From a virus (taxonomy: Duplodnaviria > Caudoviricetes), in IMG/VR virus record IMGVR_UViG_3300022217_000003, positions 96,001-160,000 of that record: a stretch of 64,000 bases of DNA, one strand, 5' to 3'. The notes under the pieces are model-generated. The model did no database searches and was not told the DNA's origin. It worked only from the letters and a program-made list of their open reading frames with translations. This document shows, piece by piece, positions 1 through 64,000 of this stretch. The position numbers were made by a program, and so were the translations under genes. Position 1 is the stretch's first letter; each line of letters begins with the position of its first letter.

Positions 1-925
1 TGAGATGCTGTCCCTTCTTTGTATTAATATCAGAATGTAAATTTATTTTATAAAATGGTTTACCATCTTGCATACGCACATTTGCATTAAAGGTTTGCTT
101 CCGAATAGAATCTATGAGTAAAAGGACTCCTTGAGCTAAAAGAGGGGAGGTTGTTCCAAAGGACTTGTATTTATATACACATTTATCTTTTTTTAAACCA
201 TCACCTAGATAATATCCTTCTAAAAATGCTTCTTTTATATCGTTGGTAGAATTAAATATTCTGCTTGGGATCTTTTTTAATTTTGTTTTTTTTTCATAAA
301 GCCCTTGTCTAATATTTTTCACAATAAAGGAAGGAACACCATTAACATCTATATATTCTGATTTACCTCCAAATCCAGAAACACCGATTGTATATCTAAA
401 GTTGTATGATCCGAATACCTTTTTGCATAAATCCATAAAGATTTGTCTAATATTTTTATCTATATTACTAAATCTCATTTTTCCACCTGATACATATCCA
501 TCTGCCATTAACATTCCTAATAATTTAGCCTCTTCCTTTGTAATAGCGACATAGGTATTTAAAATAGGGTATTTACCAAATTTTATTTTATCATCAATGC
601 ATAAATCCCTTGCTTCAATTTTTTCATCATTATTTTTTATATAGCTATGATTAGGTGTTGTAATAGATATTGAATTTCTAGTATTTATAACTAAGCCTAC
701 CCTGTCATTTTCATTTAATGTCTTTATCTTCCTTCTTGTTATAGTTTTAATTCTTACAAATTCATCTCCATCCCAAACATATTTATTTTTACTTTCAATA
801 TTTTGTGATAAAACAGAATTATCTTTTGTCGTATTTTTTCTCTCCGGTGCTAAATTCCTTATAAAATCTATATCAATATATCCATTTTCATCTTTTATTA
901 TTATAGGCGTATCTGCATAAAAGCA
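1..925 (-). mobile_element. Intein with LAGLIDADG homing endonuclease inside gmd (C-terminal end outside window)
   Basis: Begins [10 protein letters not shown] right after NHE (Gmd normally continues NHESP); block-B-like TTPNH; LAGLIDADG motifs LLGMLMADG and [10 protein letters not shown]. Confidence 0.9.
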
Positions 926-1468
926 TTCATGATTAAAAAGTATCCCATTGGATATGTGCATTCCATAAGCTTCTCTATAATTTTTACATATCCAAAAAGA
1001 ATACAGCTTTGCTACTCCATAGGGGCTACGCGGATAAAAAGGGGTGTCTTCCTTCTGTGGAATTTCCTGAACTTTTCCATATAATTCACTGGTTGTCGCA
1101 TTATATATTCTAACCTTTTTCTCTAACCCTAATATTCTAACAGCTTCCAATAATCTCAATGTCCCAATCGCATCAACGTTTGCGGTATATTCGGGGATCT
1201 CAAATGAGACGGCTACATGGCTCTGCGCCGAAAGATTATATATTTCATCGGGACTAACCCTCCTTATAGTATTAATCAAATTAGCGGAATCTGTTACATC
1301 GCCATAATATAAATTTACCTTTGATAACGCATGATCTATTCTACCTGTATTAAAAGATGAACTCCTCCTTACGATGCCGTGAACTTCATATCCTTTTTCC
1401 AATAACAAATCCATTAAGTGTGACCCATCCATGCCGGTTATCCCCGTTATCAAAGCAACTTTTTTCAT
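1..1468 (-). CDS. gmd: GDP-mannose 4,6-dehydratase interrupted by an intein (runs off the left edge; absent from the ORF track)
   Basis: Manual translation from ATG 1468: [18 protein letters not shown]...[17 protein letters not shown]...[37 protein letters not shown]...TTSELYG...[15 protein letters not shown]...NGILFNHE, then non-Gmd sequence; frame open to position 1. Confidence 0.95.
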
Positions 1469-2613
1469 TAAATAACTCTCCTTATTACATCGCAAACAAA
1501 TTGTATATCATCTTTAGTTAGATTGGGATGGTTAGGAACATAGAATCCGCAATTATCTATATGTTGTGCCATGTTATCGTAAACAATACAATTTGCTTTT
1601 TTAATAAATGGTTGGTTTCCCATATTCCCACATACGAGCGGTCTATTTTCTATATTATTTTTATTTAATGCTTTTATTATTTTATCTCTTTTGGTATGAA
1701 CAATGGGATATGCGAAACTTGATATTGTGTCGCCTTTATGTCCCCTTAATGGACTACACATATTCAGATATTCTTGATATAAATTAAAGTTATCTTGACG
1801 CTTTTGAACTATATCATCCAATTTATCCAATTGCCTAAGCCCTAAAAATGCGCCTATCTCAGTATTTCTAATATTAAATCCAGGATAATAGAACTTATAA
1901 AGAGACTCAAATTCACTAACCTTATACTTTTTTCTCAATTTCTTTTGATCTTTAGATGGCAGATCCCTACTCCATCCATGATTTCGTATCATTCTTAATA
2001 TGTTGTACAACTCTTTATCATCTGTACACACAGCTCCGCCTTCTACGCAACTCATTTGATGACTCATATACATAGAATGACTACTCATTAATCCAAAATT
2101 ACCTAATTTTTTTAATTTATACTGACTACCGATTGACTCACAATTGTCTTCAAGAAGTATTACATCATATTCCTTGCATAGATGTATTATTTCATCATAT
2201 TGAGGAGAAAATCCTAATATATTTACTGCCAATAGCACTGCGGGTTTATATTTTTTGAATATTTTACTTAAACAATCTAGATCAACACTGAAATTATTCA
2301 ATTCAACATCGCAAATAATTGTTTGAAATCCTAATTGTATCCCAGGAGAGGCAGAGGTTGCCCAACTTATTGCTGGTATTACTATTTTATTATTTTTCAA
2401 CCTACCTGATAATTTTAAAGCATATATCATTGCCAAATTAGCTGAACTTCCTGAATTAACAAATACACAGTGCTTACATCCTATATAATCAGAAAACTTT
2501 TGTTCAAATTCTTTTACTAATTCGCCCTGAGATAGCCTTGGATTGGTCAATATCCATTCCGCCAAAGTCCTTCGGTCTCTTTTATCAAAATTATCCGATG
2601 CTAATTTAATCAC
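1468..2613 (-). CDS. colD: DegT/DnrJ/EryC1/StrS-fold PLP enzyme, ColD-like GDP-4-keto-6-deoxymannose 3-dehydratase
   Basis: [26 protein letters not shown] with His at the position of the Schiff-base Lys, NHGWSR; adjacent to gmd and fcl. Confidence 0.75.
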
Positions 2614-3538
2614 TAATTAATTCCTTATAATACTCAACTGTTTTTTCTATACCTTCTTCTAAATTAGTCGTTGCCTTCCAACCCAATTTATTTATTTTAG
2701 AAACATCAAGACATTTTAATTTCATCCCATCTGGCTTTGAGGTATCATATTTAAACTTACCTTTCCATTCTATAACCCTTGCCACCGTTTCCGCAAGCTC
2801 AGTAATGCTTGCATCCTTACCTGTCCCAACATTTAAAAATGTTTTTGATTTGATATTATTCATTGCCCATACCATACAATCGGCAAGGTCTTCAACGTAT
2901 AAAAATTCTCTCCTGGGCTCTCCTGTCCCCCAGATAGTTATTACTTTTTTATTACTTTTTTTTGCATCATATATCTTTTTTATAAGGGACTGCAATACAT
3001 GGGAGTCCGTAGGGTCAAAGTGGTCATATATGCCATATAGATTAGTGGGGGATAAAATTATAAACTTATCCCCTAATGTTTTATTCGCATATTCACATAG
3101 TTTCGTACCGCATATCTTTGAAAGGGCATATCCTTCATTGGTGGGCTCCACAGGTGCTTCTAATAAATATGATTCCTTTAGCGGTTGTTTGTAATCTCTG
3201 GGGAACATACACGCAGAGGCAAGGTACATAGTTTTTTCAACATTATATTTTATAGCACAATTGATAATATTGTTTTGTATCATAAGATTTTCATATAAAA
3301 ACTTATATGGTTCATTTATATTCGCCTGTATACCCCCTACAATTGAGGCACAATGATATATATACATGGGTCTATGGCAACGGATAAAAGATTCTGTATC
3401 TTCCTGGCTTGTAAGATCTAATTGATTATGTTCTCTTGTTATAATATTATCATATCCGGATTCCTTTAGTTTCTTCACAAGATTCCTTCCAACTAACCCC
3501 GTTGCACCCGATACATATATCAGATCTTCTTTTTTCAT
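2606..3538 (-). CDS. fcl: GDP-L-fucose synthase / ColC-like epimerase-reductase
   Basis: GATGLVG, VGGIQAN, EPTNEGYALSK, PTNLYG, SHVL, WGTGEPRREFLYVEDLA, KPDG. Confidence 0.92.
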   Translation of the reverse strand: MKKEDLIYVSGATGLVGRNLVKKLKESGYDNIITREHNQLDLTSQEDTESFIRCHRPMYIYHCASIVGGIQANINEPYKFLYENLMIQNNIINCAIKYNVEKTMYLASACMFPRDYKQPLKESYLLEAPVEPTNEGYALSKICGTKLCEYANKTLGDKFIILSPTNLYGIYDHFDPTDSHVLQSLIKKIYDAKKSNKKVITIWGTGEPRREFLYVEDLADCMVWAMNNIKSKTFLNVGTGKDASITELAETVARVIEWKGKFKYDTSKPDGMKLKCLDVSKINKLGWKATTNLEEGIEKTVEYYKELISD

Positions 3539-4569
3539 AACCTATCCAACATAATACATTTATTATTAGAAACATATTTTTTTTCTGTTTCTATTGAAGC
3601 GCATTCATTTATAATATTCATAAATTCTTCTTTTGTAATAGGTTCTTCTTCCCACATACAGGCCTTCTTTGAGAATATTCCACGTTCGACCCTATCATTC
3701 CATGTTCCCTGATATACAGGATGCATTTTATCAGTTAGTATTACTGGGAAATTGGATCTGGTATGACTTGAAATAGCACCACCCATTCCGTCAGCTATTA
3801 AGCCCTTTGATAAATAAAGTAAGCATAATAATTCACTATATGTCATGTCCTCGCTATTAATTTCATGATAATTTCCGTGTTCTATACCTGTAGGAAAACA
3901 GGGGAATCCAATATTAACCACGCCATAACCATTATTTAGCATTTCTTCAAAATGGGACTTAATTTCCATTCGTGTGTTATGCATAGGGGCCTTAAAACTA
4001 AAATTTCTTGTTATAGCGAGAAAAGTTTTGTCTGTAAATAAATGTTTATATTGGCTATCTATTTTTTCTTTGTCTTCTTGGAAAGGATATATAAAATTAC
4101 CTTCCTTTATACACCTTCCTATATTTCCAAATTCAATATAAAACTGCCCCCACATGTCCTTATTATATTCTGATTCGGTATTTTGACTAAAAATTTTACA
4201 ATCAGGGGGCAATGCATCTAATATTTCTTGACATGGATAAGGCCCATCATGGAAATAATGGAAATCGCATTCCAGATAATGTTTATTAATATATTCAATA
4301 GCCATTTTCATAAAACCAGATGTTACATACCCAGGGACATCCCTTTCGTTTTGCTCTAGAATATATGGATAATTTGCCTTCGCCCTTGCTAAAAATTCTG
4401 TCGAAACACAAAGCATTTCATCTGCATATGTTATTAATGACGCAGCCACATAAGGGACAACTGCAACAACTTTATCATATTCTTTTTTTAATTTATAGAG
4501 ATATGTGCAATCGAATCGGTTGAATGCGTGAAATTCCCCGAAGGGACCAAAGGCTACGGCGATTTTCAT
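3535..4569 (-). CDS. Hypothetical protein in glycan cluster (possibly a divergent glycosyltransferase)
   Basis: 344-aa ORF overlapping its neighbour in the operon; no clear motif. Confidence 0.6.
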   Translation of the reverse strand: MKIAVAFGPFGEFHAFNRFDCTYLYKLKKEYDKVVAVVPYVAASLITYADEMLCVSTEFLARAKANYPYILEQNERDVPGYVTSGFMKMAIEYINKHYLECDFHYFHDGPYPCQEILDALPPDCKIFSQNTESEYNKDMWGQFYIEFGNIGRCIKEGNFIYPFQEDKEKIDSQYKHLFTDKTFLAITRNFSFKAPMHNTRMEIKSHFEEMLNNGYGVVNIGFPCFPTGIEHGNYHEINSEDMTYSELLCLLYLSKGLIADGMGGAISSHTRSNFPVILTDKMHPVYQGTWNDRVERGIFSKKACMWEEEPITKEEFMNIINECASIETEKKYVSNNKCIMLDRL

Positions 4570-4573
4570 TTAA

Positions 4574-5395
4574 TTACTTCCTCAACTTTTTTTTTATTGG
4601 AATTTCGCTATCCAAACACCTTATCACCCCATCGCCCCATGACTTTTTGTAACTATTTAATATGTCTTTTATTTTTAAAACCCCTGGTATTTCTATTGAA
4701 GCGGATTGATCAGACCCATACATTGCACGATCCAATGTAATATGATACTCCGCCATCTCACAGCCAAGAGCGTACGCCATTGTAATAAAATGTATCCCAG
4801 GAGAATGATTGGAAAATCCTATCTTATATTTATGACCATAAAAATCCTGTAATGTTTTTATTCTATTCATGTTCATGTCTTCGTCTGACGTGGGATATGT
4901 TGAAGTTGTAGATAAAATATATTCCACACTATCCCCAAGTATTCCCAATGCGTTATTTAATTCTTCGGGTGATGTCATCCCCGTAGAAAGAATAATTGGC
5001 TTACCCGTTTCCTTTATCTTTTCCAACAATTCAATATCAGTATTAGATGCTGATGCAACCTTTATAAATGGTATATCATATTGCATTAAAAAATCGACAG
5101 ATGCGCAATCCCATGGGCTCGCATACCACTTAATCCCTTTTTCTTTACAGTAACGATCTATCTCATCATAATCTTCCTTAGAATATTCCAATTGATTCTT
5201 TAAGTCCCTATTTGTTTTGCCATAAGGTGATTCCCTTAGTTTATCTAATTCTGCTTCAGTATAAACATTTTCTATAGTTCGCTTTTGAAACTTCACTGCA
5301 AAGCACCCCCCCAATACAGCTACGTCAATTAACTTTTTAGTTAAGTCTATATTCCCTAATCCATTTATTCCTATTTCAGCTACTAATTTCATCAA
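4574..5395 (-). CDS. neuB: N-acetylneuraminate synthase (NeuB) family protein, short form
   Basis: AEIGING, AVKFQKR, IKVASA, ILSTGM, STYP, GFSNH, EYHITLDR, GSDQSAS; no C-terminal antifreeze-like domain. Confidence 0.9.
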   Translation of the reverse strand: MMKLVAEIGINGLGNIDLTKKLIDVAVLGGCFAVKFQKRTIENVYTEAELDKLRESPYGKTNRDLKNQLEYSKEDYDEIDRYCKEKGIKWYASPWDCASVDFLMQYDIPFIKVASASNTDIELLEKIKETGKPIILSTGMTSPEELNNALGILGDSVEYILSTTSTYPTSDEDMNMNRIKTLQDFYGHKYKIGFSNHSPGIHFITMAYALGCEMAEYHITLDRAMYGSDQSASIEIPGVLKIKDILNSYKKSWGDGVIRCLDSEIPIKKKLRK

Positions 5396-5978
5396 CCTGT
5401 CCTTCTTTTTTTATTTTAAATAGGCCTATATCAAAGCCTCTTAATTCTCTTTTTATAATATCTACCTCCCATTGTCCAGCTACCCCGCCCATGAAATCTT
5501 CTGGAGTCCAAAAAGACAAATGACTTTCATGCACATTTCCATAAACTTCCCCCTGACTCCATTGGGAACTATCGCCCAGCGGAATGCATACGACCAAATA
5601 TTTTGAGGCTTTATTTTTCAATTTATCCAGAACTATTAATGCATCTTCTCTATGAAGATGCTCTATAACATCCCCTGCATATATAAATTCATATTCAGGT
5701 AGCGTATCTATAATATCAAAAATATTACCAATATATATATTATCATATATATATTTTTGATGTTCGTGGGCATTAATATAATGTTCAAAAATTTCAACCC
5801 CATCTATTTGCGTTATCCAATCATCTTTTTCAAATCTACCTACAAATATGTCTCCATACTCACGAAATAAATGCCCCCACTTCCCAAATCCCACACCTAT
5901 ATCCAAGACTGTTTTAGGGGACACCCCCATAAACACCCTTACAACTTCATCTAAAAATCCATAATATGAACTTGGCAT
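5376..5978 (-). CDS. Class I SAM-dependent methyltransferase
   Basis: VLDIGVGFG, DVIEHL. Confidence 0.85.
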   Translation of the reverse strand: MPSSYYGFLDEVVRVFMGVSPKTVLDIGVGFGKWGHLFREYGDIFVGRFEKDDWITQIDGVEIFEHYINAHEHQKYIYDNIYIGNIFDIIDTLPEYEFIYAGDVIEHLHREDALIVLDKLKNKASKYLVVCIPLGDSSQWSQGEVYGNVHESHLSFWTPEDFMGGVAGQWEVDIIKRELRGFDIGLFKIKKEGQVDEISS

Positions 5979-5983
5979 TTTAA

Positions 5984-6124
5984 TTATTTCTCCTTCTTCT
6001 CTAAATATTCAACCATTATCTGTCGAATTATTTCACCGCAACTTCTTTTTTCTTTCTTGGCTTGCTCTTTAAACTCATGTATGATATTTTTATCTACCCT
6101 TACATTAAACGTAGGTTTTTTCAT
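5984..6124 (-). CDS. Ribbon-helix-helix (Arc/CopG-like) DNA-binding protein, 46 aa (not in ORF track)
   Basis: MKKPTFNVRVDKNIIHEFKEQAKKEKRSCGEIIRQIMVEYLEKKEK: alternating beta-strand FNVRV, helix, RS turn, helix; fills the gap between two genes. Confidence 0.75.
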   Translation of the reverse strand: MKKPTFNVRVDKNIIHEFKEQAKKEKRSCGEIIRQIMVEYLEKKEK

Positions 6125-6151
6125 AGCAAATCACCCGCCTTGCCCTTCTAT

Positions 6152-6532
6152 CTATTGTCTACTTATGAACTTTTTAAGATCTTCTTGGTCAAATTTTCCA
6201 CTTGGTTCTTTTCGATAGCTGTCAGAATCTATGTGGTGGGTGCTTATTTCTATTATCTTGCTATTTTTTAATCCCCAGAATCTGTGGTATTTACATGGTT
6301 CAATTACTATCACGTCACCCTTCTTCATAATATAATACTTATTGTCATATTGCATTAATACCTTTCCGCTGTCAATAACAAAGGTTTCATGTTTTATTTT
6401 GTGCATATGAACCGAACACCTTCTATTCTTTTTTAGTTTTAATATTTTATAACAGTATAAGCCCCCATTAACTATCCAATATTCTTTCCCCCATTTTTTT
6501 TCTACCATTTTAGGTTTTTTATAATCCTTCAT
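6152..6532 (-). CDS. Cupin-domain protein (sugar isomerase-like)
   Basis: KKWGKEYWI, SVHMHKIKHETF, HRF, IIEIST. Confidence 0.85.
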   Translation of the reverse strand: MKDYKKPKMVEKKWGKEYWIVNGGLYCYKILKLKKNRRCSVHMHKIKHETFVIDSGKVLMQYDNKYYIMKKGDVIVIEPCKYHRFWGLKNSKIIEISTHHIDSDSYRKEPSGKFDQEDLKKFISRQ

Positions 6533-7412
6533 ATATTCCCTCTAATTGATTTACCGTTAATCTTGGATGCCAATATGTTTCCATCCACTTCCTATTTCTT
6601 TCTCCTATGTTATTAATATAATCAAACCCCTGGTTTATAATTCCCTGTAGACCTGCTTCTAAATTATCCATCCATATATTTTCGAATGGTATTATATCTG
6701 AATTAGTTACCGCCCTAAGAACGGACGCAACCGGTTCGTCAAGAGAACAGACAACTAAGGCACCGAGACCTAATCCCTCCAATCCGCTTCTATGATAACT
6801 ATTTGTGACACACTCATCTATTACTATATTGCAGTCTGATTTCCTTGCTATGCATTCTTCTATTCCAACTCCATGAATAACATCAAAATCAATATTAGCA
6901 TTTCTTTCTTTTAATCTTTCTAATATATCTTTTGTTTCAAGATGTCCCTTGGCTTCAGCTACCCTGCACCCCCTATCATATTTTTGAGAAGGGGAAAACC
7001 CTATTTTAATATAATCCTTTTTCTTATATGTATATTCAGCCCCATCTATATCTATTATATTTCTTATTGGTATGCACCCACGAGATATGTAATCGCCTAA
7101 TGTCGCATGGAACTGTGCTATAACCAGTTTGGCACCTGGAAATTCAAGGTCTACATACGCCGTCGGGCTATGATACTGTATTATTTTAGGCTTCGTTGTT
7201 TCACAAAACTTGTTGTGAAAATGAACCACATCAAATTCATTTATTCTATTTAGATCTTTTATAATAGGAATATCAGCATAAGATATCGCATCATTGGGAT
7301 TTAATAATACTGCTTCATACTTATCGGAATATTTATTTATTGCCCTTACTGTTTCATCTGGCGACCATGCCATATTGGTAAACTTTACATGAACTACTTT
7401 CTTTTTATCCAC
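6519..7412 (-). CDS. Putative GT-B fold glycosyltransferase
   Basis: AKGH, CIARKSDCNIVIDE, SGLEGLGLG resemble a GT4-like C-terminal domain; start adjusted to the GTG overlapping the upstream stop. Confidence 0.55.
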   Translation of the reverse strand: MDKKKVVHVKFTNMAWSPDETVRAINKYSDKYEAVLLNPNDAISYADIPIIKDLNRINEFDVVHFHNKFCETTKPKIIQYHSPTAYVDLEFPGAKLVIAQFHATLGDYISRGCIPIRNIIDIDGAEYTYKKKDYIKIGFSPSQKYDRGCRVAEAKGHLETKDILERLKERNANIDFDVIHGVGIEECIARKSDCNIVIDECVTNSYHRSGLEGLGLGALVVCSLDEPVASVLRAVTNSDIIPFENIWMDNLEAGLQGIINQGFDYINNIGERNRKWMETYWHPRLTVNQLEGIYEGL

Positions 7413-8217
7413 GGGGAACTCCATAATAATGACATTTTGAACACAAAGGAACATCATTTCGATTTCCATCTATATGCTTCTTTAGCCATTCTTTTCTTTT
7501 ATCACCATTCCATATTTCTTCTAATGTTTTATCATTTAAACTGCCAAGCCTGCCAATGCCATCGGGGTCAAACCTCACGCATATCGATACGTTACCATGG
7601 CGATCAATGGCAGGATGAGTCAACATATCTAGGCATATATCATATTCGGGACGAGTGATCTTTTTCTCATAATCGAAGCTTCCCATTGGAGAATGCAAAA
7701 TCCTTTTGACAATTGGAATATTCATTTTTTTATACATATCCATTCTTTTATCAGAAATATTCCCTAGCATCCTAAGCACAACCCTCGGCTTTTCATCTTT
7801 TGGAAGGGACGTTATAAACTCCAATAAAGACAGATAATTAATAATATCTTCTTTTCCGTTTTCTTTTTGTATGACTGAGATGGTTAATACCTCTAAGTTC
7901 CCGACAATATCTTCTTTTTTTAAGTTCAACTGATTACCACCCTTGGTATTAAAACATCTTATTCGCCCTTCAAACAATTTCAATGCTTCGCCTAAGCGAG
8001 GATACTCCAAGGGATCGCCGTTATTATGAAACTGAACTAGGGTTCCCGGGGGTATCTGGGGCTCTATTTTCTTTAACAATTCGAAATCCATGTGCCCATA
8101 TGACCTGGCTATCTCTGGATATTCCCTTTCTATCTTTCTTCTACCACACATTTCGCACGAAAAATTACAGATACTTGTAAGCTCAATATTTATTGTTGAC
8201 AATCCATTTAAACTCAT
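7405..8217 (-). CDS. Radical SAM/SPASM domain protein
   Basis: IELTSICNFSCEMC; C-terminal C..C..CSKC SPASM/twitch cysteines, LEEIWNG. Confidence 0.9.
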   Translation of the reverse strand: MSLNGLSTINIELTSICNFSCEMCGRRKIEREYPEIARSYGHMDFELLKKIEPQIPPGTLVQFHNNGDPLEYPRLGEALKLFEGRIRCFNTKGGNQLNLKKEDIVGNLEVLTISVIQKENGKEDIINYLSLLEFITSLPKDEKPRVVLRMLGNISDKRMDMYKKMNIPIVKRILHSPMGSFDYEKKITRPEYDICLDMLTHPAIDRHGNVSICVRFDPDGIGRLGSLNDKTLEEIWNGDKRKEWLKKHIDGNRNDVPLCSKCHYYGVPRG

Positions 8218-8867
8218 TTTTTTCCTACCCCCAATACTGTGGAGTCATTCATCCACCTAAAGTATTTAATGCCGGTTGCATAGGTCAACCACTTGGCAAA
8301 TTTAATTGGCAATGACAATCTTATCTTATTTAAAATGGGGAACTTCCAGGCAGGGGGATAATGATAAAATATTTCCGACTCAACATTTTCAAAATTATAC
8401 ATTTTTAATAAATCTCTAATGCCTTCCCTTGAATAAGGGTGGACATGTGTGGGATCGTCATAAAAAACCCCAGACTGCTTATTCCAATCGGGGGTCATAA
8501 TAATTAACACCCCGCCCTTTTTCAATATTCTATAACATTCCTTTATTAAATTATCAGAATTATGCAAATGCTCTATTAAGGATTTACAAAATATAAAATC
8601 AAATTTACAACTCCCTATGGGGATTATCTCATTTTCAATATCTATGACGAACTTAGTATAATATGAATTCTTCTCCCTATCTATTCCATAAACCCCTATC
8701 CCCATTTGTTGGAATAAATCTGAATATTCCCCTCGACCACACCCAATATCTAATAATATATCTTTTCCCTTCATATTAAATCTATCATACAAATACTTAG
8801 CCAATTTAGGGGGGTAATCAGTATAGGGCTTATCTTTCTTATTATATATAGTCTCTGTATAATCCAT
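8214..8867 (-). CDS. Class I SAM-dependent methyltransferase
   Basis: LLDIGCGRG, KSLIEHL, RILKKGG, DDPTH. Confidence 0.9.
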   Translation of the reverse strand: MDYTETIYNKKDKPYTDYPPKLAKYLYDRFNMKGKDILLDIGCGRGEYSDLFQQMGIGVYGIDREKNSYYTKFVIDIENEIIPIGSCKFDFIFCKSLIEHLHNSDNLIKECYRILKKGGVLIIMTPDWNKQSGVFYDDPTHVHPYSREGIRDLLKMYNFENVESEIFYHYPPAWKFPILNKIRLSLPIKFAKWLTYATGIKYFRWMNDSTVLGVGKK

Positions 8868-8869
8868 AT

Positions 8870-9256
8870 TTATATCTTTTCTACCAATTCAATTTCAAGC
8901 CCATTCGGATCTTCTATAAATGCAACCCTGACAGATTTGTCAGGGGATAACACGAACTCAATATCCTTTTTTAATTTTGTTAATATCTTTTCTATATCAT
9001 CTACACCAATAGCCATATGGCAGGCATAATAAAGATCATGGGTCCAAAAAGGATCGCTTTCACACTCATATGTTTCTGTTAATTCAAAAATAGTTCCATT
9101 TAATTCCATTTTCACCACTTTTATTTTTCCAATAAAATCATCTATTCCGTTCCAATCTTCTGTTTTATTATATACAACTTTAAATCCGAGTTTTTTATAA
9201 AATTTCATTGATTCTTTAAATTTTTTTGTTCGTATTCCAAAATGTCTAATATTCAT
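8870..9256 (-). CDS. VOC (glyoxalase-like) family protein
   Basis: IRHFGI, FYKKLGF, HMAIGVDDI, FIEDPNGLEIELVE. Confidence 0.88.
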   Translation of the reverse strand: MNIRHFGIRTKKFKESMKFYKKLGFKVVYNKTEDWNGIDDFIGKIKVVKMELNGTIFELTETYECESDPFWTHDLYYACHMAIGVDDIEKILTKLKKDIEFVLSPDKSVRVAFIEDPNGLEIELVEKI

Positions 9257-10409
9257 TTATTACACTCCTTAATATATCCAATCCCATTATTAAATTTTTT
9301 TCTGATATTATTAATGGCGGACCTACCTTTATAGACTCTCTCCCCGTATATACTAATAGTAATCCCTTTTTTAATGCCGTCTTGCAAACATGCGATGCGA
9401 TGTATTTATTTTCAAATATTATGCTCGCCACGAGCCCCCTTGAATGCCACCCTGCTATTTTATTATGACCACAATCCAACATACCTATAATCCTACCTAT
9501 TAGCGTTACGCCTCTAAGGTATGCATTATATACAATATGCTTGCTTTCCATCTCTTCCAAAACGGCTAACCCCGCAGAACAGCTAATGGGATTGGCTGAA
9601 TGGGTGCTACTCATATCGCCAACGCTGGGAGTATCTAATATTTCACGCCTTCCCAATACACCTGACAACGGCAACCCATTACCTATAGCCTTACCTATAC
9701 AAATAAGGTCAGGCACCACATTAAAATATTCATACCCAAATAACCTTCCCGTCCTTCCAAGGCCAGATTGTATTTCATCAAAGCAGACCAAACTATTATT
9801 TTCTTTCGCAAACGAACATAGATTTTGTATATATTCCTTGTCTGGAAATTTAGCCGACCAACCCTGATATGTCTCTATCATAAATCCGGCAATATCCTTA
9901 GTATTTATATTTAACTTATTTATTTCCTTAATGAAATTTGATCCCAGGGTTGGGAAATCCAATTGGACAAAATCCTTATGGGAATATATCCCCGAACCCT
10001 TCATTAATTCAGCAGCCATAGTTCTGCCATGCATAGCCCCCTTAAAAGATACTATTATATTTCTTTTAGTGTATCCCCTCATTAATTTTACAGCAGCTTC
10101 CGTAGCTTCTGTTCCAGATGATAATAAAAATACTTTTTCGCAAAAGTCTGGAGTCATTTCAATCAGCTTCTTTGTAAACTTTTCCCTGGGTTCGTTATTG
10201 AATGTATAAGAATGTATCAGATTTTTATTTATCTGCCTTTTAACATACTTATTCACCCTTTTATTTGAATGCCCTACGTTAGTTACAAATATAGTAGAAG
10301 TAAAATCTATATATTTTTTATTATTAGAATCCCAAACAAATTCATTCTTTGCTTTCTTCCATGTGATTCCTAATGGGTTTTGCATTGATTTTGGTTCATA
10401 TTGATTCAT
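9246..10409 (-). CDS. Class III PLP-dependent aminotransferase
   Basis: YIDFTS, SGTEATEAAVK, MHGRT, FDEIQSGLGRTG, PDLICIGKAIGNG; start trimmed to ATG 10409. Confidence 0.9.
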   Translation of the reverse strand: MNQYEPKSMQNPLGITWKKAKNEFVWDSNNKKYIDFTSTIFVTNVGHSNKRVNKYVKRQINKNLIHSYTFNNEPREKFTKKLIEMTPDFCEKVFLLSSGTEATEAAVKLMRGYTKRNIIVSFKGAMHGRTMAAELMKGSGIYSHKDFVQLDFPTLGSNFIKEINKLNINTKDIAGFMIETYQGWSAKFPDKEYIQNLCSFAKENNSLVCFDEIQSGLGRTGRLFGYEYFNVVPDLICIGKAIGNGLPLSGVLGRREILDTPSVGDMSSTHSANPISCSAGLAVLEEMESKHIVYNAYLRGVTLIGRIIGMLDCGHNKIAGWHSRGLVASIIFENKYIASHVCKTALKKGLLLVYTGRESIKVGPPLIISEKNLIMGLDILRSVINEY

Positions 10410-11091
10410 TTTTTTTCTCCATAATAAGTTCCAATAAATCAAATTCTTCTTGCGTATCTACTTCTATAACAGGCGGAGTTTTAAATGCCCTAACCATATT
10501 CCCATAAGTTGTCTTGGTATTAAGTATGGAGCTAACTTTTATAATATCAGCGTAGCCATTGGGTTTGTAACAATCATCAAAGGCTTGCCTTGGTTGGTTG
10601 GATAACTCTATGTCTATATCCATATAAGGTTTTGCGAATATACCATTTTCTATTTTGTATAATTTTTCTGGAGGCTCTGGCATTTTGTGCATTGATCTCA
10701 AAGAATCAAATAGCATCGAATCCCCCATAAAACTCAACCATGCCCCATCTATAACTTTGGAATCCCGCAAGGGAGTAGTCGGCCTCAACAACACTATAAT
10801 ATCATCGTACATCATATTCATTGTATAAATAGCATGCAATAAATAATCTATGTCGCCCGATGTGTTACTTGAACAATGATCTGGCCTAATAATTCCGCCT
10901 GCGCCATACTTATTGGCAATCTTAATATATTCTTCACTATCAGTTGTAACCATAATACTGTCTATACTTTTTAATTGTTTTGCCGTTTCTATTGTATAGG
11001 CTATTAATGGCTTCCCATTTAATTCCTTGATGTTCTTATCTGGAACACCCTTCGAACCCGACCTGGCGGGTATTAAAACATATGTTTGCAT
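10396..11091 (-). CDS. neuA: Acylneuraminate cytidylyltransferase (NeuA-type CMP-nonulosonate synthetase)
   Basis: IPARSGSKGVPDKN, GKPLI, VTTD, LRPTTPLR, EVDT. Confidence 0.9.
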   Translation of the reverse strand: MQTYVLIPARSGSKGVPDKNIKELNGKPLIAYTIETAKQLKSIDSIMVTTDSEEYIKIANKYGAGGIIRPDHCSSNTSGDIDYLLHAIYTMNMMYDDIIVLLRPTTPLRDSKVIDGAWLSFMGDSMLFDSLRSMHKMPEPPEKLYKIENGIFAKPYMDIDIELSNQPRQAFDDCYKPNGYADIIKVSSILNTKTTYGNMVRAFKTPPVIEVDTQEEFDLLELIMEKKNESI

Positions 11092-11102
11092 TGTTTATCC
11101 TT

Positions 11103-12485
11103 CTACAGTTGTCTGAACCCTCTGAAAGAAGGGTCTCTTTCGTTATACAATCTTGCACATTGTTTAAGCATATTCTTCCTGTTCTTTTCATAATAATCAT
11201 TAATCAATTCTGTATTAGCCCGCTTGAGTGCTTCATAAAATTCGTCATCGGGTATATTTGTAAAATTTACCGCCAACAAATCAGAATTCAAATGTTTTAC
11301 TTCATAAAATTCTTTTACATCTTTTAATAAACCCTTTTCTATTGCATAATAATATAATGGGCTACCTGGATATGGAGTTACCGGCCTAATGGATCTCATT
11401 TCATAACCAGTATTATACTTCTTTAAAAATTCAACACCCTTCTTTAGTATTTCCTTCGTCTCGCCTATATTTCCAAAAATAACATTTAACCCAGGAGTTA
11501 TCCCCTCCTTTAAAGTATTTTCTATGCCTGGTATTATTTGCTCTACAGTAAGGTGCTTATTCATATTTTTTAATGCTTGATTATCTATGGATTCAATACC
11601 ATAATTTAAATATGAGCATCCCGCCTTTTTCATTACCTTTAATACTTCGGGGGTTGCAAAATTTAACCGCCCATTGCAATACCATCTTATATCAAGCTTC
11701 TCTTTAATGAAAGCTTCACATATTTCTATTGTTCTTTTTTTGGACGACATTATTAATTCATCTGCAAAATATATTGCACTAATATCATATTTCCATTTTA
11801 AATATTTTATTTCTTCTACTATGGATTCTGTAGATCTTGGCCTAAACCCCTTAGACAAGCGGAAGCAGAAATTACAAGTGAAGGGACATCCGCGCCCCGA
11901 TAACATAGCCATACTTCTATCTGTCTTTTTAAATCCCGCAGTATGCAATAAGGCATAATGATCGATTGGGAATAAGTCATATGCGGGATAGGATATATTA
12001 TCTATGTCCTTAATTAAATCTCTGGGCTTTGTTTGTATATATTCATCATTGTCATTTATGAATGCAATACCATCAACTTTTTCAGGCGAATCCAAATTTT
12101 CCAATAGGTCAACAATGGTTATTTCACCTTCACCCACAACTACATAATCTGCAGAAGTTAATCTTAAAAAATATTCTGGCTCTGGCGATGGACCGTGCCC
12201 ACCCATTATATAAATTGGTTTCTTTTTTGCTTTTTTAATTGCCTTGGATATCTTTATCATTTTTTGGTATTGATAATATCCGCCAATTATACCTAATCCT
12301 ATTACATCAAAATCATTTTTATCTATATATTCAGTAAGGTGTTCCTCTGGATAATGATATACGTCCTGGCTATAAATAGTGACATCATGCCCCTCGTCTC
12401 TCAGTGCCGATGCTATATACGCCATATTTGATGGAAACCAATTAATATGGCTTCCGTTATCATAAACTATCAATGCAATTTTCAT
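11103..12485 (-). CDS. Cobalamin-binding radical SAM protein
   Basis: N-terminal B12-binding domain (GGHGPS, VVGEGE), RGCPFTCNFC, YGIES, TPYPGSPLY. Confidence 0.92.
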   Translation of the reverse strand: MKIALIVYDNGSHINWFPSNMAYIASALRDEGHDVTIYSQDVYHYPEEHLTEYIDKNDFDVIGLGIIGGYYQYQKMIKISKAIKKAKKKPIYIMGGHGPSPEPEYFLRLTSADYVVVGEGEITIVDLLENLDSPEKVDGIAFINDNDEYIQTKPRDLIKDIDNISYPAYDLFPIDHYALLHTAGFKKTDRSMAMLSGRGCPFTCNFCFRLSKGFRPRSTESIVEEIKYLKWKYDISAIYFADELIMSSKKRTIEICEAFIKEKLDIRWYCNGRLNFATPEVLKVMKKAGCSYLNYGIESIDNQALKNMNKHLTVEQIIPGIENTLKEGITPGLNVIFGNIGETKEILKKGVEFLKKYNTGYEMRSIRPVTPYPGSPLYYYAIEKGLLKDVKEFYEVKHLNSDLLAVNFTNIPDDEFYEALKRANTELINDYYEKNRKNMLKQCARLYNERDPSFRGFRQL

Positions 12486-13936
12486 TTATGCTTTTTACCC
12501 GCCTTATCATAATTAGTTGGTCTTTTCCATCTACTATACACAAAATAGATAGGGTTCATAAAATCTTTGTATTTTAAATATTGAAATAAGGTCTGTGGGT
12601 GCTTTAGGAGATAAAAAATATAATTCCTGAAAACTCTTTTTATTGTCTTGGGCGCAAGATCCATTAATTCACCATCACTAAACTCAGTAAAATTAATCCT
12701 AAATCTATATGGACCTGTTCCATCCCCGATTGATTCAAGGTATTTTTCTTCATCTTTTATAGTCCCGTCTTCAAGACACCTGTTATATAAGCCGCTGCCT
12801 GGATATGGGGTTATGTACCTAAAGCTAAGTCCTGGGTATCCTACGTCTTTTAATAAATTAACTGTATCATCAACTGTTTCTTCGGTTTCTCCTGGATAGC
12901 CCAATATTAATCCCATATTTATTGGCATTCCTTTTCGCATTGTCATTTTTAAAACATCTTTTATTTGGGAGGGATTAGTTTTTTTATTCATATTCTTTAA
13001 TATCTTTGAACTTCCCGATTCCACCCCATAACTTATTAAAAGGCATCTATTTTTTATAGCAATATCTATCATTTCTTTTTTAATTGTATCTATTCTGGCA
13101 TTTCCATACCAACTAATTTTCAATGGCTCTATTTTTTTACAAAAATCGGAGATATAATCTTTGTTTATAAATAGTAATTCATCCTGGAATCCAAAAACAT
13201 TAATGCCATAATTATCTTTTAAATATTTCATTTCGCTAAAAACACTACCTATACTCCTTCGTCTAATCCTCTTAAACATCTTTGAACAAAAATCGCAATT
13301 AAAGGGACATCCCCTTCCAATTTCCATTGATGCCCGTCTGTATTGTTTCTCTTTTGGCAAAAATTTCTTCGGCAAATATATATCGTTCATAGACATCCTG
13401 GAATATTTTTCCATGTCAAATAGCTCATATGCAGGAAAGGGAATAGTATCTATGTCCTTTATTAATTCCCTGGGTGGATTTAATATAATAACGCCAGATC
13501 TTCCTTTGTAAGCTATGCCATTTACATTTCTGATGTCATCAATATTATTTACCAGATCTATAGCAGTTAATTCACCCTCTCCTATTACGCAAATATCTAT
13601 ATTCGTTCTTCTTAATACTATATCATAGTTATGGGAGGCCAGGTGTCCACCTAGAACAATTTTGCAGCCACCCGCCTTTTTCAAGAAACTGCTTAGTTTT
13701 TTTACCTGAGAATACTCGTAGCTTAACGCACTGATACCAATAATATCTGGATTAAAATTTCTTATTCTCCGGACAAGATTATTATAATTTACATCTTCCA
13801 ATGTAAGGTCTATTACATCAACATTATGGCCATCCTTTTTTAAAACGGATGCAATATACCCAATACCCAATGGAAATGTGACATAGGTATCTTGCTTATC
13901 CTGCGTGCTATTTGGCCTTATTAATAAAACTTTCAT
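12482..13936 (-). CDS. Cobalamin-binding radical SAM protein
   Basis: PLGIGYIASVL, GGHLAS, IGEGE, RGCPFNCDFC, GVESGS, TPYPGS; start trimmed to ATG 13936. Confidence 0.92.
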   Translation of the reverse strand: MKVLLIRPNSTQDKQDTYVTFPLGIGYIASVLKKDGHNVDVIDLTLEDVNYNNLVRRIRNFNPDIIGISALSYEYSQVKKLSSFLKKAGGCKIVLGGHLASHNYDIVLRRTNIDICVIGEGELTAIDLVNNIDDIRNVNGIAYKGRSGVIILNPPRELIKDIDTIPFPAYELFDMEKYSRMSMNDIYLPKKFLPKEKQYRRASMEIGRGCPFNCDFCSKMFKRIRRRSIGSVFSEMKYLKDNYGINVFGFQDELLFINKDYISDFCKKIEPLKISWYGNARIDTIKKEMIDIAIKNRCLLISYGVESGSSKILKNMNKKTNPSQIKDVLKMTMRKGMPINMGLILGYPGETEETVDDTVNLLKDVGYPGLSFRYITPYPGSGLYNRCLEDGTIKDEEKYLESIGDGTGPYRFRINFTEFSDGELMDLAPKTIKRVFRNYIFYLLKHPQTLFQYLKYKDFMNPIYFVYSRWKRPTNYDKAGKKHK

Positions 13937-13937
13937 T

Positions 13938-14672
13938 TTATATAGAGATATCTCCCTTTTCAAAAGTATCAAACCACGCATTTTTATTAGCGTTAATTAT
14001 TTTTACACCTATATTCTTTGCGGCATTGTTAATAATTTCTAAATTTGGAATAACATACTCCCTCCAAATATTATTATCAACATGGGGTACATTAATTGAG
14101 GAGGATTGAAGTTCGGCATATCCTTGACTATAATCTAGGTCTATACCTATAAAATAAACAGGGTTGCACCCCATTAAAACAGCAAAAAGGAGCATGTTTA
14201 AAGCAACCGTCCCTATCATTTTGGGTAGGGTGTGATGCTTGGTATATGCCACAAACTCCTCTGGTAAAGTAAGTCTTCCGGGAATAATATTATCACAGCA
14301 TGCACCCCTACAGGGTAAACATGGCATGCACTTATTATGCCTTTGATCGTAAGGTAAATAATCTGTGGTTAACGTTTTTTCTATATAATCTCTTGGGGTT
14401 AAATCAACTGAATCAGCATATAGATAAGGCACATTATGCGCATTAATAGTGGCATGGAAATTCTGAATCGTATATTCATTATTTGCTACGACCCAATAAT
14501 CGGGGGCGACGGATTGAAAAAATTCCCATTCATTGCAATCAAGTCTGATAATACCCCTGTCTTTATATTTCTGCATCTGCCCTTTGTGTTGATTATAACT
14601 TGGCCCATGCGCAATAACTAATGCAGGCGATCCCCTGTGTTTATTTACAATATTTTTAATTTCTAACTTCAT
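13938..14672 (-). CDS. DUF115/Maf-like protein (putative nonulosonic-acid transferase)
   Basis: ALVIAHGPS, PDYWV, GTVA, LMGCNPVYFIGIDL. Confidence 0.7.
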   Translation of the reverse strand: MKLEIKNIVNKHRGSPALVIAHGPSYNQHKGQMQKYKDRGIIRLDCNEWEFFQSVAPDYWVVANNEYTIQNFHATINAHNVPYLYADSVDLTPRDYIEKTLTTDYLPYDQRHNKCMPCLPCRGACCDNIIPGRLTLPEEFVAYTKHHTLPKMIGTVALNMLLFAVLMGCNPVYFIGIDLDYSQGYAELQSSSINVPHVDNNIWREYVIPNLEIINNAAKNIGVKIINANKNAWFDTFEKGDISI

Positions 14673-14962
14673 TTAAAAAACACCTTTTCTGATAGGGCTT
14701 TATCGTCTATAAATAAATCATAAATCGGCTTATCAAGACGTAACTGATGGAACATCACGCCCCATTTTTTTAATTGATTTAAGGTAATATCATACCAACA
14801 AACACTATTTAAAATTCCCCTACTTGTCCAATAAACAATAGTGTGCCCTTTGTCATACAAAGAATTCATTTTATTTATATTTTTCTTTATAGGCCTAGAA
14901 TTTTTATAATCCATATTATCAGTTGTACAGATAGTGCCGTCTATATCACAATAAATTATCAC
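14669..14962 (-). CDS. Small HAD-superfamily phosphatase (capsule-locus type)
   Basis: DIDGTIC, WTSRG, KP..DLFIDDKA. Confidence 0.85.
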   Translation of the reverse strand: MIIYCDIDGTICTTDNMDYKNSRPIKKNINKMNSLYDKGHTIVYWTSRGILNSVCWYDITLNQLKKWGVMFHQLRLDKPIYDLFIDDKALSEKVFFK

Positions 14963-15831
14963 ATTAAATCTCCCCTCAATTTTTTGATGGTTTCTTTTTC
15001 TTTTTTTAATATTTTCTTTTCCTTAGAACCCAGGGCTAAACTTATTTGCCCTATGTATTTTAATATATATTTTATACCATCAATCGTTAAAGAAGATGAA
15101 TGATCTGATCCTTTCCAATAAGGGTGTAGCGTAAAGTGTCTTTCAATAATAGTTGCCCCCAACATATACGCTGCTATATCTGCCGATACACCGGGGTAAT
15201 GCCCACTAAACCCAACTCCGTCAATTAAACCAAAATATTCTATTTTATATGTATTAATAACATTTAAGTTAAGGTCAGGAAAATCCGCCGGATAAAGACT
15301 GGTGCATTGCAATAAATATTTTTCACAATCTTCTAATATATGAAGTGCCGTATGAATATCATCACATGTAGACATCCCTGTTGAAATTATAGTGGGTAAT
15401 TTTTTTAATGCAACCTGCTTTAGCAATGGGATATCTATGATCCTCTGCGAGGGTATCTTTAATATTTTAGTCCCTATATCAACCAAGAAATCCAAACTAT
15501 TAACATCAGTGAAGCTTGATATAAAATCTAACCCGGTATCTTCAATATATTTTTTCAAAGTTATAAAATCATCTTTTGAAAATTCCAACGCCTTCCTGTG
15601 TTCATAATAAGTATCCCCAAATGAATTAGGATTAATATAAGGCATATTTTTTTGTTCTTCTGATAAACATATATCAATATCCCTTTTAACTAATTTTATC
15701 GCAGATATATTTGTTTGTTTCAATTCATCCACCATTTTTTTTGCTATATCTAAAGACCCCTGATGATTCTGACCGATTTCCGCAATGAAATATACATTTC
15801 TTTCTTCTGCCTTTTTTAATATTTCTGTCAT
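14959..15831 (-). CDS. neuB: N-acetylneuraminate synthase (NeuB) family protein, short form, second copy
   Basis: IAEIGQNHQG, LKIPS, ISTGM, QCTSLYP, GFSGH, IERHFTL, GSDHSSSL. Confidence 0.9.
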   Translation of the reverse strand: MTEILKKAEERNVYFIAEIGQNHQGSLDIAKKMVDELKQTNISAIKLVKRDIDICLSEEQKNMPYINPNSFGDTYYEHRKALEFSKDDFITLKKYIEDTGLDFISSFTDVNSLDFLVDIGTKILKIPSQRIIDIPLLKQVALKKLPTIISTGMSTCDDIHTALHILEDCEKYLLQCTSLYPADFPDLNLNVINTYKIEYFGLIDGVGFSGHYPGVSADIAAYMLGATIIERHFTLHPYWKGSDHSSSLTIDGIKYILKYIGQISLALGSKEKKILKKEKETIKKLRGDLM

Positions 15832-16367
15832 ATGAGTGATTTCAAATCCTTTTCATAATGTATTTCTACCCCATATGATTTAATCATGCCAATATAGGTA
15901 GAAAGCTCATGTTTGTTGTATATAACACTTTCTCTTATTGCCAATATACCATTTTCTATATTACCCCTGCCGCAAGATCTAACTTCCTTTAATTCTGTAT
16001 TTTTGATTAACATACTGACACATTTATCAATGTCAATAGCTTGGTGCCCAATGCTATTTGCCAATATGCTAACTACAATATCATATCTATTTTCTATACA
16101 TTTATAAATATGTTTTAAAATACTAAATAAGGGTTCATCGTTGTGTATTGCATTAACCCCTCTATGTATTATATTAACTTCCCTTTTACGGCAATACTCT
16201 TTAATTATATCAGAGTCAGTTGCCACATAAACATCGTCAATAACGTTTGATTTCAGCAATGGACACACCGCATGCCAAAACATAGGTACGCCATTAACTA
16301 TATAAATATTTTTGTTATTGAATCGTTTTGATTCCTTTTTAGCTATTACTATTCCAACAATTTTCAT
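15828..16367 (-). CDS. Cytidylyltransferase (NeuA/KdsB-like), short
   Basis: IAKKESKRFNNKN, VYVATDS; adjacent to neuB. Confidence 0.75.
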   Translation of the reverse strand: MKIVGIVIAKKESKRFNNKNIYIVNGVPMFWHAVCPLLKSNVIDDVYVATDSDIIKEYCRKREVNIIHRGVNAIHNDEPLFSILKHIYKCIENRYDIVVSILANSIGHQAIDIDKCVSMLIKNTELKEVRSCGRGNIENGILAIRESVIYNKHELSTYIGMIKSYGVEIHYEKDLKSLI

Positions 16368-16948
16368 AAAAATTTATACCCAAAATATTCTATATCCCTT
16401 TCATGCAATCTGGCCACTATGTCTTTTGTATTTTTATTATAATATTTTCTATAGTCTTCATGTATGCTTTTATTAAAATGGGGGATACTTCCCTTAATAT
16501 GTAATTTTTTGAATACATACTCCATATCCTTTTCCAGTGTTTCATATTTCCCAACAAAATCCACAAGCGTTATAGTCACATTGGGTTTAAAAATATACTC
16601 ACCTAAACCATTGTCCCATTCCCATGTAGGCAATGAAATCCAATCCAATTGATTGCCCACTTGATTTATATGCCCATTTCTTAAATATTCTTCAAAAGAC
16701 ATATCTATTTGTTTCCCATCTTTGCGCTGTATCTGATAATGATATTCTGAAACCATTCTATCCCAGGGGTTTCTTACAAATGCAAAAGTAAAGTAATTCT
16801 TTATTTTATTTTCGCCCACCTTATTAATATAATCAAAAATATTTCTGTGGGGATTACCCTCATCATTTTCGCCTAACGCCTTTGTAATGCTGCTTCCTGC
16901 GGTCTTTGTAATGTGAACAAAGATACATTTCGTTTTTTCATGTATCAT
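16364..16948 (-). CDS. Sulfotransferase family 2 protein
   Basis: 5'-PAPS motif FVHITKTAGSSI; 3'-PB motif FVRNPWDRMVS; DFVGKYETL, FGYKF. Confidence 0.9.
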   Translation of the reverse strand: MIHEKTKCIFVHITKTAGSSITKALGENDEGNPHRNIFDYINKVGENKIKNYFTFAFVRNPWDRMVSEYHYQIQRKDGKQIDMSFEEYLRNGHINQVGNQLDWISLPTWEWDNGLGEYIFKPNVTITLVDFVGKYETLEKDMEYVFKKLHIKGSIPHFNKSIHEDYRKYYNKNTKDIVARLHERDIEYFGYKFL

Positions 16949-17706
16949 AACATATTTTCCAATGGGATGAATTCAGCTCCGGCTTCTACTAAAATACTAT
17001 CCTGCTCTGTAGATATTATTTGTATATTATTTTGTTTTAATTTATCAAAGCAATTTGTAAAAGCATCAAGATTGTCATTATATCCCGATATCTTTGTTGA
17101 TTTAGTAACATTATAATCTTTATTCATTTTTTCTAATATTATTGGAGCTTCGCCCATGCCGTGATCATATTCTTCTTTGTCTTTATATTTATATTTGGAT
17201 AATATATATTTAATATTGTATGTAAGCTCTTGTTTATAATTTATATTAATATCATAAAAATGAGTTATTCCTCTTTGGCTAAACCCAATATAAACTATCT
17301 TGCTTGCGCCCATATAATAAGCTAGCCCTGTCGCAGTCATCCCGATATTCATACAACCAAATATTTTATTGCTGCCCTTAGATAGATCATTAATATCGTA
17401 ACTGCACAAGATAGGAATGATCATATCTTCGTCTCCATTATCCATTATCCATTCAGAATGCTCTTCCTGTGTTCCCTTAGAGAAAAATTTAATTGTTTCA
17501 GGGGAGCAGAAATTAATAGAATACAAGGTGTGGAATATATGAGCCCCTATCCAATAGGTAGGGTTATAAACCATATGAGAATAATTACAGGCTATTGTTA
17601 TTTTGTTAACCATTTGTTCATTTGACAATTCTAACATTTCGGGGCTATCCCCAGTTATAAAAATGGTTTTTCCAATATGTTTATTATTAAAGTCTTTCAA
17701 CGTCAT
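16945..17706 (-). CDS. DUF115/Maf-like protein, second copy
   Basis: FNNKHIGKTIFITGDSP, TIACN, LAYYMGASKIVYIGF, HFY. Confidence 0.65.
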   Translation of the reverse strand: MTLKDFNNKHIGKTIFITGDSPEMLELSNEQMVNKITIACNYSHMVYNPTYWIGAHIFHTLYSINFCSPETIKFFSKGTQEEHSEWIMDNGDEDMIIPILCSYDINDLSKGSNKIFGCMNIGMTATGLAYYMGASKIVYIGFSQRGITHFYDININYKQELTYNIKYILSKYKYKDKEEYDHGMGEAPIILEKMNKDYNVTKSTKISGYNDNLDAFTNCFDKLKQNNIQIISTEQDSILVEAGAEFIPLENML

Positions 17707-19160
17707 TTTCTACGTCTCCAATTTTCCCATACAAACGAATAGTCATAGGTCAAATAGTGAGTTTCAGATAATTTATTTCTTAATTTTATTCTTTCATTTA
17801 TAGCATCGGGATAACATTTATGGAACTGAACCTGAATATCATTTATAAAATCAATAAATCCATTGGCTATGATATTATTTAAAATATTAAATTCCGCACC
17901 TTCTACATTCAATTTTAACAAATCTATCTTTGTGATATCATTATTCTTAACAAACTCCATGAATTCTACTAATTTAATAACCTCTGTTGGCTCATCACCC
18001 CCATGAACACTGGAACTATCTTCTTTTAAATATAGGGGTGATGTCATGGTTTTGTCATATAAGCCAATGTTGTATGTTTTTATTTTCCCCTTATACTTAT
18101 TATTAAAAGAAAACTCATATATCCTTGTTTTGAAATCGTATACAGATATTAACCCCAAATCAATTAGTGGCTCTTCCAAATATCCCTTTATATCCATAGG
18201 ATCATTGCGTATGAATCGCTCCAAACCTAAAAAATAAAATTCTTGGGAAGGCTCAAAAGAAAATATATTACATTTATACCTATTATATATATCTTCTGTC
18301 CATTTCCCAATATAGCTTCCGACATCAAAAACCACACTGTCTTTATTTAGGTTATAATTCAATCTTAATGTTTCTTCCCCATTGTTCAATCCCCAAAATC
18401 TAGAATCAAGGTGTTCTTGTGTTATATCCAACTTCCTCCATCCATCTTCCAATTCCGAAATAACTCCCATTGTTGATAAATCCCCATTGACTGCCAAATC
18501 ACAAAAACGAACATCCTTATTGTTTAATGCTAATACTTTTTCGGCAGTAGGCAATAACAACAATGATTCATCTATTACATCTTCTTTGCTATTAAAATCT
18601 ATAACCCCTAGGCCCAAATCTTCCACATATTTTATTTTCTTGAAAAATCCAATCCTGGTATTAAAATCTTGGCTCGCAAAATCAAGGCTTTTATATTTTT
18701 CATCATACCCCCCCAAGTCCAAAAAATCACTTCTTCTAATTATACCTATCTTGTGATTATCTCTGGGTATAACCCTTCTCGATCTAGATACCTCCAGATC
18801 CTGTTCTACATATTTTGTCATTTTCTCAATATAATCTTCAGTGTAAATTGTATTTATATCAGAAACAAAAAAATATTCTGAGGTTACAAAATTTCTAACC
18901 CCGCGATTTATTAACTTAGAGATATTATTTTTTTTCTGCATAGGGAAATAATGATAAAAAATATCTTCTAATCCCACTATATCATCCCTGATATCTTTTT
19001 TAGACGTATTGGCAACTATAATATTTACTGGCTTTGTTGACTTCTTTATACTTTCAATTGATTTATATAAGCATGTGGTTGCTTCCTTAACATGGTCGTC
19101 TCCATAATCAAATACATATAAAAAATCTAGCACTATAATATTCCCCTTAATGTTCCCCAA
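17703..19160 (-). CDS. Fusion of a (degenerate) GT-A glycosyltransferase domain and an FkbM-family methyltransferase
   Basis: N-part paralogous to 19133-19882 (LDFLYVF, SKLINRGV, FFVSDI, GGYDE); C-part VFDVGSYIG, SFEP, IDLLKLNVEGAE, IQVQFH. Confidence 0.8.
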   Translation of the reverse strand: MGNIKGNIIVLDFLYVFDYGDDHVKEATTCLYKSIESIKKSTKPVNIIVANTSKKDIRDDIVGLEDIFYHYFPMQKKNNISKLINRGVRNFVTSEYFFVSDINTIYTEDYIEKMTKYVEQDLEVSRSRRVIPRDNHKIGIIRRSDFLDLGGYDEKYKSLDFASQDFNTRIGFFKKIKYVEDLGLGVIDFNSKEDVIDESLLLLPTAEKVLALNNKDVRFCDLAVNGDLSTMGVISELEDGWRKLDITQEHLDSRFWGLNNGEETLRLNYNLNKDSVVFDVGSYIGKWTEDIYNRYKCNIFSFEPSQEFYFLGLERFIRNDPMDIKGYLEEPLIDLGLISVYDFKTRIYEFSFNNKYKGKIKTYNIGLYDKTMTSPLYLKEDSSSVHGGDEPTEVIKLVEFMEFVKNNDITKIDLLKLNVEGAEFNILNNIIANGFIDFINDIQVQFHKCYPDAINERIKLRNKLSETHYLTYDYSFVWENWRRRK

Positions 19161-19882
19161 TGCTCATCATTATATTGCAAATCCTCTATTTTGGAATATG
19201 CTTTTAAATCAGCTTGAGTTTTGTGATAAATATCTGAATTTTTTTGTTCTTGTATTCTGTTAAAATGCTCATGCCAAAGGTGAGTGGTAACTATCGACCT
19301 ATCATATATTAATTTATTTACAAGACCTATGCGTTCGTTGTAATCTGCGTCTTCAGGACCATATCCCACAAATTCCTCATTATATCCCTGAACATCCATA
19401 AAAGATTTCAAAAAGAACAACCCATTCCCATGCGCAAACCCACCACCGTGCTTATCCAATTTCATTAATTCGTAAAAATTGGAAGAATAGCATTCCTGAT
19501 ATATATTATGATTATATGGGATCACTCTATATAATGAGCTATAGTCATAAACATATTTTTTCATCTGAACAACATAATCTTCCTGGTATACTATATCTAT
19601 ATCTGAAAAAATAAAATAAGGGGTTTTGACATAGTTCTTTACCGCAAAATTAATTAACTTTGACTTATTAAAATAACCAATAACGGGCTTGTGTATATAC
19701 TCCGATCCACTATTACTTGTAAGCCCATCATTTATTTTTGGTTTTATATCCTTGTCGGATGCATTAAATACAATAATACGCACCCCTTGATTTAAAATAC
19801 TTCCCATAGAACATCTTAATCTTTCTATTGCTTTATCTATATTTTCCTGAGTATATCTGAACACATATAAAAAATCTATCAT
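19133..19882 (-). CDS. GT-A glycosyltransferase (GT2/GT7C-like)
   Basis: FNKSKLIN, FSDID, GYNEEFVGYGPED, HLWH. Confidence 0.85.
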   Translation of the reverse strand: MIDFLYVFRYTQENIDKAIERLRCSMGSILNQGVRIIVFNASDKDIKPKINDGLTSNSGSEYIHKPVIGYFNKSKLINFAVKNYVKTPYFIFSDIDIVYQEDYVVQMKKYVYDYSSLYRVIPYNHNIYQECYSSNFYELMKLDKHGGGFAHGNGLFFLKSFMDVQGYNEEFVGYGPEDADYNERIGLVNKLIYDRSIVTTHLWHEHFNRIQEQKNSDIYHKTQADLKAYSKIEDLQYNDEHWGTLRGIL

Positions 19883-21478
19883 TTAATACCAATCCTCTTT
19901 GGGAACTTGTAAGATTTCCTGATGAGTTGGATTTAATTCAACATCTTCTACATCTTCATTATAAAAGATTTTACAAAATACCGCATAATTACCAATAGCA
20001 AACCCCGCATACCCATCTTCCCTCTGTTCCGGTTGAGATCTCAATGTATTATAAAGATCTTGCCCAGATCCAACACCACAGAAGTGGGCTATCTTATTGC
20101 CAACTTCTATTGAATGATTTATTGAACCACATACATTATCTCTGTTGCCATTCTCAGCAACACCCCCGACATCATTATAATCCAGGTGAAAAACCTTCCC
20201 GCCATTCTTTATAATGGTATACATCGGGACATCAAAGAAATCCGTATTATATAATCCATCTGGGTTAAACGCACTGCAAAGAAATTTAGTTGTTGTGTCC
20301 CTATCATACTTAGGAAGCTTTTCTTTGTTAAATGAAATGAGGGTAGTGGGGCATACAGTCGGATGACCCGCATACCTTCTGCGTGGACCTATTAAATCAA
20401 ATCCTTCTTCCGCTTTCATAATCATCTCACTTATTATGTCGCCCCTAAAAACGACATCACTATCAAAATGTATTATATTTTGCGCTTCTGTTTCTGTTAT
20501 TATCTTTGCCCAAAGCAAAAACATCCCCCAATGAGCTGGGTCTTTGTAACCCTCCATGATATCAAATTCATTGCCGACATCTATTAAAATATTATTGTCA
20601 TTAGGTATAAGCATTTTAAAATCTTCTTGCGTCCCATAAACATGAACCTTGTGATTGTGATGCTTATGAAATGAATCTAAAGATATTCTCCCCGCCTTGC
20701 CCGCATTTACTATTTCCGTAAAAATCATGTGATCCATAAAAGATCTCCTTTCATATGATTCCTTATCGCATATATATTGATTTTCTCTTAATTCTTCTGG
20801 CTCATCGATCTTATATTCATTAATGGGATTTAAGTTATTATATACATACAATGGTTTATCGACATATTTAATTCTGTCTAATCCACATACTTCAATTGCA
20901 GGTCTCATTATAGGACTATCCCATGCCCGCTGAATATACTTACCATCCCACCTTCTTAAATCTTCGTCTTTTATGCATTTCCACACTTTATATCTCATGG
21001 TTTTTAGGTGAGAGAAATTGTTTTTGGGCTCCCTTACTTCCTCCAATGAAAATATTTCCTTACTACACCCAAGCGTTGTTTTATTATCCTTTATATCAGA
21101 ATCAGTTATATATTGCCCATAAGTCAAAAGAATATCTTTATTATTATAGATATCATTGAGATATTCCAATGCATCATCACAATACAACCAATCATCTCCA
21201 TCCACGAAACATAATATATCATTCCCATCATTGCATATATGCTTTATACCCATAATAACATTTGCAATTGCTTTCTGGTTTTTATAATTCTTTAGAGTAG
21301 CAAATCTTTTGTCGTCTCCAATTGTATCCCATGCAATATTAAATGTATTATCGGTAGATGCATCATCTATAATAACGCATTCCCAATTTGGATAATATTG
21401 TGATTTAATCGAATTAATGCACTTACCAATATACTTCTCAGCATTATAAACAGGTATTATGATTTTAAACTTATTCAC
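19883..21478 (-). CDS. GT2 glycosyltransferase with a second GT-A-like domain
   Basis: IIPVYNAEKYI, IDDASTD, FVDGDD; second half HFDSD. Confidence 0.85.
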   Translation of the reverse strand: MNKFKIIIPVYNAEKYIGKCINSIKSQYYPNWECVIIDDASTDNTFNIAWDTIGDDKRFATLKNYKNQKAIANVIMGIKHICNDGNDILCFVDGDDWLYCDDALEYLNDIYNNKDILLTYGQYITDSDIKDNKTTLGCSKEIFSLEEVREPKNNFSHLKTMRYKVWKCIKDEDLRRWDGKYIQRAWDSPIMRPAIEVCGLDRIKYVDKPLYVYNNLNPINEYKIDEPEELRENQYICDKESYERRSFMDHMIFTEIVNAGKAGRISLDSFHKHHNHKVHVYGTQEDFKMLIPNDNNILIDVGNEFDIMEGYKDPAHWGMFLLWAKIITETEAQNIIHFDSDVVFRGDIISEMIMKAEEGFDLIGPRRRYAGHPTVCPTTLISFNKEKLPKYDRDTTTKFLCSAFNPDGLYNTDFFDVPMYTIIKNGGKVFHLDYNDVGGVAENGNRDNVCGSINHSIEVGNKIAHFCGVGSGQDLYNTLRSQPEQREDGYAGFAIGNYAVFCKIFYNEDVEDVELNPTHQEILQVPKEDWY

Positions 21479-22985
21479 AATTGCGCCTCCTTGGGCTTAA
21501 ATTATTATAAACTACCTTTAACTCTTCTAGCATAGCATCTCCTTCTTCTGTTGACTGTTCTGCAATTTTAATTTTTGGATAATATTCCTTGGGTAAACAT
21601 ACATATAAAACAAAAGTTCTTAAAAGGCCTTCTATTTCATTTTCAGGGAATTGTGGCATATGCAAAAAAGACTCACCCATAATACTGCTATTAATATCTT
21701 TTAAGCTCCCCTCTTTTAAATATCCTTTTTCTAAACAATATTCCCTTAAATATGTTCCTCTATATGGCTGAAAGGCAAAGCCGTTTACAGAATCAAACTT
21801 TAACTTTCTATTTAATTCTATAGTATCAAAAGCCAATTCCCTTGTCTCATCGGGGAATCCTATAATATTATTAATTCCTATTTTAACATCATATTTATTT
21901 AATATACCGAGACCTTTTACAATTTGATCATTGGTAATATGTTTTTTTAATACCGTTTTTCTAAATTCTTCATTGCCATGTTCTATGCTCACTGCAACTC
22001 TGTCACAATTCATCTTTACCAATATTTCCATTTTTTCATCTGTTATGGTATCTATTCTAGTTTGACACCAAAATGGAATTTTAAACTCAGAATACATTTC
22101 TTCAAATTTTTTTAATTTATCTAATGACCTGGACAAAAATGTTTCGGAATTAAAATATAAATAATCTACCCGAAACTTATCAACCTGGTATTTTAATTCT
22201 TTGTATATCCTATCAATAGATTTCTCCCTATAATACTTATATCCATTTTCATGATATAATTTTAAAAGGAAGGGAGCTCCACAAAAAGTGCACGGATAAG
22301 GACATCCTCTGTCAAAATTAATAGGCAACATTTTGAGCATCTTCCCACGCATAGGGGAATATAACCGCTGCTCTTCAAATACTGAAAAATCCTCAAATGG
22401 CAAATCATTTAAATCCACAGGTGCTTTTAGTTTATTTTTATAAACCTTTCCAAGCGAACGATCTTTAACCCATAAATTTTCTAAGTTTTTATAGTCTGTC
22501 CCATTTTTTAAATGATCACACAGATCTACTAAGGTTTGCTCTCCCTCACCAATACAAATAATATCAATATTGAAATGCTCTATCAATTCTTCTGGACTAA
22601 ATATCGCATACTTGCCCCCGAATACAATAGGTATATTCATGCATCCTATTGTATTAATTAATTTAAATGCTAATTCAATAGTGCTATCAACAACTGAAAC
22701 ACCTATTAAATCAGGCTTATAATTTTTGACTATATTAAAAAAATCATCAAATACATTATTTTTATTAATCTTCAAACCTTCTGATAAATCCATTTTTTTA
22801 ACTTGTATGCGTTTTTCCCTGAGATCACCAAGGTTCTTGTCAGATGTCTTATATAAAGTTGTATCAAATAATTTAACATCGTATCCTTTTTCTTTTAAGC
22901 AAGCTGCCAATAACGGTATATTGCTCGGTAGTTGCATTTGATACATTAGATTGGGAAATACTAATAAAACCTTGAACTTGCTCAT
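21471..22985 (-). CDS. Cobalamin-binding radical SAM protein
   Basis: PDLIGVS, FGG, IGEGE, RGCPYPCTFC, QPYRGT. Confidence 0.9.
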   Translation of the reverse strand: MSKFKVLLVFPNLMYQMQLPSNIPLLAACLKEKGYDVKLFDTTLYKTSDKNLGDLREKRIQVKKMDLSEGLKINKNNVFDDFFNIVKNYKPDLIGVSVVDSTIELAFKLINTIGCMNIPIVFGGKYAIFSPEELIEHFNIDIICIGEGEQTLVDLCDHLKNGTDYKNLENLWVKDRSLGKVYKNKLKAPVDLNDLPFEDFSVFEEQRLYSPMRGKMLKMLPINFDRGCPYPCTFCGAPFLLKLYHENGYKYYREKSIDRIYKELKYQVDKFRVDYLYFNSETFLSRSLDKLKKFEEMYSEFKIPFWCQTRIDTITDEKMEILVKMNCDRVAVSIEHGNEEFRKTVLKKHITNDQIVKGLGILNKYDVKIGINNIIGFPDETRELAFDTIELNRKLKFDSVNGFAFQPYRGTYLREYCLEKGYLKEGSLKDINSSIMGESFLHMPQFPENEIEGLLRTFVLYVCLPKEYYPKIKIAEQSTEEGDAMLEELKVVYNNLSPRRRNCE

Positions 22986-23800
22986 CTTTTTATAAACCTA
23001 TATGGCAAAACCCCCTGTATCATATTTGTATTATATCCGATTAACGGATCAAGGTCTATTATGTTGCCATCCAAAAACTTATCATTCAAACTTCGTACAC
23101 TGTGTTCTGTATCGATCTGTTCGGGCTCTGCGCTTTTAACATAGTTATTTGCAATACAAAAAACCCGTGGGGTTAAAAATGAATACAAAAGGGGCTTATT
23201 GTAATTCCTATTTTCATTCATCCTGCCTTCTAATTCATTCGGGAACCCAAAATTAATAGAATTTATTAACGCCTTAAACTCGTCGGTTCTATAAATATGA
23301 CCATTAATACAATGCGGATATCCCCACTCCCCATTAGGATTAGATTTAGTCCAGTCCCATACTAAAAAAACCGCATCGTTAATAAACTCAGGCAAATCTA
23401 TATCAAATTGTGCCGAATAACAATATGTGACACCCTTATGTAATTTTAACGATATAGCCACAGCCCTGGAATCATTTTTGAATGCATCTGTTATCTGCCT
23501 TATATCGGGCTCATCTATTGGATTAAATATAATTTCATCATCGACAAAGCAAAGAGAAAGCTCTTTATCAAATTTATTAATAATTATATCCTTGGTATCT
23601 TTTTGGAAATCGTTTTCCTTATGCCATTCTATTCTACCGTGACTCGATTTAACTATATCATACCCTTGTCTATATATATCATTGGTATAATTATATAAAA
23701 CATGTATCGTTCCTATGGACTTAAACCTGCTTCTTATACTCCTAATACACAGGTCTAACTGGCAAGCCCGATCAAGGCTGAAAATTAATACATTAATCAC
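22982..23800 (-). CDS. Glycosyltransferase-like hypothetical protein
   Basis: IFSLDRACQL, FVDD, WGYP, PNELE; glycan-cluster context. Confidence 0.55.
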   Translation of the reverse strand: MINVLIFSLDRACQLDLCIRSIRSRFKSIGTIHVLYNYTNDIYRQGYDIVKSSHGRIEWHKENDFQKDTKDIIINKFDKELSLCFVDDEIIFNPIDEPDIRQITDAFKNDSRAVAISLKLHKGVTYCYSAQFDIDLPEFINDAVFLVWDWTKSNPNGEWGYPHCINGHIYRTDEFKALINSINFGFPNELEGRMNENRNYNKPLLYSFLTPRVFCIANNYVKSAEPEQIDTEHSVRSLNDKFLDGNIIDLDPLIGYNTNMIQGVLPYRFIKR

Positions 23801-24630
23801 TTCCTCAAACCTCTCAATTGTTTTTTTAGATTAGAAATATTACCCAAACCAGATTTCCTATCCCACTCATAGGCCTTTTCTGTAATATCTACATACTCCT
23901 GCTTTGACATATTTAACATCCTATCAACCAATTGTATATCACTAACAAATTCCCCATAGTCTATGTATAAATCTTTAGGAACAATATCCCCTATGTTATA
24001 TGCTCCATAATAAACAGCTACTGTCTTTGCCTTCATAGTATCTCTAATTTTTTCAGTTACCCAATCCCAACTATATAAAGGATGATAACAATTCTCAAAA
24101 GCAAGGTTAAACTTATATTCATTTATTTTTTTTAATTTAGGAAAACTGCTTGGGAAGGTTTCCTGTGTTCCTACTTCGCCTATAGGGCCTCTATATAAAT
24201 TCCCATATGGTTTTATTCCATAACAATCTGTTTCTAATCCGCCAATCATATTTATGGTTTCCATAATTTGAAGTCTTGTGTGTGCTATATCTCCAGATAT
24301 GCCGCTATGTTCTCTGTGCCTACATGCCAGCATAATGCCATTTATTTTTTCTTCAAATGGCTTAAATGAGTCTAATTTATAATTATTATTAAATAAGGGG
24401 AATCCGTTAATTAATACGATATTAAATTTGTCTTTATACATATCGTATAATTTTGAATTCCATGTTATAATACCTTTATAATGTTTCCAATATTCCAGAT
24501 TGTAGTATTGGGGAAAGACGGTATACCCATCAATTAAAAATAGATACTTATTGGGATCGACTATGCCATCACAATCAAATGAAATAATATCCTTAAACTC
24601 ATTTTTCAGCTTTACATATTCGTCACTCAA
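23797..24630 (-). CDS. GT10 (alpha-1,3-fucosyltransferase-like) protein
   Basis: YKFNLAFEN, WVTEKI, VAVYYG, YIDY; paralog of 27569-28444. Confidence 0.75.
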   Translation of the reverse strand: MSDEYVKLKNEFKDIISFDCDGIVDPNKYLFLIDGYTVFPQYYNLEYWKHYKGIITWNSKLYDMYKDKFNIVLINGFPLFNNNYKLDSFKPFEEKINGIMLACRHREHSGISGDIAHTRLQIMETINMIGGLETDCYGIKPYGNLYRGPIGEVGTQETFPSSFPKLKKINEYKFNLAFENCYHPLYSWDWVTEKIRDTMKAKTVAVYYGAYNIGDIVPKDLYIDYGEFVSDIQLVDRMLNMSKQEYVDITEKAYEWDRKSGLGNISNLKKQLRGLRK

Positions 24631-25216
24631 TTACGAATCCCCATTTCCTTCTAAATAATTCTTTATTACGTTTCCCAAATTCGGGCTCTCTTTTCATTTC
24701 GTTCTTGTGCTTTAATCTAACTAAATTAGTCAGATATACTCTGCCTGCAGGATTAGCTTGTTTTAATTTCATAGTAAATTCAATATCCTCCATGCCCCAT
24801 CCATGATATTCTTCATTAAATATTAAATCATTTTTTCTATACGCCATGCAGGCCCCTGGAACATACTCCACGGGAACATAGTCATCTACTACATTACTTG
24901 ATTTGCTAACCGTATTTTGTATAGAGCCATCTATATTTAATAGCCTTGCTCCCATCATTAATACGGAGGGATCGCGCAATCTGCGAATCATTGTTTCATC
25001 CCAGCTTTCTGGAAAACCATAAAGGTCATCGTCAATGAAAATTACAAAATCTCCTTTACATTGTCGCAGGCAATCATTTCTATTTTTTGCCACACCTCCA
25101 CTGGGGTTAGATACTAAAATAAATTCATAATCCCCTCTTGCATTACTTAGAGCTTCATCTATTCTGTCTTGGACTTCCGTATCCGGTTTAATGGTAATCA
25201 TACATATAGATATCAT
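24623..25216 (-). CDS. GT2 glycosyltransferase
   Basis: AKNRN, IFIDDD, GACM, FNEEYHGWGMED. Confidence 0.85.
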   Translation of the reverse strand: MISICMITIKPDTEVQDRIDEALSNARGDYEFILVSNPSGGVAKNRNDCLRQCKGDFVIFIDDDLYGFPESWDETMIRRLRDPSVLMMGARLLNIDGSIQNTVSKSSNVVDDYVPVEYVPGACMAYRKNDLIFNEEYHGWGMEDIEFTMKLKQANPAGRVYLTNLVRLKHKNEMKREPEFGKRNKELFRRKWGFVIE

Positions 25217-26311
25217 TTAAAGAGTTCCTTCCATACAAATTTCCTTTACTAAATTAATAGCCCCCAATACAGCCTCATCCATATCCATATATTTATACGA
25301 CCCAAGCCTTCCCCCAAAGTATATTATATTTTTATATCGCTTGGCATAATTTAAATATAATTTATATAGGTCATTGTTTTTTTTATCATTAATTGGGTAG
25401 AATGGATCTCCTTTGTCTTGGGGGTATTCTTTTGTTATAATCGTGTGATCAACATCTATAGGCTCAAAATGTTTATGTTCAAGTATTCTTGTATAAGAAA
25501 CATTTTCATCTGTATAATTTATAACCGCATTGCCCTGAAAATCTTTAATATTAATTTTTTCTTCTTCAAACGACAATGATCTATATTCCAGTTTACCAAA
25601 TTTATAATTAAAGAATTCATCTATTGGTCCTGTAAATATAACATTATTATATAAATATCTTTCGTCTTTAACCTCATCCCACGATGTTTTTAATTTTATA
25701 TCAGACCCCCAAAGCAAGTTATGAAACAAGGTTGTATAACCGCCAAGTGGTATTCCCTGAAACTTTCCCCGCAAATAAGTATCATCAAAATTCAATCTAA
25801 TAGGAACCCTCTTAATAATATCTATTGGTAAATCCCTGGGTTCTCTACCCCATTGTTTTTTAGTATACCCATAAAAAAATATTTTATATATTTGCTCTCC
25901 CACCTGAGATAAGATCCACTCTTCTAAGTTATTGGGATTTTGGATATCACATTTTGTGATTTCCAATTTTTCCCTTGCTTCCTCTGGTGTGGTAACTCCC
26001 CACAATTGATATAGGGTCATAAGATTAATTGGGAATGAATATATTTTATTCTTATAACAAGCCTTGACCCTGTTTAAAAATAAGTTTAAACCACTATACT
26101 TATTTATATAATCCCAGATCCGCTTATTGTCTGTGTGAAAAATGTGTCCTCCGTATTTATGAATAGCAATGCCATCTACTTCCTCTGTATAACAGTTTCC
26201 GCCAACGTGATCTCTTTTATCTATTACAAGGCATTTATATCCCCTATCATATAACTCCCTCGCACATACACTCCCGAAAATTCCTGCTCCAACAATTAAA
26301 AAATCATACAT
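25217..26311 (-). CDS. glf: UDP-galactopyranose mutase
   Basis: VGAGIFG, HVGGNC, HKYGGHIFHT, YTKKQWG, TRILEHKHF, GRLGSYKYMDM; start trimmed to ATG 26311. Confidence 0.95.
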   Translation of the reverse strand: MYDFLIVGAGIFGSVCARELYDRGYKCLVIDKRDHVGGNCYTEEVDGIAIHKYGGHIFHTDNKRIWDYINKYSGLNLFLNRVKACYKNKIYSFPINLMTLYQLWGVTTPEEAREKLEITKCDIQNPNNLEEWILSQVGEQIYKIFFYGYTKKQWGREPRDLPIDIIKRVPIRLNFDDTYLRGKFQGIPLGGYTTLFHNLLWGSDIKLKTSWDEVKDERYLYNNVIFTGPIDEFFNYKFGKLEYRSLSFEEEKINIKDFQGNAVINYTDENVSYTRILEHKHFEPIDVDHTIITKEYPQDKGDPFYPINDKKNNDLYKLYLNYAKRYKNIIYFGGRLGSYKYMDMDEAVLGAINLVKEICMEGTL

Positions 26312-26312
26312 T

Positions 26313-27572
26313 TTAATGCCACACCTCAAGAGCTTTCGCATTATATTCATCTATTTCTTTTGCAACGATATGTTTTATTTCATTATATCTATCTTTGGGT
26401 ATCTTGGGACAAAAATAATTGTATGGGGATTGGTGTGAGAATAGGGCGGAATCATAATTATCATTTATTAATCCCTCTTCAAGACATTCGGTATATAATT
26501 CAGTTCCCTTATATGGTGTAAAGAAACTTAATGTTATCCTGAACGGATTTAGTGACTTAATAAACTTCATTGTTGTCAATATATCTTCTTCTGTTTCTTC
26601 CGGGAATCCTATAATACAGTAAGCCTTCCACTGTATTTTATTCTTGTTTAAAATATCGGCGGCTTTTAAGAAGGTCTCTGTCTTCTCTCCCTTATTTATA
26701 TATTCCAATATGCGGTTAACCCCACTTTCAAGCCCTATGCTCATTTGCTTACACCCGGACTTTTTCATGCACTTAACCATTTCATCTGTTATCACATCAG
26801 CCCTTGTATCACACCGCCAACTGGATCTTAAATTATATTTATCACAAAATTCAAGCAACTTCTTCTTATTTAATGTAAATGTTTCGTCCCAGAATGTAAA
26901 AAAATCTGATTTAAATGCATCTTCAATATATTTCATTTCTCTAATTATTCTATCCACGCTTTTACATGTTACTTTTCTCCCCCAAATATTTGATGAGGAA
27001 CAAAATCTGCAGTTAAAGGGACACCCCCTGGACGACATCACATGGGCATATCCATTGGGAGAATACTTATCTAATAACATATCAAAATCAGGAAATGGCA
27101 ATTCGTCCAAGTCCTGTAACCTGCCCCCATTTGACTCGTATTCCCCTCTAAATACCTCTACATCAGAGGGGTATTCTTCGGGGCTAATGGTGGGATGCGC
27201 CCCACCCACGAACACAGGTATACCAAATTCTTGTTTTGCTATCTTGTAAATTGACATAAATGACTTATATTTTACGTTTAAAACCGTAACTCCTATTTTA
27301 TCAGGTCTCTCTTTTGATATAGTGGCCCTTAATTCATTCCATATGCTATGATTTAGGTCACTTATTCCGTTTATAAACTTATTATAGTTTTCTTGCCTGC
27401 CATCATATCCCTCATAATGTGTCTTTGCGCCTACTTCCATATTCTTTATCTTGACATCATACCCTTCACTTTTCAACTTTGACCCTACTGCTAATAGGGA
27501 TAATGGCACGTAGTCTTGTTGTAGCGTCACGAACCTGTAAAACGGTGGGTTTATTAATAAAACTTTTTTCAC
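26313..27572 (-). CDS. Cobalamin-binding radical SAM protein
   Basis: GGAHPT, SRGCPFNCRFC, GLESG, IIGFPEET, TPYKGT. Confidence 0.9.
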   Translation of the reverse strand: MKKVLLINPPFYRFVTLQQDYVPLSLLAVGSKLKSEGYDVKIKNMEVGAKTHYEGYDGRQENYNKFINGISDLNHSIWNELRATISKERPDKIGVTVLNVKYKSFMSIYKIAKQEFGIPVFVGGAHPTISPEEYPSDVEVFRGEYESNGGRLQDLDELPFPDFDMLLDKYSPNGYAHVMSSRGCPFNCRFCSSSNIWGRKVTCKSVDRIIREMKYIEDAFKSDFFTFWDETFTLNKKKLLEFCDKYNLRSSWRCDTRADVITDEMVKCMKKSGCKQMSIGLESGVNRILEYINKGEKTETFLKAADILNKNKIQWKAYCIIGFPEETEEDILTTMKFIKSLNPFRITLSFFTPYKGTELYTECLEEGLINDNYDSALFSHQSPYNYFCPKIPKDRYNEIKHIVAKEIDEYNAKALEVWH

Positions 27573-28444
27573 AGATTCGTAGCCAACTCTTTTAATTCTT
27601 TTAAAAAAGTTGGTTCGTTTTGTTTATAAAAATCATATGCCTTCTCGGTCATTTCAATATACCGATCCCTTGGAAAGTTAATCAAATAATCGGATAGTTC
27701 TGCATCATTTGAAAAATCCCTATAGTCTATATATAATTCCTTGGGGATTCTTTGTTCTATGTTATAGCAACCATAATAAACAGCCACTGTTTTTGCCGAG
27801 AACACATCCCATATCTTTTCTGTTATATAATCCCAACTCCAAAATTCATGGTAAGAATTTTCACAGACCAAAGAAAATCTATATTCATTCACCTTTGAAA
27901 TCTTATCATATCCATATTTATGTAGATTGACATATTGATGATCTGGGTCTCGCTGTCCTAATATGCCTTTATACATTTCACCGCAATTCAAACCGCCATA
28001 TACATGCTTTACCAAACTTTGTATTCCGTTCATTATCTGCAATCGCTTATAGCCAATTGCACCCTCATTGCAATCAAAAAAGGTTTTGAGATTACTTACA
28101 ACACATATTCCATTTATCTTTTCTTCATAAGACTTATAACTATCTAATACTATATCTTCTCTATACATATCGTGACATAGGCAGAAATCTTTAACAAGAT
28201 GTATGTTCAGTTCGTTCTTATGAGCTTCATAAAATTTAGAGTTCCATGTTACCACGCACTTATATTGTTTTAAAAGATCTATATTATATCCATTGGGGGA
28301 TATAGAATATACTTCTCCTAAGTGAGCAATCTTATCTTTTTTATTTTCATCTCCCACCCCTGGGCACAGTATAAAGTTAGGATTTAATTGTTTCCATTCT
28401 CCTGGTATATCTCTTTGTCCGCTAATTGATGTGGGATTTATCAT
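27569..28444 (-). CDS. GT10 (fucosyltransferase-like) protein
   Basis: YRFSLVCEN, YITEKIWD, VAVYYG, YIDYRDF. Confidence 0.75.
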   Translation of the reverse strand: MINPTSISGQRDIPGEWKQLNPNFILCPGVGDENKKDKIAHLGEVYSISPNGYNIDLLKQYKCVVTWNSKFYEAHKNELNIHLVKDFCLCHDMYREDIVLDSYKSYEEKINGICVVSNLKTFFDCNEGAIGYKRLQIMNGIQSLVKHVYGGLNCGEMYKGILGQRDPDHQYVNLHKYGYDKISKVNEYRFSLVCENSYHEFWSWDYITEKIWDVFSAKTVAVYYGCYNIEQRIPKELYIDYRDFSNDAELSDYLINFPRDRYIEMTEKAYDFYKQNEPTFLKELKELATNL

Positions 28445-29130
28445 TCCCTTGTAGCCCCTTCAAAGTCATTATAGACCTGCGATGTTATGCTCTCTCCACT
28501 CTTTTGCCATATTAATTTTGGTTTAACAACAACGCAATTGAAATAAGGCTGTATACGACTTAAATAAAAATTATCTAACTCTGCCCCATATAATATACCT
28601 TCGTCTAATATTTTATCATATAAAGTATTTTTAACTGCATATGCATGACATGATAATAGATTATTACCCTTGACCACGTTTTTTGCGATTGGCAATACAT
28701 GTGCCCCCTCTCTAATACTACTTCCTAAATATAGCATATCCCATCCAACCGTAGTCTGTTGTTCTATCGCAATTAATTGATTTGATACCTTTTCAAATAA
28801 TTCATTAACATCATCTCTAATACCAATATCATCTTCTAATATAAGAACATTATCATATTTTCTTTCTTTGGCCAATTCGACACATCGAACATGTGCTTTA
28901 TTCGCACCACATATTCCCAACTTATAATAATCATGTATTTTATTTGCACTGACTAGGTTTTGATAATGTTTTTCTGGTACATCATCAAGGTTTTTAAGTC
29001 TTATGCCGGGAACTCTTTCATAATTTTTAATATTGGCTTTCTCTAATTCTTCAACAACGTCCTTCCACCTATCTATACTTTCATCTAAATTTATAACAAA
29101 TATCTTATCAAAATAAGTATCTATATTCAT
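28441..29130 (-). CDS. GT25 glycosyltransferase
   Basis: FVINLD..DR, LILEDD, WDMLYLG, CHAY. Confidence 0.85.
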   Translation of the reverse strand: MNIDTYFDKIFVINLDESIDRWKDVVEELEKANIKNYERVPGIRLKNLDDVPEKHYQNLVSANKIHDYYKLGICGANKAHVRCVELAKERKYDNVLILEDDIGIRDDVNELFEKVSNQLIAIEQQTTVGWDMLYLGSSIREGAHVLPIAKNVVKGNNLLSCHAYAVKNTLYDKILDEGILYGAELDNFYLSRIQPYFNCVVVKPKLIWQKSGESITSQVYNDFEGATRE

Positions 29131-30086
29131 TCCATTTCCTTTTCAAAAAATTTATACGCCGAGGATATAATCTGTTTTAAACCATGTGTGGGCTTCCACC
29201 CCAGAACTTCTTTTGCTTTATCATAAGATGCTATTCTGATAGGGGGATCACCTTCTCTTTTTTTTGATTTCTTTGTCGCAACCTTTTTTATATTGTTAAC
29301 TTCATTAATGATTTCCATTACGCTATATCCAATACCTGTCCCCAAATTAAATACATTGATTTTATTATCCTTCTGTATATAATCCATTGCATCAATATGC
29401 GCCTGACAAATATCATTAACATGAATATAATCCCTTACACATGTACCGTCTATCGTGTCGTAATCCATACCATATATATTAACTGGTTTATTTGTTAATG
29501 CTGCTTTGATTACATTTGGAATCAGATGTGTTTCAGGATCATGCAGTTCTCCTGTCCGTAACTTTTTGTCACTACCTGCTACATTAAAATACCTAAAAAT
29601 AATATAATTAATATCATAATACAATTTATAATATTGCAGTATCATCTCGGCCATATATTTAGTATACCCATAGGGATTCATTGGCCTGATAAAAGAATGT
29701 TCTTGTATAGCACTGTCACAATCATCATATACGCAACATGTGGATGAAAATATAATATTTTTGATATCATAACAACTCATTGTATATAATAATGTATCAA
29801 CGCCCCTGACATTATTATACATATATTTATCGGGGTCTTTGAATGATTCTGATACAGTGGCATGTGCCGCCAAATGGATTACCAGATCTATTTTTGTATT
29901 ACTAAATATAGAATGGAGAATATCTGAACTATAATAAGTGCCTTTAAAAAAAACATCGTTAAATACGTGCTCTTTTTTTCCCTGACAAAAATTATCAATG
30001 CCTATAGTATAATGCCCTTGCTTCTTAAGCATTAAAGAAAGGTGGCTACCTATATATCCCGCACTACCTGTTATTAATATGTTCAT
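29127..30086 (-). CDS. galE: UDP-glucose 4-epimerase
   Basis: TGSAGYIGSH, PYGYTK, RYFNVAG, ETHLIP, DGTCVRDYIHV. Confidence 0.93.
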   Translation of the reverse strand: MNILITGSAGYIGSHLSLMLKKQGHYTIGIDNFCQGKKEHVFNDVFFKGTYYSSDILHSIFSNTKIDLVIHLAAHATVSESFKDPDKYMYNNVRGVDTLLYTMSCYDIKNIIFSSTCCVYDDCDSAIQEHSFIRPMNPYGYTKYMAEMILQYYKLYYDINYIIFRYFNVAGSDKKLRTGELHDPETHLIPNVIKAALTNKPVNIYGMDYDTIDGTCVRDYIHVNDICQAHIDAMDYIQKDNKINVFNLGTGIGYSVMEIINEVNNIKKVATKKSKKREGDPPIRIASYDKAKEVLGWKPTHGLKQIISSAYKFFEKEME

Positions 30087-30567
30087 ATATTATTTCTTCC
30101 ACCTTATTAATACAATACCCAGGTGCCCATGTCTTTGTATCCAATATTAAATCGGGCTTTTTCGGTATTTGATATGGGCTATCTATGCCTGTAAAATTTT
30201 TTATTTTATTATCCCTTGCTTTTTTATACATCCCCTTAACATCTCTTTTTTCACACACTTCCAAATCTGCCTTACAGTATATTATATATGTATTAGGAAC
30301 TATATTTCTTATCTGTTCTCTGTATTTTTCAAAGGGCGATATAAAATCTGTTATTAAATTTATGTTTTCCGCATTAAGAATTTTGCATAGCTCAATTATT
30401 CTGCGCATATTTTCCCGCCTATCTTCAACGGAAAACCCCAGATCTTTACACAAGCCCTTTCTAATATTATCTCCATTTAACAATAAAAATTCTGGATATT
30501 TTTCTTTTAGCTTATTGGCTATGGTTGATTTACCCGAACAGGGCAATCCAGTAAACCATAAAATCAT
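30064..30567 (-). CDS. cysC: Adenylylsulfate (APS) kinase
   Basis: WFTGLPCSGKST, DLGFS..DR.EN, ISP, RDVKGMY, FTGIDSPY; start trimmed to ATG 30567. Confidence 0.93.
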   Translation of the reverse strand: MILWFTGLPCSGKSTIANKLKEKYPEFLLLNGDNIRKGLCKDLGFSVEDRRENMRRIIELCKILNAENINLITDFISPFEKYREQIRNIVPNTYIIYCKADLEVCEKRDVKGMYKKARDNKIKNFTGIDSPYQIPKKPDLILDTKTWAPGYCINKVEEIIYEHINNR

Positions 30568-30568
30568 T

Positions 30569-31432
30569 TTATACCCCCTTGATCCCATTGGATAAAATTT
30601 TAAAAAAAACATCTAGCGACTCATTTATTTTTTGTATTACAACCCCTCTATCATATGTCCAAAACCAGCTATAACTCGCATTGCCGACATCATTATTTAC
30701 CTCCGGTTTACACCCACACAACATGGCTTCTAAAACAGTTCTTCCCGCTGATTCAACCGCCCCATTAGTTGGGAGTAAATAACACCCGTGTGCTTTTGAA
30801 TAATATTGTCTTACAACATCCGGGGGCTGATGACCTATATATCTTACGTTATCACATTCTTTTATTGTCTCAATACCTATATCTCCGTTATCCGTTGTTC
30901 CCATAAATACATATTTATTCTCAGGATTTTTTTTTGCTATATCTAATATTTCAATAATCCCCTTATTTGAATGGATCAACCCCACATATATATAGAGATT
31001 CTTTTGTCTTACAAATCCGTCCTGCCTTTTGAAAAAATTATAATCTATTGGAACCACCACGTATTCATAATTATCAATTACTAAATGTTTTTGTACACTG
31101 GGTAATGCGTCTTGTATATGAGTCCTATGTCTTGGCGAAAAAAACAGAAGCTTATACGCATTGGGAATTAACCATTCTCTTATCCACTCCTTTTCAGGCA
31201 AAACCAATTCTATGCTATGTTCAATATATATATATTTCATGGGCTTTAAATGTTTTTTTAATTTATCTTCTGTACCTTTGTATATCATTCCAATAATATA
31301 AAACTCAATTGATTCATCAATGACATTAAATCCAACTTCAAACCCACGTTTTTTGGCTTGATTGTAATAACATCTCATGGTTAAGTCTGCGCCATATCCA
31401 ACCGTTGAATCATTTAAAAAGCTTATTTTCAT
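30569..31432 (-). CDS. GT4-like glycosyltransferase
   Basis: YVGLIHSNKG, ESAGRTVLEAMLCG. Confidence 0.85.
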   Translation of the reverse strand: MKISFLNDSTVGYGADLTMRCYYNQAKKRGFEVGFNVIDESIEFYIIGMIYKGTEDKLKKHLKPMKYIYIEHSIELVLPEKEWIREWLIPNAYKLLFFSPRHRTHIQDALPSVQKHLVIDNYEYVVVPIDYNFFKRQDGFVRQKNLYIYVGLIHSNKGIIEILDIAKKNPENKYVFMGTTDNGDIGIETIKECDNVRYIGHQPPDVVRQYYSKAHGCYLLPTNGAVESAGRTVLEAMLCGCKPEVNNDVGNASYSWFWTYDRGVVIQKINESLDVFFKILSNGIKGV

Positions 31433-31596
31433 ACTTTTTTCTTCCTAACCATTGCTTGAGCATAACAAATGAAAGAGTTAATAGGTGTATTATAAATACA
31501 TATCCCACCCTGTGGCTCCCAGCCTTTTTCTATATAGCCACTTATGGTCTCTAATAAAATATCCCTATCACGACTTTCTATTATTGTATATTCCAT
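31429..31596 (-). CDS. Small DUF1737-like protein, 55 aa (not in ORF track)
   Basis: MEYTIIESRD...KGWEPQGGI...YAQAMV; AAGGGG RBS; ATGA overlap with the next gene. Confidence 0.65.
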   Translation of the reverse strand: MEYTIIESRDRDILLETISGYIEKGWEPQGGICIYNTPINSFICYAQAMVRKKKV

Positions 31597-31644
31597 TTAT
31601 CTACCCCTTGTTAAAAAGCTATATTCTTATATATAAAAATATAT

Positions 31645-31719
31645 GGAGACCGCAGTTTAGTTACCCGACACGTTCTCGGAGCTTCTTACAGAACTACTAA
31701 ACTAAACCGCTGAGTCTCC
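31645..31719 (-). ncRNA. Structured RNA element (three-way junction) in the 5' leader of the glycan operon
   Basis: Minus strand: GGAGAC/GTCTCC and GCGGTTTAGTT/AACTAAACTGC outer stems enclose TTCT-GTA-AGAA and TCCGA-GAACGTG-TCGGG hairpins; two G.U wobbles only in the minus orientation. Confidence 0.55.
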
Positions 31720-31730
31720 CAATAACATTC

Positions 31731-31758
31731 ATTATAGTCCATATTATAACTTATCCAA
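31731..31758 (-). promoter_or_regulatory. Candidate sigma70-type promoter for the glycan operon
   Basis: TTGGAT-16 nt-TATAAT on the minus strand, immediately upstream of the structured element. Confidence 0.45.
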
Positions 31759-32877
31759 TTCCTGTTTTATTTTATTGGCAATAACAGAGGCAGAAAAGTT
31801 TTGGATCAAATCCTGTCTGCCCTTTCTTGCCTTCTCTTTTGCTTCCCCATAATTTTCATATACTCTTCTCATGAGCTGTCTTAAATGTGCCTCTGACGGC
31901 TCTGCCCATTTTTGGTGACGATAATTCGGGGTTATCTTTTCCATTTCTTCCCCGATTTCTTTATAATCCAATACATCTATTAAATAGGCATTATCATTAT
32001 TTGCATATTCTGTAAAGCCTGACCACCCTGTTAGTATTGTTGGGAGCTCCATTGCCATTGCATCTGATGAATTTAATCCCCAGCCTTCTCCGCGGGCAGG
32101 CGAGACATAACAATGGCAGGCTTTAAATAATTTAGGCAAATCCTGATTATCTAATATATCTCCAAAAAATATAACATCGGGTGGGTTTTTAATCTGCAGT
32201 TCATCCCTAAATTTCCTTAGCTTGGACATCAGATTCTTTTTATGTTGTTCTGATACACCACCATAATACCCCTTAAACACCAATGCCACATTCCTGTTAC
32301 CCTTAAACTCCCTTAAATACGCCCTCAGTAAAATGTCCCATCCCTTTCTATGGGTAACGTCCATAATAGTTAAAAAATAGAATTCTCTTTCAATTGTTAT
32401 TTTAATGGGATCTACCTTATCGGGGTCATACTTGTCTGTCCGGACTATGTGGGGTATAACTGCTATGCGTTCTCTGGGAATACCAGATACTGAAAATGTT
32501 GCCTTATTAAAAGATGTCGGAGTCCAAATCGCACTGCATTTATTCATTATAGGAACCCAGGCAGGAGGAAGGCCATCTGTTTCAAATACCGTATAGCCAA
32601 TATGTTTCCTTTTGGAGCTATTAGGTATTCTATATATGTCAGGAACAACATGATGCGTCATGGGAGCATATTCTGATACCTCTGTATTTTCCATTTCTTT
32701 TAATAGTTTATATTCATTGCCTGATACGGCTGAAGTTGTTATTGGACTCCAAAATGATACAGGCGCAAGCTTAACTTTTACACCCGCATTATGCAGTGCG
32801 TATATATACTCGCGACAACAGCTACTATATCCCGAAGGATCGTATGTGGGGCCATACCATATTATTTCATGTGACAT
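31744..32877 (-). CDS. GT4 glycosyltransferase
   Basis: SGY, GYTVFET, IWTPT, RKGWDILL, RGEGWGL..DAMA, WAEP. Confidence 0.88.
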   Translation of the reverse strand: MSHEIIWYGPTYDPSGYSSCCREYIYALHNAGVKVKLAPVSFWSPITTSAVSGNEYKLLKEMENTEVSEYAPMTHHVVPDIYRIPNSSKRKHIGYTVFETDGLPPAWVPIMNKCSAIWTPTSFNKATFSVSGIPRERIAVIPHIVRTDKYDPDKVDPIKITIEREFYFLTIMDVTHRKGWDILLRAYLREFKGNRNVALVFKGYYGGVSEQHKKNLMSKLRKFRDELQIKNPPDVIFFGDILDNQDLPKLFKACHCYVSPARGEGWGLNSSDAMAMELPTILTGWSGFTEYANNDNAYLIDVLDYKEIGEEMEKITPNYRHQKWAEPSEAHLRQLMRRVYENYGEAKEKARKGRQDLIQNFSASVIANKIKQELDKL

Positions 32878-32894
32878 TTAAATTTTCCCTCTTT

Positions 32895-33419
32895 CTAAAT
32901 ATGTTTCCACGATCTTCCATTCAATATGTTATATATAGTGGATTTGGGCATATTTTCGTATTTATCTTTTCTGTTTTTCCAAAAATTATAAATAGTCCCG
33001 CCCCACTCCTTAAAATCATTTTTTAATTCTAAAACTTCTTTATCTGTATATTTAGCTTTCCCATTTTTTTCACCTGCATGACGATCTTTATATTTACCAT
33101 GTTCTCTCGCATGCTCTGCATTTTCTTTAGGCGTAACCCATTCTAAATTTTCTAATCTATTATCATGCTTATCCAAATTTTTATGATTTATGTAAAATTC
33201 GTTAAAGTCTTTAATCGGATTAAAAGCAGATAAAATAGCCCTATGAACACTTACTGATTTTTTTTGATTCTTATTAACATAAAAATCAAATTTATAATAT
33301 CTTCTGCCTTTAGCATACTTCAATATTCTCTTTAATTTTTTATGCCTAACCTGCCCCAATTCATTGACCTCGTATTTAGGCGCAATAGGTATTGTTTTCC
33401 AAGCTATTTCTTGTCCCAC
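32895..33419 (-). CDS. Free-standing HNH homing endonuclease (NUMOD4-like N-terminus)
   Basis: WKTIP..YEVNELGQVR, VHRAI, INHKNLDKHDNRLENLEWVT..EN; C-terminal HTH-like. Confidence 0.88.
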   Translation of the reverse strand: MGQEIAWKTIPIAPKYEVNELGQVRHKKLKRILKYAKGRRYYKFDFYVNKNQKKSVSVHRAILSAFNPIKDFNEFYINHKNLDKHDNRLENLEWVTPKENAEHAREHGKYKDRHAGEKNGKAKYTDKEVLELKNDFKEWGGTIYNFWKNRKDKYENMPKSTIYNILNGRSWKHI

Positions 33420-33757
33420 TATCTTTTATCTCCATTTTCTCCATGCTTCTCGCCCATTTTTCTATCCACGTAAAACTTATTTATCTTTCCTGTAGTGTCA
33501 TCTATCTCAGCAACAATACAACCCCATCCATTTTCATCAATGCCTACTATCCCATTAAGGATTCCAAGCAATCCGACTTTAAATGGACCCTTCCCAACTT
33601 CCTTACTTGTCACCTGTATCGTAGGGTGCTTTGTTAATTTCTTATTACAGGAAAATCTTTTTAGTATTATTTTATTAGTAATCTTTGGCGACATCTCTAA
33701 TAATTCATTTAATAATTTAACTATATCTTCCGGTGTTATTGATTCTTTATATGGCAT
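33419..33757 (-). CDS. Hypothetical phage protein
   Basis: 112 aa; HPTIQV, VGLLGILNG; AAGGAG RBS. Confidence 0.7.
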   Translation of the reverse strand: MPYKESITPEDIVKLLNELLEMSPKITNKIILKRFSCNKKLTKHPTIQVTSKEVGKGPFKVGLLGILNGIVGIDENGWGCIVAEIDDTTGKINKFYVDRKMGEKHGENGDKR

Positions 33758-33764
33758 ATTAATT

Positions 33765-33938
33765 TTACTCCTTATCCAAATAAAATCTATTTATTCTACG
33801 TGTATCTTCATTCGCATCTATTTTAATTAGATCTTTATTATTCTTATCCTGATTGATTAAACCATTAAAAGGGGACATGCCTAATAGCGCATTTAAATAA
33901 TCTACTATTTCTTCTGGTGTTATATTTTGGTTATACAT
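33765..33938 (-). CDS. 57-aa internally deleted paralog of 33419-33757 (not in ORF track)
   Basis: MYNQNITPEEIVDYLNALLGMSPFNGLI...DTRRINRFYLDKE versus ITPEDIVKLLNELLEMSP...LNGIV...DTTGKINKFYVDRK. Confidence 0.6.
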   Translation of the reverse strand: MYNQNITPEEIVDYLNALLGMSPFNGLINQDKNNKDLIKIDANEDTRRINRFYLDKE

Positions 33939-33942
33939 GTTA

Positions 33943-34674
33943 CTATATCCTATTCTTATTTTTTTTAATATTTTTTATAATTTCTTTTTCTATTTCTCTT
34001 GTCATTTTTTTATCTGGACCTATAATCCACCTTTGGGCTCTCCACTTTTTTATCATCCTGGTCACAACGTCCCCTAGTTTATATTCCCACCAAGCGACTG
34101 CCGCTAAGAAATTTGGGAATTGAAATGCTGTATTAACTGGAAAATCTGATGCAATAGCTTTAAATGCCCGTGGCCCACCCCAGTCAAATAGTTTATATGA
34201 CTTTGATATTAGGTTAATATATTTTAGGTCAATTTTATTTTTACTAAAATATGGATATACTTCATCACAGCAATTATATAGATAAGCGTATTTAATTTTA
34301 TCAGCGTTTTCCAAAGGAGCATCATTATATTCTAATCCAAATATATCGGTTGAGCTAAGCCACAATATTCCTTCCAAAAACTTAATTCTTTTTATAGGAT
34401 TATATTTATAAATGTTAAGGTCTATTCTTAAAACTTGCCCCCAATCAACATCTCTCTCTTCTAATACATTAGGTGATCTGTCCTCAATCACAGAAACAAT
34501 GGATTCCATGCCATTATACACACCCCTCTCATAACAAATACAGTCTAGATCTTTTATTTTTTTTTGTTTATGTATAAGGTTGTTAATTTTATCTATTTTA
34601 TATTTTGGTATACTCTGCGTTTTTACTTTTTCCATTTTTTTATATTGAACTCCCTTCAAGTTGTGGATTTGCAA
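33943..34674 (-). CDS. Hypothetical protein
   Basis: Long ORF in a co-oriented gene string; start uncertain. Confidence 0.6.
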   Translation of the reverse strand: MQIHNLKGVQYKKMEKVKTQSIPKYKIDKINNLIHKQKKIKDLDCICYERGVYNGMESIVSVIEDRSPNVLEERDVDWGQVLRIDLNIYKYNPIKRIKFLEGILWLSSTDIFGLEYNDAPLENADKIKYAYLYNCCDEVYPYFSKNKIDLKYINLISKSYKLFDWGGPRAFKAIASDFPVNTAFQFPNFLAAVAWWEYKLGDVVTRMIKKWRAQRWIIGPDKKMTREIEKEIIKNIKKNKNRI

Positions 34675-35065
34675 TTTGTTTTATGATATTTTCTTTTCCT
34701 TCTCTTTCTTCTTTTTCAAAATCCTCTATTGCATTTTTCCTAAATTCTTTCAATTCATCTATAAACTTAAAAAACGCATCCATCTTTTTAGATCGAAACG
34801 CTATTTCCTTAGTCCACTCTCTTCCGCCTTTAAATATATACTGCAGTCCTTTTTTTAATCTATACAAGAAGGGTGCTGGCTGGGCTATCATGGCAATCCA
34901 CAACTCTTCTGGTTCTTTATTTTTAATATAATACTTGCCACTTGGTTCAAGTTGCCTTGAATTATAAGGAGGTATATAATTAAATAGCAATGTATCGTAA
35001 TCATACTCGCATTTAAATATGCCTTCAAATTCCCCATGCTCATTTTCCATTCTTTTTATCCCCAA
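34640..35065 (-). CDS. Hypothetical protein
   Basis: 141-aa ORF in a co-oriented string; start uncertain. Confidence 0.55.
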   Translation of the reverse strand: MGIKRMENEHGEFEGIFKCEYDYDTLLFNYIPPYNSRQLEPSGKYYIKNKEPEELWIAMIAQPAPFLYRLKKGLQYIFKGGREWTKEIAFRSKKMDAFFKFIDELKEFRKNAIEDFEKEEREGKENIIKQIANPQLEGSSI

Positions 35066-35213
35066 ATCTATTTTGTATTCTTTTCAATACATCCAATATC
35101 TTTAAAGTATCTTTCATTGATACCCATTTATTCTCATTAGCCCTTGCTTTCTTTTCAAATTCTTCCGCTTCTTTATCTAGTAATATGGGTGTTGGTTTTA
35201 TTGGTATTGCCAT
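35040..35213 (-). CDS. Small hypothetical protein, 57 aa (not in ORF track)
   Basis: MAIPIKPTPILLDKEAEEFEKKARAN...; AAGGGG RBS; fills a gap. Confidence 0.5.
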   Translation of the reverse strand: MAIPIKPTPILLDKEAEEFEKKARANENKWVSMKDTLKILDVLKRIQNRFGDKKNGK

Positions 35214-35232
35214 TTATTTGTTCCCCTTGCAT

Positions 35233-35424
35233 TTATCTAATCTTATCCAATAACTTGGTATTTTTTACAATATTTGCAAACTCACCATTGCTATGCTTTT
35301 TTAATCTACGCTTCAATTGCCTGGGCGATAGCTTAGATAGATTATCATAAACATGGCTAAATGCATCCAATACCTTCTTACTATTCTTCAATATAAATCC
35401 TCCAAAACAATCTTCTGAATTCAT
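35233..35424 (-). CDS. Small hypothetical protein
   Basis: 63-aa ORF in string. Confidence 0.4.
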   Translation of the reverse strand: MNSEDCFGGFILKNSKKVLDAFSHVYDNLSKLSPRQLKRRLKKHSNGEFANIVKNTKLLDKIR

Positions 35425-35614
35425 ATTCTTTATCGTTATACTTTAAAGCCACGTATTGACTCTTGCTTATTAAGCCGAAATCGTCATATAGTTTAATATA
35501 TGCGAATTTACCTAATATGTATATTTGTTCTATCATGCTTTCTTGCTTTTTATTTTTTATGTACCTTTTTGAATTCTTCATCAAATTTCTTTGCTTCCCT
35601 TCTCCACTTATCAA
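35381..35614 (-). CDS. Small hypothetical protein
   Basis: ORF in string; true start probably downstream of the track start. Confidence 0.35.
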   Translation of the reverse strand: MISGEGKQRNLMKNSKRYIKNKKQESMIEQIYILGKFAYIKLYDDFGLISKSQYVALKYNDKEYEFRRLFWRIYIEE

Positions 35615-35918
35615 CAGTTTTCTGCATTTTCTTTTCTAAAAATGTATCCTCAACCTTAATAGGTAGGTCAGGGTTAGCGTATAGGGCATCTTCTATACTT
35701 AATGTCCTAATAGTAACCTTCTGTCCCTTTGATGTATATTTTGCGCCTACAACATTATAATATTTCTTTTTCCAATCCCTTTTTAATTGCTGCAAGCATC
35801 CATCCCAATAAGAAGCTTCTTGATATACAGTAAATATATCTACATTGTCTACGCATACAGGAAGATTCCCACTTGGGTCTGCTTCTTTTAATAATTCTAT
35901 TAGTTTCTTTGTTTTCAT
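35550..35918 (-). CDS. Hypothetical phage protein
   Basis: MKTKKLIELLKEADPSG..., YWDG; tightly packed. Confidence 0.7.
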   Translation of the reverse strand: MKTKKLIELLKEADPSGNLPVCVDNVDIFTVYQEASYWDGCLQQLKRDWKKKYYNVVGAKYTSKGQKVTIRTLSIEDALYANPDLPIKVEDTFLEKKMQKTVDKWRREAKKFDEEFKKVHKK

Positions 35919-35919
35919 A

Positions 35920-36177
35920 TTATTTCCACGGAGTAAGTTTTATAGTTGTTTTCCGACCCTTCAATACATCAACTGATTTATAAGGTATTGCCACTTCGCC
36001 ATTACACATTTTATATAAATTATCATTATTGCCCCTTACTTTTAAAACAATGCTATCACATTCTACGTCTATCCACATTGTATCTATTGATATATTTTCA
36101 AACCCCTCAAACTTAACTTTGTTTGCAATTATATCATTAAAGCAATCTATAGGTATTCTTATTAATGCTTGTCTCAT
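35920..36177 (-). CDS. Hypothetical protein
   Basis: 85 aa, abuts its neighbours. Confidence 0.6.
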   Translation of the reverse strand: MRQALIRIPIDCFNDIIANKVKFEGFENISIDTMWIDVECDSIVLKVRGNNDNLYKMCNGEVAIPYKSVDVLKGRKTTIKLTPWK

Positions 36178-36501
36178 TTATGCAACCCTTTCATTTGTTC
36201 TTTTATCTATAAGAATATAATGGTTGCCTTTTAATATTTTTGTTTTATATTGCCATTTGCCGTCTTTTATATATACAATAAGACGACTGTCTATAACCTC
36301 TATCTCTGTCTTTTCACCCGAATTCAATGATAGTGTTTTACTAAAACTTGTAACAAGCGGAACTACTTTATCAGTTCTTGTATCTATCACATTATAGCTA
36401 ATTGCATCTTTATCATCAGCTTTTATTTCAAAGTTATTATAAGGAATCATCCCTATTAACGAAAATCCAAATAATGATTGTATAAAGTTTTTTCTTTTCA
36501 T
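36178..36501 (-). CDS. Hypothetical protein
   Basis: 107 aa, AAGGAG RBS. Confidence 0.6.
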   Translation of the reverse strand: MKRKNFIQSLFGFSLIGMIPYNNFEIKADDKDAISYNVIDTRTDKVVPLVTSFSKTLSLNSGEKTEIEVIDSRLIVYIKDGKWQYKTKILKGNHYILIDKRTNERVA

Positions 36502-36510
36502 AAATACTCC

Positions 36511-36732
36511 TTACATAATCTCATTAATACTCTCTAAAGCAAGTTTTGCAGCCCCGCCCTTTTTTAAGATCGACCTAAACCCAGACTTATCATCACGCCA
36601 AACATGGTCAGAGCAATACTCATCTTCATACACCTTGCCATTAGCTTCTATCTTATAATCAAAACTATAATAATCATCGTCAATCTGAATATTATTGATA
36701 GTAACCTTAATTAATGTTTCTATTGGTTTCAT
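36511..36732 (-). CDS. Hypothetical protein
   Basis: 73 aa, GGAGG RBS. Confidence 0.65.
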   Translation of the reverse strand: MKPIETLIKVTINNIQIDDDYYSFDYKIEANGKVYEDEYCSDHVWRDDKSGFRSILKKGGAAKLALESINEIM

Positions 36733-36754
36733 TAATATCCTCCCTATATATAAA

Positions 36755-37158
36755 ACAGGCAGATAGTGTTTTATACTATAACCTTTCTATTGTTTTTCCT
36801 TCGTCGTTTAATAAATAACCCCTACCATTGAAATAGGTGGCTCTATGATTACCCTTAGGGTCTTCGTAATATGCTATTTTAAAATTAGGAAAATACGCCA
36901 AACTATTCCCTTTAGAATCAACCCCGTCTATTTGATGAACATCTATTAAACTATCATCAACCACAGAATCATCAACTAAATCAACTAATCCTTCTTTTTC
37001 TAATTTCCTATGAGAAATCCTTATGTGACTCTTTGCCTCATAATATATATAATCTATAGCAACTGGATCATATATAGATCTTACTTGAATCTTCAATATC
37101 ATACTATCTTTCTACCTCTCTTTCTTAAATTAGTTATTCTAAATATCTATCTGCCTGT
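36755..37158. repeat. Perfect 12-bp inverted repeat bracketing gene 36776-37102
   Basis: ACAGGCAGATAG at 36755-36766 and CTATCTGCCTGT at 37147-37158. Confidence 0.75.
36776..37102 (-). CDS. Hypothetical phage protein ending in YLLNDEGKTIERL
   Basis: 108 aa, GAGG RBS; C-terminal motif recurrent in small phage proteins (from recall). Confidence 0.75.
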   Translation of the reverse strand: MILKIQVRSIYDPVAIDYIYYEAKSHIRISHRKLEKEGLVDLVDDSVVDDSLIDVHQIDGVDSKGNSLAYFPNFKIAYYEDPKGNHRATYFNGRGYLLNDEGKTIERL

Positions 37159-37170
37159 CTGTCTATTCTT

Positions 37171-37521
37171 TTAATCAATATCAAAATTCCTATCACCACA
37201 GTTGGGGCAAACGGCAGTGGCTTTATCTTTTTTCCAATCTTCGTATGTCCACCACTTCTGGTGTTTAAATTTTCTTATCATTCTTTTAAATTCATAATAT
37301 ATTAAAAACCATGAATGGGGATCGGTTCTTTTCCATCCATAGTCCTCTTTTACAGAATCCTGAAATTTTATTCTCCTTGGCTTTATATTTCTTTCAATAT
37401 AATCTATGAATACACTAAAGGGATTATAGCTCCACCTAATGCCTTTTTTTGTTTTATAAAAGCTAAAATCCCAGAAGTCATCTTGACTCCAATTACAACT
37501 ATGGCAATGTAAATAAGCCAT
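37171..37521 (-). CDS. Hypothetical protein with split Zn-finger
   Basis: N-terminal CHSC and C-terminal CPNC. Confidence 0.7.
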   Translation of the reverse strand: MAYLHCHSCNWSQDDFWDFSFYKTKKGIRWSYNPFSVFIDYIERNIKPRRIKFQDSVKEDYGWKRTDPHSWFLIYYEFKRMIRKFKHQKWWTYEDWKKDKATAVCPNCGDRNFDID

Positions 37522-37583
37522 TATTTAATACCCCATTCTTTTTTGTAATCTTTGTCGATTGATTTAGATTTCATTATGTTCCT

Positions 37584-37835
37584 CTATGTTTTAACTCCTG
37601 GGCTACCTTCTGGTATACAAATATCTAACGATATTTCATCCCTTGTCCTATTGTAATAATTTAATACCTTTTGCAATGCATCTATAATATCTCCAAAATT
37701 TATCTTGTCTACACATCCCCTGGGTTGCAATATTTTTATTTGCAACCCCTTTTTATCTATACCAAAATGGAATGTATCTATTTGCTTATATTCTTGCTTA
37801 GTATTCTTTTCTTTTTTAACCACATCCGCCCCCAA
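37584..37835 (-). CDS. Hypothetical protein
   Basis: 83-aa ORF in string. Confidence 0.5.
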   Translation of the reverse strand: MGADVVKKEKNTKQEYKQIDTFHFGIDKKGLQIKILQPRGCVDKINFGDIIDALQKVLNYYNRTRDEISLDICIPEGSPGVKT

Positions 37836-38193
37836 ACTTCATAAAATCATCCGCTGACATTTTTACTTCTTCTTCCCAATCATCATCATTGGCTTTCTTA
37901 ATATCTACCGTAAGTATTCCTTGCTTATAAAACAAACTACTAATATAATATTCTCCCATATGATTAGCCTTTTTATTATTTTCTAAATCAAATAAATACT
38001 TAGCCGTGCTTGACGCTCTATTAACAATCTCTTGTATATCTGCATTTATACCATTTTTAATATGTTCATCAAGTTTCCCTTTTTGTTTTTTTATAGCGTC
38101 ACCCAAAGACATTCCATTTTTCATATCAGCTATTATTGTCTGCTCCGCTGCAACTTCTATCTTTTCACAAATCTCATTTCGTAACCAATTCAT
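37816..38193 (-). CDS. Hypothetical protein
   Basis: 125 aa, AGGAG RBS. Confidence 0.65.
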   Translation of the reverse strand: MNWLRNEICEKIEVAAEQTIIADMKNGMSLGDAIKKQKGKLDEHIKNGINADIQEIVNRASSTAKYLFDLENNKKANHMGEYYISSLFYKQGILTVDIKKANDDDWEEEVKMSADDFMKFGGGCG

Positions 38194-38647
38194 CTGCTAT
38201 CTCCTGCAATTCTTCTAATGTTGCACCTTCTGGTGCTTTAAAAGATACATTTATATATTTCATAGGGTGCGCCAATTGCATTTCAAAATCGACAACAACG
38301 GTTCTTTGAGGATCATCATTATACCAATATTTCAGATATTGCTTTTCATATGGGTATCTATCGTCTTCATCTGCTGTATAATACCCATCAAGATATACAT
38401 CTATTTCTTTTCTTCCGAAGTTTAGTTTGTTTTTGAAGAACCATATTATCTTTTGAAAGAAACTGAATTTATTCCACATCAAATCCGCTTCTGGCATTTT
38501 ATGATTATCAATAAGACTCTTATGCTCAAATTTAGATAATACATCATTAGCCTGCTTTGCTATTTGTTCCAAGCAATCTTCTGACAGTCTATCCCCTGTA
38601 TACTTTTGTAAGGAATTATTTAGTTGCTGTTTTATTTTCTTTATCAT
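38174..38647 (-). CDS. Hypothetical protein (C-terminus weakly like a tail-sheath C-terminal strand pair)
   Basis: DPQRTVVVDFEMQLAHPMKYINVSF; start trimmed to ATG 38647. Confidence 0.55.
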   Translation of the reverse strand: MIKKIKQQLNNSLQKYTGDRLSEDCLEQIAKQANDVLSKFEHKSLIDNHKMPEADLMWNKFSFFQKIIWFFKNKLNFGRKEIDVYLDGYYTADEDDRYPYEKQYLKYWYNDDPQRTVVVDFEMQLAHPMKYINVSFKAPEGATLEELQEIADELVTK

Positions 38648-38653
38648 AACGCA

Positions 38654-38682
38654 AATATAATAAAAAATAGAGTTCAATTCAA
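38654..38682 (-). promoter_or_regulatory. Candidate sigma70-type promoter for the small-gene cluster
   Basis: TTGAAT-17 nt-TATATT on the minus strand in an intergenic gap; weak evidence in AT-rich DNA. Confidence 0.3.
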
Positions 38683-38855
38683 TATGAAAAAGTCACATTG
38701 TTATATTAATATACAGGTATCTAAATTATTTATTATATCAAGTATAGTATGTTCTCTACTGTAATCTGTATTGGAATATATACATACACCATACTTATGG
38801 TTAAATATGGGTATGATTATGGGGAATAGTTCGTATAGGAATTTCTTTAGTTTAT

Positions 38856-39062
38856 TCATTGGTTTAACCCTTCCATCCTTTTCCCGCACCATGGGCATCT
38901 TGCATAAGGTATGTGAGATGTAGATCCTCCCTGACCATAAGAGGGGGAATTAAATTCTCCTTTACAGCCAGGACACTTGTAACTATATTGCGTTTTGTTC
39001 TCATCGTAGATTTCTATTTTACCTAATTCTAAATTATTGGAAGAGGTTTGATTGTCATCCAT
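38856..39062 (-). CDS. Small zinc-ribbon protein
   Basis: CPGC...CPWC; AAGGAG RBS. Confidence 0.7.
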   Translation of the reverse strand: MDDNQTSSNNLELGKIEIYDENKTQYSYKCPGCKGEFNSPSYGQGGSTSHIPYARCPWCGKRMEGLNQ

Positions 39063-39074
39063 TAGTTTTTCTCC

Positions 39075-39545
39075 TTACAATAAAATAAATCCCTCTGCGA
39101 CCCTTCTGTCTGCAAAGTCTCTTAATTTGTTATTGATTGCTTCCATCAGTTCTGGTCTCTCTTCTGAATTACGGAGGTTTAATAAAAAGTCATAGTGATA
39201 GTAAGTGAGCCCCTGGATAAATTCCGTACCTTGAGGTATCGTCATACGAAAATATCTAATCCTGAGCTTGCGTTCTTCTTCTTTTATTTTTGCTTTGATT
39301 TCTAATGCAGTATCTTTTTGAATCTTTTCAACATATTCTTTGTAGTCAGAAGAAGTTTTTTGTATAGTCGTAATATGTCCTGCTTGGATGAATGTATATA
39401 AACATCCTTTGGGGGCTCTCATACTATTTTTAATCTGTTCAGAGGTAAACGATAAAGATATATCTTCTACTTGTCCTCCGGCAAGCTTTAATTCATTGAG
39501 ATCATTGATTATTAAATTGCCAGCTATTTCACACTTGATAATCAT
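39075..39545 (-). CDS. Hypothetical protein downstream of the capsid gene
   Basis: 156 aa, coupled to the upstream gene. Confidence 0.7.
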   Translation of the reverse strand: MIIKCEIAGNLIINDLNELKLAGGQVEDISLSFTSEQIKNSMRAPKGCLYTFIQAGHITTIQKTSSDYKEYVEKIQKDTALEIKAKIKEEERKLRIRYFRMTIPQGTEFIQGLTYYHYDFLLNLRNSEERPELMEAINNKLRDFADRRVAEGFILL

Positions 39546-40273
39546 TATTCTATAATAGCATTTGCCTGACCGTCTAACTCAGGGGCTTCTATTTCATCAC
39601 CTTCTATGTCTTCTAACCTATCTTCACAGGCAGCCACAATATCGGGATCTTTTACATACATTTCAGCGTAATCTTCTAGTCTGGATAACGAACTTGTTTC
39701 TGCTATTTCATCTAGTATGTTTTGTTTTTGTCCATCAAACTTTTTACCAGGCAAGTCGGCTCTTTTTGCTTTTTTTGCAGAAGACGAAACTTCGTCGGTG
39801 TCAAGCATTTCTGTCTGTAGTTCTAAATCTTTATTGCTGATAAAGCCATCTGGCTTATTGTCTTTGGGTTGCGGAACAACTGTTTCTTGTTCAGGGGAAG
39901 TACTGGGGGGGGCAGGAGATACAGTATCTTCAGCCTTTTGTGCATCAGGGTTCTCCTGTGGCTGTATCGTAGCATCTTTAAATATCTCTTTTACTTCTTT
40001 TTCAGGAGGTACTTGTTTTATAGTAGCCGCCTCTGCTATTTCTTCGAATGAAGATTTTAATAGCGAGGTATCAACTATTTTAAGCGTACCTGCTTTAAGG
40101 TGTTGTATAATTTCTGGATTTTGCTTTATTCTATCATCACTCATTATGATAGAGACATCCAAGGCCTGCCCTGGTCCAATTATGGTATCAGAGTCACGCC
40201 TACTTGCTTTTACGGTTGTAAGGATAACCTTTGTAGGATTCCCTTCCTTATTTGTTGGGTTATAAAGTATCAT
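39545..40273 (-). CDS. Hypothetical acidic protein directly downstream of the capsid gene
   Basis: AAGGAG RBS before ATG 40273 (MILYNP); the track's upstream extension runs through a hairpin and is unlikely. Confidence 0.75.
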   Translation of the reverse strand: MILYNPTNKEGNPTKVILTTVKASRRDSDTIIGPGQALDVSIIMSDDRIKQNPEIIQHLKAGTLKIVDTSLLKSSFEEIAEAATIKQVPPEKEVKEIFKDATIQPQENPDAQKAEDTVSPAPPSTSPEQETVVPQPKDNKPDGFISNKDLELQTEMLDTDEVSSSAKKAKRADLPGKKFDGQKQNILDEIAETSSLSRLEDYAEMYVKDPDIVAACEDRLEDIEGDEIEAPELDGQANAIIE

Positions 40274-40302
40274 ACTGTTAATTTCTCCTTTTAAGTTAAT
40301 TA

Positions 40303-40338
40303 ATATCAGGGGAGCAGATAAACTGCCCCCACTGATAT
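40303..40338 (-). terminator. GC-rich hairpin after the capsid stop (terminator or processing/stabilising stem)
   Basis: ATATCAG-TGGGGGCAG-TTTAT-CTGCTCCC-CTGATAT; no clear U-tract. Confidence 0.6.
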
Positions 40339-40362
40339 CTATATAACATAATATAAAATATA

Positions 40363-42788
40363 TTATGAAGTCGGCAAATAAACTGGTTCGCCCTGTGTGT
40401 CTGCCAGGAACCACGGGGTATAGGTTGACTTACCTGTAATGGTAATTTTTGCAACCGCTCTTGCGTTGACTATGCCTACGCCGATTTCTTCGTATACGAC
40501 CCAACCTAACCGCAACTTTGCGGGTTTGTCAGCAGGTATTACGTTTACATCTTGACGAATTGGCATAACGCCTACAAATTCGGGTTCTGCGAGACAATAG
40601 ACTGTTCCACGAGGGATCATTTTACTTACAAGTATGTCTGAGGTCCATAAATGACCAACTAACCCTGTTTGTAAAATCTCTCTCTGTGTAACGAAGTCAA
40701 AATCGTTTCTTCCCCAAGTAAGTATGTCTGTGTAATCACCAAAATTCATGATGAACTTACTAGGAACTAAATCCCATTTACCTACTTCGGACATCGCCGA
40801 AATCATAGAAGTTCTAGCCATGGTATTCGCAACGGTAGTCGTAGGGTTAATAGCAGTAGAAGAAGCAGCAATAGCATTAAAGATATTCTGATCTTCTATG
40901 GCCATTAAATCGATTTTCAGTGTTGTTACTCTCAATTATTCATTGAGGGACAGGACATTTCTGCCTGTCTCCGTATATTGCTATACGGCTCGGACTATGT
41001 CTTCACCTTTCGGTGTTTCTCGTATAGTCTCTGAGGGTGGAAACTTATATTGCATACATTCAGGTATGTGCTTTTTTATTATATTCATTAACTTAGGATA
41101 CTCAGCTTTAGTAATCCTAAATTCATAAACTGTCTTAGAAGAATAATATACCTTTACACTAAGGTCAAATTTATTTTTCAAAACACCCTGAATAATTTTA
41201 ACTACACCTTTATTGAGATGTTTCCCAACGTATAGCCTTATACCAACTATTTCTTTTTTATGATTCATGAGATAACACCCATCGTCCATTATCCAGATCG
41301 CCAAACCTAATGGAGTAAGCCTTTCTAACGCTTTCTTCTTAAGTATTTTATTCCCAGTTCCATGGTAATTTTTATAAAACAACCATCGGTAATAATTAAA
41401 GTCTGGATGAAACTTTGTGGCATAACGATAACTTTCAAACCCATTTTTATCAATTTGTTTCCTAATGGGGTTTGAAAACATACCAAAAATATCACTCTTC
41501 CATTTTAAGTAGCCTAATTGTTTTGCACAATGTGTCATAAACAAGCTACTGCAATATTTGTTAGACCTGATACTTGAATCGCCAAGCATCATTCCTATAA
41601 CTGCATCTTTTTGAATACTGTCCAAATGATATTTTTTTATTTCCCTTAACTGAGTGTGAAGTATGGGTATACTCCACTTTTTCATTTTTTTGGAAATGGT
41701 ATTGTTATTACAATTATACACTTTTGCAATCTCACGTATAGTTAGCATCTCCGAATGATACAACTTTTCTAATTTTTCTTTTGTTATGTCTTTAATATTC
41801 AACATAGCAAGTTTCCTTTCCTGCAAATTGTCCGCAGTGCTTTCTCTTAAAAAACACATCTTACCGGAGTTCCTTGCATATAGAGAAATTGAGAACCAAT
41901 TTCTTAGCTCTTTGCTGAGCTCTATCAATCAAATTAAACCTACGAGCTTTCACCTGCGAAAACCTAACTTGAGGATAAGACCCGATTTCAAAAAGGGGAA
42001 CGGTAATCCTCTCACCTTCCTGGATCGTGTCCGGAATTCTTCCTCTCTTGCTCACAGTAACGGCTGGAGATTTTATATCTTTATCATAAACCGGTAAAGC
42101 ACCCTGTGGTAATGGGTCCGGTACAATAAGTTTTCTTCCAACCGACTGATAATCTACAATTTTGTTACTCACCCTATCTTGAAGTCACAATTTGTTACTT
42201 CAAGTCCAAGGTGGGACAGATCATTTCTGCCTGCCTCTACATATTTCTATGCAGTTCGGACTGTATCATCTTTAAACTATTTTCAAAGAACAAAGCCCCC
42301 TTTGCAGTCTCTGGGGAGAATTCGTGTTCGCTATTTGCGAATTGAGAACACTCCTGCTGATTGTCCGTCCTCATAAAACGGGTGTTCCAGCATACACCGG
42401 GGGTTTTAATGGCGCAAGATTATGGTTCACGCCATCCTAATCTTTATTGTTACTCCTATTATTGGATATTAATAGGGGAACGGTCATTTCTGCCGTTCTC
42501 TACACATCACTGTGTAGAACAGACTATATCTTCACCCTTTCGACATAAGGGGTTCTGCGTGTTAGTCGTTGAGGGGTCAATTAATAATGACTTCCCTGCT
42601 GATAATCTAAAATTCAATTTAGACTTCCCAGCATACAGCAGAATCTTTTTAACTATCAGTTACCCAATAGCTTCCCAATAGATATTAGGATTAGCCATTG
42701 AAGCGGCAAGAGCGAGTCTTCCGTCCTCTGAAGAAAGAGCAGCCTCTATAAGAGAATTTCTTTCTGCGGGAGTTATAACATCACTCAT
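40363..42788 (-). CDS. Major capsid protein, 306 aa, spliced from four exons: 42788-42687, 42441-42429, 42156-41906, 40917-40363
   Basis: Exons of 102+13+251+555 = 921 nt join in frame: MSDVITPAERNSLIEAALSSEDGRLALAASMANP|IRMA|LDYQSVGRKLIVPDPLPQGALPVYDKDI...RRFNLIDRAQQRA|KIDLMAIEDQNIF...REILQTGLVGHLW...LGWVVYEEIGVGIVN; GAAAGGAG RBS; follows protease/scaffold/decoration genes. Confidence 0.9.
40918..41905 (-). ncRNA. Group I intron 3 of the capsid gene (988 nt, encodes an endonuclease)
   Basis: 5' exon ends in U (GCU); P1 AGAGCU/GGUUCU with U.G; P7 CAGAGACTA...GAAGACATAGTCC; ends GAGTAACAACACTG with terminal G. Confidence 0.9.
40981..41805 (-). CDS. Intron-encoded LAGLIDADG homing endonuclease with N-terminal HTH
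   Basis: VIGMMLGDSSI and LTPLGLAIWIMDDG; ATG 41805 after AAGGA; 3' end overlaps the ribozyme core. Confidence 0.88.
   Translation of the reverse strand: MLNIKDITKEKLEKLYHSEMLTIREIAKVYNCNNNTISKKMKKWSIPILHTQLREIKKYHLDSIQKDAVIGMMLGDSSIRSNKYCSSLFMTHCAKQLGYLKWKSDIFGMFSNPIRKQIDKNGFESYRYATKFHPDFNYYRWLFYKNYHGTGNKILKKKALERLTPLGLAIWIMDDGCYLMNHKKEIVGIRLYVGKHLNKGVVKIIQGVLKNKFDLSVKVYYSSKTVYEFRITKAEYPKLMNIIKKHIPECMQYKFPPSETIRETPKGEDIVRAV
42157..42428 (-). ncRNA. Group I intron 2 of the capsid gene (272 nt, no ORF)
   Basis: P1 AUGGCGU/GCGCCAU with U.G at the splice site; P10 AUAAUCU/AGAUUAU; ATGCTGG and AATCAGCAGG; P7 GAGACTG...ACAGTCC; ends GAGTAACAAAATTG. Confidence 0.92.
42442..42686 (-). ncRNA. Group I intron 1 of the capsid gene (245 nt, no ORF)
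   Basis: P1 UCCU|AAUA-UC-UAUU-GGGA with U.G; ATGCTGGGAA and ATCAGCAGG; P7 CGACTA...GAAGATATAGTC; ends GAGTAACAATAAAG. Confidence 0.92.
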
Positions 42789-42882
42789 CTTGTCAACTCC
42801 TTTCAATTAAATAAAAAATTATTAGTATATATATAATACCATGAAGATTATCATTACGATATATCTTCTGCGTTACGCAATT

Positions 42883-43398
42883 TTACGTTACGCCTTCTAT
42901 CTGACCAACGGTCATGATAGTCATTTTGTCATCGTTCGCTGCCGATGAAGGCGGAACGATTACCATTCCAACTATAGGCTGTGAGCCATAATTAGTTGCG
43001 GGAGTTAATTTCCCTTGATTAGTCCCAGACCCTATAACTGTTAACAATGTATTAACCGCATAAGTCATTCCTGTGTCATAGTTTTCCTTAACTTCAAATA
43101 CACCATTAAGACATAACAGATATATAGAGAGATATCCTGATTTCAATCCATCTACAAAACTATCGGCCAATATACCAATCGGTCTTGTAGCATCTGTTTT
43201 ATCAAGGGCAGTAGTGCCCCCATCACTTAAAAACTGTAAAATCATTCCGGCTGGTAAAGTGGTATCAGAAGCTCCATAAGGTTCATTGAGGTCGGTAGAC
43301 CCCGTGTTCCTAAGATTGGTCGTTCCTAACGCCACCAATGTGGAGCTCATAGGAAAAGATATAGGTCCTGGATATGGTTCATGTACAACTTCAAGCAT
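42883..43398 (-). CDS. Putative head decoration/cement protein
   Basis: Beta-rich 171 aa between the scaffold and capsid genes; PAGMI, PIGIL, GKLT; AGGAGG RBS. Confidence 0.6.
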   Translation of the reverse strand: MLEVVHEPYPGPISFPMSSTLVALGTTNLRNTGSTDLNEPYGASDTTLPAGMILQFLSDGGTTALDKTDATRPIGILADSFVDGLKSGYLSIYLLCLNGVFEVKENYDTGMTYAVNTLLTVIGSGTNQGKLTPATNYGSQPIVGMVIVPPSSAANDDKMTIMTVGQIEGVT

Positions 43399-45543
43399 TT
43401 ATTTGTCACCTCCTTTACTAGGTATTTTTGTAGTCCAGATATTTTCCAGACTTTCTTTTAGTCCCTTGTCTACTGTACCGGACATTTGTGGTACCGAAGA
43501 CAATCCACCTGTACGAACAAATTTTTGGCTTTTTGAGTCTCCCGCCTCCGCTTTATTCGTATTGGTTACTATATTTTCAGTAATACTCTCAAGTGCTACA
43601 AATGACACATCGTCCATTAACATCATTTTTTCCAGCTCAGAATCTTTATTAGCTTCATCAATTACATTATTTTCTACCATGTAATCAGCAAGCTTAATAG
43701 CGGCGTTAGCCCTAACTCTTAACTGGCTTTCATTTATTAACTTACTATTATCACCCTTTGCATTCTTGAGTTCTTCACTAGTCTTGGATAATTTTTCAAG
43801 TAAAATCCTATTGCTTTTCTCTACTTCCTGCCTATAGGCATTTACCTTATCAAATTCCGCCTTATCAACTACGTTCCTACCAGAGCCATATCTCTTAGTA
43901 AGCTTAGGCTTAATAGATTTATCTACCTCGCTTTGACTAATATACTTTTCTGGAGTAGTTAGTTTCTTTTGTAATGCAGGAGATTTACCTTTTCCAGGAG
44001 CGGCATTTTCAGCAATGATATTAATATCAGCTTTTTTAGTATCGAGGTTTAGGCTGGCTTTAACTCCAAGATTATGAGCCGTAACTTCAAACCCATCTCT
44101 ATTAACCCTTGATACAATAAGCTTCCCATATTCAGGACTAGATACTTCTGCCCATTTCTCAAAACCTTTTTTGCCCCAAATGTCTCTTACGGATGCTTCT
44201 ATAATTTTCTCTTTCTTATTATAGATAGTCCAATAAGAATCCATCTTAGATGCAGTCGGAGTAAATACGGCAGTAATACCATCTTCTGATAATCTGTCTC
44301 CAAGAGTAGCTTTTTTATCTTTCTTCTTATCTTCTTTTTCCTTTTTCTTTTTAGCCTCTTCCTTCTCTTTTTCTTTTTCCTTTTGAGCCTTTTCTTTCTC
44401 TTTCTCTTTTTTCTTATCGTCCTTGTCATCTTTCTTACTGGCCATCAAAGGTCCTTTTTTCTCATCAATAAGGTCTCTTCCCTTATCTAACAACATATCA
44501 CCATCAAGAGGGTCTTTAGCTTTATCCCCCATTTCGGGCATCATTTCCTTCTTTTTCATATCAGGCTTCCCAAATGGGACTTTAGGCTCTATGCCTTCTT
44601 CTCCTTTTTCAGTGTCTATATCAACACCAATATTTTCAGCAGCATCTTCCAGTTTTTCAACTATATCTCCTATGCCTTCTGTAGCTTCTTCTATTTCAGT
44701 AACTGCTTTTTCCAGCTCTTTCTTCTGTGGTCCTTTGTCATCCTTTTCATCTTTCTTCTCATCTTTGGGAAGGGATTTCATGTCATTTCCACCCATTGCC
44801 TTATCATCATCTTTCTTCTCTTTTTTATCGTTCTTGACTTCGTCGTCTTCCATAGCCTGTCTGGTTATACCAAGATTAGAACCGGATGCTTTAGTAACCG
44901 CTACTGATGGAGGGGTTGGACTAATGTATTTATCCTTTGACCTCTTCACATCTTCCGCCTTTCCACCCTGTTCTTTTTCAGGGGGATAATGGACCTTTTT
45001 CATCCGGAGATCTTCCTCGACAGAACTTATCTTTGTGAGCTCATTCCTGACCTTAACCCTTGCAACACGAATTTCCTTTATAACACTGTCATCTTTGGCC
45101 TTGTTAAAAGCCTCATTCAGCCTTGCTAACTGTCCTTTTAAATTGGACTTAAGCTTTTTAAGAGTATCCTTCCCTTTTCCAGAAGGAGTATCTTTAACAT
45201 ACTTATCCTTAGACCGTTCATCATCAGCTTTTCTTCCTGGATCTGGATCTGGGGAATACCTTGATTTCTCTTTAGCTTCCCTTATACCATTAAGCTGCTG
45301 TTTGGCCTTTTGAACCAACTGCTCTGTCCTGGATGCCGTTGCGGTAATATCGGTAGGTTGAATATCTGGTGCCATAGAATTAGCACTGTTGATCACTTGC
45401 GCCTGTATAGCCACCATTTCTGATGGATTTACATCCTTTGAAGCTTTTATATTACGCACAGCCTTGTCCATTTCAATCTGATCCTCATCTCTGCCTATAG
45501 GCTCTGACCCACCTGAGTCAGCTCTTGTAATTTTCTTTCCCAT
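43399..45543 (-). CDS. Putative capsid scaffolding/prohead core protein
   Basis: Highly charged, coiled-coil ~714 aa between the protease and capsid genes; GAGGAGGTG RBS before ATG 45543; many x-x-A-S sites. Confidence 0.6.
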   Translation of the reverse strand: MGKKITRADSGGSEPIGRDEDQIEMDKAVRNIKASKDVNPSEMVAIQAQVINSANSMAPDIQPTDITATASRTEQLVQKAKQQLNGIREAKEKSRYSPDPDPGRKADDERSKDKYVKDTPSGKGKDTLKKLKSNLKGQLARLNEAFNKAKDDSVIKEIRVARVKVRNELTKISSVEEDLRMKKVHYPPEKEQGGKAEDVKRSKDKYISPTPPSVAVTKASGSNLGITRQAMEDDEVKNDKKEKKDDDKAMGGNDMKSLPKDEKKDEKDDKGPQKKELEKAVTEIEEATEGIGDIVEKLEDAAENIGVDIDTEKGEEGIEPKVPFGKPDMKKKEMMPEMGDKAKDPLDGDMLLDKGRDLIDEKKGPLMASKKDDKDDKKKEKEKEKAQKEKEKEKEEAKKKKEKEDKKKDKKATLGDRLSEDGITAVFTPTASKMDSYWTIYNKKEKIIEASVRDIWGKKGFEKWAEVSSPEYGKLIVSRVNRDGFEVTAHNLGVKASLNLDTKKADINIIAENAAPGKGKSPALQKKLTTPEKYISQSEVDKSIKPKLTKRYGSGRNVVDKAEFDKVNAYRQEVEKSNRILLEKLSKTSEELKNAKGDNSKLINESQLRVRANAAIKLADYMVENNVIDEANKDSELEKMMLMDDVSFVALESITENIVTNTNKAEAGDSKSQKFVRTGGLSSVPQMSGTVDKGLKESLENIWTTKIPSKGGDK

Positions 45544-45606
45544 ATTATATTTCACCTCCTCTCTTTAATAAAATATAGTCGTGGTTAAATAAACATCTAT
45601 TCATAT

Positions 45607-46464
45607 TTATAAACCTCCTATTTGATTTAATATATCTATAGTTTTTTGTTCTCCATATAAGCTCATTAGTATAGCTGTTGCTTCTACTAAATCATTTTCA
45701 TTATTTGCGACTTTTGATATTAATCTTGCTGCCCTATCTGCAGGGACTGTAACCCAAGATAGTTCTACAAAGTTAACCTCTCTGTTGTCTTCATATACAT
45801 CTCTATGTTCACCCTCATGATATATTTTTCTAGCCTTATGGTATTTAATATCATCACAATACTGTGATTCATTGGTAGCCAAATTACCACATATAGAACA
45901 GATAGAATATCCCACGCGACTACCCATTGAAACACTGTCAATATATTTCTTATCAATTGCCCTGACCAGATCTGGGTCTTTATTTGCATCAACCGCCAAT
46001 AAGTTTTCTATAAACCTACCATGATGATTAGCTATACAATCAAGGTTGATTCCAACTGCATTATTCACATTATCACTTGCATGGTCTTTAAAATTACCTC
46101 TACCTATAAAGGTCTGATAAATATATTTATTTAATGCGGCATCAAACCTTAAAAGCTCTGGGCTATTAGGATTATCCATAGAACCCCAGGCAAACATATC
46201 TCCGTTATCATTGGGCACGTCTCCATGCACACTAATAACATGATAGTAATGAAATTCAGGATCGTAATCCCCTATCCTGTGAAACTTATTATCTTGATAA
46301 GCTCTCTTCTCTGCCACCTCTACATAATTAGCCATTACTTTATCATACTTATTCAAGAAGTCATTTTTATTCCCGAATGAATTACTTGCTATTTTAATCT
46401 TGGAATTGCCCTCTCCATACGGAGTTATGGGATCATTCCATGATGCCCTTTTTATCATACTCAT
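45607..46464 (-). CDS. Putative prohead maturation protease with Zn-binding insertion
   Basis: PNDNGD, FKDH (His), DSVSMG (Ser), CSICG...YCD, FVELSWVTVPAD; head-module position. Confidence 0.7.
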   Translation of the reverse strand: MSMIKRASWNDPITPYGEGNSKIKIASNSFGNKNDFLNKYDKVMANYVEVAEKRAYQDNKFHRIGDYDPEFHYYHVISVHGDVPNDNGDMFAWGSMDNPNSPELLRFDAALNKYIYQTFIGRGNFKDHASDNVNNAVGINLDCIANHHGRFIENLLAVDANKDPDLVRAIDKKYIDSVSMGSRVGYSICSICGNLATNESQYCDDIKYHKARKIYHEGEHRDVYEDNREVNFVELSWVTVPADRAARLISKVANNENDLVEATAILMSLYGEQKTIDILNQIGGL

Positions 46465-46469
46465 AATGA

Positions 46470-46610
46470 TTATCCCTTGTTCTTCTTGTTAGCTTTTTTA
46501 ATCATTGTTTCAGAATCACTTGCCTTCTTTGCGAACTTAACAAGATCTTCCTCGTCTTCAATCTTCTTAATATTACTCTTGGTATTAACACCTGTTTTCA
46601 TCATTGCCAT
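46470..46610 (-). CDS. Small basic protein, 46 aa (not in ORF track)
   Basis: MAMMKTGVNTKSNIKKIEDEEDLVKFAKKASDSETMIKKANKKNKG; AGGAGG RBS. Confidence 0.55.
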   Translation of the reverse strand: MAMMKTGVNTKSNIKKIEDEEDLVKFAKKASDSETMIKKANKKNKG

Positions 46611-46624
46611 AAGTTCTTTCCTCC

Positions 46625-47293
46625 TTAATCATGCCATATTACAGTCATATCTAATTCATAAGCTAAATCATCTGACATATTTATTAACCTGACTAATAGA
46701 CCGTCATTGCCTTTAAATTCTCTGCAGGCATAGAAATTTGCGGAATAAAAATCCTTTGCGCTCCCCGCTGAATGGTTAAACATTGTGGGGTGCATCCCTT
46801 TTAGGGTTGACCTATATATTAAATACATAACCTCTGTACCTGCATTATTAGTTGTATGGTTCCACCTTAATCCCGTCCTTGCACTTGCCACGGTTTCCCT
46901 TTCTATTGTAACTACATTTCCCGCTACACTGGCAACTTTCTGTATTTCTCCATCGGTTTTATAATCACTGTATACCCATACTAAATCATCGGCTAAAAAC
47001 TTTGAGCCATCTGCAACAGTAAGGTCTGTTTCACCCTCATCCCACGCATTACCCCCGTTCTTTGCGGATTGAATACTATGGTTGATCCTATATATATTGC
47101 ACTGGGCTTCTTTGGATGCTGTCGTAGCAAATATATTGTATCCACATAATGACCATATCCCGGTAATTGCCGTCGGTGCTATTAAGGTTTTGGGTTCACC
47201 CCAATACCATCGGTCATCTTGTGCCCCTGTTTCATCCTGTGCAGAATTAGTTACCGTAATAGGTGCCGACGCTACACCTTCCCCTGATGCCAA
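46625..47293 (-). CDS. Beta-rich virion-type protein; in-frame continuation of 47306-48085
   Basis: Only a TTG start, 12 nt after and in frame with the upstream TAG. Confidence 0.6.
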   Translation of the reverse strand: MASGEGVASAPITVTNSAQDETGAQDDRWYWGEPKTLIAPTAITGIWSLCGYNIFATTASKEAQCNIYRINHSIQSAKNGGNAWDEGETDLTVADGSKFLADDLVWVYSDYKTDGEIQKVASVAGNVVTIERETVASARTGLRWNHTTNNAGTEVMYLIYRSTLKGMHPTMFNHSAGSAKDFYSANFYACREFKGNDGLLVRLINMSDDLAYELDMTVIWHD

Positions 47294-47305
47294 TGGGTAA
47301 ACTTC

Positions 47306-48085
47306 CTAATGTTTTTCTCTGGGCAACCTGCCTTCAAAAAAAGCCCATTGTGTTCTTGACCCTAAATCAACTCTGTCACCATCACCACCCCCACTGGAAC
47401 AATGTGCAAAAACATTATAAGTCGCCCCAGATACAACTTCATACCCTGCTGTAGCATTCCCAGTAGAAAGGCATTGATATATCATATTTTCATCTGAAGC
47501 AGAATTAGATATATAAAATCCCCTAGTTGAAGCACCATTATTTATAGCATTGCATAAATATAATATATTTTCCGTATTTGATATATCATAACCTGTGGTT
47601 GTAGCATTAACAGCCTGACACCTTTGTAATATATTGTTTGTCCCATCTATATCATATGCGACAGTGGCATCTTCGGTAGCAACATCTTCTATAATACAAC
47701 CACTTCCAGTTAACTTAACCCCTATCTGCCCTGACTGTGATATTTTTATATTTTTTACCATGCAGGAATTCCCAGATACTAATAACGTTTGTGTGCTGCC
47801 TGTAGTATCTGATATTATTACTCCTATTTCGCCCCATAATTCAACACCGTTTAAGTCAACATCTAATCCGCTCTCGTCATAAGAACCCTCTTTGATTGTA
47901 ATTGCATCTCCGGCACTAACCTGTGTTAAAGCCTTCCCTATTGTAGCAAATGCCTTGTGGGGATTTCTGCCACTATTAGTATCTTTACCCGTAGTGGTAT
48001 TTACATACCATATTTCACCGGCAAATAAAGGTGTATGATTTATTATGTGATTTACAAGGCTATGTGAGCTTCCAAAAAGGCCCAT
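47306..48085 (-). CDS. Right-handed parallel beta-helix (pectate-lyase-like) protein, N-terminal part
   Basis: WYVNTTTGKDTNSG..HKAFATIGKAL..VSAGDAITIKEGSYDE, followed by Asn/Cys-ladder repeats. Confidence 0.7.
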   Translation of the reverse strand: MGLFGSSHSLVNHIINHTPLFAGEIWYVNTTTGKDTNSGRNPHKAFATIGKALTQVSAGDAITIKEGSYDESGLDVDLNGVELWGEIGVIISDTTGSTQTLLVSGNSCMVKNIKISQSGQIGVKLTGSGCIIEDVATEDATVAYDIDGTNNILQRCQAVNATTTGYDISNTENILYLCNAINNGASTRGFYISNSASDENMIYQCLSTGNATAGYEVVSGATYNVFAHCSSGGGDGDRVDLGSRTQWAFFEGRLPREKH

Positions 48086-48091
48086 TAATAT

Positions 48092-48499
48092 TTATTCCTT
48101 ATTCTCATATATGATACTGTATGGTATATTTCTCGCTGCGCCTTCATCGCTATCCTCTTCATATGTAAATTTAATATCATTCGTTACCCCTGCGCTAATA
48201 TCTAAATAGATACCATCAGAATCCGTGGCCACTATAAAATATTGTGTTGTAAATAATCTATAATTAGTCCCATCTATTTTACAATACCCTTTTATTGTCC
48301 CATCCTTGGTCATGTTTACCAAGTCGACCCAAACACCATAAATTATCTTCCTGGTGCTTGTTGTCAGTGTAACTATTGTTTGTTCACCGCCTGTATCTGT
48401 ATAGACGTATGTACCACTACTATCATTACTGTTAGTGGTATTTATTACTGAATTAACCCTATCAAGTAATATATGCAGAAGTATTCTTATATATCTCAT
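48092..48499 (-). CDS. Hypothetical (virion-associated) protein
   Basis: 135 aa, beta-rich, in the head module. Confidence 0.6.
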   Translation of the reverse strand: MRYIRILLHILLDRVNSVINTTNSNDSSGTYVYTDTGGEQTIVTLTTSTRKIIYGVWVDLVNMTKDGTIKGYCKIDGTNYRLFTTQYFIVATDSDGIYLDISAGVTNDIKFTYEEDSDEGAARNIPYSIIYENKE

Positions 48500-48501
48500 C
48501 T

Positions 48502-48759
48502 TTAAGAATCCGCAATTTCATCAGGAATCCATGAAGGTTTAGATGAGCTTTCGGACAATATTTTTAAATACACGGTTTCACCCGCTGCATTCTTACCTAA
48601 TTGGCTATCCACCCAAATGGTTTCATTCGTTTCATCTATATATTTTTCTGCTATTCTTTCTGTAGAAGCTATAGCTAAGTCAGATTTTTCAAAAACACTT
48701 ATGCTTAAATAATCATCAGCATAATCTTTAATTGTATTTCCGGGGAATTTATCTTTCAT
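48502..48759 (-). CDS. Hypothetical protein
   Basis: 85 aa, tightly packed. Confidence 0.6.
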   Translation of the reverse strand: MKDKFPGNTIKDYADDYLSISVFEKSDLAIASTERIAEKYIDETNETIWVDSQLGKNAAGETVYLKILSESSSKPSWIPDEIADS

Positions 48760-48772
48760 GCCCTAGACCTTC

Positions 48773-49147
48773 TTATGACTGAAATAAAGTTTCTTGCAAA
48801 GCCATATTAACTGTGGATGATGCGACCGTATTAACAGCAGTTACTTTTATCCAATTATAGACATAATCACTTAAATCTACGTATCTATTCTCCCCCGCAG
48901 GAACAGTTTGGACAACTATGTTTCTATATAGCAATCCTTTATGTCCATCCGTCCAGGGTGCCCCTGGGTCAGGATTAAAATTATCAGAGGATACGATCCC
49001 ACCCTGAATAGTAAATGTTACAGTTCCGCTTGCTCCTCTGTTGATAAGAAATAAACTTTTTTTAATTGAGTTATTTCCAACAAACTCTTCTAATACCGAA
49101 GATTCATTTGTAACCGTATAGTCCTTGGGTACATTATAACTATGCAT
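48773..49147 (-). CDS. Hypothetical (virion-associated) protein
   Basis: 124 aa, beta-rich, AAGGAG RBS, directly downstream of the portal. Confidence 0.65.
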   Translation of the reverse strand: MHSYNVPKDYTVTNESSVLEEFVGNNSIKKSLFLINRGASGTVTFTIQGGIVSSDNFNPDPGAPWTDGHKGLLYRNIVVQTVPAGENRYVDLSDYVYNWIKVTAVNTVASSTVNMALQETLFQS

Positions 49148-49168
49148 AGTTAATTACACTCCTTTTAT

Positions 49169-52042
49169 TTATGCGGGTGGCTTAACTTCACCTACTCCGC
49201 CTCCCATTTCTCCTTGACCGGGAGGTAATGGGGTTGTTCCTGCTCCGCCAGGAGCTACCGTTGGAGGCTTTGCTCCACCCCCACCTACACCTGGAGCCCC
49301 TCCTGGGGCAGGAGTAGCAGGCGCAGTGCCTGGTGCAGCCGCAGGCGCACCCGTGGGAGTTACGTTTATACCTGTTTGTGTCTGTATATTCTTTAATTCT
49401 TGGGCTAATTGTATATCTTTCTTGCGTTCTTTCTCAATTAACTTCTCTTCTTTCTCTAAATCCAAGCCCAAATAGGTCAATAATGTCTTCTTACTTATCA
49501 ATCCACGTTGTTGCATGTTCTGATATAGTGTTTTTTGCTGTGCATCATCCTTTAATCTCATTAGTTCCCACTCTATTTCGGGAACTATAAGCTCAGATTC
49601 GCCCTCATCATTAGTTTTATAGAAGCCCTGAACCTTTGCGACAGGTTTATATACATATTCTATGACCCATTCGCTTAATATATCTTGAAATCTTAGATAT
49701 CTATTGACCAATACCTGCAAAGCTACGCTTGCATTGGCAAAAGTAACCCCTTCTGTGGTAATTAAAGCCTTAGATATTCCTAATCCTGACAATATTTCTT
49801 TATCCACAAAGTCTAACTCACTTGTAAGCGGGATAATCTTCCCTGCGGAAGATATATAGTCAAAATTTATATAATTATGCCATATTAACCAACTATTTGG
49901 GTCTGAGCTTGCTTGGTCAAGGGCGTTTGCAACATTCTGAAGCACTGCTTCTGTCGCAGGATGAGTTTCATCCCCTACTTTAACAACTTTTATAGGTCTC
50001 CAATGCCTCTTTGCTATCGCAAACTGCGCCCTGCGTAACATATCTTTGTATATAAGTGCTTTAAAAATACATTTCAATGGACTTACACCATATACTTCAT
50101 ACATAGAATGTTTATTTGCTAGATGGCTTACCTGTGGTATCTCTATTTTTTCATCTCTGCCCTCTGCCACAATTTCAAAGTTACTCAGAGGTACCTTTTG
50201 ATTCTTTGAAACATAAGATCTTATCTGCGGATCAATACTATTATATATTTCAATCGGCTTTTTACTGTTAACTATTCTCTTTAAAGCATCATCGGGATCT
50301 AATTTTATAATTGGGTCTGCGAATATATTAGATTCTATCTCCACATAGTCAGGATTAAGCGTTACGAACTTATCCCATCTCCCTTCATCATCGTCCCAAA
50401 GCCCGAAAGGTATCGCATTTCCAAGCATGTTAAATTCCAAAGAAATAAATCTTAAAATCTGTGGCAATTTTAAAATATCAAATGCTAATTCATCAAAATA
50501 TTTTTGAATTTTCGGATCTTCACAAACATTTCTTAATCCCGTAACAGGAAACTCCGCATTTAAATGTACACCTGTATTAACTATGGGTTCGGTCCTTGTA
50601 TAGTGTCTGGACCACTGGTTACAATTAGCTACAGCAACATTATTTGCCACATAAGAATGTTCGCCCTCTATTGTTAAATTATAAACCTTCCCTTTATATT
50701 CTTCTAATTCAATTCCTTTTATTTCTAATACTATATAATTATTCCATATCCACCTTCTGTGACTATTCCATTTTGATTTATTCTTTATTCCCAATTTGGT
50801 AGCTTCATTATTGTTTATTTCTACATTCCAAGACAAGCTATATCCTGGATCACCTGCAAATCCTGTATCCCTTTCTTCTTTACGGACAATTGACATTATC
50901 TGACACCTTTTAAGTATCTCGTGAATTTGATCTGATAAATCCTTAGATGCGCTACATGTTCTTATATCCCCAGTTTTATCAACATGCCCATCTCCATTTA
51001 TATATGCCTTAACTAATTCAATTTGTAATTCTGGGGGGCAATCCATAACCTGTTGTGATATTCTTTTATAATGAGAATACTCCCCACAATGTTCATAAAA
51101 CAATTCTGCTAATTTCTTACCAGAAGTAGTAACCAAACAAGTATTAACATCTTTTCGTAAATTTATATTAACAGTGGCTCCGAATTCTTTTTCAAGTAAT
51201 TCTTTTACTTCTGCAACATAGGTATCTTTCTCACTGATATTAAAAGAGAACTGCATCCCCCTAAGCACCCCATCTTTTCTTCTATAAAAATTACCCTCTG
51301 CTAAAAAATAACCAAATAATCTCATTATATTTTTATTAATTGGTTTTACCTCTTGCAATTCAAAAACTCTATTGCTTCCAGATTTATATTTATAAACTTC
51401 TATATCAAATAATTTATTTTCAGTGGCTATGGGAGACAACATAAAATCGCCTATTTCCAATTCATCCACCCGAACTTTTTCAACTTTAATCTCTTGGGGA
51501 ACACACCCTTTGTATCTATCTCTACAATGTGCCGTTATATTCTTCTGGCAAAACTTTATTTCATTGCTCTTGTGCCTACAATTTCCCACTTCTTTTTTTA
51601 TACAAAATATCTTGTGATTCCCCGTAATCTCTAATTTGGTCTCTATTGTAGCTAACTTTAACTTATATATATCCTCATCTATCTCATTGATTATAACATC
51701 CTCAACTTGACCCCTATCTCCATTTTTATCTAAAATCCAATCGCCAATTTTAACTTCATCAATCCTCTTTTTTCTTCCATCGCCCATAACTGTTGTTATA
51801 TAAGGAATTATACATTCCCTCAATTTTGTTGGAAGCTGTAAATTAACAGGCTCATAAAGCGGATGAAAATAATCAGGTGATTGTCTATTAACATTAACGG
51901 ATGCATGTTTTATAATTCTTGAAGTGGGCGAGGATTTCTTTGAAGTTACTGAAGATTGATTAAGCGAAGCGGTTCTTTTTAATTCCCTGAAATGTGTTTC
52001 GGGATTATCTCGTATTAACTCAGAGCTGGTTTTTATTGTCAT
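49169..52042 (-). CDS. Portal protein with intein (~560 aa after splicing)
   Basis: Extein motifs EPIVNTGV...EFP, EFNMLGNAIPF, LNPDYVEI, YGVSPLKCIFKALIYKDMLRRAQFAIA, ILSGLGIS; Pro/Gly-rich tail; upstream of the protease, scaffold and capsid genes. Confidence 0.75.
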   Translation of the reverse strand: MTIKTSSELIRDNPETHFRELKRTASLNQSSVTSKKSSPTSRIIKHASVNVNRQSPDYFHPLYEPVNLQLPTKLRECIIPYITTVMGDGRKKRIDEVKIGDWILDKNGDRGQVEDVIINEIDEDIYKLKLATIETKLEITGNHKIFCIKKEVGNCRHKSNEIKFCQKNITAHCRDRYKGCVPQEIKVEKVRVDELEIGDFMLSPIATENKLFDIEVYKYKSGSNRVFELQEVKPINKNIMRLFGYFLAEGNFYRRKDGVLRGMQFSFNISEKDTYVAEVKELLEKEFGATVNINLRKDVNTCLVTTSGKKLAELFYEHCGEYSHYKRISQQVMDCPPELQIELVKAYINGDGHVDKTGDIRTCSASKDLSDQIHEILKRCQIMSIVRKEERDTGFAGDPGYSLSWNVEINNNEATKLGIKNKSKWNSHRRWIWNNYIVLEIKGIELEEYKGKVYNLTIEGEHSYVANNVAVANCNQWSRHYTRTEPIVNTGVHLNAEFPVTGLRNVCEDPKIQKYFDELAFDILKLPQILRFISLEFNMLGNAIPFGLWDDDEGRWDKFVTLNPDYVEIESNIFADPIIKLDPDDALKRIVNSKKPIEIYNSIDPQIRSYVSKNQKVPLSNFEIVAEGRDEKIEIPQVSHLANKHSMYEVYGVSPLKCIFKALIYKDMLRRAQFAIAKRHWRPIKVVKVGDETHPATEAVLQNVANALDQASSDPNSWLIWHNYINFDYISSAGKIIPLTSELDFVDKEILSGLGISKALITTEGVTFANASVALQVLVNRYLRFQDILSEWVIEYVYKPVAKVQGFYKTNDEGESELIVPEIEWELMRLKDDAQQKTLYQNMQQRGLISKKTLLTYLGLDLEKEEKLIEKERKKDIQLAQELKNIQTQTGINVTPTGAPAAAPGTAPATPAPGGAPGVGGGGAKPPTVAPGGAGTTPLPPGQGEMGGGVGEVKPPA
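50624..51814 (-). mobile_element. Intein (397 aa) with LAGLIDADG endonuclease in the portal gene
   Basis: LRE|CIIPYITTVMGDG...ITGNHKI...LFGYFLAEG...LVKAYINGDG...VYNLTIEGEHSYVANNVAVAN|CNQW (Cys1, Asn-end, Cys+1). Confidence 0.93.
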
Positions 52043-52259
52043 CTTCCCTCTCTGTCTCTATATTTTCAAGGTTACTACTTGTTTCTATTATCTTAGACTG
52101 TAATCCAATTGCCATTTGTGAAATCAATTCAATATCTCCTTCTAATTCATTAAGTTCAAAAAAAGATTTTAAATCCTCCGCAATAAAAACAATTTGCTCG
52201 GCACTTTTACCGATACCATACAGTCTGTCACGAATACTAAGTAAATCATACTCTGTCAT
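52020..52259 (-). CDS. Hypothetical protein
   Basis: 79 aa, AAGGA RBS, overlaps the portal start. Confidence 0.6.
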   Translation of the reverse strand: MTEYDLLSIRDRLYGIGKSAEQIVFIAEDLKSFFELNELEGDIELISQMAIGLQSKIIETSSNLENIETEREDDNKNQL

Positions 52260-52277
52260 TTAAGTTATCCTTTTTAA

Positions 52278-52436
52278 TTAAGTTTGGTTTAAAACGTTTA
52301 GTTTTTCATTTACATCACACGCAACCTTTAACAAATGTTTCATGTGGTTTTCGTTAACTTTTTTCAAATCATATTCTTCTACCTTTTGAGCTGTTATGAA
52401 CTTTTTAACATTTTTCCCACTGTCTTTTTTTCCCAT
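52278..52436 (-). CDS. Small hypothetical protein, 52 aa (not in ORF track)
   Basis: MGKKDSGKNVKKFITAQKVEEYDL...; fills a gap. Confidence 0.45.
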   Translation of the reverse strand: MGKKDSGKNVKKFITAQKVEEYDLKKVNENHMKHLLKVACDVNEKLNVLNQT

Positions 52437-52442
52437 TACTTC

Positions 52443-52850
52443 TTATTTCAACCCCACTAAACTGATTAGGCCCATTAAATCTAATCCTATTAACACAACA
52501 ATTACGCCCGCCAATATAAATAAGATTGTTTTCAACCATTTGATTTGTTTATCTTTATCATTAATTATCTGCTGATCTTTTTTGGTTACTTCATCATCAG
52601 AATCTTCCTTGGCTTTTAAAACTGCGCTTGTAGATATTTTTAGTTTATCAAATTCGTTTCTAATATCAGTGAAACCTTTCTCTATATCAGAACCTATAGA
52701 AATAGTGAATGTTTCTAGCTTATTGAGAAGTTCATTTATTTTTTCTACTTGATTATCAATTAATTTATCTAAGTTTTGTGCTATGATTCCAAAGACCATC
52801 TCTAACTTAGCAAGTTTTTCTATTAAGTTGTTTAATTGTTCTCTATCCAT
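52443..52850 (-). CDS. Coiled-coil protein with C-terminal transmembrane helix
   Basis: ILFILAGVIVVLIGLDLMGLISLVGL at the C-terminus. Confidence 0.7.
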   Translation of the reverse strand: MDREQLNNLIEKLAKLEMVFGIIAQNLDKLIDNQVEKINELLNKLETFTISIGSDIEKGFTDIRNEFDKLKISTSAVLKAKEDSDDEVTKKDQQIINDKDKQIKWLKTILFILAGVIVVLIGLDLMGLISLVGLK

Positions 52851-52866
52851 TGATTATCCTTTCGCA

Positions 52867-53067
52867 CTATCTAGTTTGTATTTGTCTGGCCATATCATTA
52901 TAGTCCGACACTTCCTGTTCATCATAAAGATAACCTGTATCATTCTGGCTCATTATAGGTTGCTTATTTGTTTTTTCAGTCTTTAACTTGCGCGGGTTCA
53001 CATAATCCCTCTCTTGTCTTATTGGATTTGGAACATCTGCTTGTTTTAATATTATTACTTTATTCAT
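52867..53067 (-). CDS. Small protein with MNKVIILKQA leader
   Basis: Shared leader; AAGGA RBS. Confidence 0.65.
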   Translation of the reverse strand: MNKVIILKQADVPNPIRQERDYVNPRKLKTEKTNKQPIMSQNDTGYLYDEQEVSDYNDMARQIQTR

Positions 53068-53079
53068 ATCTATGAGTCC

Positions 53080-53523
53080 TTAATAGCCGATAGCCTGTCC
53101 TGAGCTTGTGCCGGTGTCATATGATTTATCTGTGCCTTGTCCTGTAAAATCTTGCCTTCCACCCATACCATCCCAATTTAATTCTTGTAGACCATCGGGT
53201 TCATTTCTGAATCTTCGCCGATGCTTCTGCCTAAAGGGTTTGTCTTTAGGTTCTTTATTAAACATATCTATATTCTGATCGTTTTCTAATGGATATAAAT
53301 TGTCTGCTCTTTTTAATATTATTATTTTATTTTTGCACTCAACGCATATCTCGCCATCAGGGGTATCAAAAATGGCTACATTAGAATCCATTTCCTTTAT
53401 AATGCCTCTGTGCTTTTCTCCCAATAAATTCTCTGTTTCTATATAATCACCTACCCCAATTAACAAATTGCCCTCATCGTCCCTTACCTTGGTAGCTTCT
53501 TTTAGTATTATTACTTTATCCAT
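53080..53523 (-). CDS. Protein with MDKVIILKEA leader and internal NKIIILKRA repeat
   Basis: Shared leader at the start and again mid-protein. Confidence 0.7.
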   Translation of the reverse strand: MDKVIILKEATKVRDDEGNLLIGVGDYIETENLLGEKHRGIIKEMDSNVAIFDTPDGEICVECKNKIIILKRADNLYPLENDQNIDMFNKEPKDKPFRQKHRRRFRNEPDGLQELNWDGMGGRQDFTGQGTDKSYDTGTSSGQAIGY

Positions 53524-53766
53524 TTATTTATCTTCGCAATCCTCTTCTTTAATATCAAATATTTTATCCGATCCATCCCCATCCCATCCAAAAGATTTTG
53601 TATAATCTTTATCATCGGGATCAACCAATATTTCAAAGCTATGCCCTGCATTTCCTATTCCTTTTATATATTCTAATAACTCAATCAAATTTTTATCTGT
53701 ATCTTTTACAGTAAGGGTATACTTTTTTCTACCTGACTTAGCTTTTCTTATTATTACTTTATCCAT
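53524..53766 (-). CDS. Small protein with MDKVIIRKA leader
   Basis: Start moved from 53886 to the leader ATG at 53766; the upstream part is occupied by another ORF. Confidence 0.65.
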   Translation of the reverse strand: MDKVIIRKAKSGRKKYTLTVKDTDKNLIELLEYIKGIGNAGHSFEILVDPDDKDYTKSFGWDGDGSDKIFDIKEEDCEDK

Positions 53767-53767
53767 A

Positions 53768-53935
53768 CTAATCTTCCCATTTCCATTCAAAAGAACCATC
53801 ACCTTGTTCAACCAAGGTCTTTGTTGGCTCTCTGAGTCCTTGCTCTTTAGCTCTACCAAGTGCCCCATCGCAGTTACATTTATCATAGGGCTTATTACAA
53901 TGATTACAAACTATTACAGAATCCCCACTATGCAT
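53768..53935 (-). CDS. Small Cys-rich protein, 55 aa (not in ORF track)
   Basis: MHSGDSVIVCNHCNKPYDKCNCDG...WKWED; stop 1 nt before the next ATG. Confidence 0.5.
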   Translation of the reverse strand: MHSGDSVIVCNHCNKPYDKCNCDGALGRAKEQGLREPTKTLVEQGDGSFEWKWED

Positions 53936-54091
53936 AAACGTCTACCAAACCTCCTAAGCCTAATCCTATTGCCAATCCTAATATTTGATTGTCCACTTTT
54001 GGTGTACATTTGTCCTCTAATTGTGTACAAGGTTGTACATCTTTGTGTAAAGATTCATACATATCTGTTCGGTATTGCAAACAAATGTTTT

Positions 54092-54562
54092 CTATTGCGA
54101 ACATATTGGCACCTTATATAATTCAAAATGCGGGCTATCATCAAAACTCTGGTCAATTAATATTTCCTGATCTCTATCCCAATTTCCGCCCCACCTTATT
54201 AAGTGTTCTATTTTATTTTCGTTATATAGTCTTTGCGCTGTGCTTGTTATAACTCCTGAGACTAAGCAAAGATTGTTTAAATCATACGCAAGTTCCTTGT
54301 GTCCTGGTATATATATGTATATATCAAATGCCAAAGACACGGGTTCTTTAACATGCATTGCCCTTTTTAATTCTTCAGGGATGCGTGGATCAAGAGTTGA
54401 ACTTCCTTCCAGGAAATATTCAAGTTGTTTTTTAAAAGTTCTCTTGCCTTCTCTTATACCGAAATCAACCGGGCTTACCTTAATTGATTCTTCGGCTATT
54501 ATTATCAAATCATCGTGGCAAGTATACAAATTTTTCCTTGACCGTTTCCCAAATTTAAACAT
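54092..54562 (-). CDS. Endolysin, peptidase M15 family (L-Ala-D-Glu endopeptidase-like)
   Basis: FKFGKRS..NL, DFGIREGKRT, H...SLAFDI, IRWGGNWD, FDDSPHFEL. Confidence 0.88.
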   Translation of the reverse strand: MFKFGKRSRKNLYTCHDDLIIIAEESIKVSPVDFGIREGKRTFKKQLEYFLEGSSTLDPRIPEELKRAMHVKEPVSLAFDIYIYIPGHKELAYDLNNLCLVSGVITSTAQRLYNENKIEHLIRWGGNWDRDQEILIDQSFDDSPHFELYKVPICSQ

Positions 54563-54563
54563 A

Positions 54564-54803
54564 TTATTTCTTCCCCTTTTGGTTTAAACCTATTACTTCC
54601 GCTCCCTTTTTAAAGGTCGTCCCTAATACATATGCGCCAATAATAAAATCTACTATTGGAGTAAATACTTTCAGCATATGTGCACAAGAATCAGTTAAGT
54701 ATGGTATGAATGCGCCTACTAATGCCATAAGGCAAACAGTTACCACAATAACAAAAGCGGCGACGACCCCTTTTATCCAATATATATTATTATAAGCTTT
54801 CAA
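54564..54803 (-). CDS. Putative holin
   Basis: 79 aa, two hydrophobic helices, basic C-terminus, immediately upstream of the endolysin. Confidence 0.55.
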   Translation of the reverse strand: MKAYNNIYWIKGVVAAFVIVVTVCLMALVGAFIPYLTDSCAHMLKVFTPIVDFIIGAYVLGTTFKKGAEVIGLNQKGKK

Positions 54804-54996
54804 TTGCGTCTTCTATAACAATAACTACCTTTTCACATACCTTAACAGACAGGTATTCCTGCAGAGAAGGATAAATATATTTCTTTACCATTTTTCTAAG
54901 ATGTCTTTTGAGTATAGGTTTTATCATATTGTCCCACTTGGCTTTAATGTTTTCTTTACTGAAAAAAACTTTAATTTCACTGATAAGATTACCCAT
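54790..54996 (-). CDS. Small hypothetical protein in lysis cassette
   Basis: 68 aa, AAGGAG RBS. Confidence 0.6.
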   Translation of the reverse strand: MGNLISEIKVFFSKENIKAKWDNMIKPILKRHLRKMVKKYIYPSLQEYLSVKVCEKVVIVIEDAIESL

Positions 54997-55015
54997 AAAA
55001 TTAATACTCCTTTAA

Positions 55016-58000
55016 TTAAATTAACGGCTCCATACTTGAGGGTTTGTATTTTTTATCTTTGTATTTGTTTCTATTCATGGCTACTTGTCCTGGGCTTACT
55101 TTTTCTTTTTTACCATCTACTTCTACTTCGTAGTATGAATGTGTCCCACTTTCACCATTTGCTTTTTTATCAAGGTCTATAACTTCTCCGCTTGCAGTTA
55201 TTTCTTCTGTGGCAATATCCTCAACCTTACCTATTCTATCTCTAATCGCTTCTTGAATTTGCGAAGGTATTTCATTTTCTTCTATCTTTCTACCAAGATC
55301 CTCTATGGCTATTGCGCCTACATCACCGAGAAATTGATTAAATCCCTGTGGAGACATAGCATTTTCACTCATGCCATAAGCATCCTCACCTATTAACACC
55401 GTATATCTATCAAAGGATTCTCCTTCGTTGTCATATACTTTAACCTCAGACACATCTCCTTGATTATCATACCCCATATCTTCTTCTAGCTTATGCATAA
55501 CTAAACTAATATCCCTTGCGTCCATTCCTTGTTCAAGACCTTGTTGTTCTATCTCTTCTTTACCCCATCCATATTCCTTTGCCTGGTTTACAAGATCATC
55601 CATAGCACTGAAATCTTCTGGTGTAACCGCAGCTACTGCCCCTCTGCCCTGATGCTTATAATGAAAATCCATTATGTTTATTACTTCATCAGGATCAATA
55701 TCAACTCCGCCACCCCTTCTATATATAGCTATCTCATCACTATCTGCATATGGTTCAAGTATGTATTCATCTTCATCAAGATCTAGTGTCTTTAGTATTT
55801 CACTATCATCATAAGATATTATTTCTTCTCCATCATCGTAGATGGTCCAAACGCTTCCTCCGTAAGTATCTGAGTAACCTGAGTATAATTCAGCTTTTTT
55901 TTTTAATGATGCGTGTTTCTTATCATACGAATCCGTTCCCTTAAATACAGTTTTGCCTCCACCTCTATCAGTAAAATAATCTGACAATTCTTTCTTATCC
56001 TCCTTGCTCATAGCCTTCATCTCTTTTTCTGAGAAGGCATGAACACATGTGGCACATTTATAATATGCTCCACCCACTCCTGATTCAAAATAAGCGCAGT
56101 CTCTGCATTTGTTTACGTCATTCGGTCTACCATTCTTGGCTATCTTAGTTGTGCCATTGCCGAAAGAATATTCTTTATCAAATCTACTTGCGGTAATGGT
56201 AACTATGGATTCATCTTCTTTCTTTATCCGGACAACACTATTGTTAGAACCTGTTATGATTCCTTCTGATTTATCTTTCTTTGATATGACATCTTCGCCA
56301 ACAATATTATTACTTGCGAATGCCATGCCTTCATCTTCTATTCCTTCTGATAGTGCTACATCTAATTCATTGAGCTCTTCATCAGAACCGGCGAAGAGGT
56401 TGACTATGTTATTAAACTGTTCTATTATCCAATCTAATACACCTGCTTCTTTATGGAATGATGCGAGCGTCTGTCTCTGTTTTGTTTCAGGATATACAGC
56501 AGCCGTTTCAGCCACTGTCTTTGATTCATAAGATAATAGATCCCTGACATGATTGACTTTCTCTTCCATCTTGTCACCATAGTCAATTATCATTCTTGAC
56601 AATACTTCATCTGATTTTATCTTAGCAGGATCTGTCTGATTATATCTATCTAAATGAGCAACGAGTATATCTTTAAACTTCCTTACCTCGCCCATTGGTA
56701 TAGTGCTTATTACATCTAGTTTTAATGACTCTTGTAATTTCGCAAGGTCTTCTCTGAGATTTGATTTCTCTGTCTGAAGGGGTTCTTGCTTTTGCTTCAT
56801 CTTCAATTGAAGTTGCTGTATCTTTTCCTGTATCTTTGCGGACTCCTTCTTTGCCTGTGCATCTATCTCTTGTATCCTAGACTCCAATGCTTCTAAGTCC
56901 TGTAACTCTTTCTGTATTGTTTCTGATACAAGATTAGGAATTACCTCACCCTTCTGTGGAGCAGGGGCAAATGACGGTCTTATCTTTTGTTTAATAAGAC
57001 TTGGCTCTAATCTCTCTGGGGATTCCTGTGGGTTATTATCATCTTCTATAGCTACTTCTGCTTCTTTATTTAAAGATGCTTCTTTCTGTGGTTGCATCAT
57101 ATTAGTTTCTTCTACAAAATTTGCCCAGGCTTCTAATGGTGTTAATTTTTCTTCTGGATCATATTGTTCTCTAAATTTTTCAGATACTTCAAATGGTATA
57201 TCCTTCATTGTCTTCACTATTTCAAAAGACTCTTGGGGCGTTCCTTGTGTAGCTATTTCTCTAAATTCTTGAAATAGATCTGCTATCTTATTTAAGGATG
57301 CTTCTTTCCCTAATGATTCTAATACAGGCATAAATATTGCTTTGGCTTCTTCTAAAGAAGTAGAGTATATATAGAAGTTTATATCATTGGGATATGATTC
57401 GGATGGGTCTGTGGTAAATAATTTACCTGCGCCAACACTGTGTAATTGTTTTATTATTTCATCAGGGTTATCCCCTTCGTCCAACTCTATAGTAAAATTA
57501 AATTTACCCACAGGGTTCTCATCATATAGTCTTGCGGCTTCTTTTTTCTTGTCATCATCCTTCGGGGCCTTCCCGTATTCTTTTCCTTCTCTTCCCCTTA
57601 TCTCATCTTTCTTGGCATCGGATAGATCGCTCCATATTGCGCCTACTGTTTTATCTACTTGATCACTATCATAATCTGGATTGTCTTTCTTCACCTTCTC
57701 TGTTTTCTCACCCCACCACTTCTTTGGGGGCTTTAAACTGGAGTCGGATTCCTTCTTCGCCCTCTGCGTTATATTCCCATCGACATCTTTCTCCTGCTTA
57801 CGCATATCCTTTTTAAGTTCCTGCTCACTCTTTACCATTTCCTGAACTTCTTCTTTTTGTGGGTCTTTGTCTTTCTTATAAACAGTCTGCTTTACTCGGA
57901 GGTTTTTCTCCTGCTCATCTTGCTTGGGAACAGAGGTCTTCATACTATCTAACAGATTGGCATCTACGGTTGAATTCATCTGCATTTCGGATGTCTGTAT

Positions 58001-58588
58001 CTGATCTTGGGCTTTAATCCTTTTGCCTATCTTCATATTCTTCTGGTCTTTTATCCAACTATGTATCGCCCTTCTTATTTTATTGGTCTGATTACCCTTT
58101 ATCTTTAATTTCTTTTTATCTATATACTCAGATAACTTCTCGAACTCTTTTGAATCCAAAATATAGTTTTCTTCTTTTTCAACAGAGGCTACTATTGAGG
58201 TGAAGTCATTACTGATCTGGGCATTTGTTTTCCTGTCATAATTAGGCTTTGTGTTACCAAAATTAGTAACAAGGTTGCCCACTGCATAAAATCCTGAGCG
58301 TTCAACAACAGGAATAGTATTTTTCTGTATCAACCCACTGTTTCTATAAACATCTTTCGTGGCACTGTCTACTTCTGTCATTAATATAGTGCCTACTACT
58401 TTGCCTATATCTGATTCTTTACCACTTGATAAGGCTTTTTTGACAAGCTCTTCTTGTTTCTCGCTCAATTTAATACCAGTCTTATTTAGATATTCAGACA
58501 ACCGCTTATCTTCTGTTGAAGCCGTCTTGGTCATTCCACCAAGTGTATTGTCTGTAAACTCCTTTAACCAATTTGCCATCTTTATCAT
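55016..58588 (-). CDS. Large acidic multi-module protein (putative internal head polyprotein)
   Basis: 1190 aa; unrelated segments separated by KEASLNKIA, KEASLNKEA, LASFHKEA, KHASLKKKA; AAGGAG RBS. Confidence 0.75.
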   Translation of the reverse strand: MIKMANWLKEFTDNTLGGMTKTASTEDKRLSEYLNKTGIKLSEKQEELVKKALSSGKESDIGKVVGTILMTEVDSATKDVYRNSGLIQKNTIPVVERSGFYAVGNLVTNFGNTKPNYDRKTNAQISNDFTSIVASVEKEENYILDSKEFEKLSEYIDKKKLKIKGNQTNKIRRAIHSWIKDQKNMKIGKRIKAQDQIQTSEMQMNSTVDANLLDSMKTSVPKQDEQEKNLRVKQTVYKKDKDPQKEEVQEMVKSEQELKKDMRKQEKDVDGNITQRAKKESDSSLKPPKKWWGEKTEKVKKDNPDYDSDQVDKTVGAIWSDLSDAKKDEIRGREGKEYGKAPKDDDKKKEAARLYDENPVGKFNFTIELDEGDNPDEIIKQLHSVGAGKLFTTDPSESYPNDINFYIYSTSLEEAKAIFMPVLESLGKEASLNKIADLFQEFREIATQGTPQESFEIVKTMKDIPFEVSEKFREQYDPEEKLTPLEAWANFVEETNMMQPQKEASLNKEAEVAIEDDNNPQESPERLEPSLIKQKIRPSFAPAPQKGEVIPNLVSETIQKELQDLEALESRIQEIDAQAKKESAKIQEKIQQLQLKMKQKQEPLQTEKSNLREDLAKLQESLKLDVISTIPMGEVRKFKDILVAHLDRYNQTDPAKIKSDEVLSRMIIDYGDKMEEKVNHVRDLLSYESKTVAETAAVYPETKQRQTLASFHKEAGVLDWIIEQFNNIVNLFAGSDEELNELDVALSEGIEDEGMAFASNNIVGEDVISKKDKSEGIITGSNNSVVRIKKEDESIVTITASRFDKEYSFGNGTTKIAKNGRPNDVNKCRDCAYFESGVGGAYYKCATCVHAFSEKEMKAMSKEDKKELSDYFTDRGGGKTVFKGTDSYDKKHASLKKKAELYSGYSDTYGGSVWTIYDDGEEIISYDDSEILKTLDLDEDEYILEPYADSDEIAIYRRGGGVDIDPDEVINIMDFHYKHQGRGAVAAVTPEDFSAMDDLVNQAKEYGWGKEEIEQQGLEQGMDARDISLVMHKLEEDMGYDNQGDVSEVKVYDNEGESFDRYTVLIGEDAYGMSENAMSPQGFNQFLGDVGAIAIEDLGRKIEENEIPSQIQEAIRDRIGKVEDIATEEITASGEVIDLDKKANGESGTHSYYEVEVDGKKEKVSPGQVAMNRNKYKDKKYKPSSMEPLI

Positions 58589-58617
58589 TTGTATTTACTC
58601 TCCTTATTTATTTCTCT

Positions 58618-58857
58618 CTATGGTAATGGGCCAGATATGGATTTATCACTATCGCCAAAGCTGGTCGATCGATTATATGATTCCCCTGTATCGTCTCCAC
58701 CTATTTGATCTCTATCCCAAAAGGGTGTCTTTGTATTGCCCTTTTCGTTCTCTCTCTTCTGTGGACCTGTAGTCCAATAGTAATCTCTTTTATAATTATC
58801 CCCATGACTCTTGGGGTCTGTGCTTATGTTCTCTGCTAGTATTATTACTTTGTCCAT
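58618..58857 (-). CDS. Small protein with MDKVIILAE leader
   Basis: Shared leader. Confidence 0.65.
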   Translation of the reverse strand: MDKVIILAENISTDPKSHGDNYKRDYYWTTGPQKRENEKGNTKTPFWDRDQIGGDDTGESYNRSTSFGDSDKSISGPLP

Positions 58858-58859
58858 AT

Positions 58860-59102
58860 TTATTCGCCGTATTCCATACGTGCATCTCTAGCATCTTGTA
58901 ATGCATCAAAAGCCTTATCGAGTTCTATTTTTTCTTGGGGAGTTAACTTCTCACCATTTTCTATTTTCGTTCTATAGTGGAATACTATATTCCAAAAATG
59001 ATCTTCATTTCTTTTTAGCCATTCTCTAGTAGATTCAGATTCACTTCTCTCTAATGCAGGATTACTACCAAGATATGCTTTTCTAATAATGACTTTATCC
59101 AC
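58860..59102 (-). CDS. Small protein with (GTG)DKVIIRKA leader
   Basis: Shared leader. Confidence 0.65.
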   Translation of the reverse strand: MDKVIIRKAYLGSNPALERSESESTREWLKRNEDHFWNIVFHYRTKIENGEKLTPQEKIELDKAFDALQDARDARMEYGE

Positions 59103-59436
59103 TTGTTAACTCTTCTATTGGATCATACGCTATTCTATCTTCTATACTTTCAACTACTGTATTATAATCAGCACTATCTTCTGCAAAATCACCCACGTTA
59201 AATACATCTATTTCCTGTCCATCTTCTGTAAATATATTAATCTGATGTCCGCCATACCATGCATATATAAATCCGCCATTTGGATCATGCTTGACGTATT
59301 TTGCACCATCAAGTTGTTCGCCTAAGGATGCTTTTTTATCTATAGCCTGAACAACACCTGTAGCCTCCTTAAATAACTTCTCGTTTTCTGCAAACTTATC
59401 AAGCCACTCTGAGTGTTTATCTTTCTTGTGTATCAT
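59095..59436 (-). CDS. Small protein with WLDKF...KEA/KKAS leader and a domain shared with 59451-60257
   Basis: LDGAKY...IYAWYGGHQINIFTEDGQEID; AGGAG RBS. Confidence 0.7.
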   Translation of the reverse strand: MIHKKDKHSEWLDKFAENEKLFKEATGVVQAIDKKASLGEQLDGAKYVKHDPNGGFIYAWYGGHQINIFTEDGQEIDVFNVGDFAEDSADYNTVVESIEDRIAYDPIEELTSG

Positions 59437-59450
59437 AATTTATTATTCTC

Positions 59451-60257
59451 CTATACCGCTTCGTATTCATCAACTGTAACCCAGTTGTTATCTATATATT
59501 TTTCTACTGTTACCTGGTTATTATACGGCATACCGTCTTCTACTGTCATTCTTGAGAGCCAAACCCTTGTATCTTCATCTTCGTATTTAAGATTGTCTGT
59601 TTGACCTTGGGATATTGTAGGCATTTCAAGAAGCTCCCTAAGTGACCATTCTTCGTAGCCTTCGTAATCTTCTTCCTCGTAATCTTCTATAATTATATTA
59701 TCTTCTTCTAAAGGATAATCAGCCTTCTTCTTCAACTTCAACTTATCGCATATATGAGCTTCTACTTCTTCCAGAGTAGCTTCGGGTCTTTCCTCACTTC
59801 CAATAACATCGCAATCGACTTCTTCGCCATTCTCATCCATGGCATATACATTATGCCCGCCGAAGAATGCGTATGTGAGATTATTGTTTTTGTCTTTATA
59901 AGAATATCTTGCGCCCTTCAACCATATTGGGTTTGCTTCTTTAACTACTTCTGGCTGTGCATCAAACTCCTGATTATTAATTATAACTTTGTCCATTGAT
60001 TTACTCTCTCCTTTATGCTTTAATCTTCTTTCCATTTCTGGGAGTCCTTTTTTGTCGTCATAATAATCAGGCATATTCTCGCCCTCTGTATGGTCTCTTG
60101 CAATAGACTCCGCCATATCTCCCATTGACATATCAAGCTTATTGTCCTGCTTGATGTCTTTCTTTATTTTATTATAAGTAGGTCTGTGTTCCATCTCTAT
60201 TTTCTTACCCACTTCTAATTCATTATTCTCTGCTTTATTTATTATTACCTTATCCAT
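59451..60257 (-). CDS. Multi-module protein with two MDKVII leaders
   Basis: MDKVIINKAE at the start; internal MDKVIINNQE at ATG 59996 with AAAGGAG RBS. Confidence 0.75.
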   Translation of the reverse strand: MDKVIINKAENNELEVGKKIEMEHRPTYNKIKKDIKQDNKLDMSMGDMAESIARDHTEGENMPDYYDDKKGLPEMERRLKHKGESKSMDKVIINNQEFDAQPEVVKEANPIWLKGARYSYKDKNNNLTYAFFGGHNVYAMDENGEEVDCDVIGSEERPEATLEEVEAHICDKLKLKKKADYPLEEDNIIIEDYEEEDYEGYEEWSLRELLEMPTISQGQTDNLKYEDEDTRVWLSRMTVEDGMPYNNQVTVEKYIDNNWVTVDEYEAV

Positions 60258-60260
60258 GAT

Positions 60261-62249
60261 TTATACTGCCATCTCTGTCTGACTATAATAGTCAGATAAG
60301 AATAAGGCTATATCATCTGGTTCTATGGGCAATCTATTCTCCTGTGCAAAATCAGTTATAACCTCAGTGGCATCTTCACGGGAGAAGGCATACTTATTAA
60401 AGTGTTCTTCTGAGAAGCCGAGTGATTGTATATAACTATCTACTTCTTCCTGCCATACATTCTTCCATGGATCATCACCTATTACCTGGCCTTGTTTCAT
60501 TTCTACCAAGTCCATTAGTATGCTTCTTATTCCGCCTACTGTTTGGGTTGTTGCTTTTTTATTTAAAGAAGCTTCTTTTCCTATTTTAAAGCCACTTGGA
60601 ATATATTGGTATAAATCAGATGCCCCTTTATTAACAAGGGAAGAAAGCCAATGTCTCATAAACATATACAGCGTATCTCTTCCTCTGTCACCAGAAGCAT
60701 TTAGTTTTTTTCTAAAATCTTCATTAGCTTCATATATACTTCTTGCCCTATCGGCTAATGTATCTATGTACCCATCTCTCATTTCATATACAGATTCATA
60801 TAATTCTTCAGGAACAAATGACATAAATTCATCATATACTGTTTCGGCTACAATCTCTGGCATTAAAGCAGTTTCATCTTCCATGTCTGCTTCTTTATTT
60901 AAAGAGGCTTCTTTGTCAGATTCCTTTTCATTGTCATCATCTTCTTTATCCTCGGATGGCTCTTCTTTTTTGTCATCCTTTTCTTTATCTTTATCATCTT
61001 TGTCTTTATCTTTATCTTTTGATTTAGACTTCTTGCCTGAGAAGTTTTCTAATTGCTCTTGTCTCTTCTTCGCTTCTTCCTCAGTATCATAAGTGCCCAT
61101 ATTCTTTCCGTTTTTAGATTGAACTTGATATCTGCCATCTACCTCTACTATCTTTGCTTTTTTATTTAAACCTGCGACTGCTTTATGCTTAGTAACATAT
61201 TCATATACTTCTTGTGGTGTGTTAGCAAACTTTCTCCCTAAGATAGATACCCTACCTTCGGGATCTACTATACGCCATCCATAAGCCTCGCCACCTTCCG
61301 TTATATGATATCCATTAATATCTTCTGCTTCCTTATCCAAAGAAGCTTTCTTCTTTGACCAATTATCATCTTCATCTTTCTTCCCGAAGTCTTTCTCTGA
61401 GCCATATGGTTTTTGTTCATTGCCCCATTGTCCTGCGCTTGTTTCATTTGGTCCCTGTGTGAGATACTTGGTAGGGACACACTTGCCGCCTATTTGTTTT
61501 ACATTCTCCACGGGAGTTTTCCATAACTTACAATACGTCTTTCCGGCTATACCATTTGGAATCCTATGTTCCAATGCATCCTGGGCATTCCCTATATACA
61601 CCTGGTGTGTACATGAGGATCTTAATTCATCTGGTATGGTCTCGTCCTTCTTTGCGTTCTTTACAAAGGCAACTATTATCTTATCTGATAAATCATTGAA
61701 GGATACTTTATAATCCTTATCCTCATCTAGTCCCTCATATGCCAATTCATCTTTTGCCTCTTCTAATATATTCTCATCTTCTGTGGATAATACATACGTA
61801 TCATCATCTAACTCTCTGGCTATCTTTGTATTACCTAATACAGAATTGAACTTATCTAATTTATCTGATTCATCTATTTCATTTTGTCGTTCATGCACGA
61901 CATTTTCTTCATCCTTACTATCGCCAACCTGATCTATTTCCATAGCTTTCCGGATAGAGGATACGACATTATCATTGAGCCAAACTCTATTGTTTAACTT
62001 ATCTTCCGCCCTCTGTAGATTAACAATATAGATTCCATCCTGTTCTGTATCAGATACTATCTCTTCTTCATTGAGTGCATGAACTATCATTTTCGGCACA
62101 TCTACATTAATATTGCCGATCTTGATATCCTTCTGATACATTATGTGGTTCTTCGCTTCCTTTGTCATATGTTCAAAGGAATATGCACATAACATTTCAA
62201 GCTCATAATCTGATAATTTAGATGCGAATTTCTTTAATTCAGCTTTCAT
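60261..62249 (-). CDS. Large acidic multi-module protein (putative internal head polyprotein)
   Basis: Segments separated by KKASLDKEA, VAGLNKKA, KEASLNKEA, KEASLNKKA; start trimmed to ATG 62249 (GGAGG RBS). Confidence 0.75.
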   Translation of the reverse strand: MKAELKKFASKLSDYELEMLCAYSFEHMTKEAKNHIMYQKDIKIGNINVDVPKMIVHALNEEEIVSDTEQDGIYIVNLQRAEDKLNNRVWLNDNVVSSIRKAMEIDQVGDSKDEENVVHERQNEIDESDKLDKFNSVLGNTKIARELDDDTYVLSTEDENILEEAKDELAYEGLDEDKDYKVSFNDLSDKIIVAFVKNAKKDETIPDELRSSCTHQVYIGNAQDALEHRIPNGIAGKTYCKLWKTPVENVKQIGGKCVPTKYLTQGPNETSAGQWGNEQKPYGSEKDFGKKDEDDNWSKKKASLDKEAEDINGYHITEGGEAYGWRIVDPEGRVSILGRKFANTPQEVYEYVTKHKAVAGLNKKAKIVEVDGRYQVQSKNGKNMGTYDTEEEAKKRQEQLENFSGKKSKSKDKDKDKDDKDKEKDDKKEEPSEDKEDDDNEKESDKEASLNKEADMEDETALMPEIVAETVYDEFMSFVPEELYESVYEMRDGYIDTLADRARSIYEANEDFRKKLNASGDRGRDTLYMFMRHWLSSLVNKGASDLYQYIPSGFKIGKEASLNKKATTQTVGGIRSILMDLVEMKQGQVIGDDPWKNVWQEEVDSYIQSLGFSEEHFNKYAFSREDATEVITDFAQENRLPIEPDDIALFLSDYYSQTEMAV

Positions 62250-62254
62250 TATTC

Positions 62255-64000
62255 TTATCCTCCAAGTCCGTGGCCAGACCATTCACTGGGGTCTGCATTT
62301 AATTTACTATCTCCATGGAACTCTCTGGCATTTTGCCCATCACCAACATTGGTATTCTCGTCCATGGTCTTTTTATCATACCTCATTGTTTTCTTTTTAT
62401 TATATTCTTTTCCGCCCCAAGGTTTTTTGTCTTGGTCTTCTGCCTTAACTATCTTATCTGCATACTTATTAAGTATGGCATCTGCCTTCTTATTTAAATC
62501 ATTCATTATTACTTCCGAGTCTTTATTTAATAGCATATGTGATATGATTCTTTTGAATGCTTTATAATCAGATGGTTCCATTACGTTAGATGCCAAGGAT
62601 TCCAATACAGATTCATTACCTAAATCTTGATTTTTTATTTTCCAATATCCATCCGCCCATTCAAGATCTTCTATATCACCTAATTTCTCATATTCGGTTT
62701 CTACTTGTTCGCCATATACATCTTCAATTTTATCAACAGTAACCAATCCGTCATACCCTATATATCTGATTTCATCACCTATTTCTGGTATTAGTTTATT
62801 TTCAGCTTTCTTCTTCATTCTTTTATTAGAAGAAGCTTCTTTTTCTTCTAATGTAGAAAATGGTGCTTCGCAATCACATTCTTCTCCCGTGTATTGAGTA
62901 TTCCCTGATTCGTCTTTTCTTATTGTGAATCTCTTTCCGCATTCATCACACTCCGCTAAATATTCCTTACTCGCTGCCTTCTTATCCATTCTTTTATTAC
63001 CAGAAGAAGCCAATACAGTAACTAATTGTTCTGCCCCTTCTAAAGGAGCGAGATTATAATCCTGTCCTGTTATGGCATTAATGAGTTCTTGTTTATATGT
63101 TCCCTCATTTGGCCTGCCCTGTATCTGTTCTTGGTATACTCTCTGTAACCATGCCTGTGCGTTCTCTATACCAGAGGCTAAGGCGTTCTTCAGGTTATTC
63201 CATATGGTTCTTACCCAATCTTCCAACTCGGCCATTGCGGCTTCTCTGTTCTTTATCTGTGTAAAAGCCTTCTTTGTCTTGAACTCCATGTAAGTAGTAT
63301 TGGTGGCTTTCATAATATCCACAGGGGGAGTTAATCTATTTAACTTACGCAAGTCCTTGTCCCATAATATACCGATTAGGTCTGGATATACATCAACAAC
63401 CTTTCCTGCCGATCCTTCTTTTACCGTATATCCATCTTCATACTCTGCGGTCTTTATACTGAATACTCTATCTGATATATTGTAACTTGCTTGTGGCTGA
63501 GGTACAGGAGGAGCAGGTTGTTTTGCCTGATTAACAGGAGGAATAATACTATTAACTGGTGGTGGTCCCGCAGGTAATTGTCCTGCGGGTGCTTTAGGCT
63601 TCCCCCATGGTTGAGGTTTCGGTGCAGGAGCTACGGGTGTAGGCTTCGTGCCAGGCTGTGGTGCTGCTCCGGGCGCACCAGGCACAGGTTTTGCCCCAGG
63701 TGCCGGTACATTCTGCTTGGTTTCCAGTGATGGTGTAACCATACCGAAGTCACCTAAGTCTACCTTCAATCCTAACTCTTTAAACTTATTAAGCTTTTCG
63801 GCAAAGAACTCTACGTCCTTCTTATCAAACGCAGCCATTTCTTCTGCGTCAAAGTCCTGTGCCTTAAACCTTAATATCTCTTTATTGCCTTTATTGATAA
63901 CAACATCACCATCGAACTTTATCTTGATGCCCTTATCTTCTTTGGGAGGCTTAGGTTCTGTATCTTCGCCCTCTTCTTTATTAACAGGTTCGGGCTTATC
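62255..64000 (-). CDS. Large multi-module protein, 5' end outside window
   Basis: Frame is open from 64000 through the track ATG at 63838; Pro/Ala-rich linker; ASSGNKRMDKKA and KEASSNKRMKKKA repeats flank a CDEC..CDC zinc module. Confidence 0.75.
   Translation of the reverse strand, partial: DKPEPVNKEEGEDTEPKPPKEDKGIKIKFDGDVVINKGNKEILRFKAQDFDAEEMAAFDKKDVEFFAEKLNKFKELGLKVDLGDFGMVTPSLETKQNVPAPGAKPVPGAPGAAPQPGTKPTPVAPAPKPQPWGKPKAPAGQLPAGPPPVNSIIPPVNQAKQPAPPVPQPQASYNISDRVFSIKTAEYEDGYTVKEGSAGKVVDVYPDLIGILWDKDLRKLNRLTPPVDIMKATNTTYMEFKTKKAFTQIKNREAAMAELEDWVRTIWNNLKNALASGIENAQAWLQRVYQEQIQGRPNEGTYKQELINAITGQDYNLAPLEGAEQLVTVLASSGNKRMDKKAASKEYLAECDECGKRFTIRKDESGNTQYTGEECDCEAPFSTLEEKEASSNKRMKKKAENKLIPEIGDEIRYIGYDGLVTVDKIEDVYGEQVETEYEKLGDIEDLEWADGYWKIKNQDLGNESVLESLASNVMEPSDYKAFKRIISHMLLNKDSEVIMNDLNKKADAILNKYADKIVKAEDQDKKPWGGKEYNKKKTMRYDKKTMDENTNVGDGQNAREFHGDSKLNADPSEWSGHGLGG

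Follow-up and report, generated by a model that had tools for sequence, protein, structure and literature searches.

Organization of the capsid locus

A predicted major capsid gene lies on the minus strand at 40363-42788 of the window, the 64,000-nucleotide stretch of viral DNA (Duplodnaviria; Caudoviricetes) analysed here, which spans positions 96,001 to 160,000 of IMG/VR record IMGVR_UViG_3300022217_000003. The record is an incomplete metagenomic assembly of sediment origin, 175.8 kb long and estimated to be 77% complete. Four exons of 102, 13, 251, and 555 nt are separated by three introns, and joining the exons yields 921 nt, or 306 codons plus a stop. The same exon sizes and 306-aa frame had been proposed in a first-pass annotation, whose coordinates proved exact.

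A putative ribosome-binding site, GAAAGGAG (42797-42804), is read from the sequence 8 nt 5' of the capsid start codon. Exon 1 (42687-42788; 102 nt) encodes residues 1-34, ends in ...AATCCT (Pro34), and matches the N-termini of uninterrupted homologs. It is followed by intron 1 (42442-42686; 245 nt), which carries no ORF, and by a micro-exon, exon 2 (42429-42441; 13 nt), which encodes Ile35-Arg36-Met37-Ala38 and the first base of Leu39. Intron 2 (42157-42428; 272 nt) is also without an ORF. Exon 3 (41906-42156; 251 nt) covers residues 39-122, and intron 3 (40918-41905; 988 nt) contains an ORF for a putative 274-aa double-motif LAGLIDADG homing endonuclease (40981-41805). Exon 4 (40363-40917; 555 nt including the stop) encodes residues 123-306. 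All of these features lie on the minus strand, as does a GC-rich, terminator-like hairpin (40304-40338) that was read just 3' of the capsid stop and precedes the ribosome-binding site of the next gene. For this hairpin, Rfam gives only a weak, sub-threshold caiA match.

Alignment to intron-less homologs, a check proposed with the first-pass junctions, bore them out. Over all three junctions, the joined protein aligns without gaps with 16 uninterrupted homologs, which are up to 77% identical to it; gap-free alignment extends to gp27, the capsid protein of Bacillus phage G (PDB 6WKK). The junction peptides predicted earlier agree with the joined protein. The stretch N-P-I-R, which crosses junction 1, is invariant in the family alignment. 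On the profile of PHROG 2522 (major head protein), exon 3 matches positions 73-157 (E 2.8e-18) and exon 4 positions 160-316 (E 1e-42), so the two exons are contiguous. Exon 4 also matches PDB 6WKK (E 6.5e-59) and is 56% identical to phage G gp27 over its length. Judged by this homology, the product is an HK97-fold major capsid protein of the phage G gp27 type (PHROG 2522/PF25209).

The four exons, all in frame and intact, are highly conserved and free of stops and frameshifts, and no second capsid gene of the phage G gp27 family was found in the record. As had been anticipated, automated annotation misses the gene, which gene callers report only as fragments of 180 aa and 103 aa. The region is covered at ~18x, with zero differences, by a 94.9-kb DNA contig that is possibly the source of the record itself and thus not independent. 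A search for sequencing runs that contain the stretch turned up no RNA run. No joints skipping an intron occur in the three DNA runs compared, in which the region is covered solely by this probable source contig. With the 2.4-kb region as query, blastn found zero matches among 50,697 GenBank phage records.

Three group I introns and the 13-nt exon between two of them

The Infernal group I model, suggested earlier as a check, matches all three inserts (RF00028). Only intron 1 exceeds the gathering score of 50, with 82.8 bits (E 7e-21). Intron 2 (42.1 bits, E 1e-8; 41.1 bits when the scan is restricted to the intron) and intron 3 (39.4 bits, E 7e-8, on the 3' core, with the 5' part read by eye) fall below that threshold (42 and 39 vs 50 bits), at E values of 1e-8 to 7e-8 on 2.8 kb. 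No other RF00028 matches are present in the whole 175.8-kb record. The U.G P1, P7 core, and terminal G noted in the first-pass annotation were found in every intron: the last base of every 5' exon is a U that pairs with G in P1, the last base of every intron is a G, and P1, P3-P8, and P7 are present in all three. By reading, P7 shows a compensatory change between introns from A-U to G-C. Neither the Rfam alignments nor reading revealed extra helices between P3' and P8. On these sequence and predicted structural features, the three inserts are group I introns.

The introns also match a pattern, GGCAGAAATG...GAGTAACAA, that defines a subfamily with a P9-P9.1-P9.2 3' domain, an invariant P9.1 loop, and a terminal motif that lies 2-5 nt ahead of the final G. 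The number of IMG/VR stretches with the pattern is at least 119, and the subfamily's hosts are mainly tape-measure, capsid, and portal genes. In an alignment of 98 sequences, 14 of the 18 predicted pairs in P9, P9.1, and P9.2 display compensatory double changes. A full-text literature search for the subfamily motifs returned unrelated primer matches only. Compared with one another over the 3' domain, the three capsid introns are 55-67% alike, and the nearest relative of each is not among the other two. Recent intragenic duplication was considered and rejected; given this degree of likeness and nearest relatives that lie elsewhere, there are no signs of it.

In intron 1, the internal guide lies at 42679-42673, the P7 strands within 42568-42561 and 42527-42520, the subfamily 3' domain at 42494-42442, and the terminal G at 42442. 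An in-frame TAA stop (within 42665-42657) occurs nine codons into the intron. In the Rfam alignment, P1 consists of UCCU paired with GGGA plus three intron pairs, and it differs from the local minimum-energy fold. The Pro34 codon is CCT in this gene, whereas its third position is C, G, or A in eight of eight uninterrupted homologs. The U that P1 requires for its U.G pair is therefore either a synonymous adaptation or part of a co-converted flank. Exon identity to the closest intron-less homolog was examined for a rise near the intron sites, and none was found.

The micro-exon encodes the conserved I-R-x-x, of which I and R are invariant in homologs. When it is omitted and exon 1 is joined to exon 3, a stop follows directly after ...MANP, that is, after residue 34. 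Skipping thus shifts the frame, as had been predicted, and the micro-exon is required. The first-pass annotation had further described these 13 nt as both the 3' exon of intron 1 and the 7-bp P1 strand of intron 2. Consistent with this, nucleotides 7-13 form the exon strand of the intron 2 P1, and a cmscan restricted to intron 2 takes the final 7 nt of the micro-exon as a strand of P1. An unrestricted cmscan ran over the micro-exon and took the last hairpin of intron 1 as P1; the restricted scan and the homolog alignment overrule this reading. Nucleotides 1-6 can pair with the intron 1 guide and may form P10. The P10 proposals of RNAduplex for introns 1 and 3 overlap other helices, and what we infer for these pairings is the canonical-geometry reading.

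Intron 2 has its internal guide at 42415-42409 and its P7 strands within 42310-42304 and 42264-42257. The loop motif (42231-42222) and the terminal motif (42170-42157) follow, with the last G at 42157. Its P1 comprises 7-8 exon pairs ending in U.G, and the hairpin has a predicted energy of -11.4 kcal/mol. A near-copy of the terminal motif is located within P9.2 (42200-42188).

The internal guide of intron 3 is at 41897-41892, and its P1 has six pairs ending in U.G (hairpin -7.4 kcal/mol). P10 is weak, with two canonical pairs by reading. The P6 strands (41816-41809 and 41046-41039) enclose the endonuclease ORF, which sits in the P6 loop, out of frame with exon 3. The P7 strands lie within 41030-41022 and 40998-40991, the 3' domain at 40965-40918, and the terminal G at 40918. 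The last ~95 nt of the ORF overlap P6', P7, P3', P8, and P7', and its stop falls within the P9 hairpin. The product matches Pfam PF03161 (LAGLIDADG_2) at E 1.8e-27 over positions 3-168 of the 168-position profile, and PHROG 11023 at E 1.3e-20. It is 48% identical over its full length to the endonuclease of an orthologous intron in a related phage (L203), and both LAGLIDADG motifs are visible in the alignment of the two. The ORF is thus predicted to encode an intact LAGLIDADG homing endonuclease.

Origin of the split gene

The capsid gene is uninterrupted in 72 of ~80 IMG/VR loci of relatives, and split relatives carry two, three, or at least five introns. The premise that a structural gene rarely has several introns fails for this lineage, and the subfamily inhabits mainly virion genes. 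L203 has at least five introns, two sites in common with the present gene, and an 11-nt micro-exon of its own. Its orthologous introns occupy exactly sites 1 and 3, with none at site 2, and its exon 1 has the same length and end site as exon 1 here. At site 1 of L203, the orthologue of intron 1 stands alone and is followed by continuous I-R-M-T-L coding. Orthologous introns at site 3 are also found in P0126 and P0134, and several other metagenomic gene calls break there. Intron sites vary from phage to phage. At E <= 0.001, RF00028 found nothing in the capsid-gene inserts of L003, L016, L071, and L204 or in the tandem inserts of L120, so these inserts are not called group I introns.

Very probably, the HK97-fold capsid gene of a phage-G-like large phage has been invaded by three mobile introns of group I, which persist as selfish passengers in conserved parts of an essential gene. 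Their places of insertion, the predicted endonuclease of one of them, and their patchy presence among relatives all fit selfish mobile elements that are tolerated. The gene would be transcribed as a single precursor, in which each ribozyme, predicted to be self-splicing, would pair the upstream exon end with its internal guide to form P1, with the U.G wobble at the cut. Cleavage at the 5' site would be by free guanosine bound at P7, which the intron's terminal G would then replace before the exons are joined. At the micro-exon, the first 6 nt would form P10 with the intron 1 guide and the last 7-8 nt would serve as the intron 2 P1 partner. Because the P10 and P1 roles do not overlap, either intron may splice first. 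Both must nevertheless splice accurately, since joining exon 1 to exon 3 stops translation after residue 34. The intron 3 endonuclease presumably cuts intron-less capsid alleles of co-infecting relatives, which would lead to copying of the intron into them.

A different role was envisaged in the first-pass annotation, namely that three obligatory splicing events allow the phage to delay or restrict the production of capsid protein. In its favor, capsid protein can be made only after three splicing events, mis-splicing at the micro-exon leads to a 34-aa dead end, and in T4 the splicing of introns is linked to translation and to the state of growth. However, most relatives produce the same protein from an uninterrupted gene (the 72 loci mentioned above), and the sites vary among phages as would be expected if introns come and go by homing, not if they formed a conserved control device. 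Nor are the three introns each other's nearest relatives, and one still has its homing endonuclease. Timing or limitation of capsid synthesis is therefore unsupported and quite improbable, as the sites, the endonuclease, and the presence/absence pattern fit selfish elements. The endonuclease could also have been kept, and the cluster with it, because cleavage of the capsid gene puts co-infecting relatives that lack the intron at a disadvantage, a form of interference competition and not pure selfishness. An intron endonuclease of the jumbo phage PhiPA3 is reported to have such an effect (PMC11620839). The ORF here is intact and its L203 orthologue is conserved over the full length; the target gene is essential, and many relatives have intron-less alleles of it. 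Introns 1 and 2 lack an endonuclease, and this explanation is considered rather unlikely.

Two further readings question the integrity of the gene itself. Some or all introns might no longer splice, in which case the gene would be a pseudogene in decay and the contig defective or mis-assembled. The sub-threshold Rfam scores of introns 2 and 3 and the incomplete metagenomic origin of the record would suit such decay, which is nonetheless very improbable for a gene whose four exons are intact, in frame, and conserved, which is the sole capsid gene of its family found in the record, and whose introns retain P1, P3-P8, P7, and the terminal G. The ~18x coverage by the 94.9-kb contig, with zero differences over the region, also speaks against it. 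The remaining alternative treats 42157-42686 as a single tandem twintron that is removed as a unit, so that the 13 nt would not be an exon. Some fungal mitochondrial tandem group I modules splice in this manner (PMC12308204), and the unrestricted cmscan of intron 2 crossed the micro-exon. Removal as a unit, however, shifts the frame to the stop after residue 34 and discards an I-R invariant in all homologs. The 13 nt are also flanked by an upstream terminal G and a downstream U.G P1, and in L203 the orthologue of intron 1 occurs alone before continuous I-R-M-T-L. The twintron is accordingly the most far-fetched reading.

With invasion by selfish mobile introns as the preferred explanation, the anatomy is real but adds one more case to a habit widespread in large phages; neither the kind of system nor the mechanism is new. 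Capsid-gene introns and three-intron phage genes have already been published, as have intron-rich jumbo phages (PMC12880540). A more specific proposal, possible but tentative, is that a group I subfamily specialising in virion genes has a hot spot, hitherto undescribed, in the phage-G-like capsid gene. Neighbouring introns would repeatedly lie 11-13 nt apart (here and, independently, at another L203 site), with the whole micro-exon consumed by P10 and the next P1. If so, two ribozymes must fold side by side, might cooperate, and perhaps home as a unit, a tandem splicing mode unstudied in phages. The 530-nt locus offers a compact natural test bed in which two group I ribozymes share a 13-nt exon, suited to studying their order and the frequency of exon skipping. 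Together with L203, L204, and other split relatives, it shows that homing elements preferentially land in the most conserved part of an essential virion gene, and that the textbook placement of phage introns in DNA-metabolism genes reflects which phages were studied first. Callers likewise fragment the capsid genes of relatives, so capsid-based phage classification and metagenome gene counts miss or mis-size such genes.

Comparison with known split genes

The closest phage parallel in intron number is orf142 of Staphylococcus phage Twort, which Landthaler and Shub (1999, PNAS 96:7005; cited in PMC11878797) reportedly described as one gene with three self-splicing group I introns, exon skipping being a known risk. 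As in Twort, a single phage gene harbors three group I introns; in this case, however, it is an identified major capsid gene from another phage lineage, and two of the introns are 13 nt apart.

Intron endonucleases of T4 are of the GIY-YIG or HNH type, whereas the one described here is LAGLIDADG. In other respects, the capsid introns resemble those of T4 td, nrdB, and nrdD and that of PhiPA3 gp210 (PMC11620839), which are mobile phage group I introns with homing endonucleases and an in-frame stop soon after the 5' splice site. The gp210 intron endonuclease may act in phage-phage competition (PMC11620839). The T4 and PhiPA3 host genes function in nucleotide metabolism or encode RNA polymerase, in contrast to the capsid gene here.

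The major capsid genes of lactococcal phage Tuc2009 and mycobacteriophage LittleE are also interrupted by a group I-type intron, which in LittleE contains a LAGLIDADG-like ORF and was confirmed by RT-PCR to be spliced (PMC3706429). Each of these genes has one intron, unlike the three introns and micro-exon here, whose splicing is predicted from sequence. In the large Jug phages (PMC12880540) and Bastillevirinae (PMC11878797), essential genes (terL, DNA polymerase, and nrdD) contain two or three group I introns, which often carry homing endonucleases, and metatranscriptomes confirmed splicing of about half of the Jug phage introns (PMC12880540). While terL, polymerase, and RNR are the split genes in those phages, RF00028 matches occur in the capsid gene alone in the present record.

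The micro-exon has its nearest counterparts in organelles. Placozoan cox1 contains a 1-nt exon between group I introns (PMC5436844), and in Ophiostoma cob an 18-nt segment separates two of them (PMC12308204). In these genes, as here, a very short exon between independent group I introns is needed for a conserved residue or the reading frame. The organellar genes, however, likely depend on protein cofactors, whereas the capsid micro-exon belongs to a phage late gene, and its 13 nt can be read as 6 nt of P10 followed by 7 nt of P1.

The split capsid gene and its surroundings

The first-pass annotation described a minus-strand major capsid gene interrupted by three introns, with a 13-nt micro-exon as its second exon. 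Reading the minus strand across 40200-43000 and rebuilding the mRNA by script gave exon 1 (42788-42687; 102 nt), the micro-exon (42441-42429; 13 nt), exon 3 (42156-41906; 251 nt), and exon 4 (40917-40363; 555 nt), and showed the first-pass coordinates to be exact. The joined exons form 921 nt, that is, 306 codons and a stop. Omission of the micro-exon breaks the frame, as had been predicted, and a stop follows directly behind ...MANP. DNA sequencing runs contribute no evidence independent of the record.

The identity of the gene is borne out by matches of exon 4 (E 1e-42) and exon 3 (E 2.8e-18) to PHROG 2522, the major head protein family, and of exon 4 to gp27, the Bacillus phage G capsid protein of solved structure (6WKK; E 6.5e-59). 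Exons 3 and 4 are contiguous because they cover positions 73-157 and 160-316 of the PHROG profile. A database search with exon 4 found 293 relatives, the majority uninterrupted, 280-315 aa long, and no more than 77% identical. In the alignment to intron-less homologs that the first pass had proposed as a check, the joined protein aligns to 16 uninterrupted relatives without a gap at any junction (between P34 and I35, within the Leu39 codon, and between A122 and K123). The N-P-I-R motif spanning junction 1 is invariant across the family. The parent IMG/VR record is 175,779 bp, estimated to be 77% complete, which fits a large phage-G-like virus.

Two genes of 171 aa and 718 aa lie upstream of the capsid gene (window 42883-45555, minus strand), the longer product being rich in K, E, and D; neither has a Pfam or PHROG match. 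This order is kept in two loci with related capsid genes, L003 (810 aa and 171 aa) and L203 (172 aa). Judged solely by where they lie, the two genes probably encode scaffold and decoration or protease-type head proteins. Directly behind the capsid stop codon, a GC-rich hairpin (40304-40338, minus strand) precedes the next gene's ribosome-binding site. Its match to caiA RNA is sub-threshold (27.8 bits vs 55.5), and it is most likely just a terminator.

Three group I introns and a 13-nt micro-exon

The Rfam group I intron model RF00028 matches all three inserts and has no further match in the whole record. Intron 1 scores 82.8 bits, exceeding the gathering score of 50; intron 2 (42.1 bits, E 1e-8) and intron 3, matched over its 3' core (39.4 bits, E 7e-8), fall below it. 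The U.G P1 and terminal G noted in the first pass are present throughout: each 5' exon ends in a U paired to G, and each intron ends in G. The introns also have J3/4-P4, J6/7-P7, and J8/7-P7' sequences in common, and P7 shows a compensatory switch from A-U to G-C. Intron 3 carries a 274-aa double-motif LAGLIDADG ORF (PF03161, E 1.8e-27), which, as read from the sequence, lies in the P6 loop, runs through the 3' core, and stops within the P9 hairpin; its reading frame differs from that of exon 3.

The initial cmscan alignment drew P1 of intron 2 from the last hairpin of intron 1 and was replaced after the scan was restricted to 42150-42441. The restricted scan (41.1 bits) forms P1 between 42415-42409 and the final 7 nt of the micro-exon, with a U.G wobble as the last pair, and so assigns the micro-exon the P1 role first proposed for it. 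Nucleotides 1-6 of the micro-exon can pair with the six bases directly 5' of the intron 1 guide G, giving a putative P10 with five of six pairs and canonical geometry. P1 of intron 2 would use nucleotides 7-13, or 6-13 including a G.U pair, and the predicted P10 between intron 2 and exon 3 spans 7 bp. The P10 and P1 roles do not overlap in the micro-exon; therefore, neither intron should depend on the other going first, and the splicing order of introns 1 and 2 appears free. Both must be accurate. In eight of eight uninterrupted homologs compared, the Pro34 codon ends in C, G, or A; in the source phage it ends in T, which gives the U.G pair.

A near-copy, AAGTAACAAATTG, of the intron 2 terminal motif (GAGTAACAAAATTG, 42157-42170) lies inside P9.2 (42188-42200, minus strand). 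This copy may represent a cryptic 3' splice site or a duplication remnant; splicing there would lead to an immediate stop.

A shared 3' domain and its distribution

All three introns share a 3' domain consisting of P9, P9.1 with the invariant loop GGCAGAAATG, P9.2, GAGTAACAA, 2-5 nt, and the last G. At least 119 stretches of IMG/VR (L084-L202) contain the pattern GGCAGAAATG N20-50 GAGTAACAA, and the source genome has it only three times. Aligning 95 of these stretches with the three copies from the window reveals compensatory double changes at 14 of 18 predicted pairs (for example, one P9 pair is UA in 28, CG in 27, AU in 24, and GC in 15). This covariation independently supports introns 2 and 3, sub-threshold in Rfam, as real structured introns. 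The downstream exons of 20 sampled members belong to tape measure genes (seven), major head genes from three further families (three), portal genes (two), an unknown PHROG (three), and ribonucleotide reductase (one), with no match for four; virion genes are therefore the main home of the subfamily. A tape-measure-like gene (L120:180-880) holds two tandem members ~70 nt apart, neither matched by RF00028.

Within the capsid family, 72 of ~80 IMG/VR loci are uninterrupted, a count that underrepresents split genes because retrieval required two intact N-terminal peptide motifs. Inserts in split relatives fall at ~residues 19/20 and 58-63 (L074), 29/30 (L170), 32/33 (L071), 44/45 and ~117 (L003), 50-57 (L016), ~199 (L075), and ~213 (L152). 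An exon 3 search found 17 short gene calls in other metagenomes; many end exactly behind ...QQRA, the insertion site of intron 3, and two continue into an intron 3 orthologue. The L003 inserts (3307-6549; NCBI GCA_043955465.1) are ~1.1-1.2 kb, each with one DUF7487 ORF (332 aa and 280 aa) and no RF00028 match at E <= 0.001; neighbouring genes contain intein domains (PF14890). A jumbo phage capsid gene (L204:4683-8061, from a 372-kb ENA contig; present on 8 contigs) is split at ~32/33, 122/123, and 198/199. None of its three inserts matches RF00028, and one has a 336-aa ORF with faint zinc-finger matches.

L203, a 5.3-kb contig (Logan SRR33452760; capsid gene at 1923-5318), has a 102-nt exon 1, equal in length to that of the window, and a group I intron at exactly the intron 1 site (42.4 bits). 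Coding is continuous across the intron 2 site, and a second intron follows residue 63. At the intron 3 site lies an orthologue whose endonuclease is 48% identical to the window's, then an 11-nt micro-exon (4620-4630), a further intron (68.9 bits), and a last intron (60.8 bits) before the contig end. At least five group I-type introns thus interrupt the first ~170 codons, and the 11-nt exon gives this gene family a second, independent micro-exon.

Origin, function, and published parallels

None of the window introns is the closest relative of another, so they look like separate acquisitions, and intron 2 looks like a lineage-specific addition that made the micro-exon. The anatomy in the first-pass annotation stands; its suggestion that splicing times or limits capsid synthesis finds no support. 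That each intron is present in some relatives and absent from others points to selfish gain and loss. The data are best explained by mobile group I introns having colonised an essential late gene, in which capsid protein would require self-splicing of all three and intron 3 may still be equipped for homing. Possibly, by analogy, the endonuclease serves competition between co-infecting phages, a role shown for a PhiPA3 intron endonuclease (PMC11620839).

Our literature search found no published phage example of a micro-exon flanked by two group I introns, and none of a phage-G-lineage capsid gene with multiple introns. Capsid-gene introns are known from mycobacteriophage LittleE, with RT-PCR proof, and Tuc2009 (PMC3706429). 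Three introns in one gene are described for Bastillevirinae polymerase and terL (PMC11878797) and, as cited there, Twort orf142. Jumbo gut phages carry ~18 group I introns in each genome, which interrupt essential genes and are partly confirmed by metatranscriptomes (PMC12880540). In mitochondria, group I introns separated by micro-exons have been described (PMC5436844, PMC12308204).

Follow-up and report, generated by a model that had tools for sequence, protein, structure and literature searches.

A short N-terminal leader on unrelated head-region proteins of a phage G-related virus is a candidate capsid-targeting propeptide

In an uncultured phage related to Bacillus phage G (genome of 175.8 kb), several small genes upstream of the portal gene start with nearly the same peptide, MDKVII or MNKVII, and then diverge. 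What does such a common start do on proteins that otherwise look unrelated? The original prediction, made for the window (the whole stretch of 64,000 nucleotides analysed here), was that it is a portable packaging tag of about ten residues, akin to the capsid-targeting sequence (CTS) of the T4 internal proteins, and that it loads diverse cargo into the head for injection.

We found all eight copies named in that prediction at their positions, on the minus strand and in frame, and the six at gene starts (53067, 53523, 53766, 58857, 59102 with a GTG start, and 60257) are real. Over the coding strand of the whole genome, a scan for [DN]K[VI]II recovered nine copies, far above the 0.74 expected from the amino-acid composition of the proteome, with six at gene starts compared to 0.004 expected at residue 2 of the 294 called proteins. 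Likewise, the nine matches at the DNA level compare to 0.82 +/- 0.94 in 100 dinucleotide-preserving shuffles, none of which reached nine. Eight of the nine copies are clustered in a 7.2-kb stretch of the head module, 0.8-8.2 kb upstream of the portal gene; the ninth (MDKVIITKA, genome position 86101, outside the window) sits in the tail module with a chaperone on one side and the tape measure on the other. A scan of IMG/VR for the exact pattern ATG-D-K-V-I-I-x-K returned 34 matches, each on a contig of its own, as chance alone would give.

The genes of the leader cluster in the window, with one neighbour that has no MDKVII block, are as follows:

52867..53067 (-), 66-aa gene that begins MNKVIILKQA; body acidic and hydrophilic
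53080..53523 (-), 147-aa gene starting MDKVIILKEA
53524..53766 (-), 80-aa gene starting MDKVIIRKA
58618..58857 (-), 79-aa gene starting MDKVIILAE
58860..59102 (-), 80-aa gene beginning (M)DKVIIRKA, GTG as start codon
59095..59436 (-), 113-aa gene, no MDKVII block
59451..60257 (-), 268-aa ORF of three modules starting MDKVIINKA

The 66-aa gene shares the reading frame of the gene upstream of it, at a distance of one TAA and four codons. The 147-aa protein carries a second copy, NKIIILKRA (codons 53305-53331), which is truly internal and lies at the junction of its two modules; in the related phage L050 the second of these modules is a separate gene starting with MNKVIIKKA. The true start of the first 80-aa gene is at 53766, because the longer ORF to 53886 overlaps the upstream gene, which terminates 1 nt before this ATG. 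For the second 80-aa gene, the GTG overlaps the stop codon of the upstream gene (GTGGATAA), which suggests that the two are translationally coupled. The orthologue of the 79-aa protein in another relative, L035, is found within a 466-aa ORF with NDRVVMSKG in front. In the 268-aa ORF, a nested in-frame MDKVIINNQE at 59996 has AAAGGAGAG 9 nt upstream; like two copies in relatives that also lie within longer ORFs (L050:7947 and, with TTG, L036:3299), it has a good Shine-Dalgarno sequence in front of a start codon, and all three are probably nested or unrecognised gene starts. Accordingly, of the two copies first described as internal, the one at 53331 keeps that status and the one at 59996 probably does not.

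Residues 203-267 of the 268-aa ORF, its C-terminal module, correspond to the small and widespread domain phrog_37997, and its middle module has a paralogue in the 113-aa protein, in which a 36-residue N-terminal stretch with three K-x-A sites ends in KKA↓SL before the conserved domain (here and below ↓ marks a putative cut); the L050 orthologue of this protein starts with MDQVEIKKG. Pfam and PHROGs gave nothing on the leader proteins except phrog_37997, a homologue search with the 147-aa protein returned only itself, tblastn with the 268-aa protein against cultured phages returned no matches, and an exhaustive search with the latter was dominated by its common C-terminal domain. A single-sequence fold of the 147-aa protein (pLDDT 44) and an ESM Atlas look-up of an 80-aa leader protein were uninformative.

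The leader itself has two parts, a tightly conserved block M-D-K-V-I-I-x-K and then a small residue, usually Ala. Positions 1-6 and 8 are the most conserved (3.3-4.0 bits) and the Ala position is lower, so that the block is conserved beyond what a bare protease site would need. The leader had been described as usually ending in Ala, which holds for eight of the nine copies, seven of them with K-(x)-A at positions 8-10 and one with Ala at position 8 without Lys; the copy at 59996 has no Ala nearby. The description of the bodies as otherwise unrelated is borne out: in local alignment, each of the 36 pairings among the nine bodies gave z < 4 against shuffles, and all-against-all BLASTP found only one unrelated module pair. 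The bodies are hydrophilic and acidic (pI 4.1-5.6 in eight of nine), and several are predicted to be disordered or hydrophilic. A secretion signal or lipobox is ruled out, the leader having neither a hydrophobic core nor a Cys after it.

The second part of the leader is shared with larger proteins of the head region:

45607..46464 (-), prohead protease of 285 aa, gp21/assemblin fold, with invariant His128 and Ser179
49169..52042 (-), portal protein with an intein
55016..58588 (-), 1190-aa modular protein starting MIKMA↓NW, with K-E-A-S-L-N-K-x-A linkers between modules
60261..62282 (-), 673-aa modular protein, four linkers of the K-x-A-S-L-[ND]-K-x-A type
62255..64000 (-), modular protein with K-x-A sites, 616 aa, running past the end of the window

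In head-region proteins we counted 42 occurrences of Phi-x-K-x-A where 11.1 would be expected, and in all other proteins 38 where 42.3 would be; for K-x-A-S the counts are 18 (3.0 expected) and 9 (9.4 expected), respectively. The ending of the leader therefore matches a motif enriched about fourfold, and in head-region proteins only. Within the first 14 residues, K-x-A is present in 8 of 32 head-region proteins and in 10 of 219 others (p = 5e-4). The N-terminal IIKHA↓S of the portal has a conserved counterpart, L-[IVL]-K-x-A↓S, in related portals, and the protein at 62255..64000 begins M-F-L-K-G-S-S-L-R-I-K-R-A↓E. The end of the 673-aa protein is separated from the MDKVIINKA gene by one TAA and one codon, in the same frame.

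The same boundary motif is thus found both between the shuffled modules of large proteins and at gene starts, and the K-x-A-S-L-[NK]-K-x-A linker recurs in the related contigs L035, L038, L043 and L050. For one module, traced in seven phages or proteins, the Ala is always 10-15 residues ahead of I-E-[ML/K]-E-H, Lys is at P2 or P3 in six of the seven contexts, and the Ala boundary is kept alike behind an MDKVII leader and behind another polyprotein module. Several orthologous junctions retain K-x-A without the V-I-I part, which that module can hence do without. On this pattern of boundaries, the leader is the N-terminal form of the K-x-A grammar that joins polyprotein modules and no stand-alone invention. 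The original prediction is partly supported, with a correction on this point.

Which enzyme might use this boundary? The protease model (pLDDT 81.8) superimposes on T4 gp21 (5JBL; VIA Z 12.2, rmsd 2.9 A, 148 residues aligned), and the next-best folds are several herpesvirus proteases (Z 5-6); it was this fold comparison that matched, sequence searches against solved structures with the single sequence or a profile having found nothing. The protease carries K-x-A sites of its own: MSMIKRA↓SW at the N-terminus, IKIA↓S, and Ala253 (L-I-S-K-V-A), which sits in a flexible linker (pLDDT < 50) after the catalytic domain. Among 32 homologues Ala253 (L-L-E-K-V-A, just past the catalytic domain) is invariant and Ala7 (M-x-x-K-x-A) nearly so. 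From its enrichment in head proteins only, its invariance at the flanks of the protease domain and its place at module junctions, we infer that K-x-A is a cut motif, and the ending of the leader is probably the cut motif of this protease.

Portal loci in viral contigs were recovered with an alignment of homologues as query, the portal as a single-protein query having given no matches against these contigs. The closest relatives comprise 166-kb contigs and a contig with a protease of 75% identity. Proteins starting with MDKVIM in L050 and MDRVIM in L035 have no homologue in the present genome; the leader heads different bodies in related phages and is hence portable, as predicted. In L037 and L038 (a 116-kb record) no gene starts with MDKVII.

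We hypothesize that the leader is a T4-like capsid-targeting propeptide that is removed by the prohead protease, a reading to which we assign a probability of about 0.5. Under this hypothesis, the block M-D-K-V-I-I-x-K would be the address of a two-part propeptide on head-internal proteins, tethering a freshly synthesised protein to the prohead core during assembly, with the scaffold proteins as one possible docking site and the substrate groove of the protease, itself part of that core and not yet active, as the other. The small residue after the block (K-x-Ala, sometimes Ser or Gly) would be the P1 of the cut site of the gp21/assemblin-fold protease, which, once activated, would clip off 8-10 residues and free the protein inside the head. 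Since the same K-x-A boundary would also join the modules of the adjacent giant proteins, a module could travel either as a bead of a polyprotein or as a leader-bearing gene. To our knowledge, none of the characterised phage relatives of this protease cuts after a small residue, unlike the herpesvirus proteases. Each of the three parts, namely a cut at K-x-A, packaging of the proteins and loading by the MDKVII block, is an inference. The analogy to T4 extends to the anatomy (a shared peptide, unrelated head-module proteins, a gp21-fold protease and a probable cut motif) and stops at the bodies: because these are acidic and hydrophilic, unlike the basic internal proteins of T4, "cargo for injection" is an assumption.

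Truly internal copies (NKIIILKRA here, NDRVVMSKG in L035) count against an address: an address would need a free N-terminus, and a role as linker or cleavage site suits these copies no less well. Further points against the hypothesis are the junctions that retain K-x-A without V-I-I, the absence of MDKVII gene starts from L037 and L038, the acidic bodies and the copy in the tail module.

As the K-x-A grammar also joins polyprotein modules, the main and live rival, which we consider less likely, is that MDKVII-x-K-x-A is only the P-side recognition sequence at the first module boundary, loading depending on something elsewhere, or that these proteins are acidic core or scaffold filler that is degraded. 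Besides the internal copies, it would account for leaders that take the place of polyprotein linkers in orthologues, and for the protease, the 1190-aa protein and a 366-aa protein starting with a much shorter M-x-x-K-x-A. Assemblin-type folds, those of the herpesvirus proteases, take their substrates as extended strands, which makes hydrophobic P4-P6 residues plausible. Against it, the best conserved residues are P9-P4 (M-D-K-V-I-I) and not P3-P1, and the copies at 58857 and 59996 keep MDKVII with no K-x-A nearby. Furthermore, the polyprotein linkers have a different upstream sequence, E-A-S-L-N, so that V-I-I would be dispensable for the protease.

An N-terminal strand conserved by common descent or for structure, such as a first beta-strand, or a strand for oligomerisation or for docking to a non-capsid partner, with no role in sorting or processing, seems improbable to us. 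V-I-I-L is strongly strand-forming, the low-confidence model of the 147-aa protein shows its two copies as strands, and in L038 and L046 an internal T-V-I-L-L-K-K-A follows a Y-V-R-T-A-G-N-N turn in a hairpin-like arrangement. The bodies, however, have no detectable similarity to one another, several of them, predicted to be disordered or hydrophilic, would offer no sheet to join, and the K-x-A grammar and the ties to the head module would be left unexplained.

Of the six radical-SAM genes in the genome, four are B12-binding class-B paralogues. A leader recognised by such a modifying enzyme, as in RiPPs, was considered and rejected as very improbable: the distance to these genes is 25-40 kb, they occupy a sugar-enzyme-like region and none was found beside a leader gene, no SPASM domain was detected in the four radical-SAM proteins checked, and in L050 and L035, where leader genes are beside the portal, no radical-SAM enzyme was seen in the 20 kb covered.

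Finally, codon choice in the leader tracks the codon usage of the genome, and L035 (49.5% GC) writes MDRVIMRNA as ATG GAC AGG GTG ATT ATG CGA AAT GCG; to judge from these codons, selection acts on the peptide. The original prediction would have fallen with DNA-level conservation free of synonymous variation, and we found synonymous differences at every codon position of the block. A nucleic-acid signal, be it a translation-initiation region rich in AT or a short site at which recombination shuffles gene cassettes, is accordingly rejected as least credible of all, despite an identical 12-mer (AAAGTAATAATA) in five of the eight window copies, a slight over-use of ATA for Ile (15 of 18 compared to 58% genome usage, p = 0.02) and the weak Shine-Dalgarno sequences of most leader genes, which abut the preceding stop codon, for the DNA upstream of the leader genes is not conserved, copies without a start codon exist (53331; L035:1535) and the GC-rich relative retains the peptide with different codons.

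Returning to the targeting propeptide, phage G, whose protease and portal are 39% and 40% identical to those described here, carries MKRLI-x-K-[A/S/G] at the N-terminus of six diverse proteins; gp13, gp17 and gp38, encoded near head genes, are among the carriers, and gp20 and the ORFs at 73330, 179190(-) and 446709 are further candidates. No description of this leader and no published cleavage data for phage G were found in the literature searched. Both leaders follow the pattern M-x-[KR]-[VL]-I-x-K-small on diverse proteins; that of phage G differs in its other residues and has its copies scattered over a 498-kb genome. We tentatively propose, as a possibility, that throughout the phage-G head lineage a portable two-part tag of this pattern attaches as a strand to the prohead core or to the zymogen of the protease, that the protease cuts after the small residue, and that modules move between polyproteins and stand-alone genes. 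If true, the T4 capsid-targeting principle would recur in the distant lineage of phage G, the largest phage in culture, with an unrelated sequence and a different protease specificity, and would be no peculiarity of T4. It would provide a sequence rule to predict which uncharacterised phage proteins ride inside the head, explain the shuffling of cargo sets between polyprotein beads and stand-alone genes, and make the Lys-x-Ala specificity the first phage case of the Ala-type cut of herpesvirus assemblin. As phage G, unlike the present phage, can be grown (its host is a Lysinibacillus), the tag is directly testable there, in what would be a tractable system.

How does the leader compare with known systems? 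In T4, the CTS of IPI, IPII, IPIII and Alt is removed by the protease gp21 (Mullaney & Black 1996; reviewed in PMC9026906), and its N-terminal part carries the targeting determinants, its end those for processing (PMC9026906). The leader resembles it as a candidate propeptide of about ten residues common to proteins with unrelated mature parts, with a putative N-terminal targeting portion and C-terminal processing site, in a genome that encodes a gp21-fold protease, and with tagged genes that differ among related phages. Unlike the CTS, it has no similarity to MKTYQEFIAE, ends in Lys-x-Ala (or Ser/Gly) and not in [L/I]-x-Glu, and has a grammar that also builds polyproteins; the phage belongs to a phage-G-like lineage, in which a small capsid protein of HK97 type is accompanied by a decoration protein and a scaffold that is separate. 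In the window a scaffold-like protein is encoded at 43399-45555, and the capsid protein is a spliced one. Lacking the terminal Glu and any relationship to MKTYQEFIAE, the leader would be CTS-like in its working at most and stands outside the CTS sequence family of T4.

The prohead protease of phiKZ, 201phi2-1 and SPN3US, a gp21 homologue as here, cuts after S/A/G-x-E or A-x-E (PMC10052503, PMC5694885). Many head and ejection proteins of these phages also have N-terminal propeptides with repeated protease motifs; these are long and not common to unrelated proteins, no CTS has been defined in them, and P1 is Glu, compared to a putative Ala here. Herpesvirus assemblin, which cuts its maturation and release sites at [V/L]-x-Ala↓Ser, is of the same fold class and shares the (here putative) P1 Ala, often with Ser at P1', and a cut site, again putative here, that separates the protease domain from a scaffold-binding part at the C-terminus. 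It differs in that Lys at P3/P2 is the hallmark here, in a bacterial virus whose cleavage is predicted. The cargo-loading peptides of encapsulins are likewise short and portable and sort unrelated cargo into an HK97-fold shell; they are usually C-terminal and uncleaved, with a known binding pocket on the shell protein, whereas the leader is N-terminal and putatively cleaved.

The leader cluster sits within the head module of a single viral contig of 175,779 bp (CheckV completeness 77%, G+C 33%) on which the minus strand carries nearly all genes. The best named relative of its protease is Bacillus phage G gp19 (39% identity), and the portal is 40% identical to the phage G portal gp14. A lysis-type cassette lies amid the candidate cargo genes and has no K-x-A motif within it.

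Features of the head module (window positions)
49169-52042, minus strand, portal gene with intein (phrog_16240, E 3e-53)
45607-46464, minus strand, head-maturation protease (phrog_18299)
43399-45555, scaffold-like protein, 718 aa
54092-54996, lysis-type cassette: endolysin (phrog_465, E 3.5e-28), 79-aa membrane protein and 68-aa ORF

A six-frame scan of the genome found ten matches to [DN]K[VI]II, nine of them on the coding strand. Eight of these nine are located at window positions 53064-60254: six are gene starts, exactly where the original prediction had put them, and two lie within longer ORFs, again as predicted, while the ninth is outside the window. Given the amino-acid composition, 0.74 matches would be predicted proteome-wide, and 0.004 for residue 2 of called proteins. 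At the DNA level, dinucleotide-preserving shuffles gave 0.82 +/- 0.94 matches versus nine, a number attained by 0 of 100 shuffles. The ninth copy, MDKVIITKA, begins a 54-aa Cys-rich ORF in the tail module (G000:C1:85934-86101 in whole-genome coordinates, minus strand, ~9.9 kb ahead of the window), flanked by tail-assembly-chaperone-like and tape-measure-like genes; CxxC modules similar to its own occur in P0161, a 1117-aa protein, and in the 1190-aa head polyprotein. Far from the portal-proximal cluster, a 122-aa gene (35550-35918, minus strand) starts MKTKKLIELLKEA↓D (↓, inferred cut point), an apparent variant of the leader that likewise ends in L-K-E-A.

The proteins behind the leader had been described as otherwise unrelated, and this holds: the best of 36 pairwise alignments among nine leader-stripped bodies reached z = 3.1 versus shuffles, and BLASTP found no relationship among the bodies, barring one domain present both midway in the 268-aa ORF and in an adjoining 113-aa gene that lacks the MDKVII block. 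All but one of the nine bodies have an acidic pI (4.1-5.6) and are highly hydrophilic. Pfam and PHROGs searches of the leader proteins gave no match apart from phrog_37997, a C-terminal domain of 65 residues in the 268-aa ORF (residues 203-267, window 59451-59660) with >500 homologues at E <= 1e-3, mostly leaderless, that are either stand-alone proteins of ~70 aa or termini of proteins up to 1826 aa. The 80-aa, 147-aa and 66-aa leader genes (52867-53766) share one reading frame with a single TAA between neighbours, as do the 268-aa leader ORF and the gene for a 673-aa modular protein (59451-62282). The arrangement suggests that polyproteins and separate genes are easily interconverted by stop-codon gain or loss.

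Per-position conservation in an alignment of 15 copies (nine from the studied genome, six from relatives) divides the leader into a conserved block and a Lys-(x)-small ending. Information content is 3.3-4.0 bits at each of positions 1-6 (M-D-K-V-I-I) and 8 (K), position 7 shows no constraint, and position 9 or 10 is Ala in 9/15 copies, with Ser or Gly in 3/15. Several nested copies are probably real gene starts, judging from their translation signals: the copy at 59996 has an ATG with AAAGGAGAG 9 nt upstream, the strongest ribosome-binding site among all copies, the “internal” copy of the related loci L050 and L052 shows AAAGGAG or a near match, 8 nt and ATG, and that of L036 has AAGGA and a TTG start. 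The only copies without a start codon are those at 53331 and, in the related locus L035, at L035:1535. A free N-terminus would thus be a tendency of the leader even where the ORF continues from upstream.

By motif counts, the leader ending is part of a wider K-x-A grammar. In head-region proteins (encoded at genome positions 139,000-165,600), hydrophobic-x-K-x-A occurs 42 times versus 11.1 +/- 3.2 when each protein is shuffled, and K-x-A-S 18 times versus 3.0, while the remaining 44,000 proteome residues are at expectation (38 versus 42.3 and 9 versus 9.4, respectively). K-x-A falls in the first 14 residues of 8/32 head-region proteins compared to 10/219 others (odds ratio 7, p = 5e-4). K-E-A-S-L-N-K-x-A punctuates the upstream giant proteins and is also present in L035, L038, L050 and the more distant L043.

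N-terminal K-x-A in head-region proteins
Protease: MSMIKRA↓SW
1190-aa protein: MIKMA↓NW
366-aa protein: MMNYKKA↓S
Portal: IIKHA↓S

This motif is probably the cut site of the phage's prohead protease, which, we infer from conservation, cleaves on the C-terminal side of a small residue that has Lys ahead of it. Among 32 aligned homologues of the protease (40-75% identity), His128, Ser179 and Ala253 do not vary, and Ala7, in an N-terminal M-x-x-K-x-A, hardly does; Ala253, in L-L-E-K-V-A, comes directly after the catalytic domain and ahead of a variable helical tail. The AlphaFold model built from this alignment (pLDDT 81.8 overall) has a pLDDT below 50 in segment 241-255, which contains K-V-A, as expected of an exposed linker. 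Its fold matches T4 gp21 (Z 12.2, rmsd 2.9 A, 148/164 residues), followed by herpesvirus proteases at Z 5-6. Own-end trimming is typical of prohead proteases with the gp21 fold, and in T4, gp21 strips head proteins of N-terminal propeptides 7-65 residues long (PMC9026906). Members of the protease family (45607-46464; alignment A3) also share four invariant Cys (C-x-x-C ... C), located past the catalytic Ser and ahead of the C-terminal linker, which suggests a zinc site absent from T4 gp21; some homologues carry an extra Cys-rich N-terminal insertion.

Six other proteins contain orthologues of the opening module of the 268-aa ORF, which is recognised by its I-E-M-E-H.

Junctions preceding the I-E-M-E-H module
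Studied phage: MDKVIINKA↓ENNELEVGKKIEMEH
L038: ...SIIALKQKQA↓ETPTEIEMEH
L037: ...SYKKA↓DILPENSKVEIEMEH
L046: ...EKRA↓DIDAPTKIELEH
P0161 (1117-aa protein): ...ANFKKKA↓DEKTDLERGKKIEKEH
L050 (1396-aa protein): ...GLKRKA↓MDEDDIEQGTKIEKEH
P0169 (protein): ...SIFERIA↓VSKEENQVGHKIELEH

The junction Ala is at a constant distance in 7/7, with Lys at P2 or P3 in 6/7; ahead of it stands the beginning of a gene or else a further module. The leader therefore takes the position of a polyprotein linker. Conversely, module two of the 147-aa protein follows the internal NKIIILKRA and is a separate MNKVIIKKA gene in L050.

The leader is portable: related phages carry versions of it, in part on other bodies. MNKVIIKKA and MDKVIMKKS genes are found in L050 and L052 (portal 51-56% identical), MDRVIMRNA in L035 (59%) and a TTG-initiated DKVIIKKY in L036 (56%); the bodies behind L050 MDKVIM and L035 MDRVIM had no homologue in the studied genome. 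No such gene start was found in the 50 and 116 kb of L037 and L038 (portal 47-51%), whose head proteins start MM[IYL]KT[AG] instead. The phage G equivalent, MKRLI-x-K-[A/S/G], heads six proteins whose bodies are unrelated (gp13, gp17 with a TTG start, gp38 and the products of three more ORFs); the reversed control pattern matched once. K-x-A↓S is frequent in the head proteins of phage G, and one instance, L-E-K-V-A↓S, follows the protease domain. We found no description of the MKRLI leader in the literature searched; this cultured relative makes the leader hypothesis testable, which is its chief source of interest.

Phage G MKRLI proteins (record L054, JN638751.1)
11795-12061
15913-16227
28076-28591
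Record positions 73330, 446709 and 179190 (minus strand)

Since its anatomy agrees with that of the T4 capsid-targeting sequence (CTS), we give roughly even odds (about 0.5) to the leader combining a CTS-like address (MDKVII-x-K) with a K-x-A cut site. The T4-like targeting originally proposed is partly supported. The internal copies and the loss of V-I-I at several orthologous junctions support the main rival, in which the entire peptide serves solely as a long recognition site for the protease, and these small acidic proteins may fill the core instead of being delivered as cargo. We consider this rival less likely, as the MDKVII block is conserved more strongly than the cut site and is retained in two copies without a nearby K-x-A, and the upstream sequence of polyprotein linkers differs.

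A weak alternative ties the leader to a radical-SAM enzyme. The genome has six such genes, four of them B12-binding class-B paralogues (419-504 aa) without a SPASM domain, but they are at least 25 kb away in a region resembling a sugar-enzyme cluster, and no such gene is found beside the leader genes of L035 or L050. With the four paralogues set among seemingly sugar-modifying enzymes, this makes an unusual load for a phage.

Radical-SAM genes
Window 11103-12485, 12482-13981, 21471-22985, 26313-27572 (minus strand)
Genome 53584-54096, 32346-32627

The codons contradict a signal acting at the level of DNA or translation: conservation is in the peptide. The original prediction would have been refuted by DNA-level conservation lacking synonymous variation; instead, every codon of the block has synonymous variants, Asp, Lys and Val codons follow genome usage with only Ile ATA mildly over-used (15/18 versus 58%, p = 0.02), and L035 (49.5% G+C) writes MDRVIMRNA as ATG GAC AGG GTG ATT ATG CGA AAT GCG. 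No conserved DNA was found 5′ of the start codons.

The T4 CTS is a propeptide of 10-19 residues, the first ten of which suffice for incorporation, with targeting determinants at the N-terminus and processing determinants at the end; it is common to internal proteins with unrelated mature parts, a set that differs between related phages (PMC9026906). The leader described here matches the T4 CTS in anatomy but differs in its sequence, its putative Ala-type cut site, its phage lineage and its integration with a polyprotein linker grammar.
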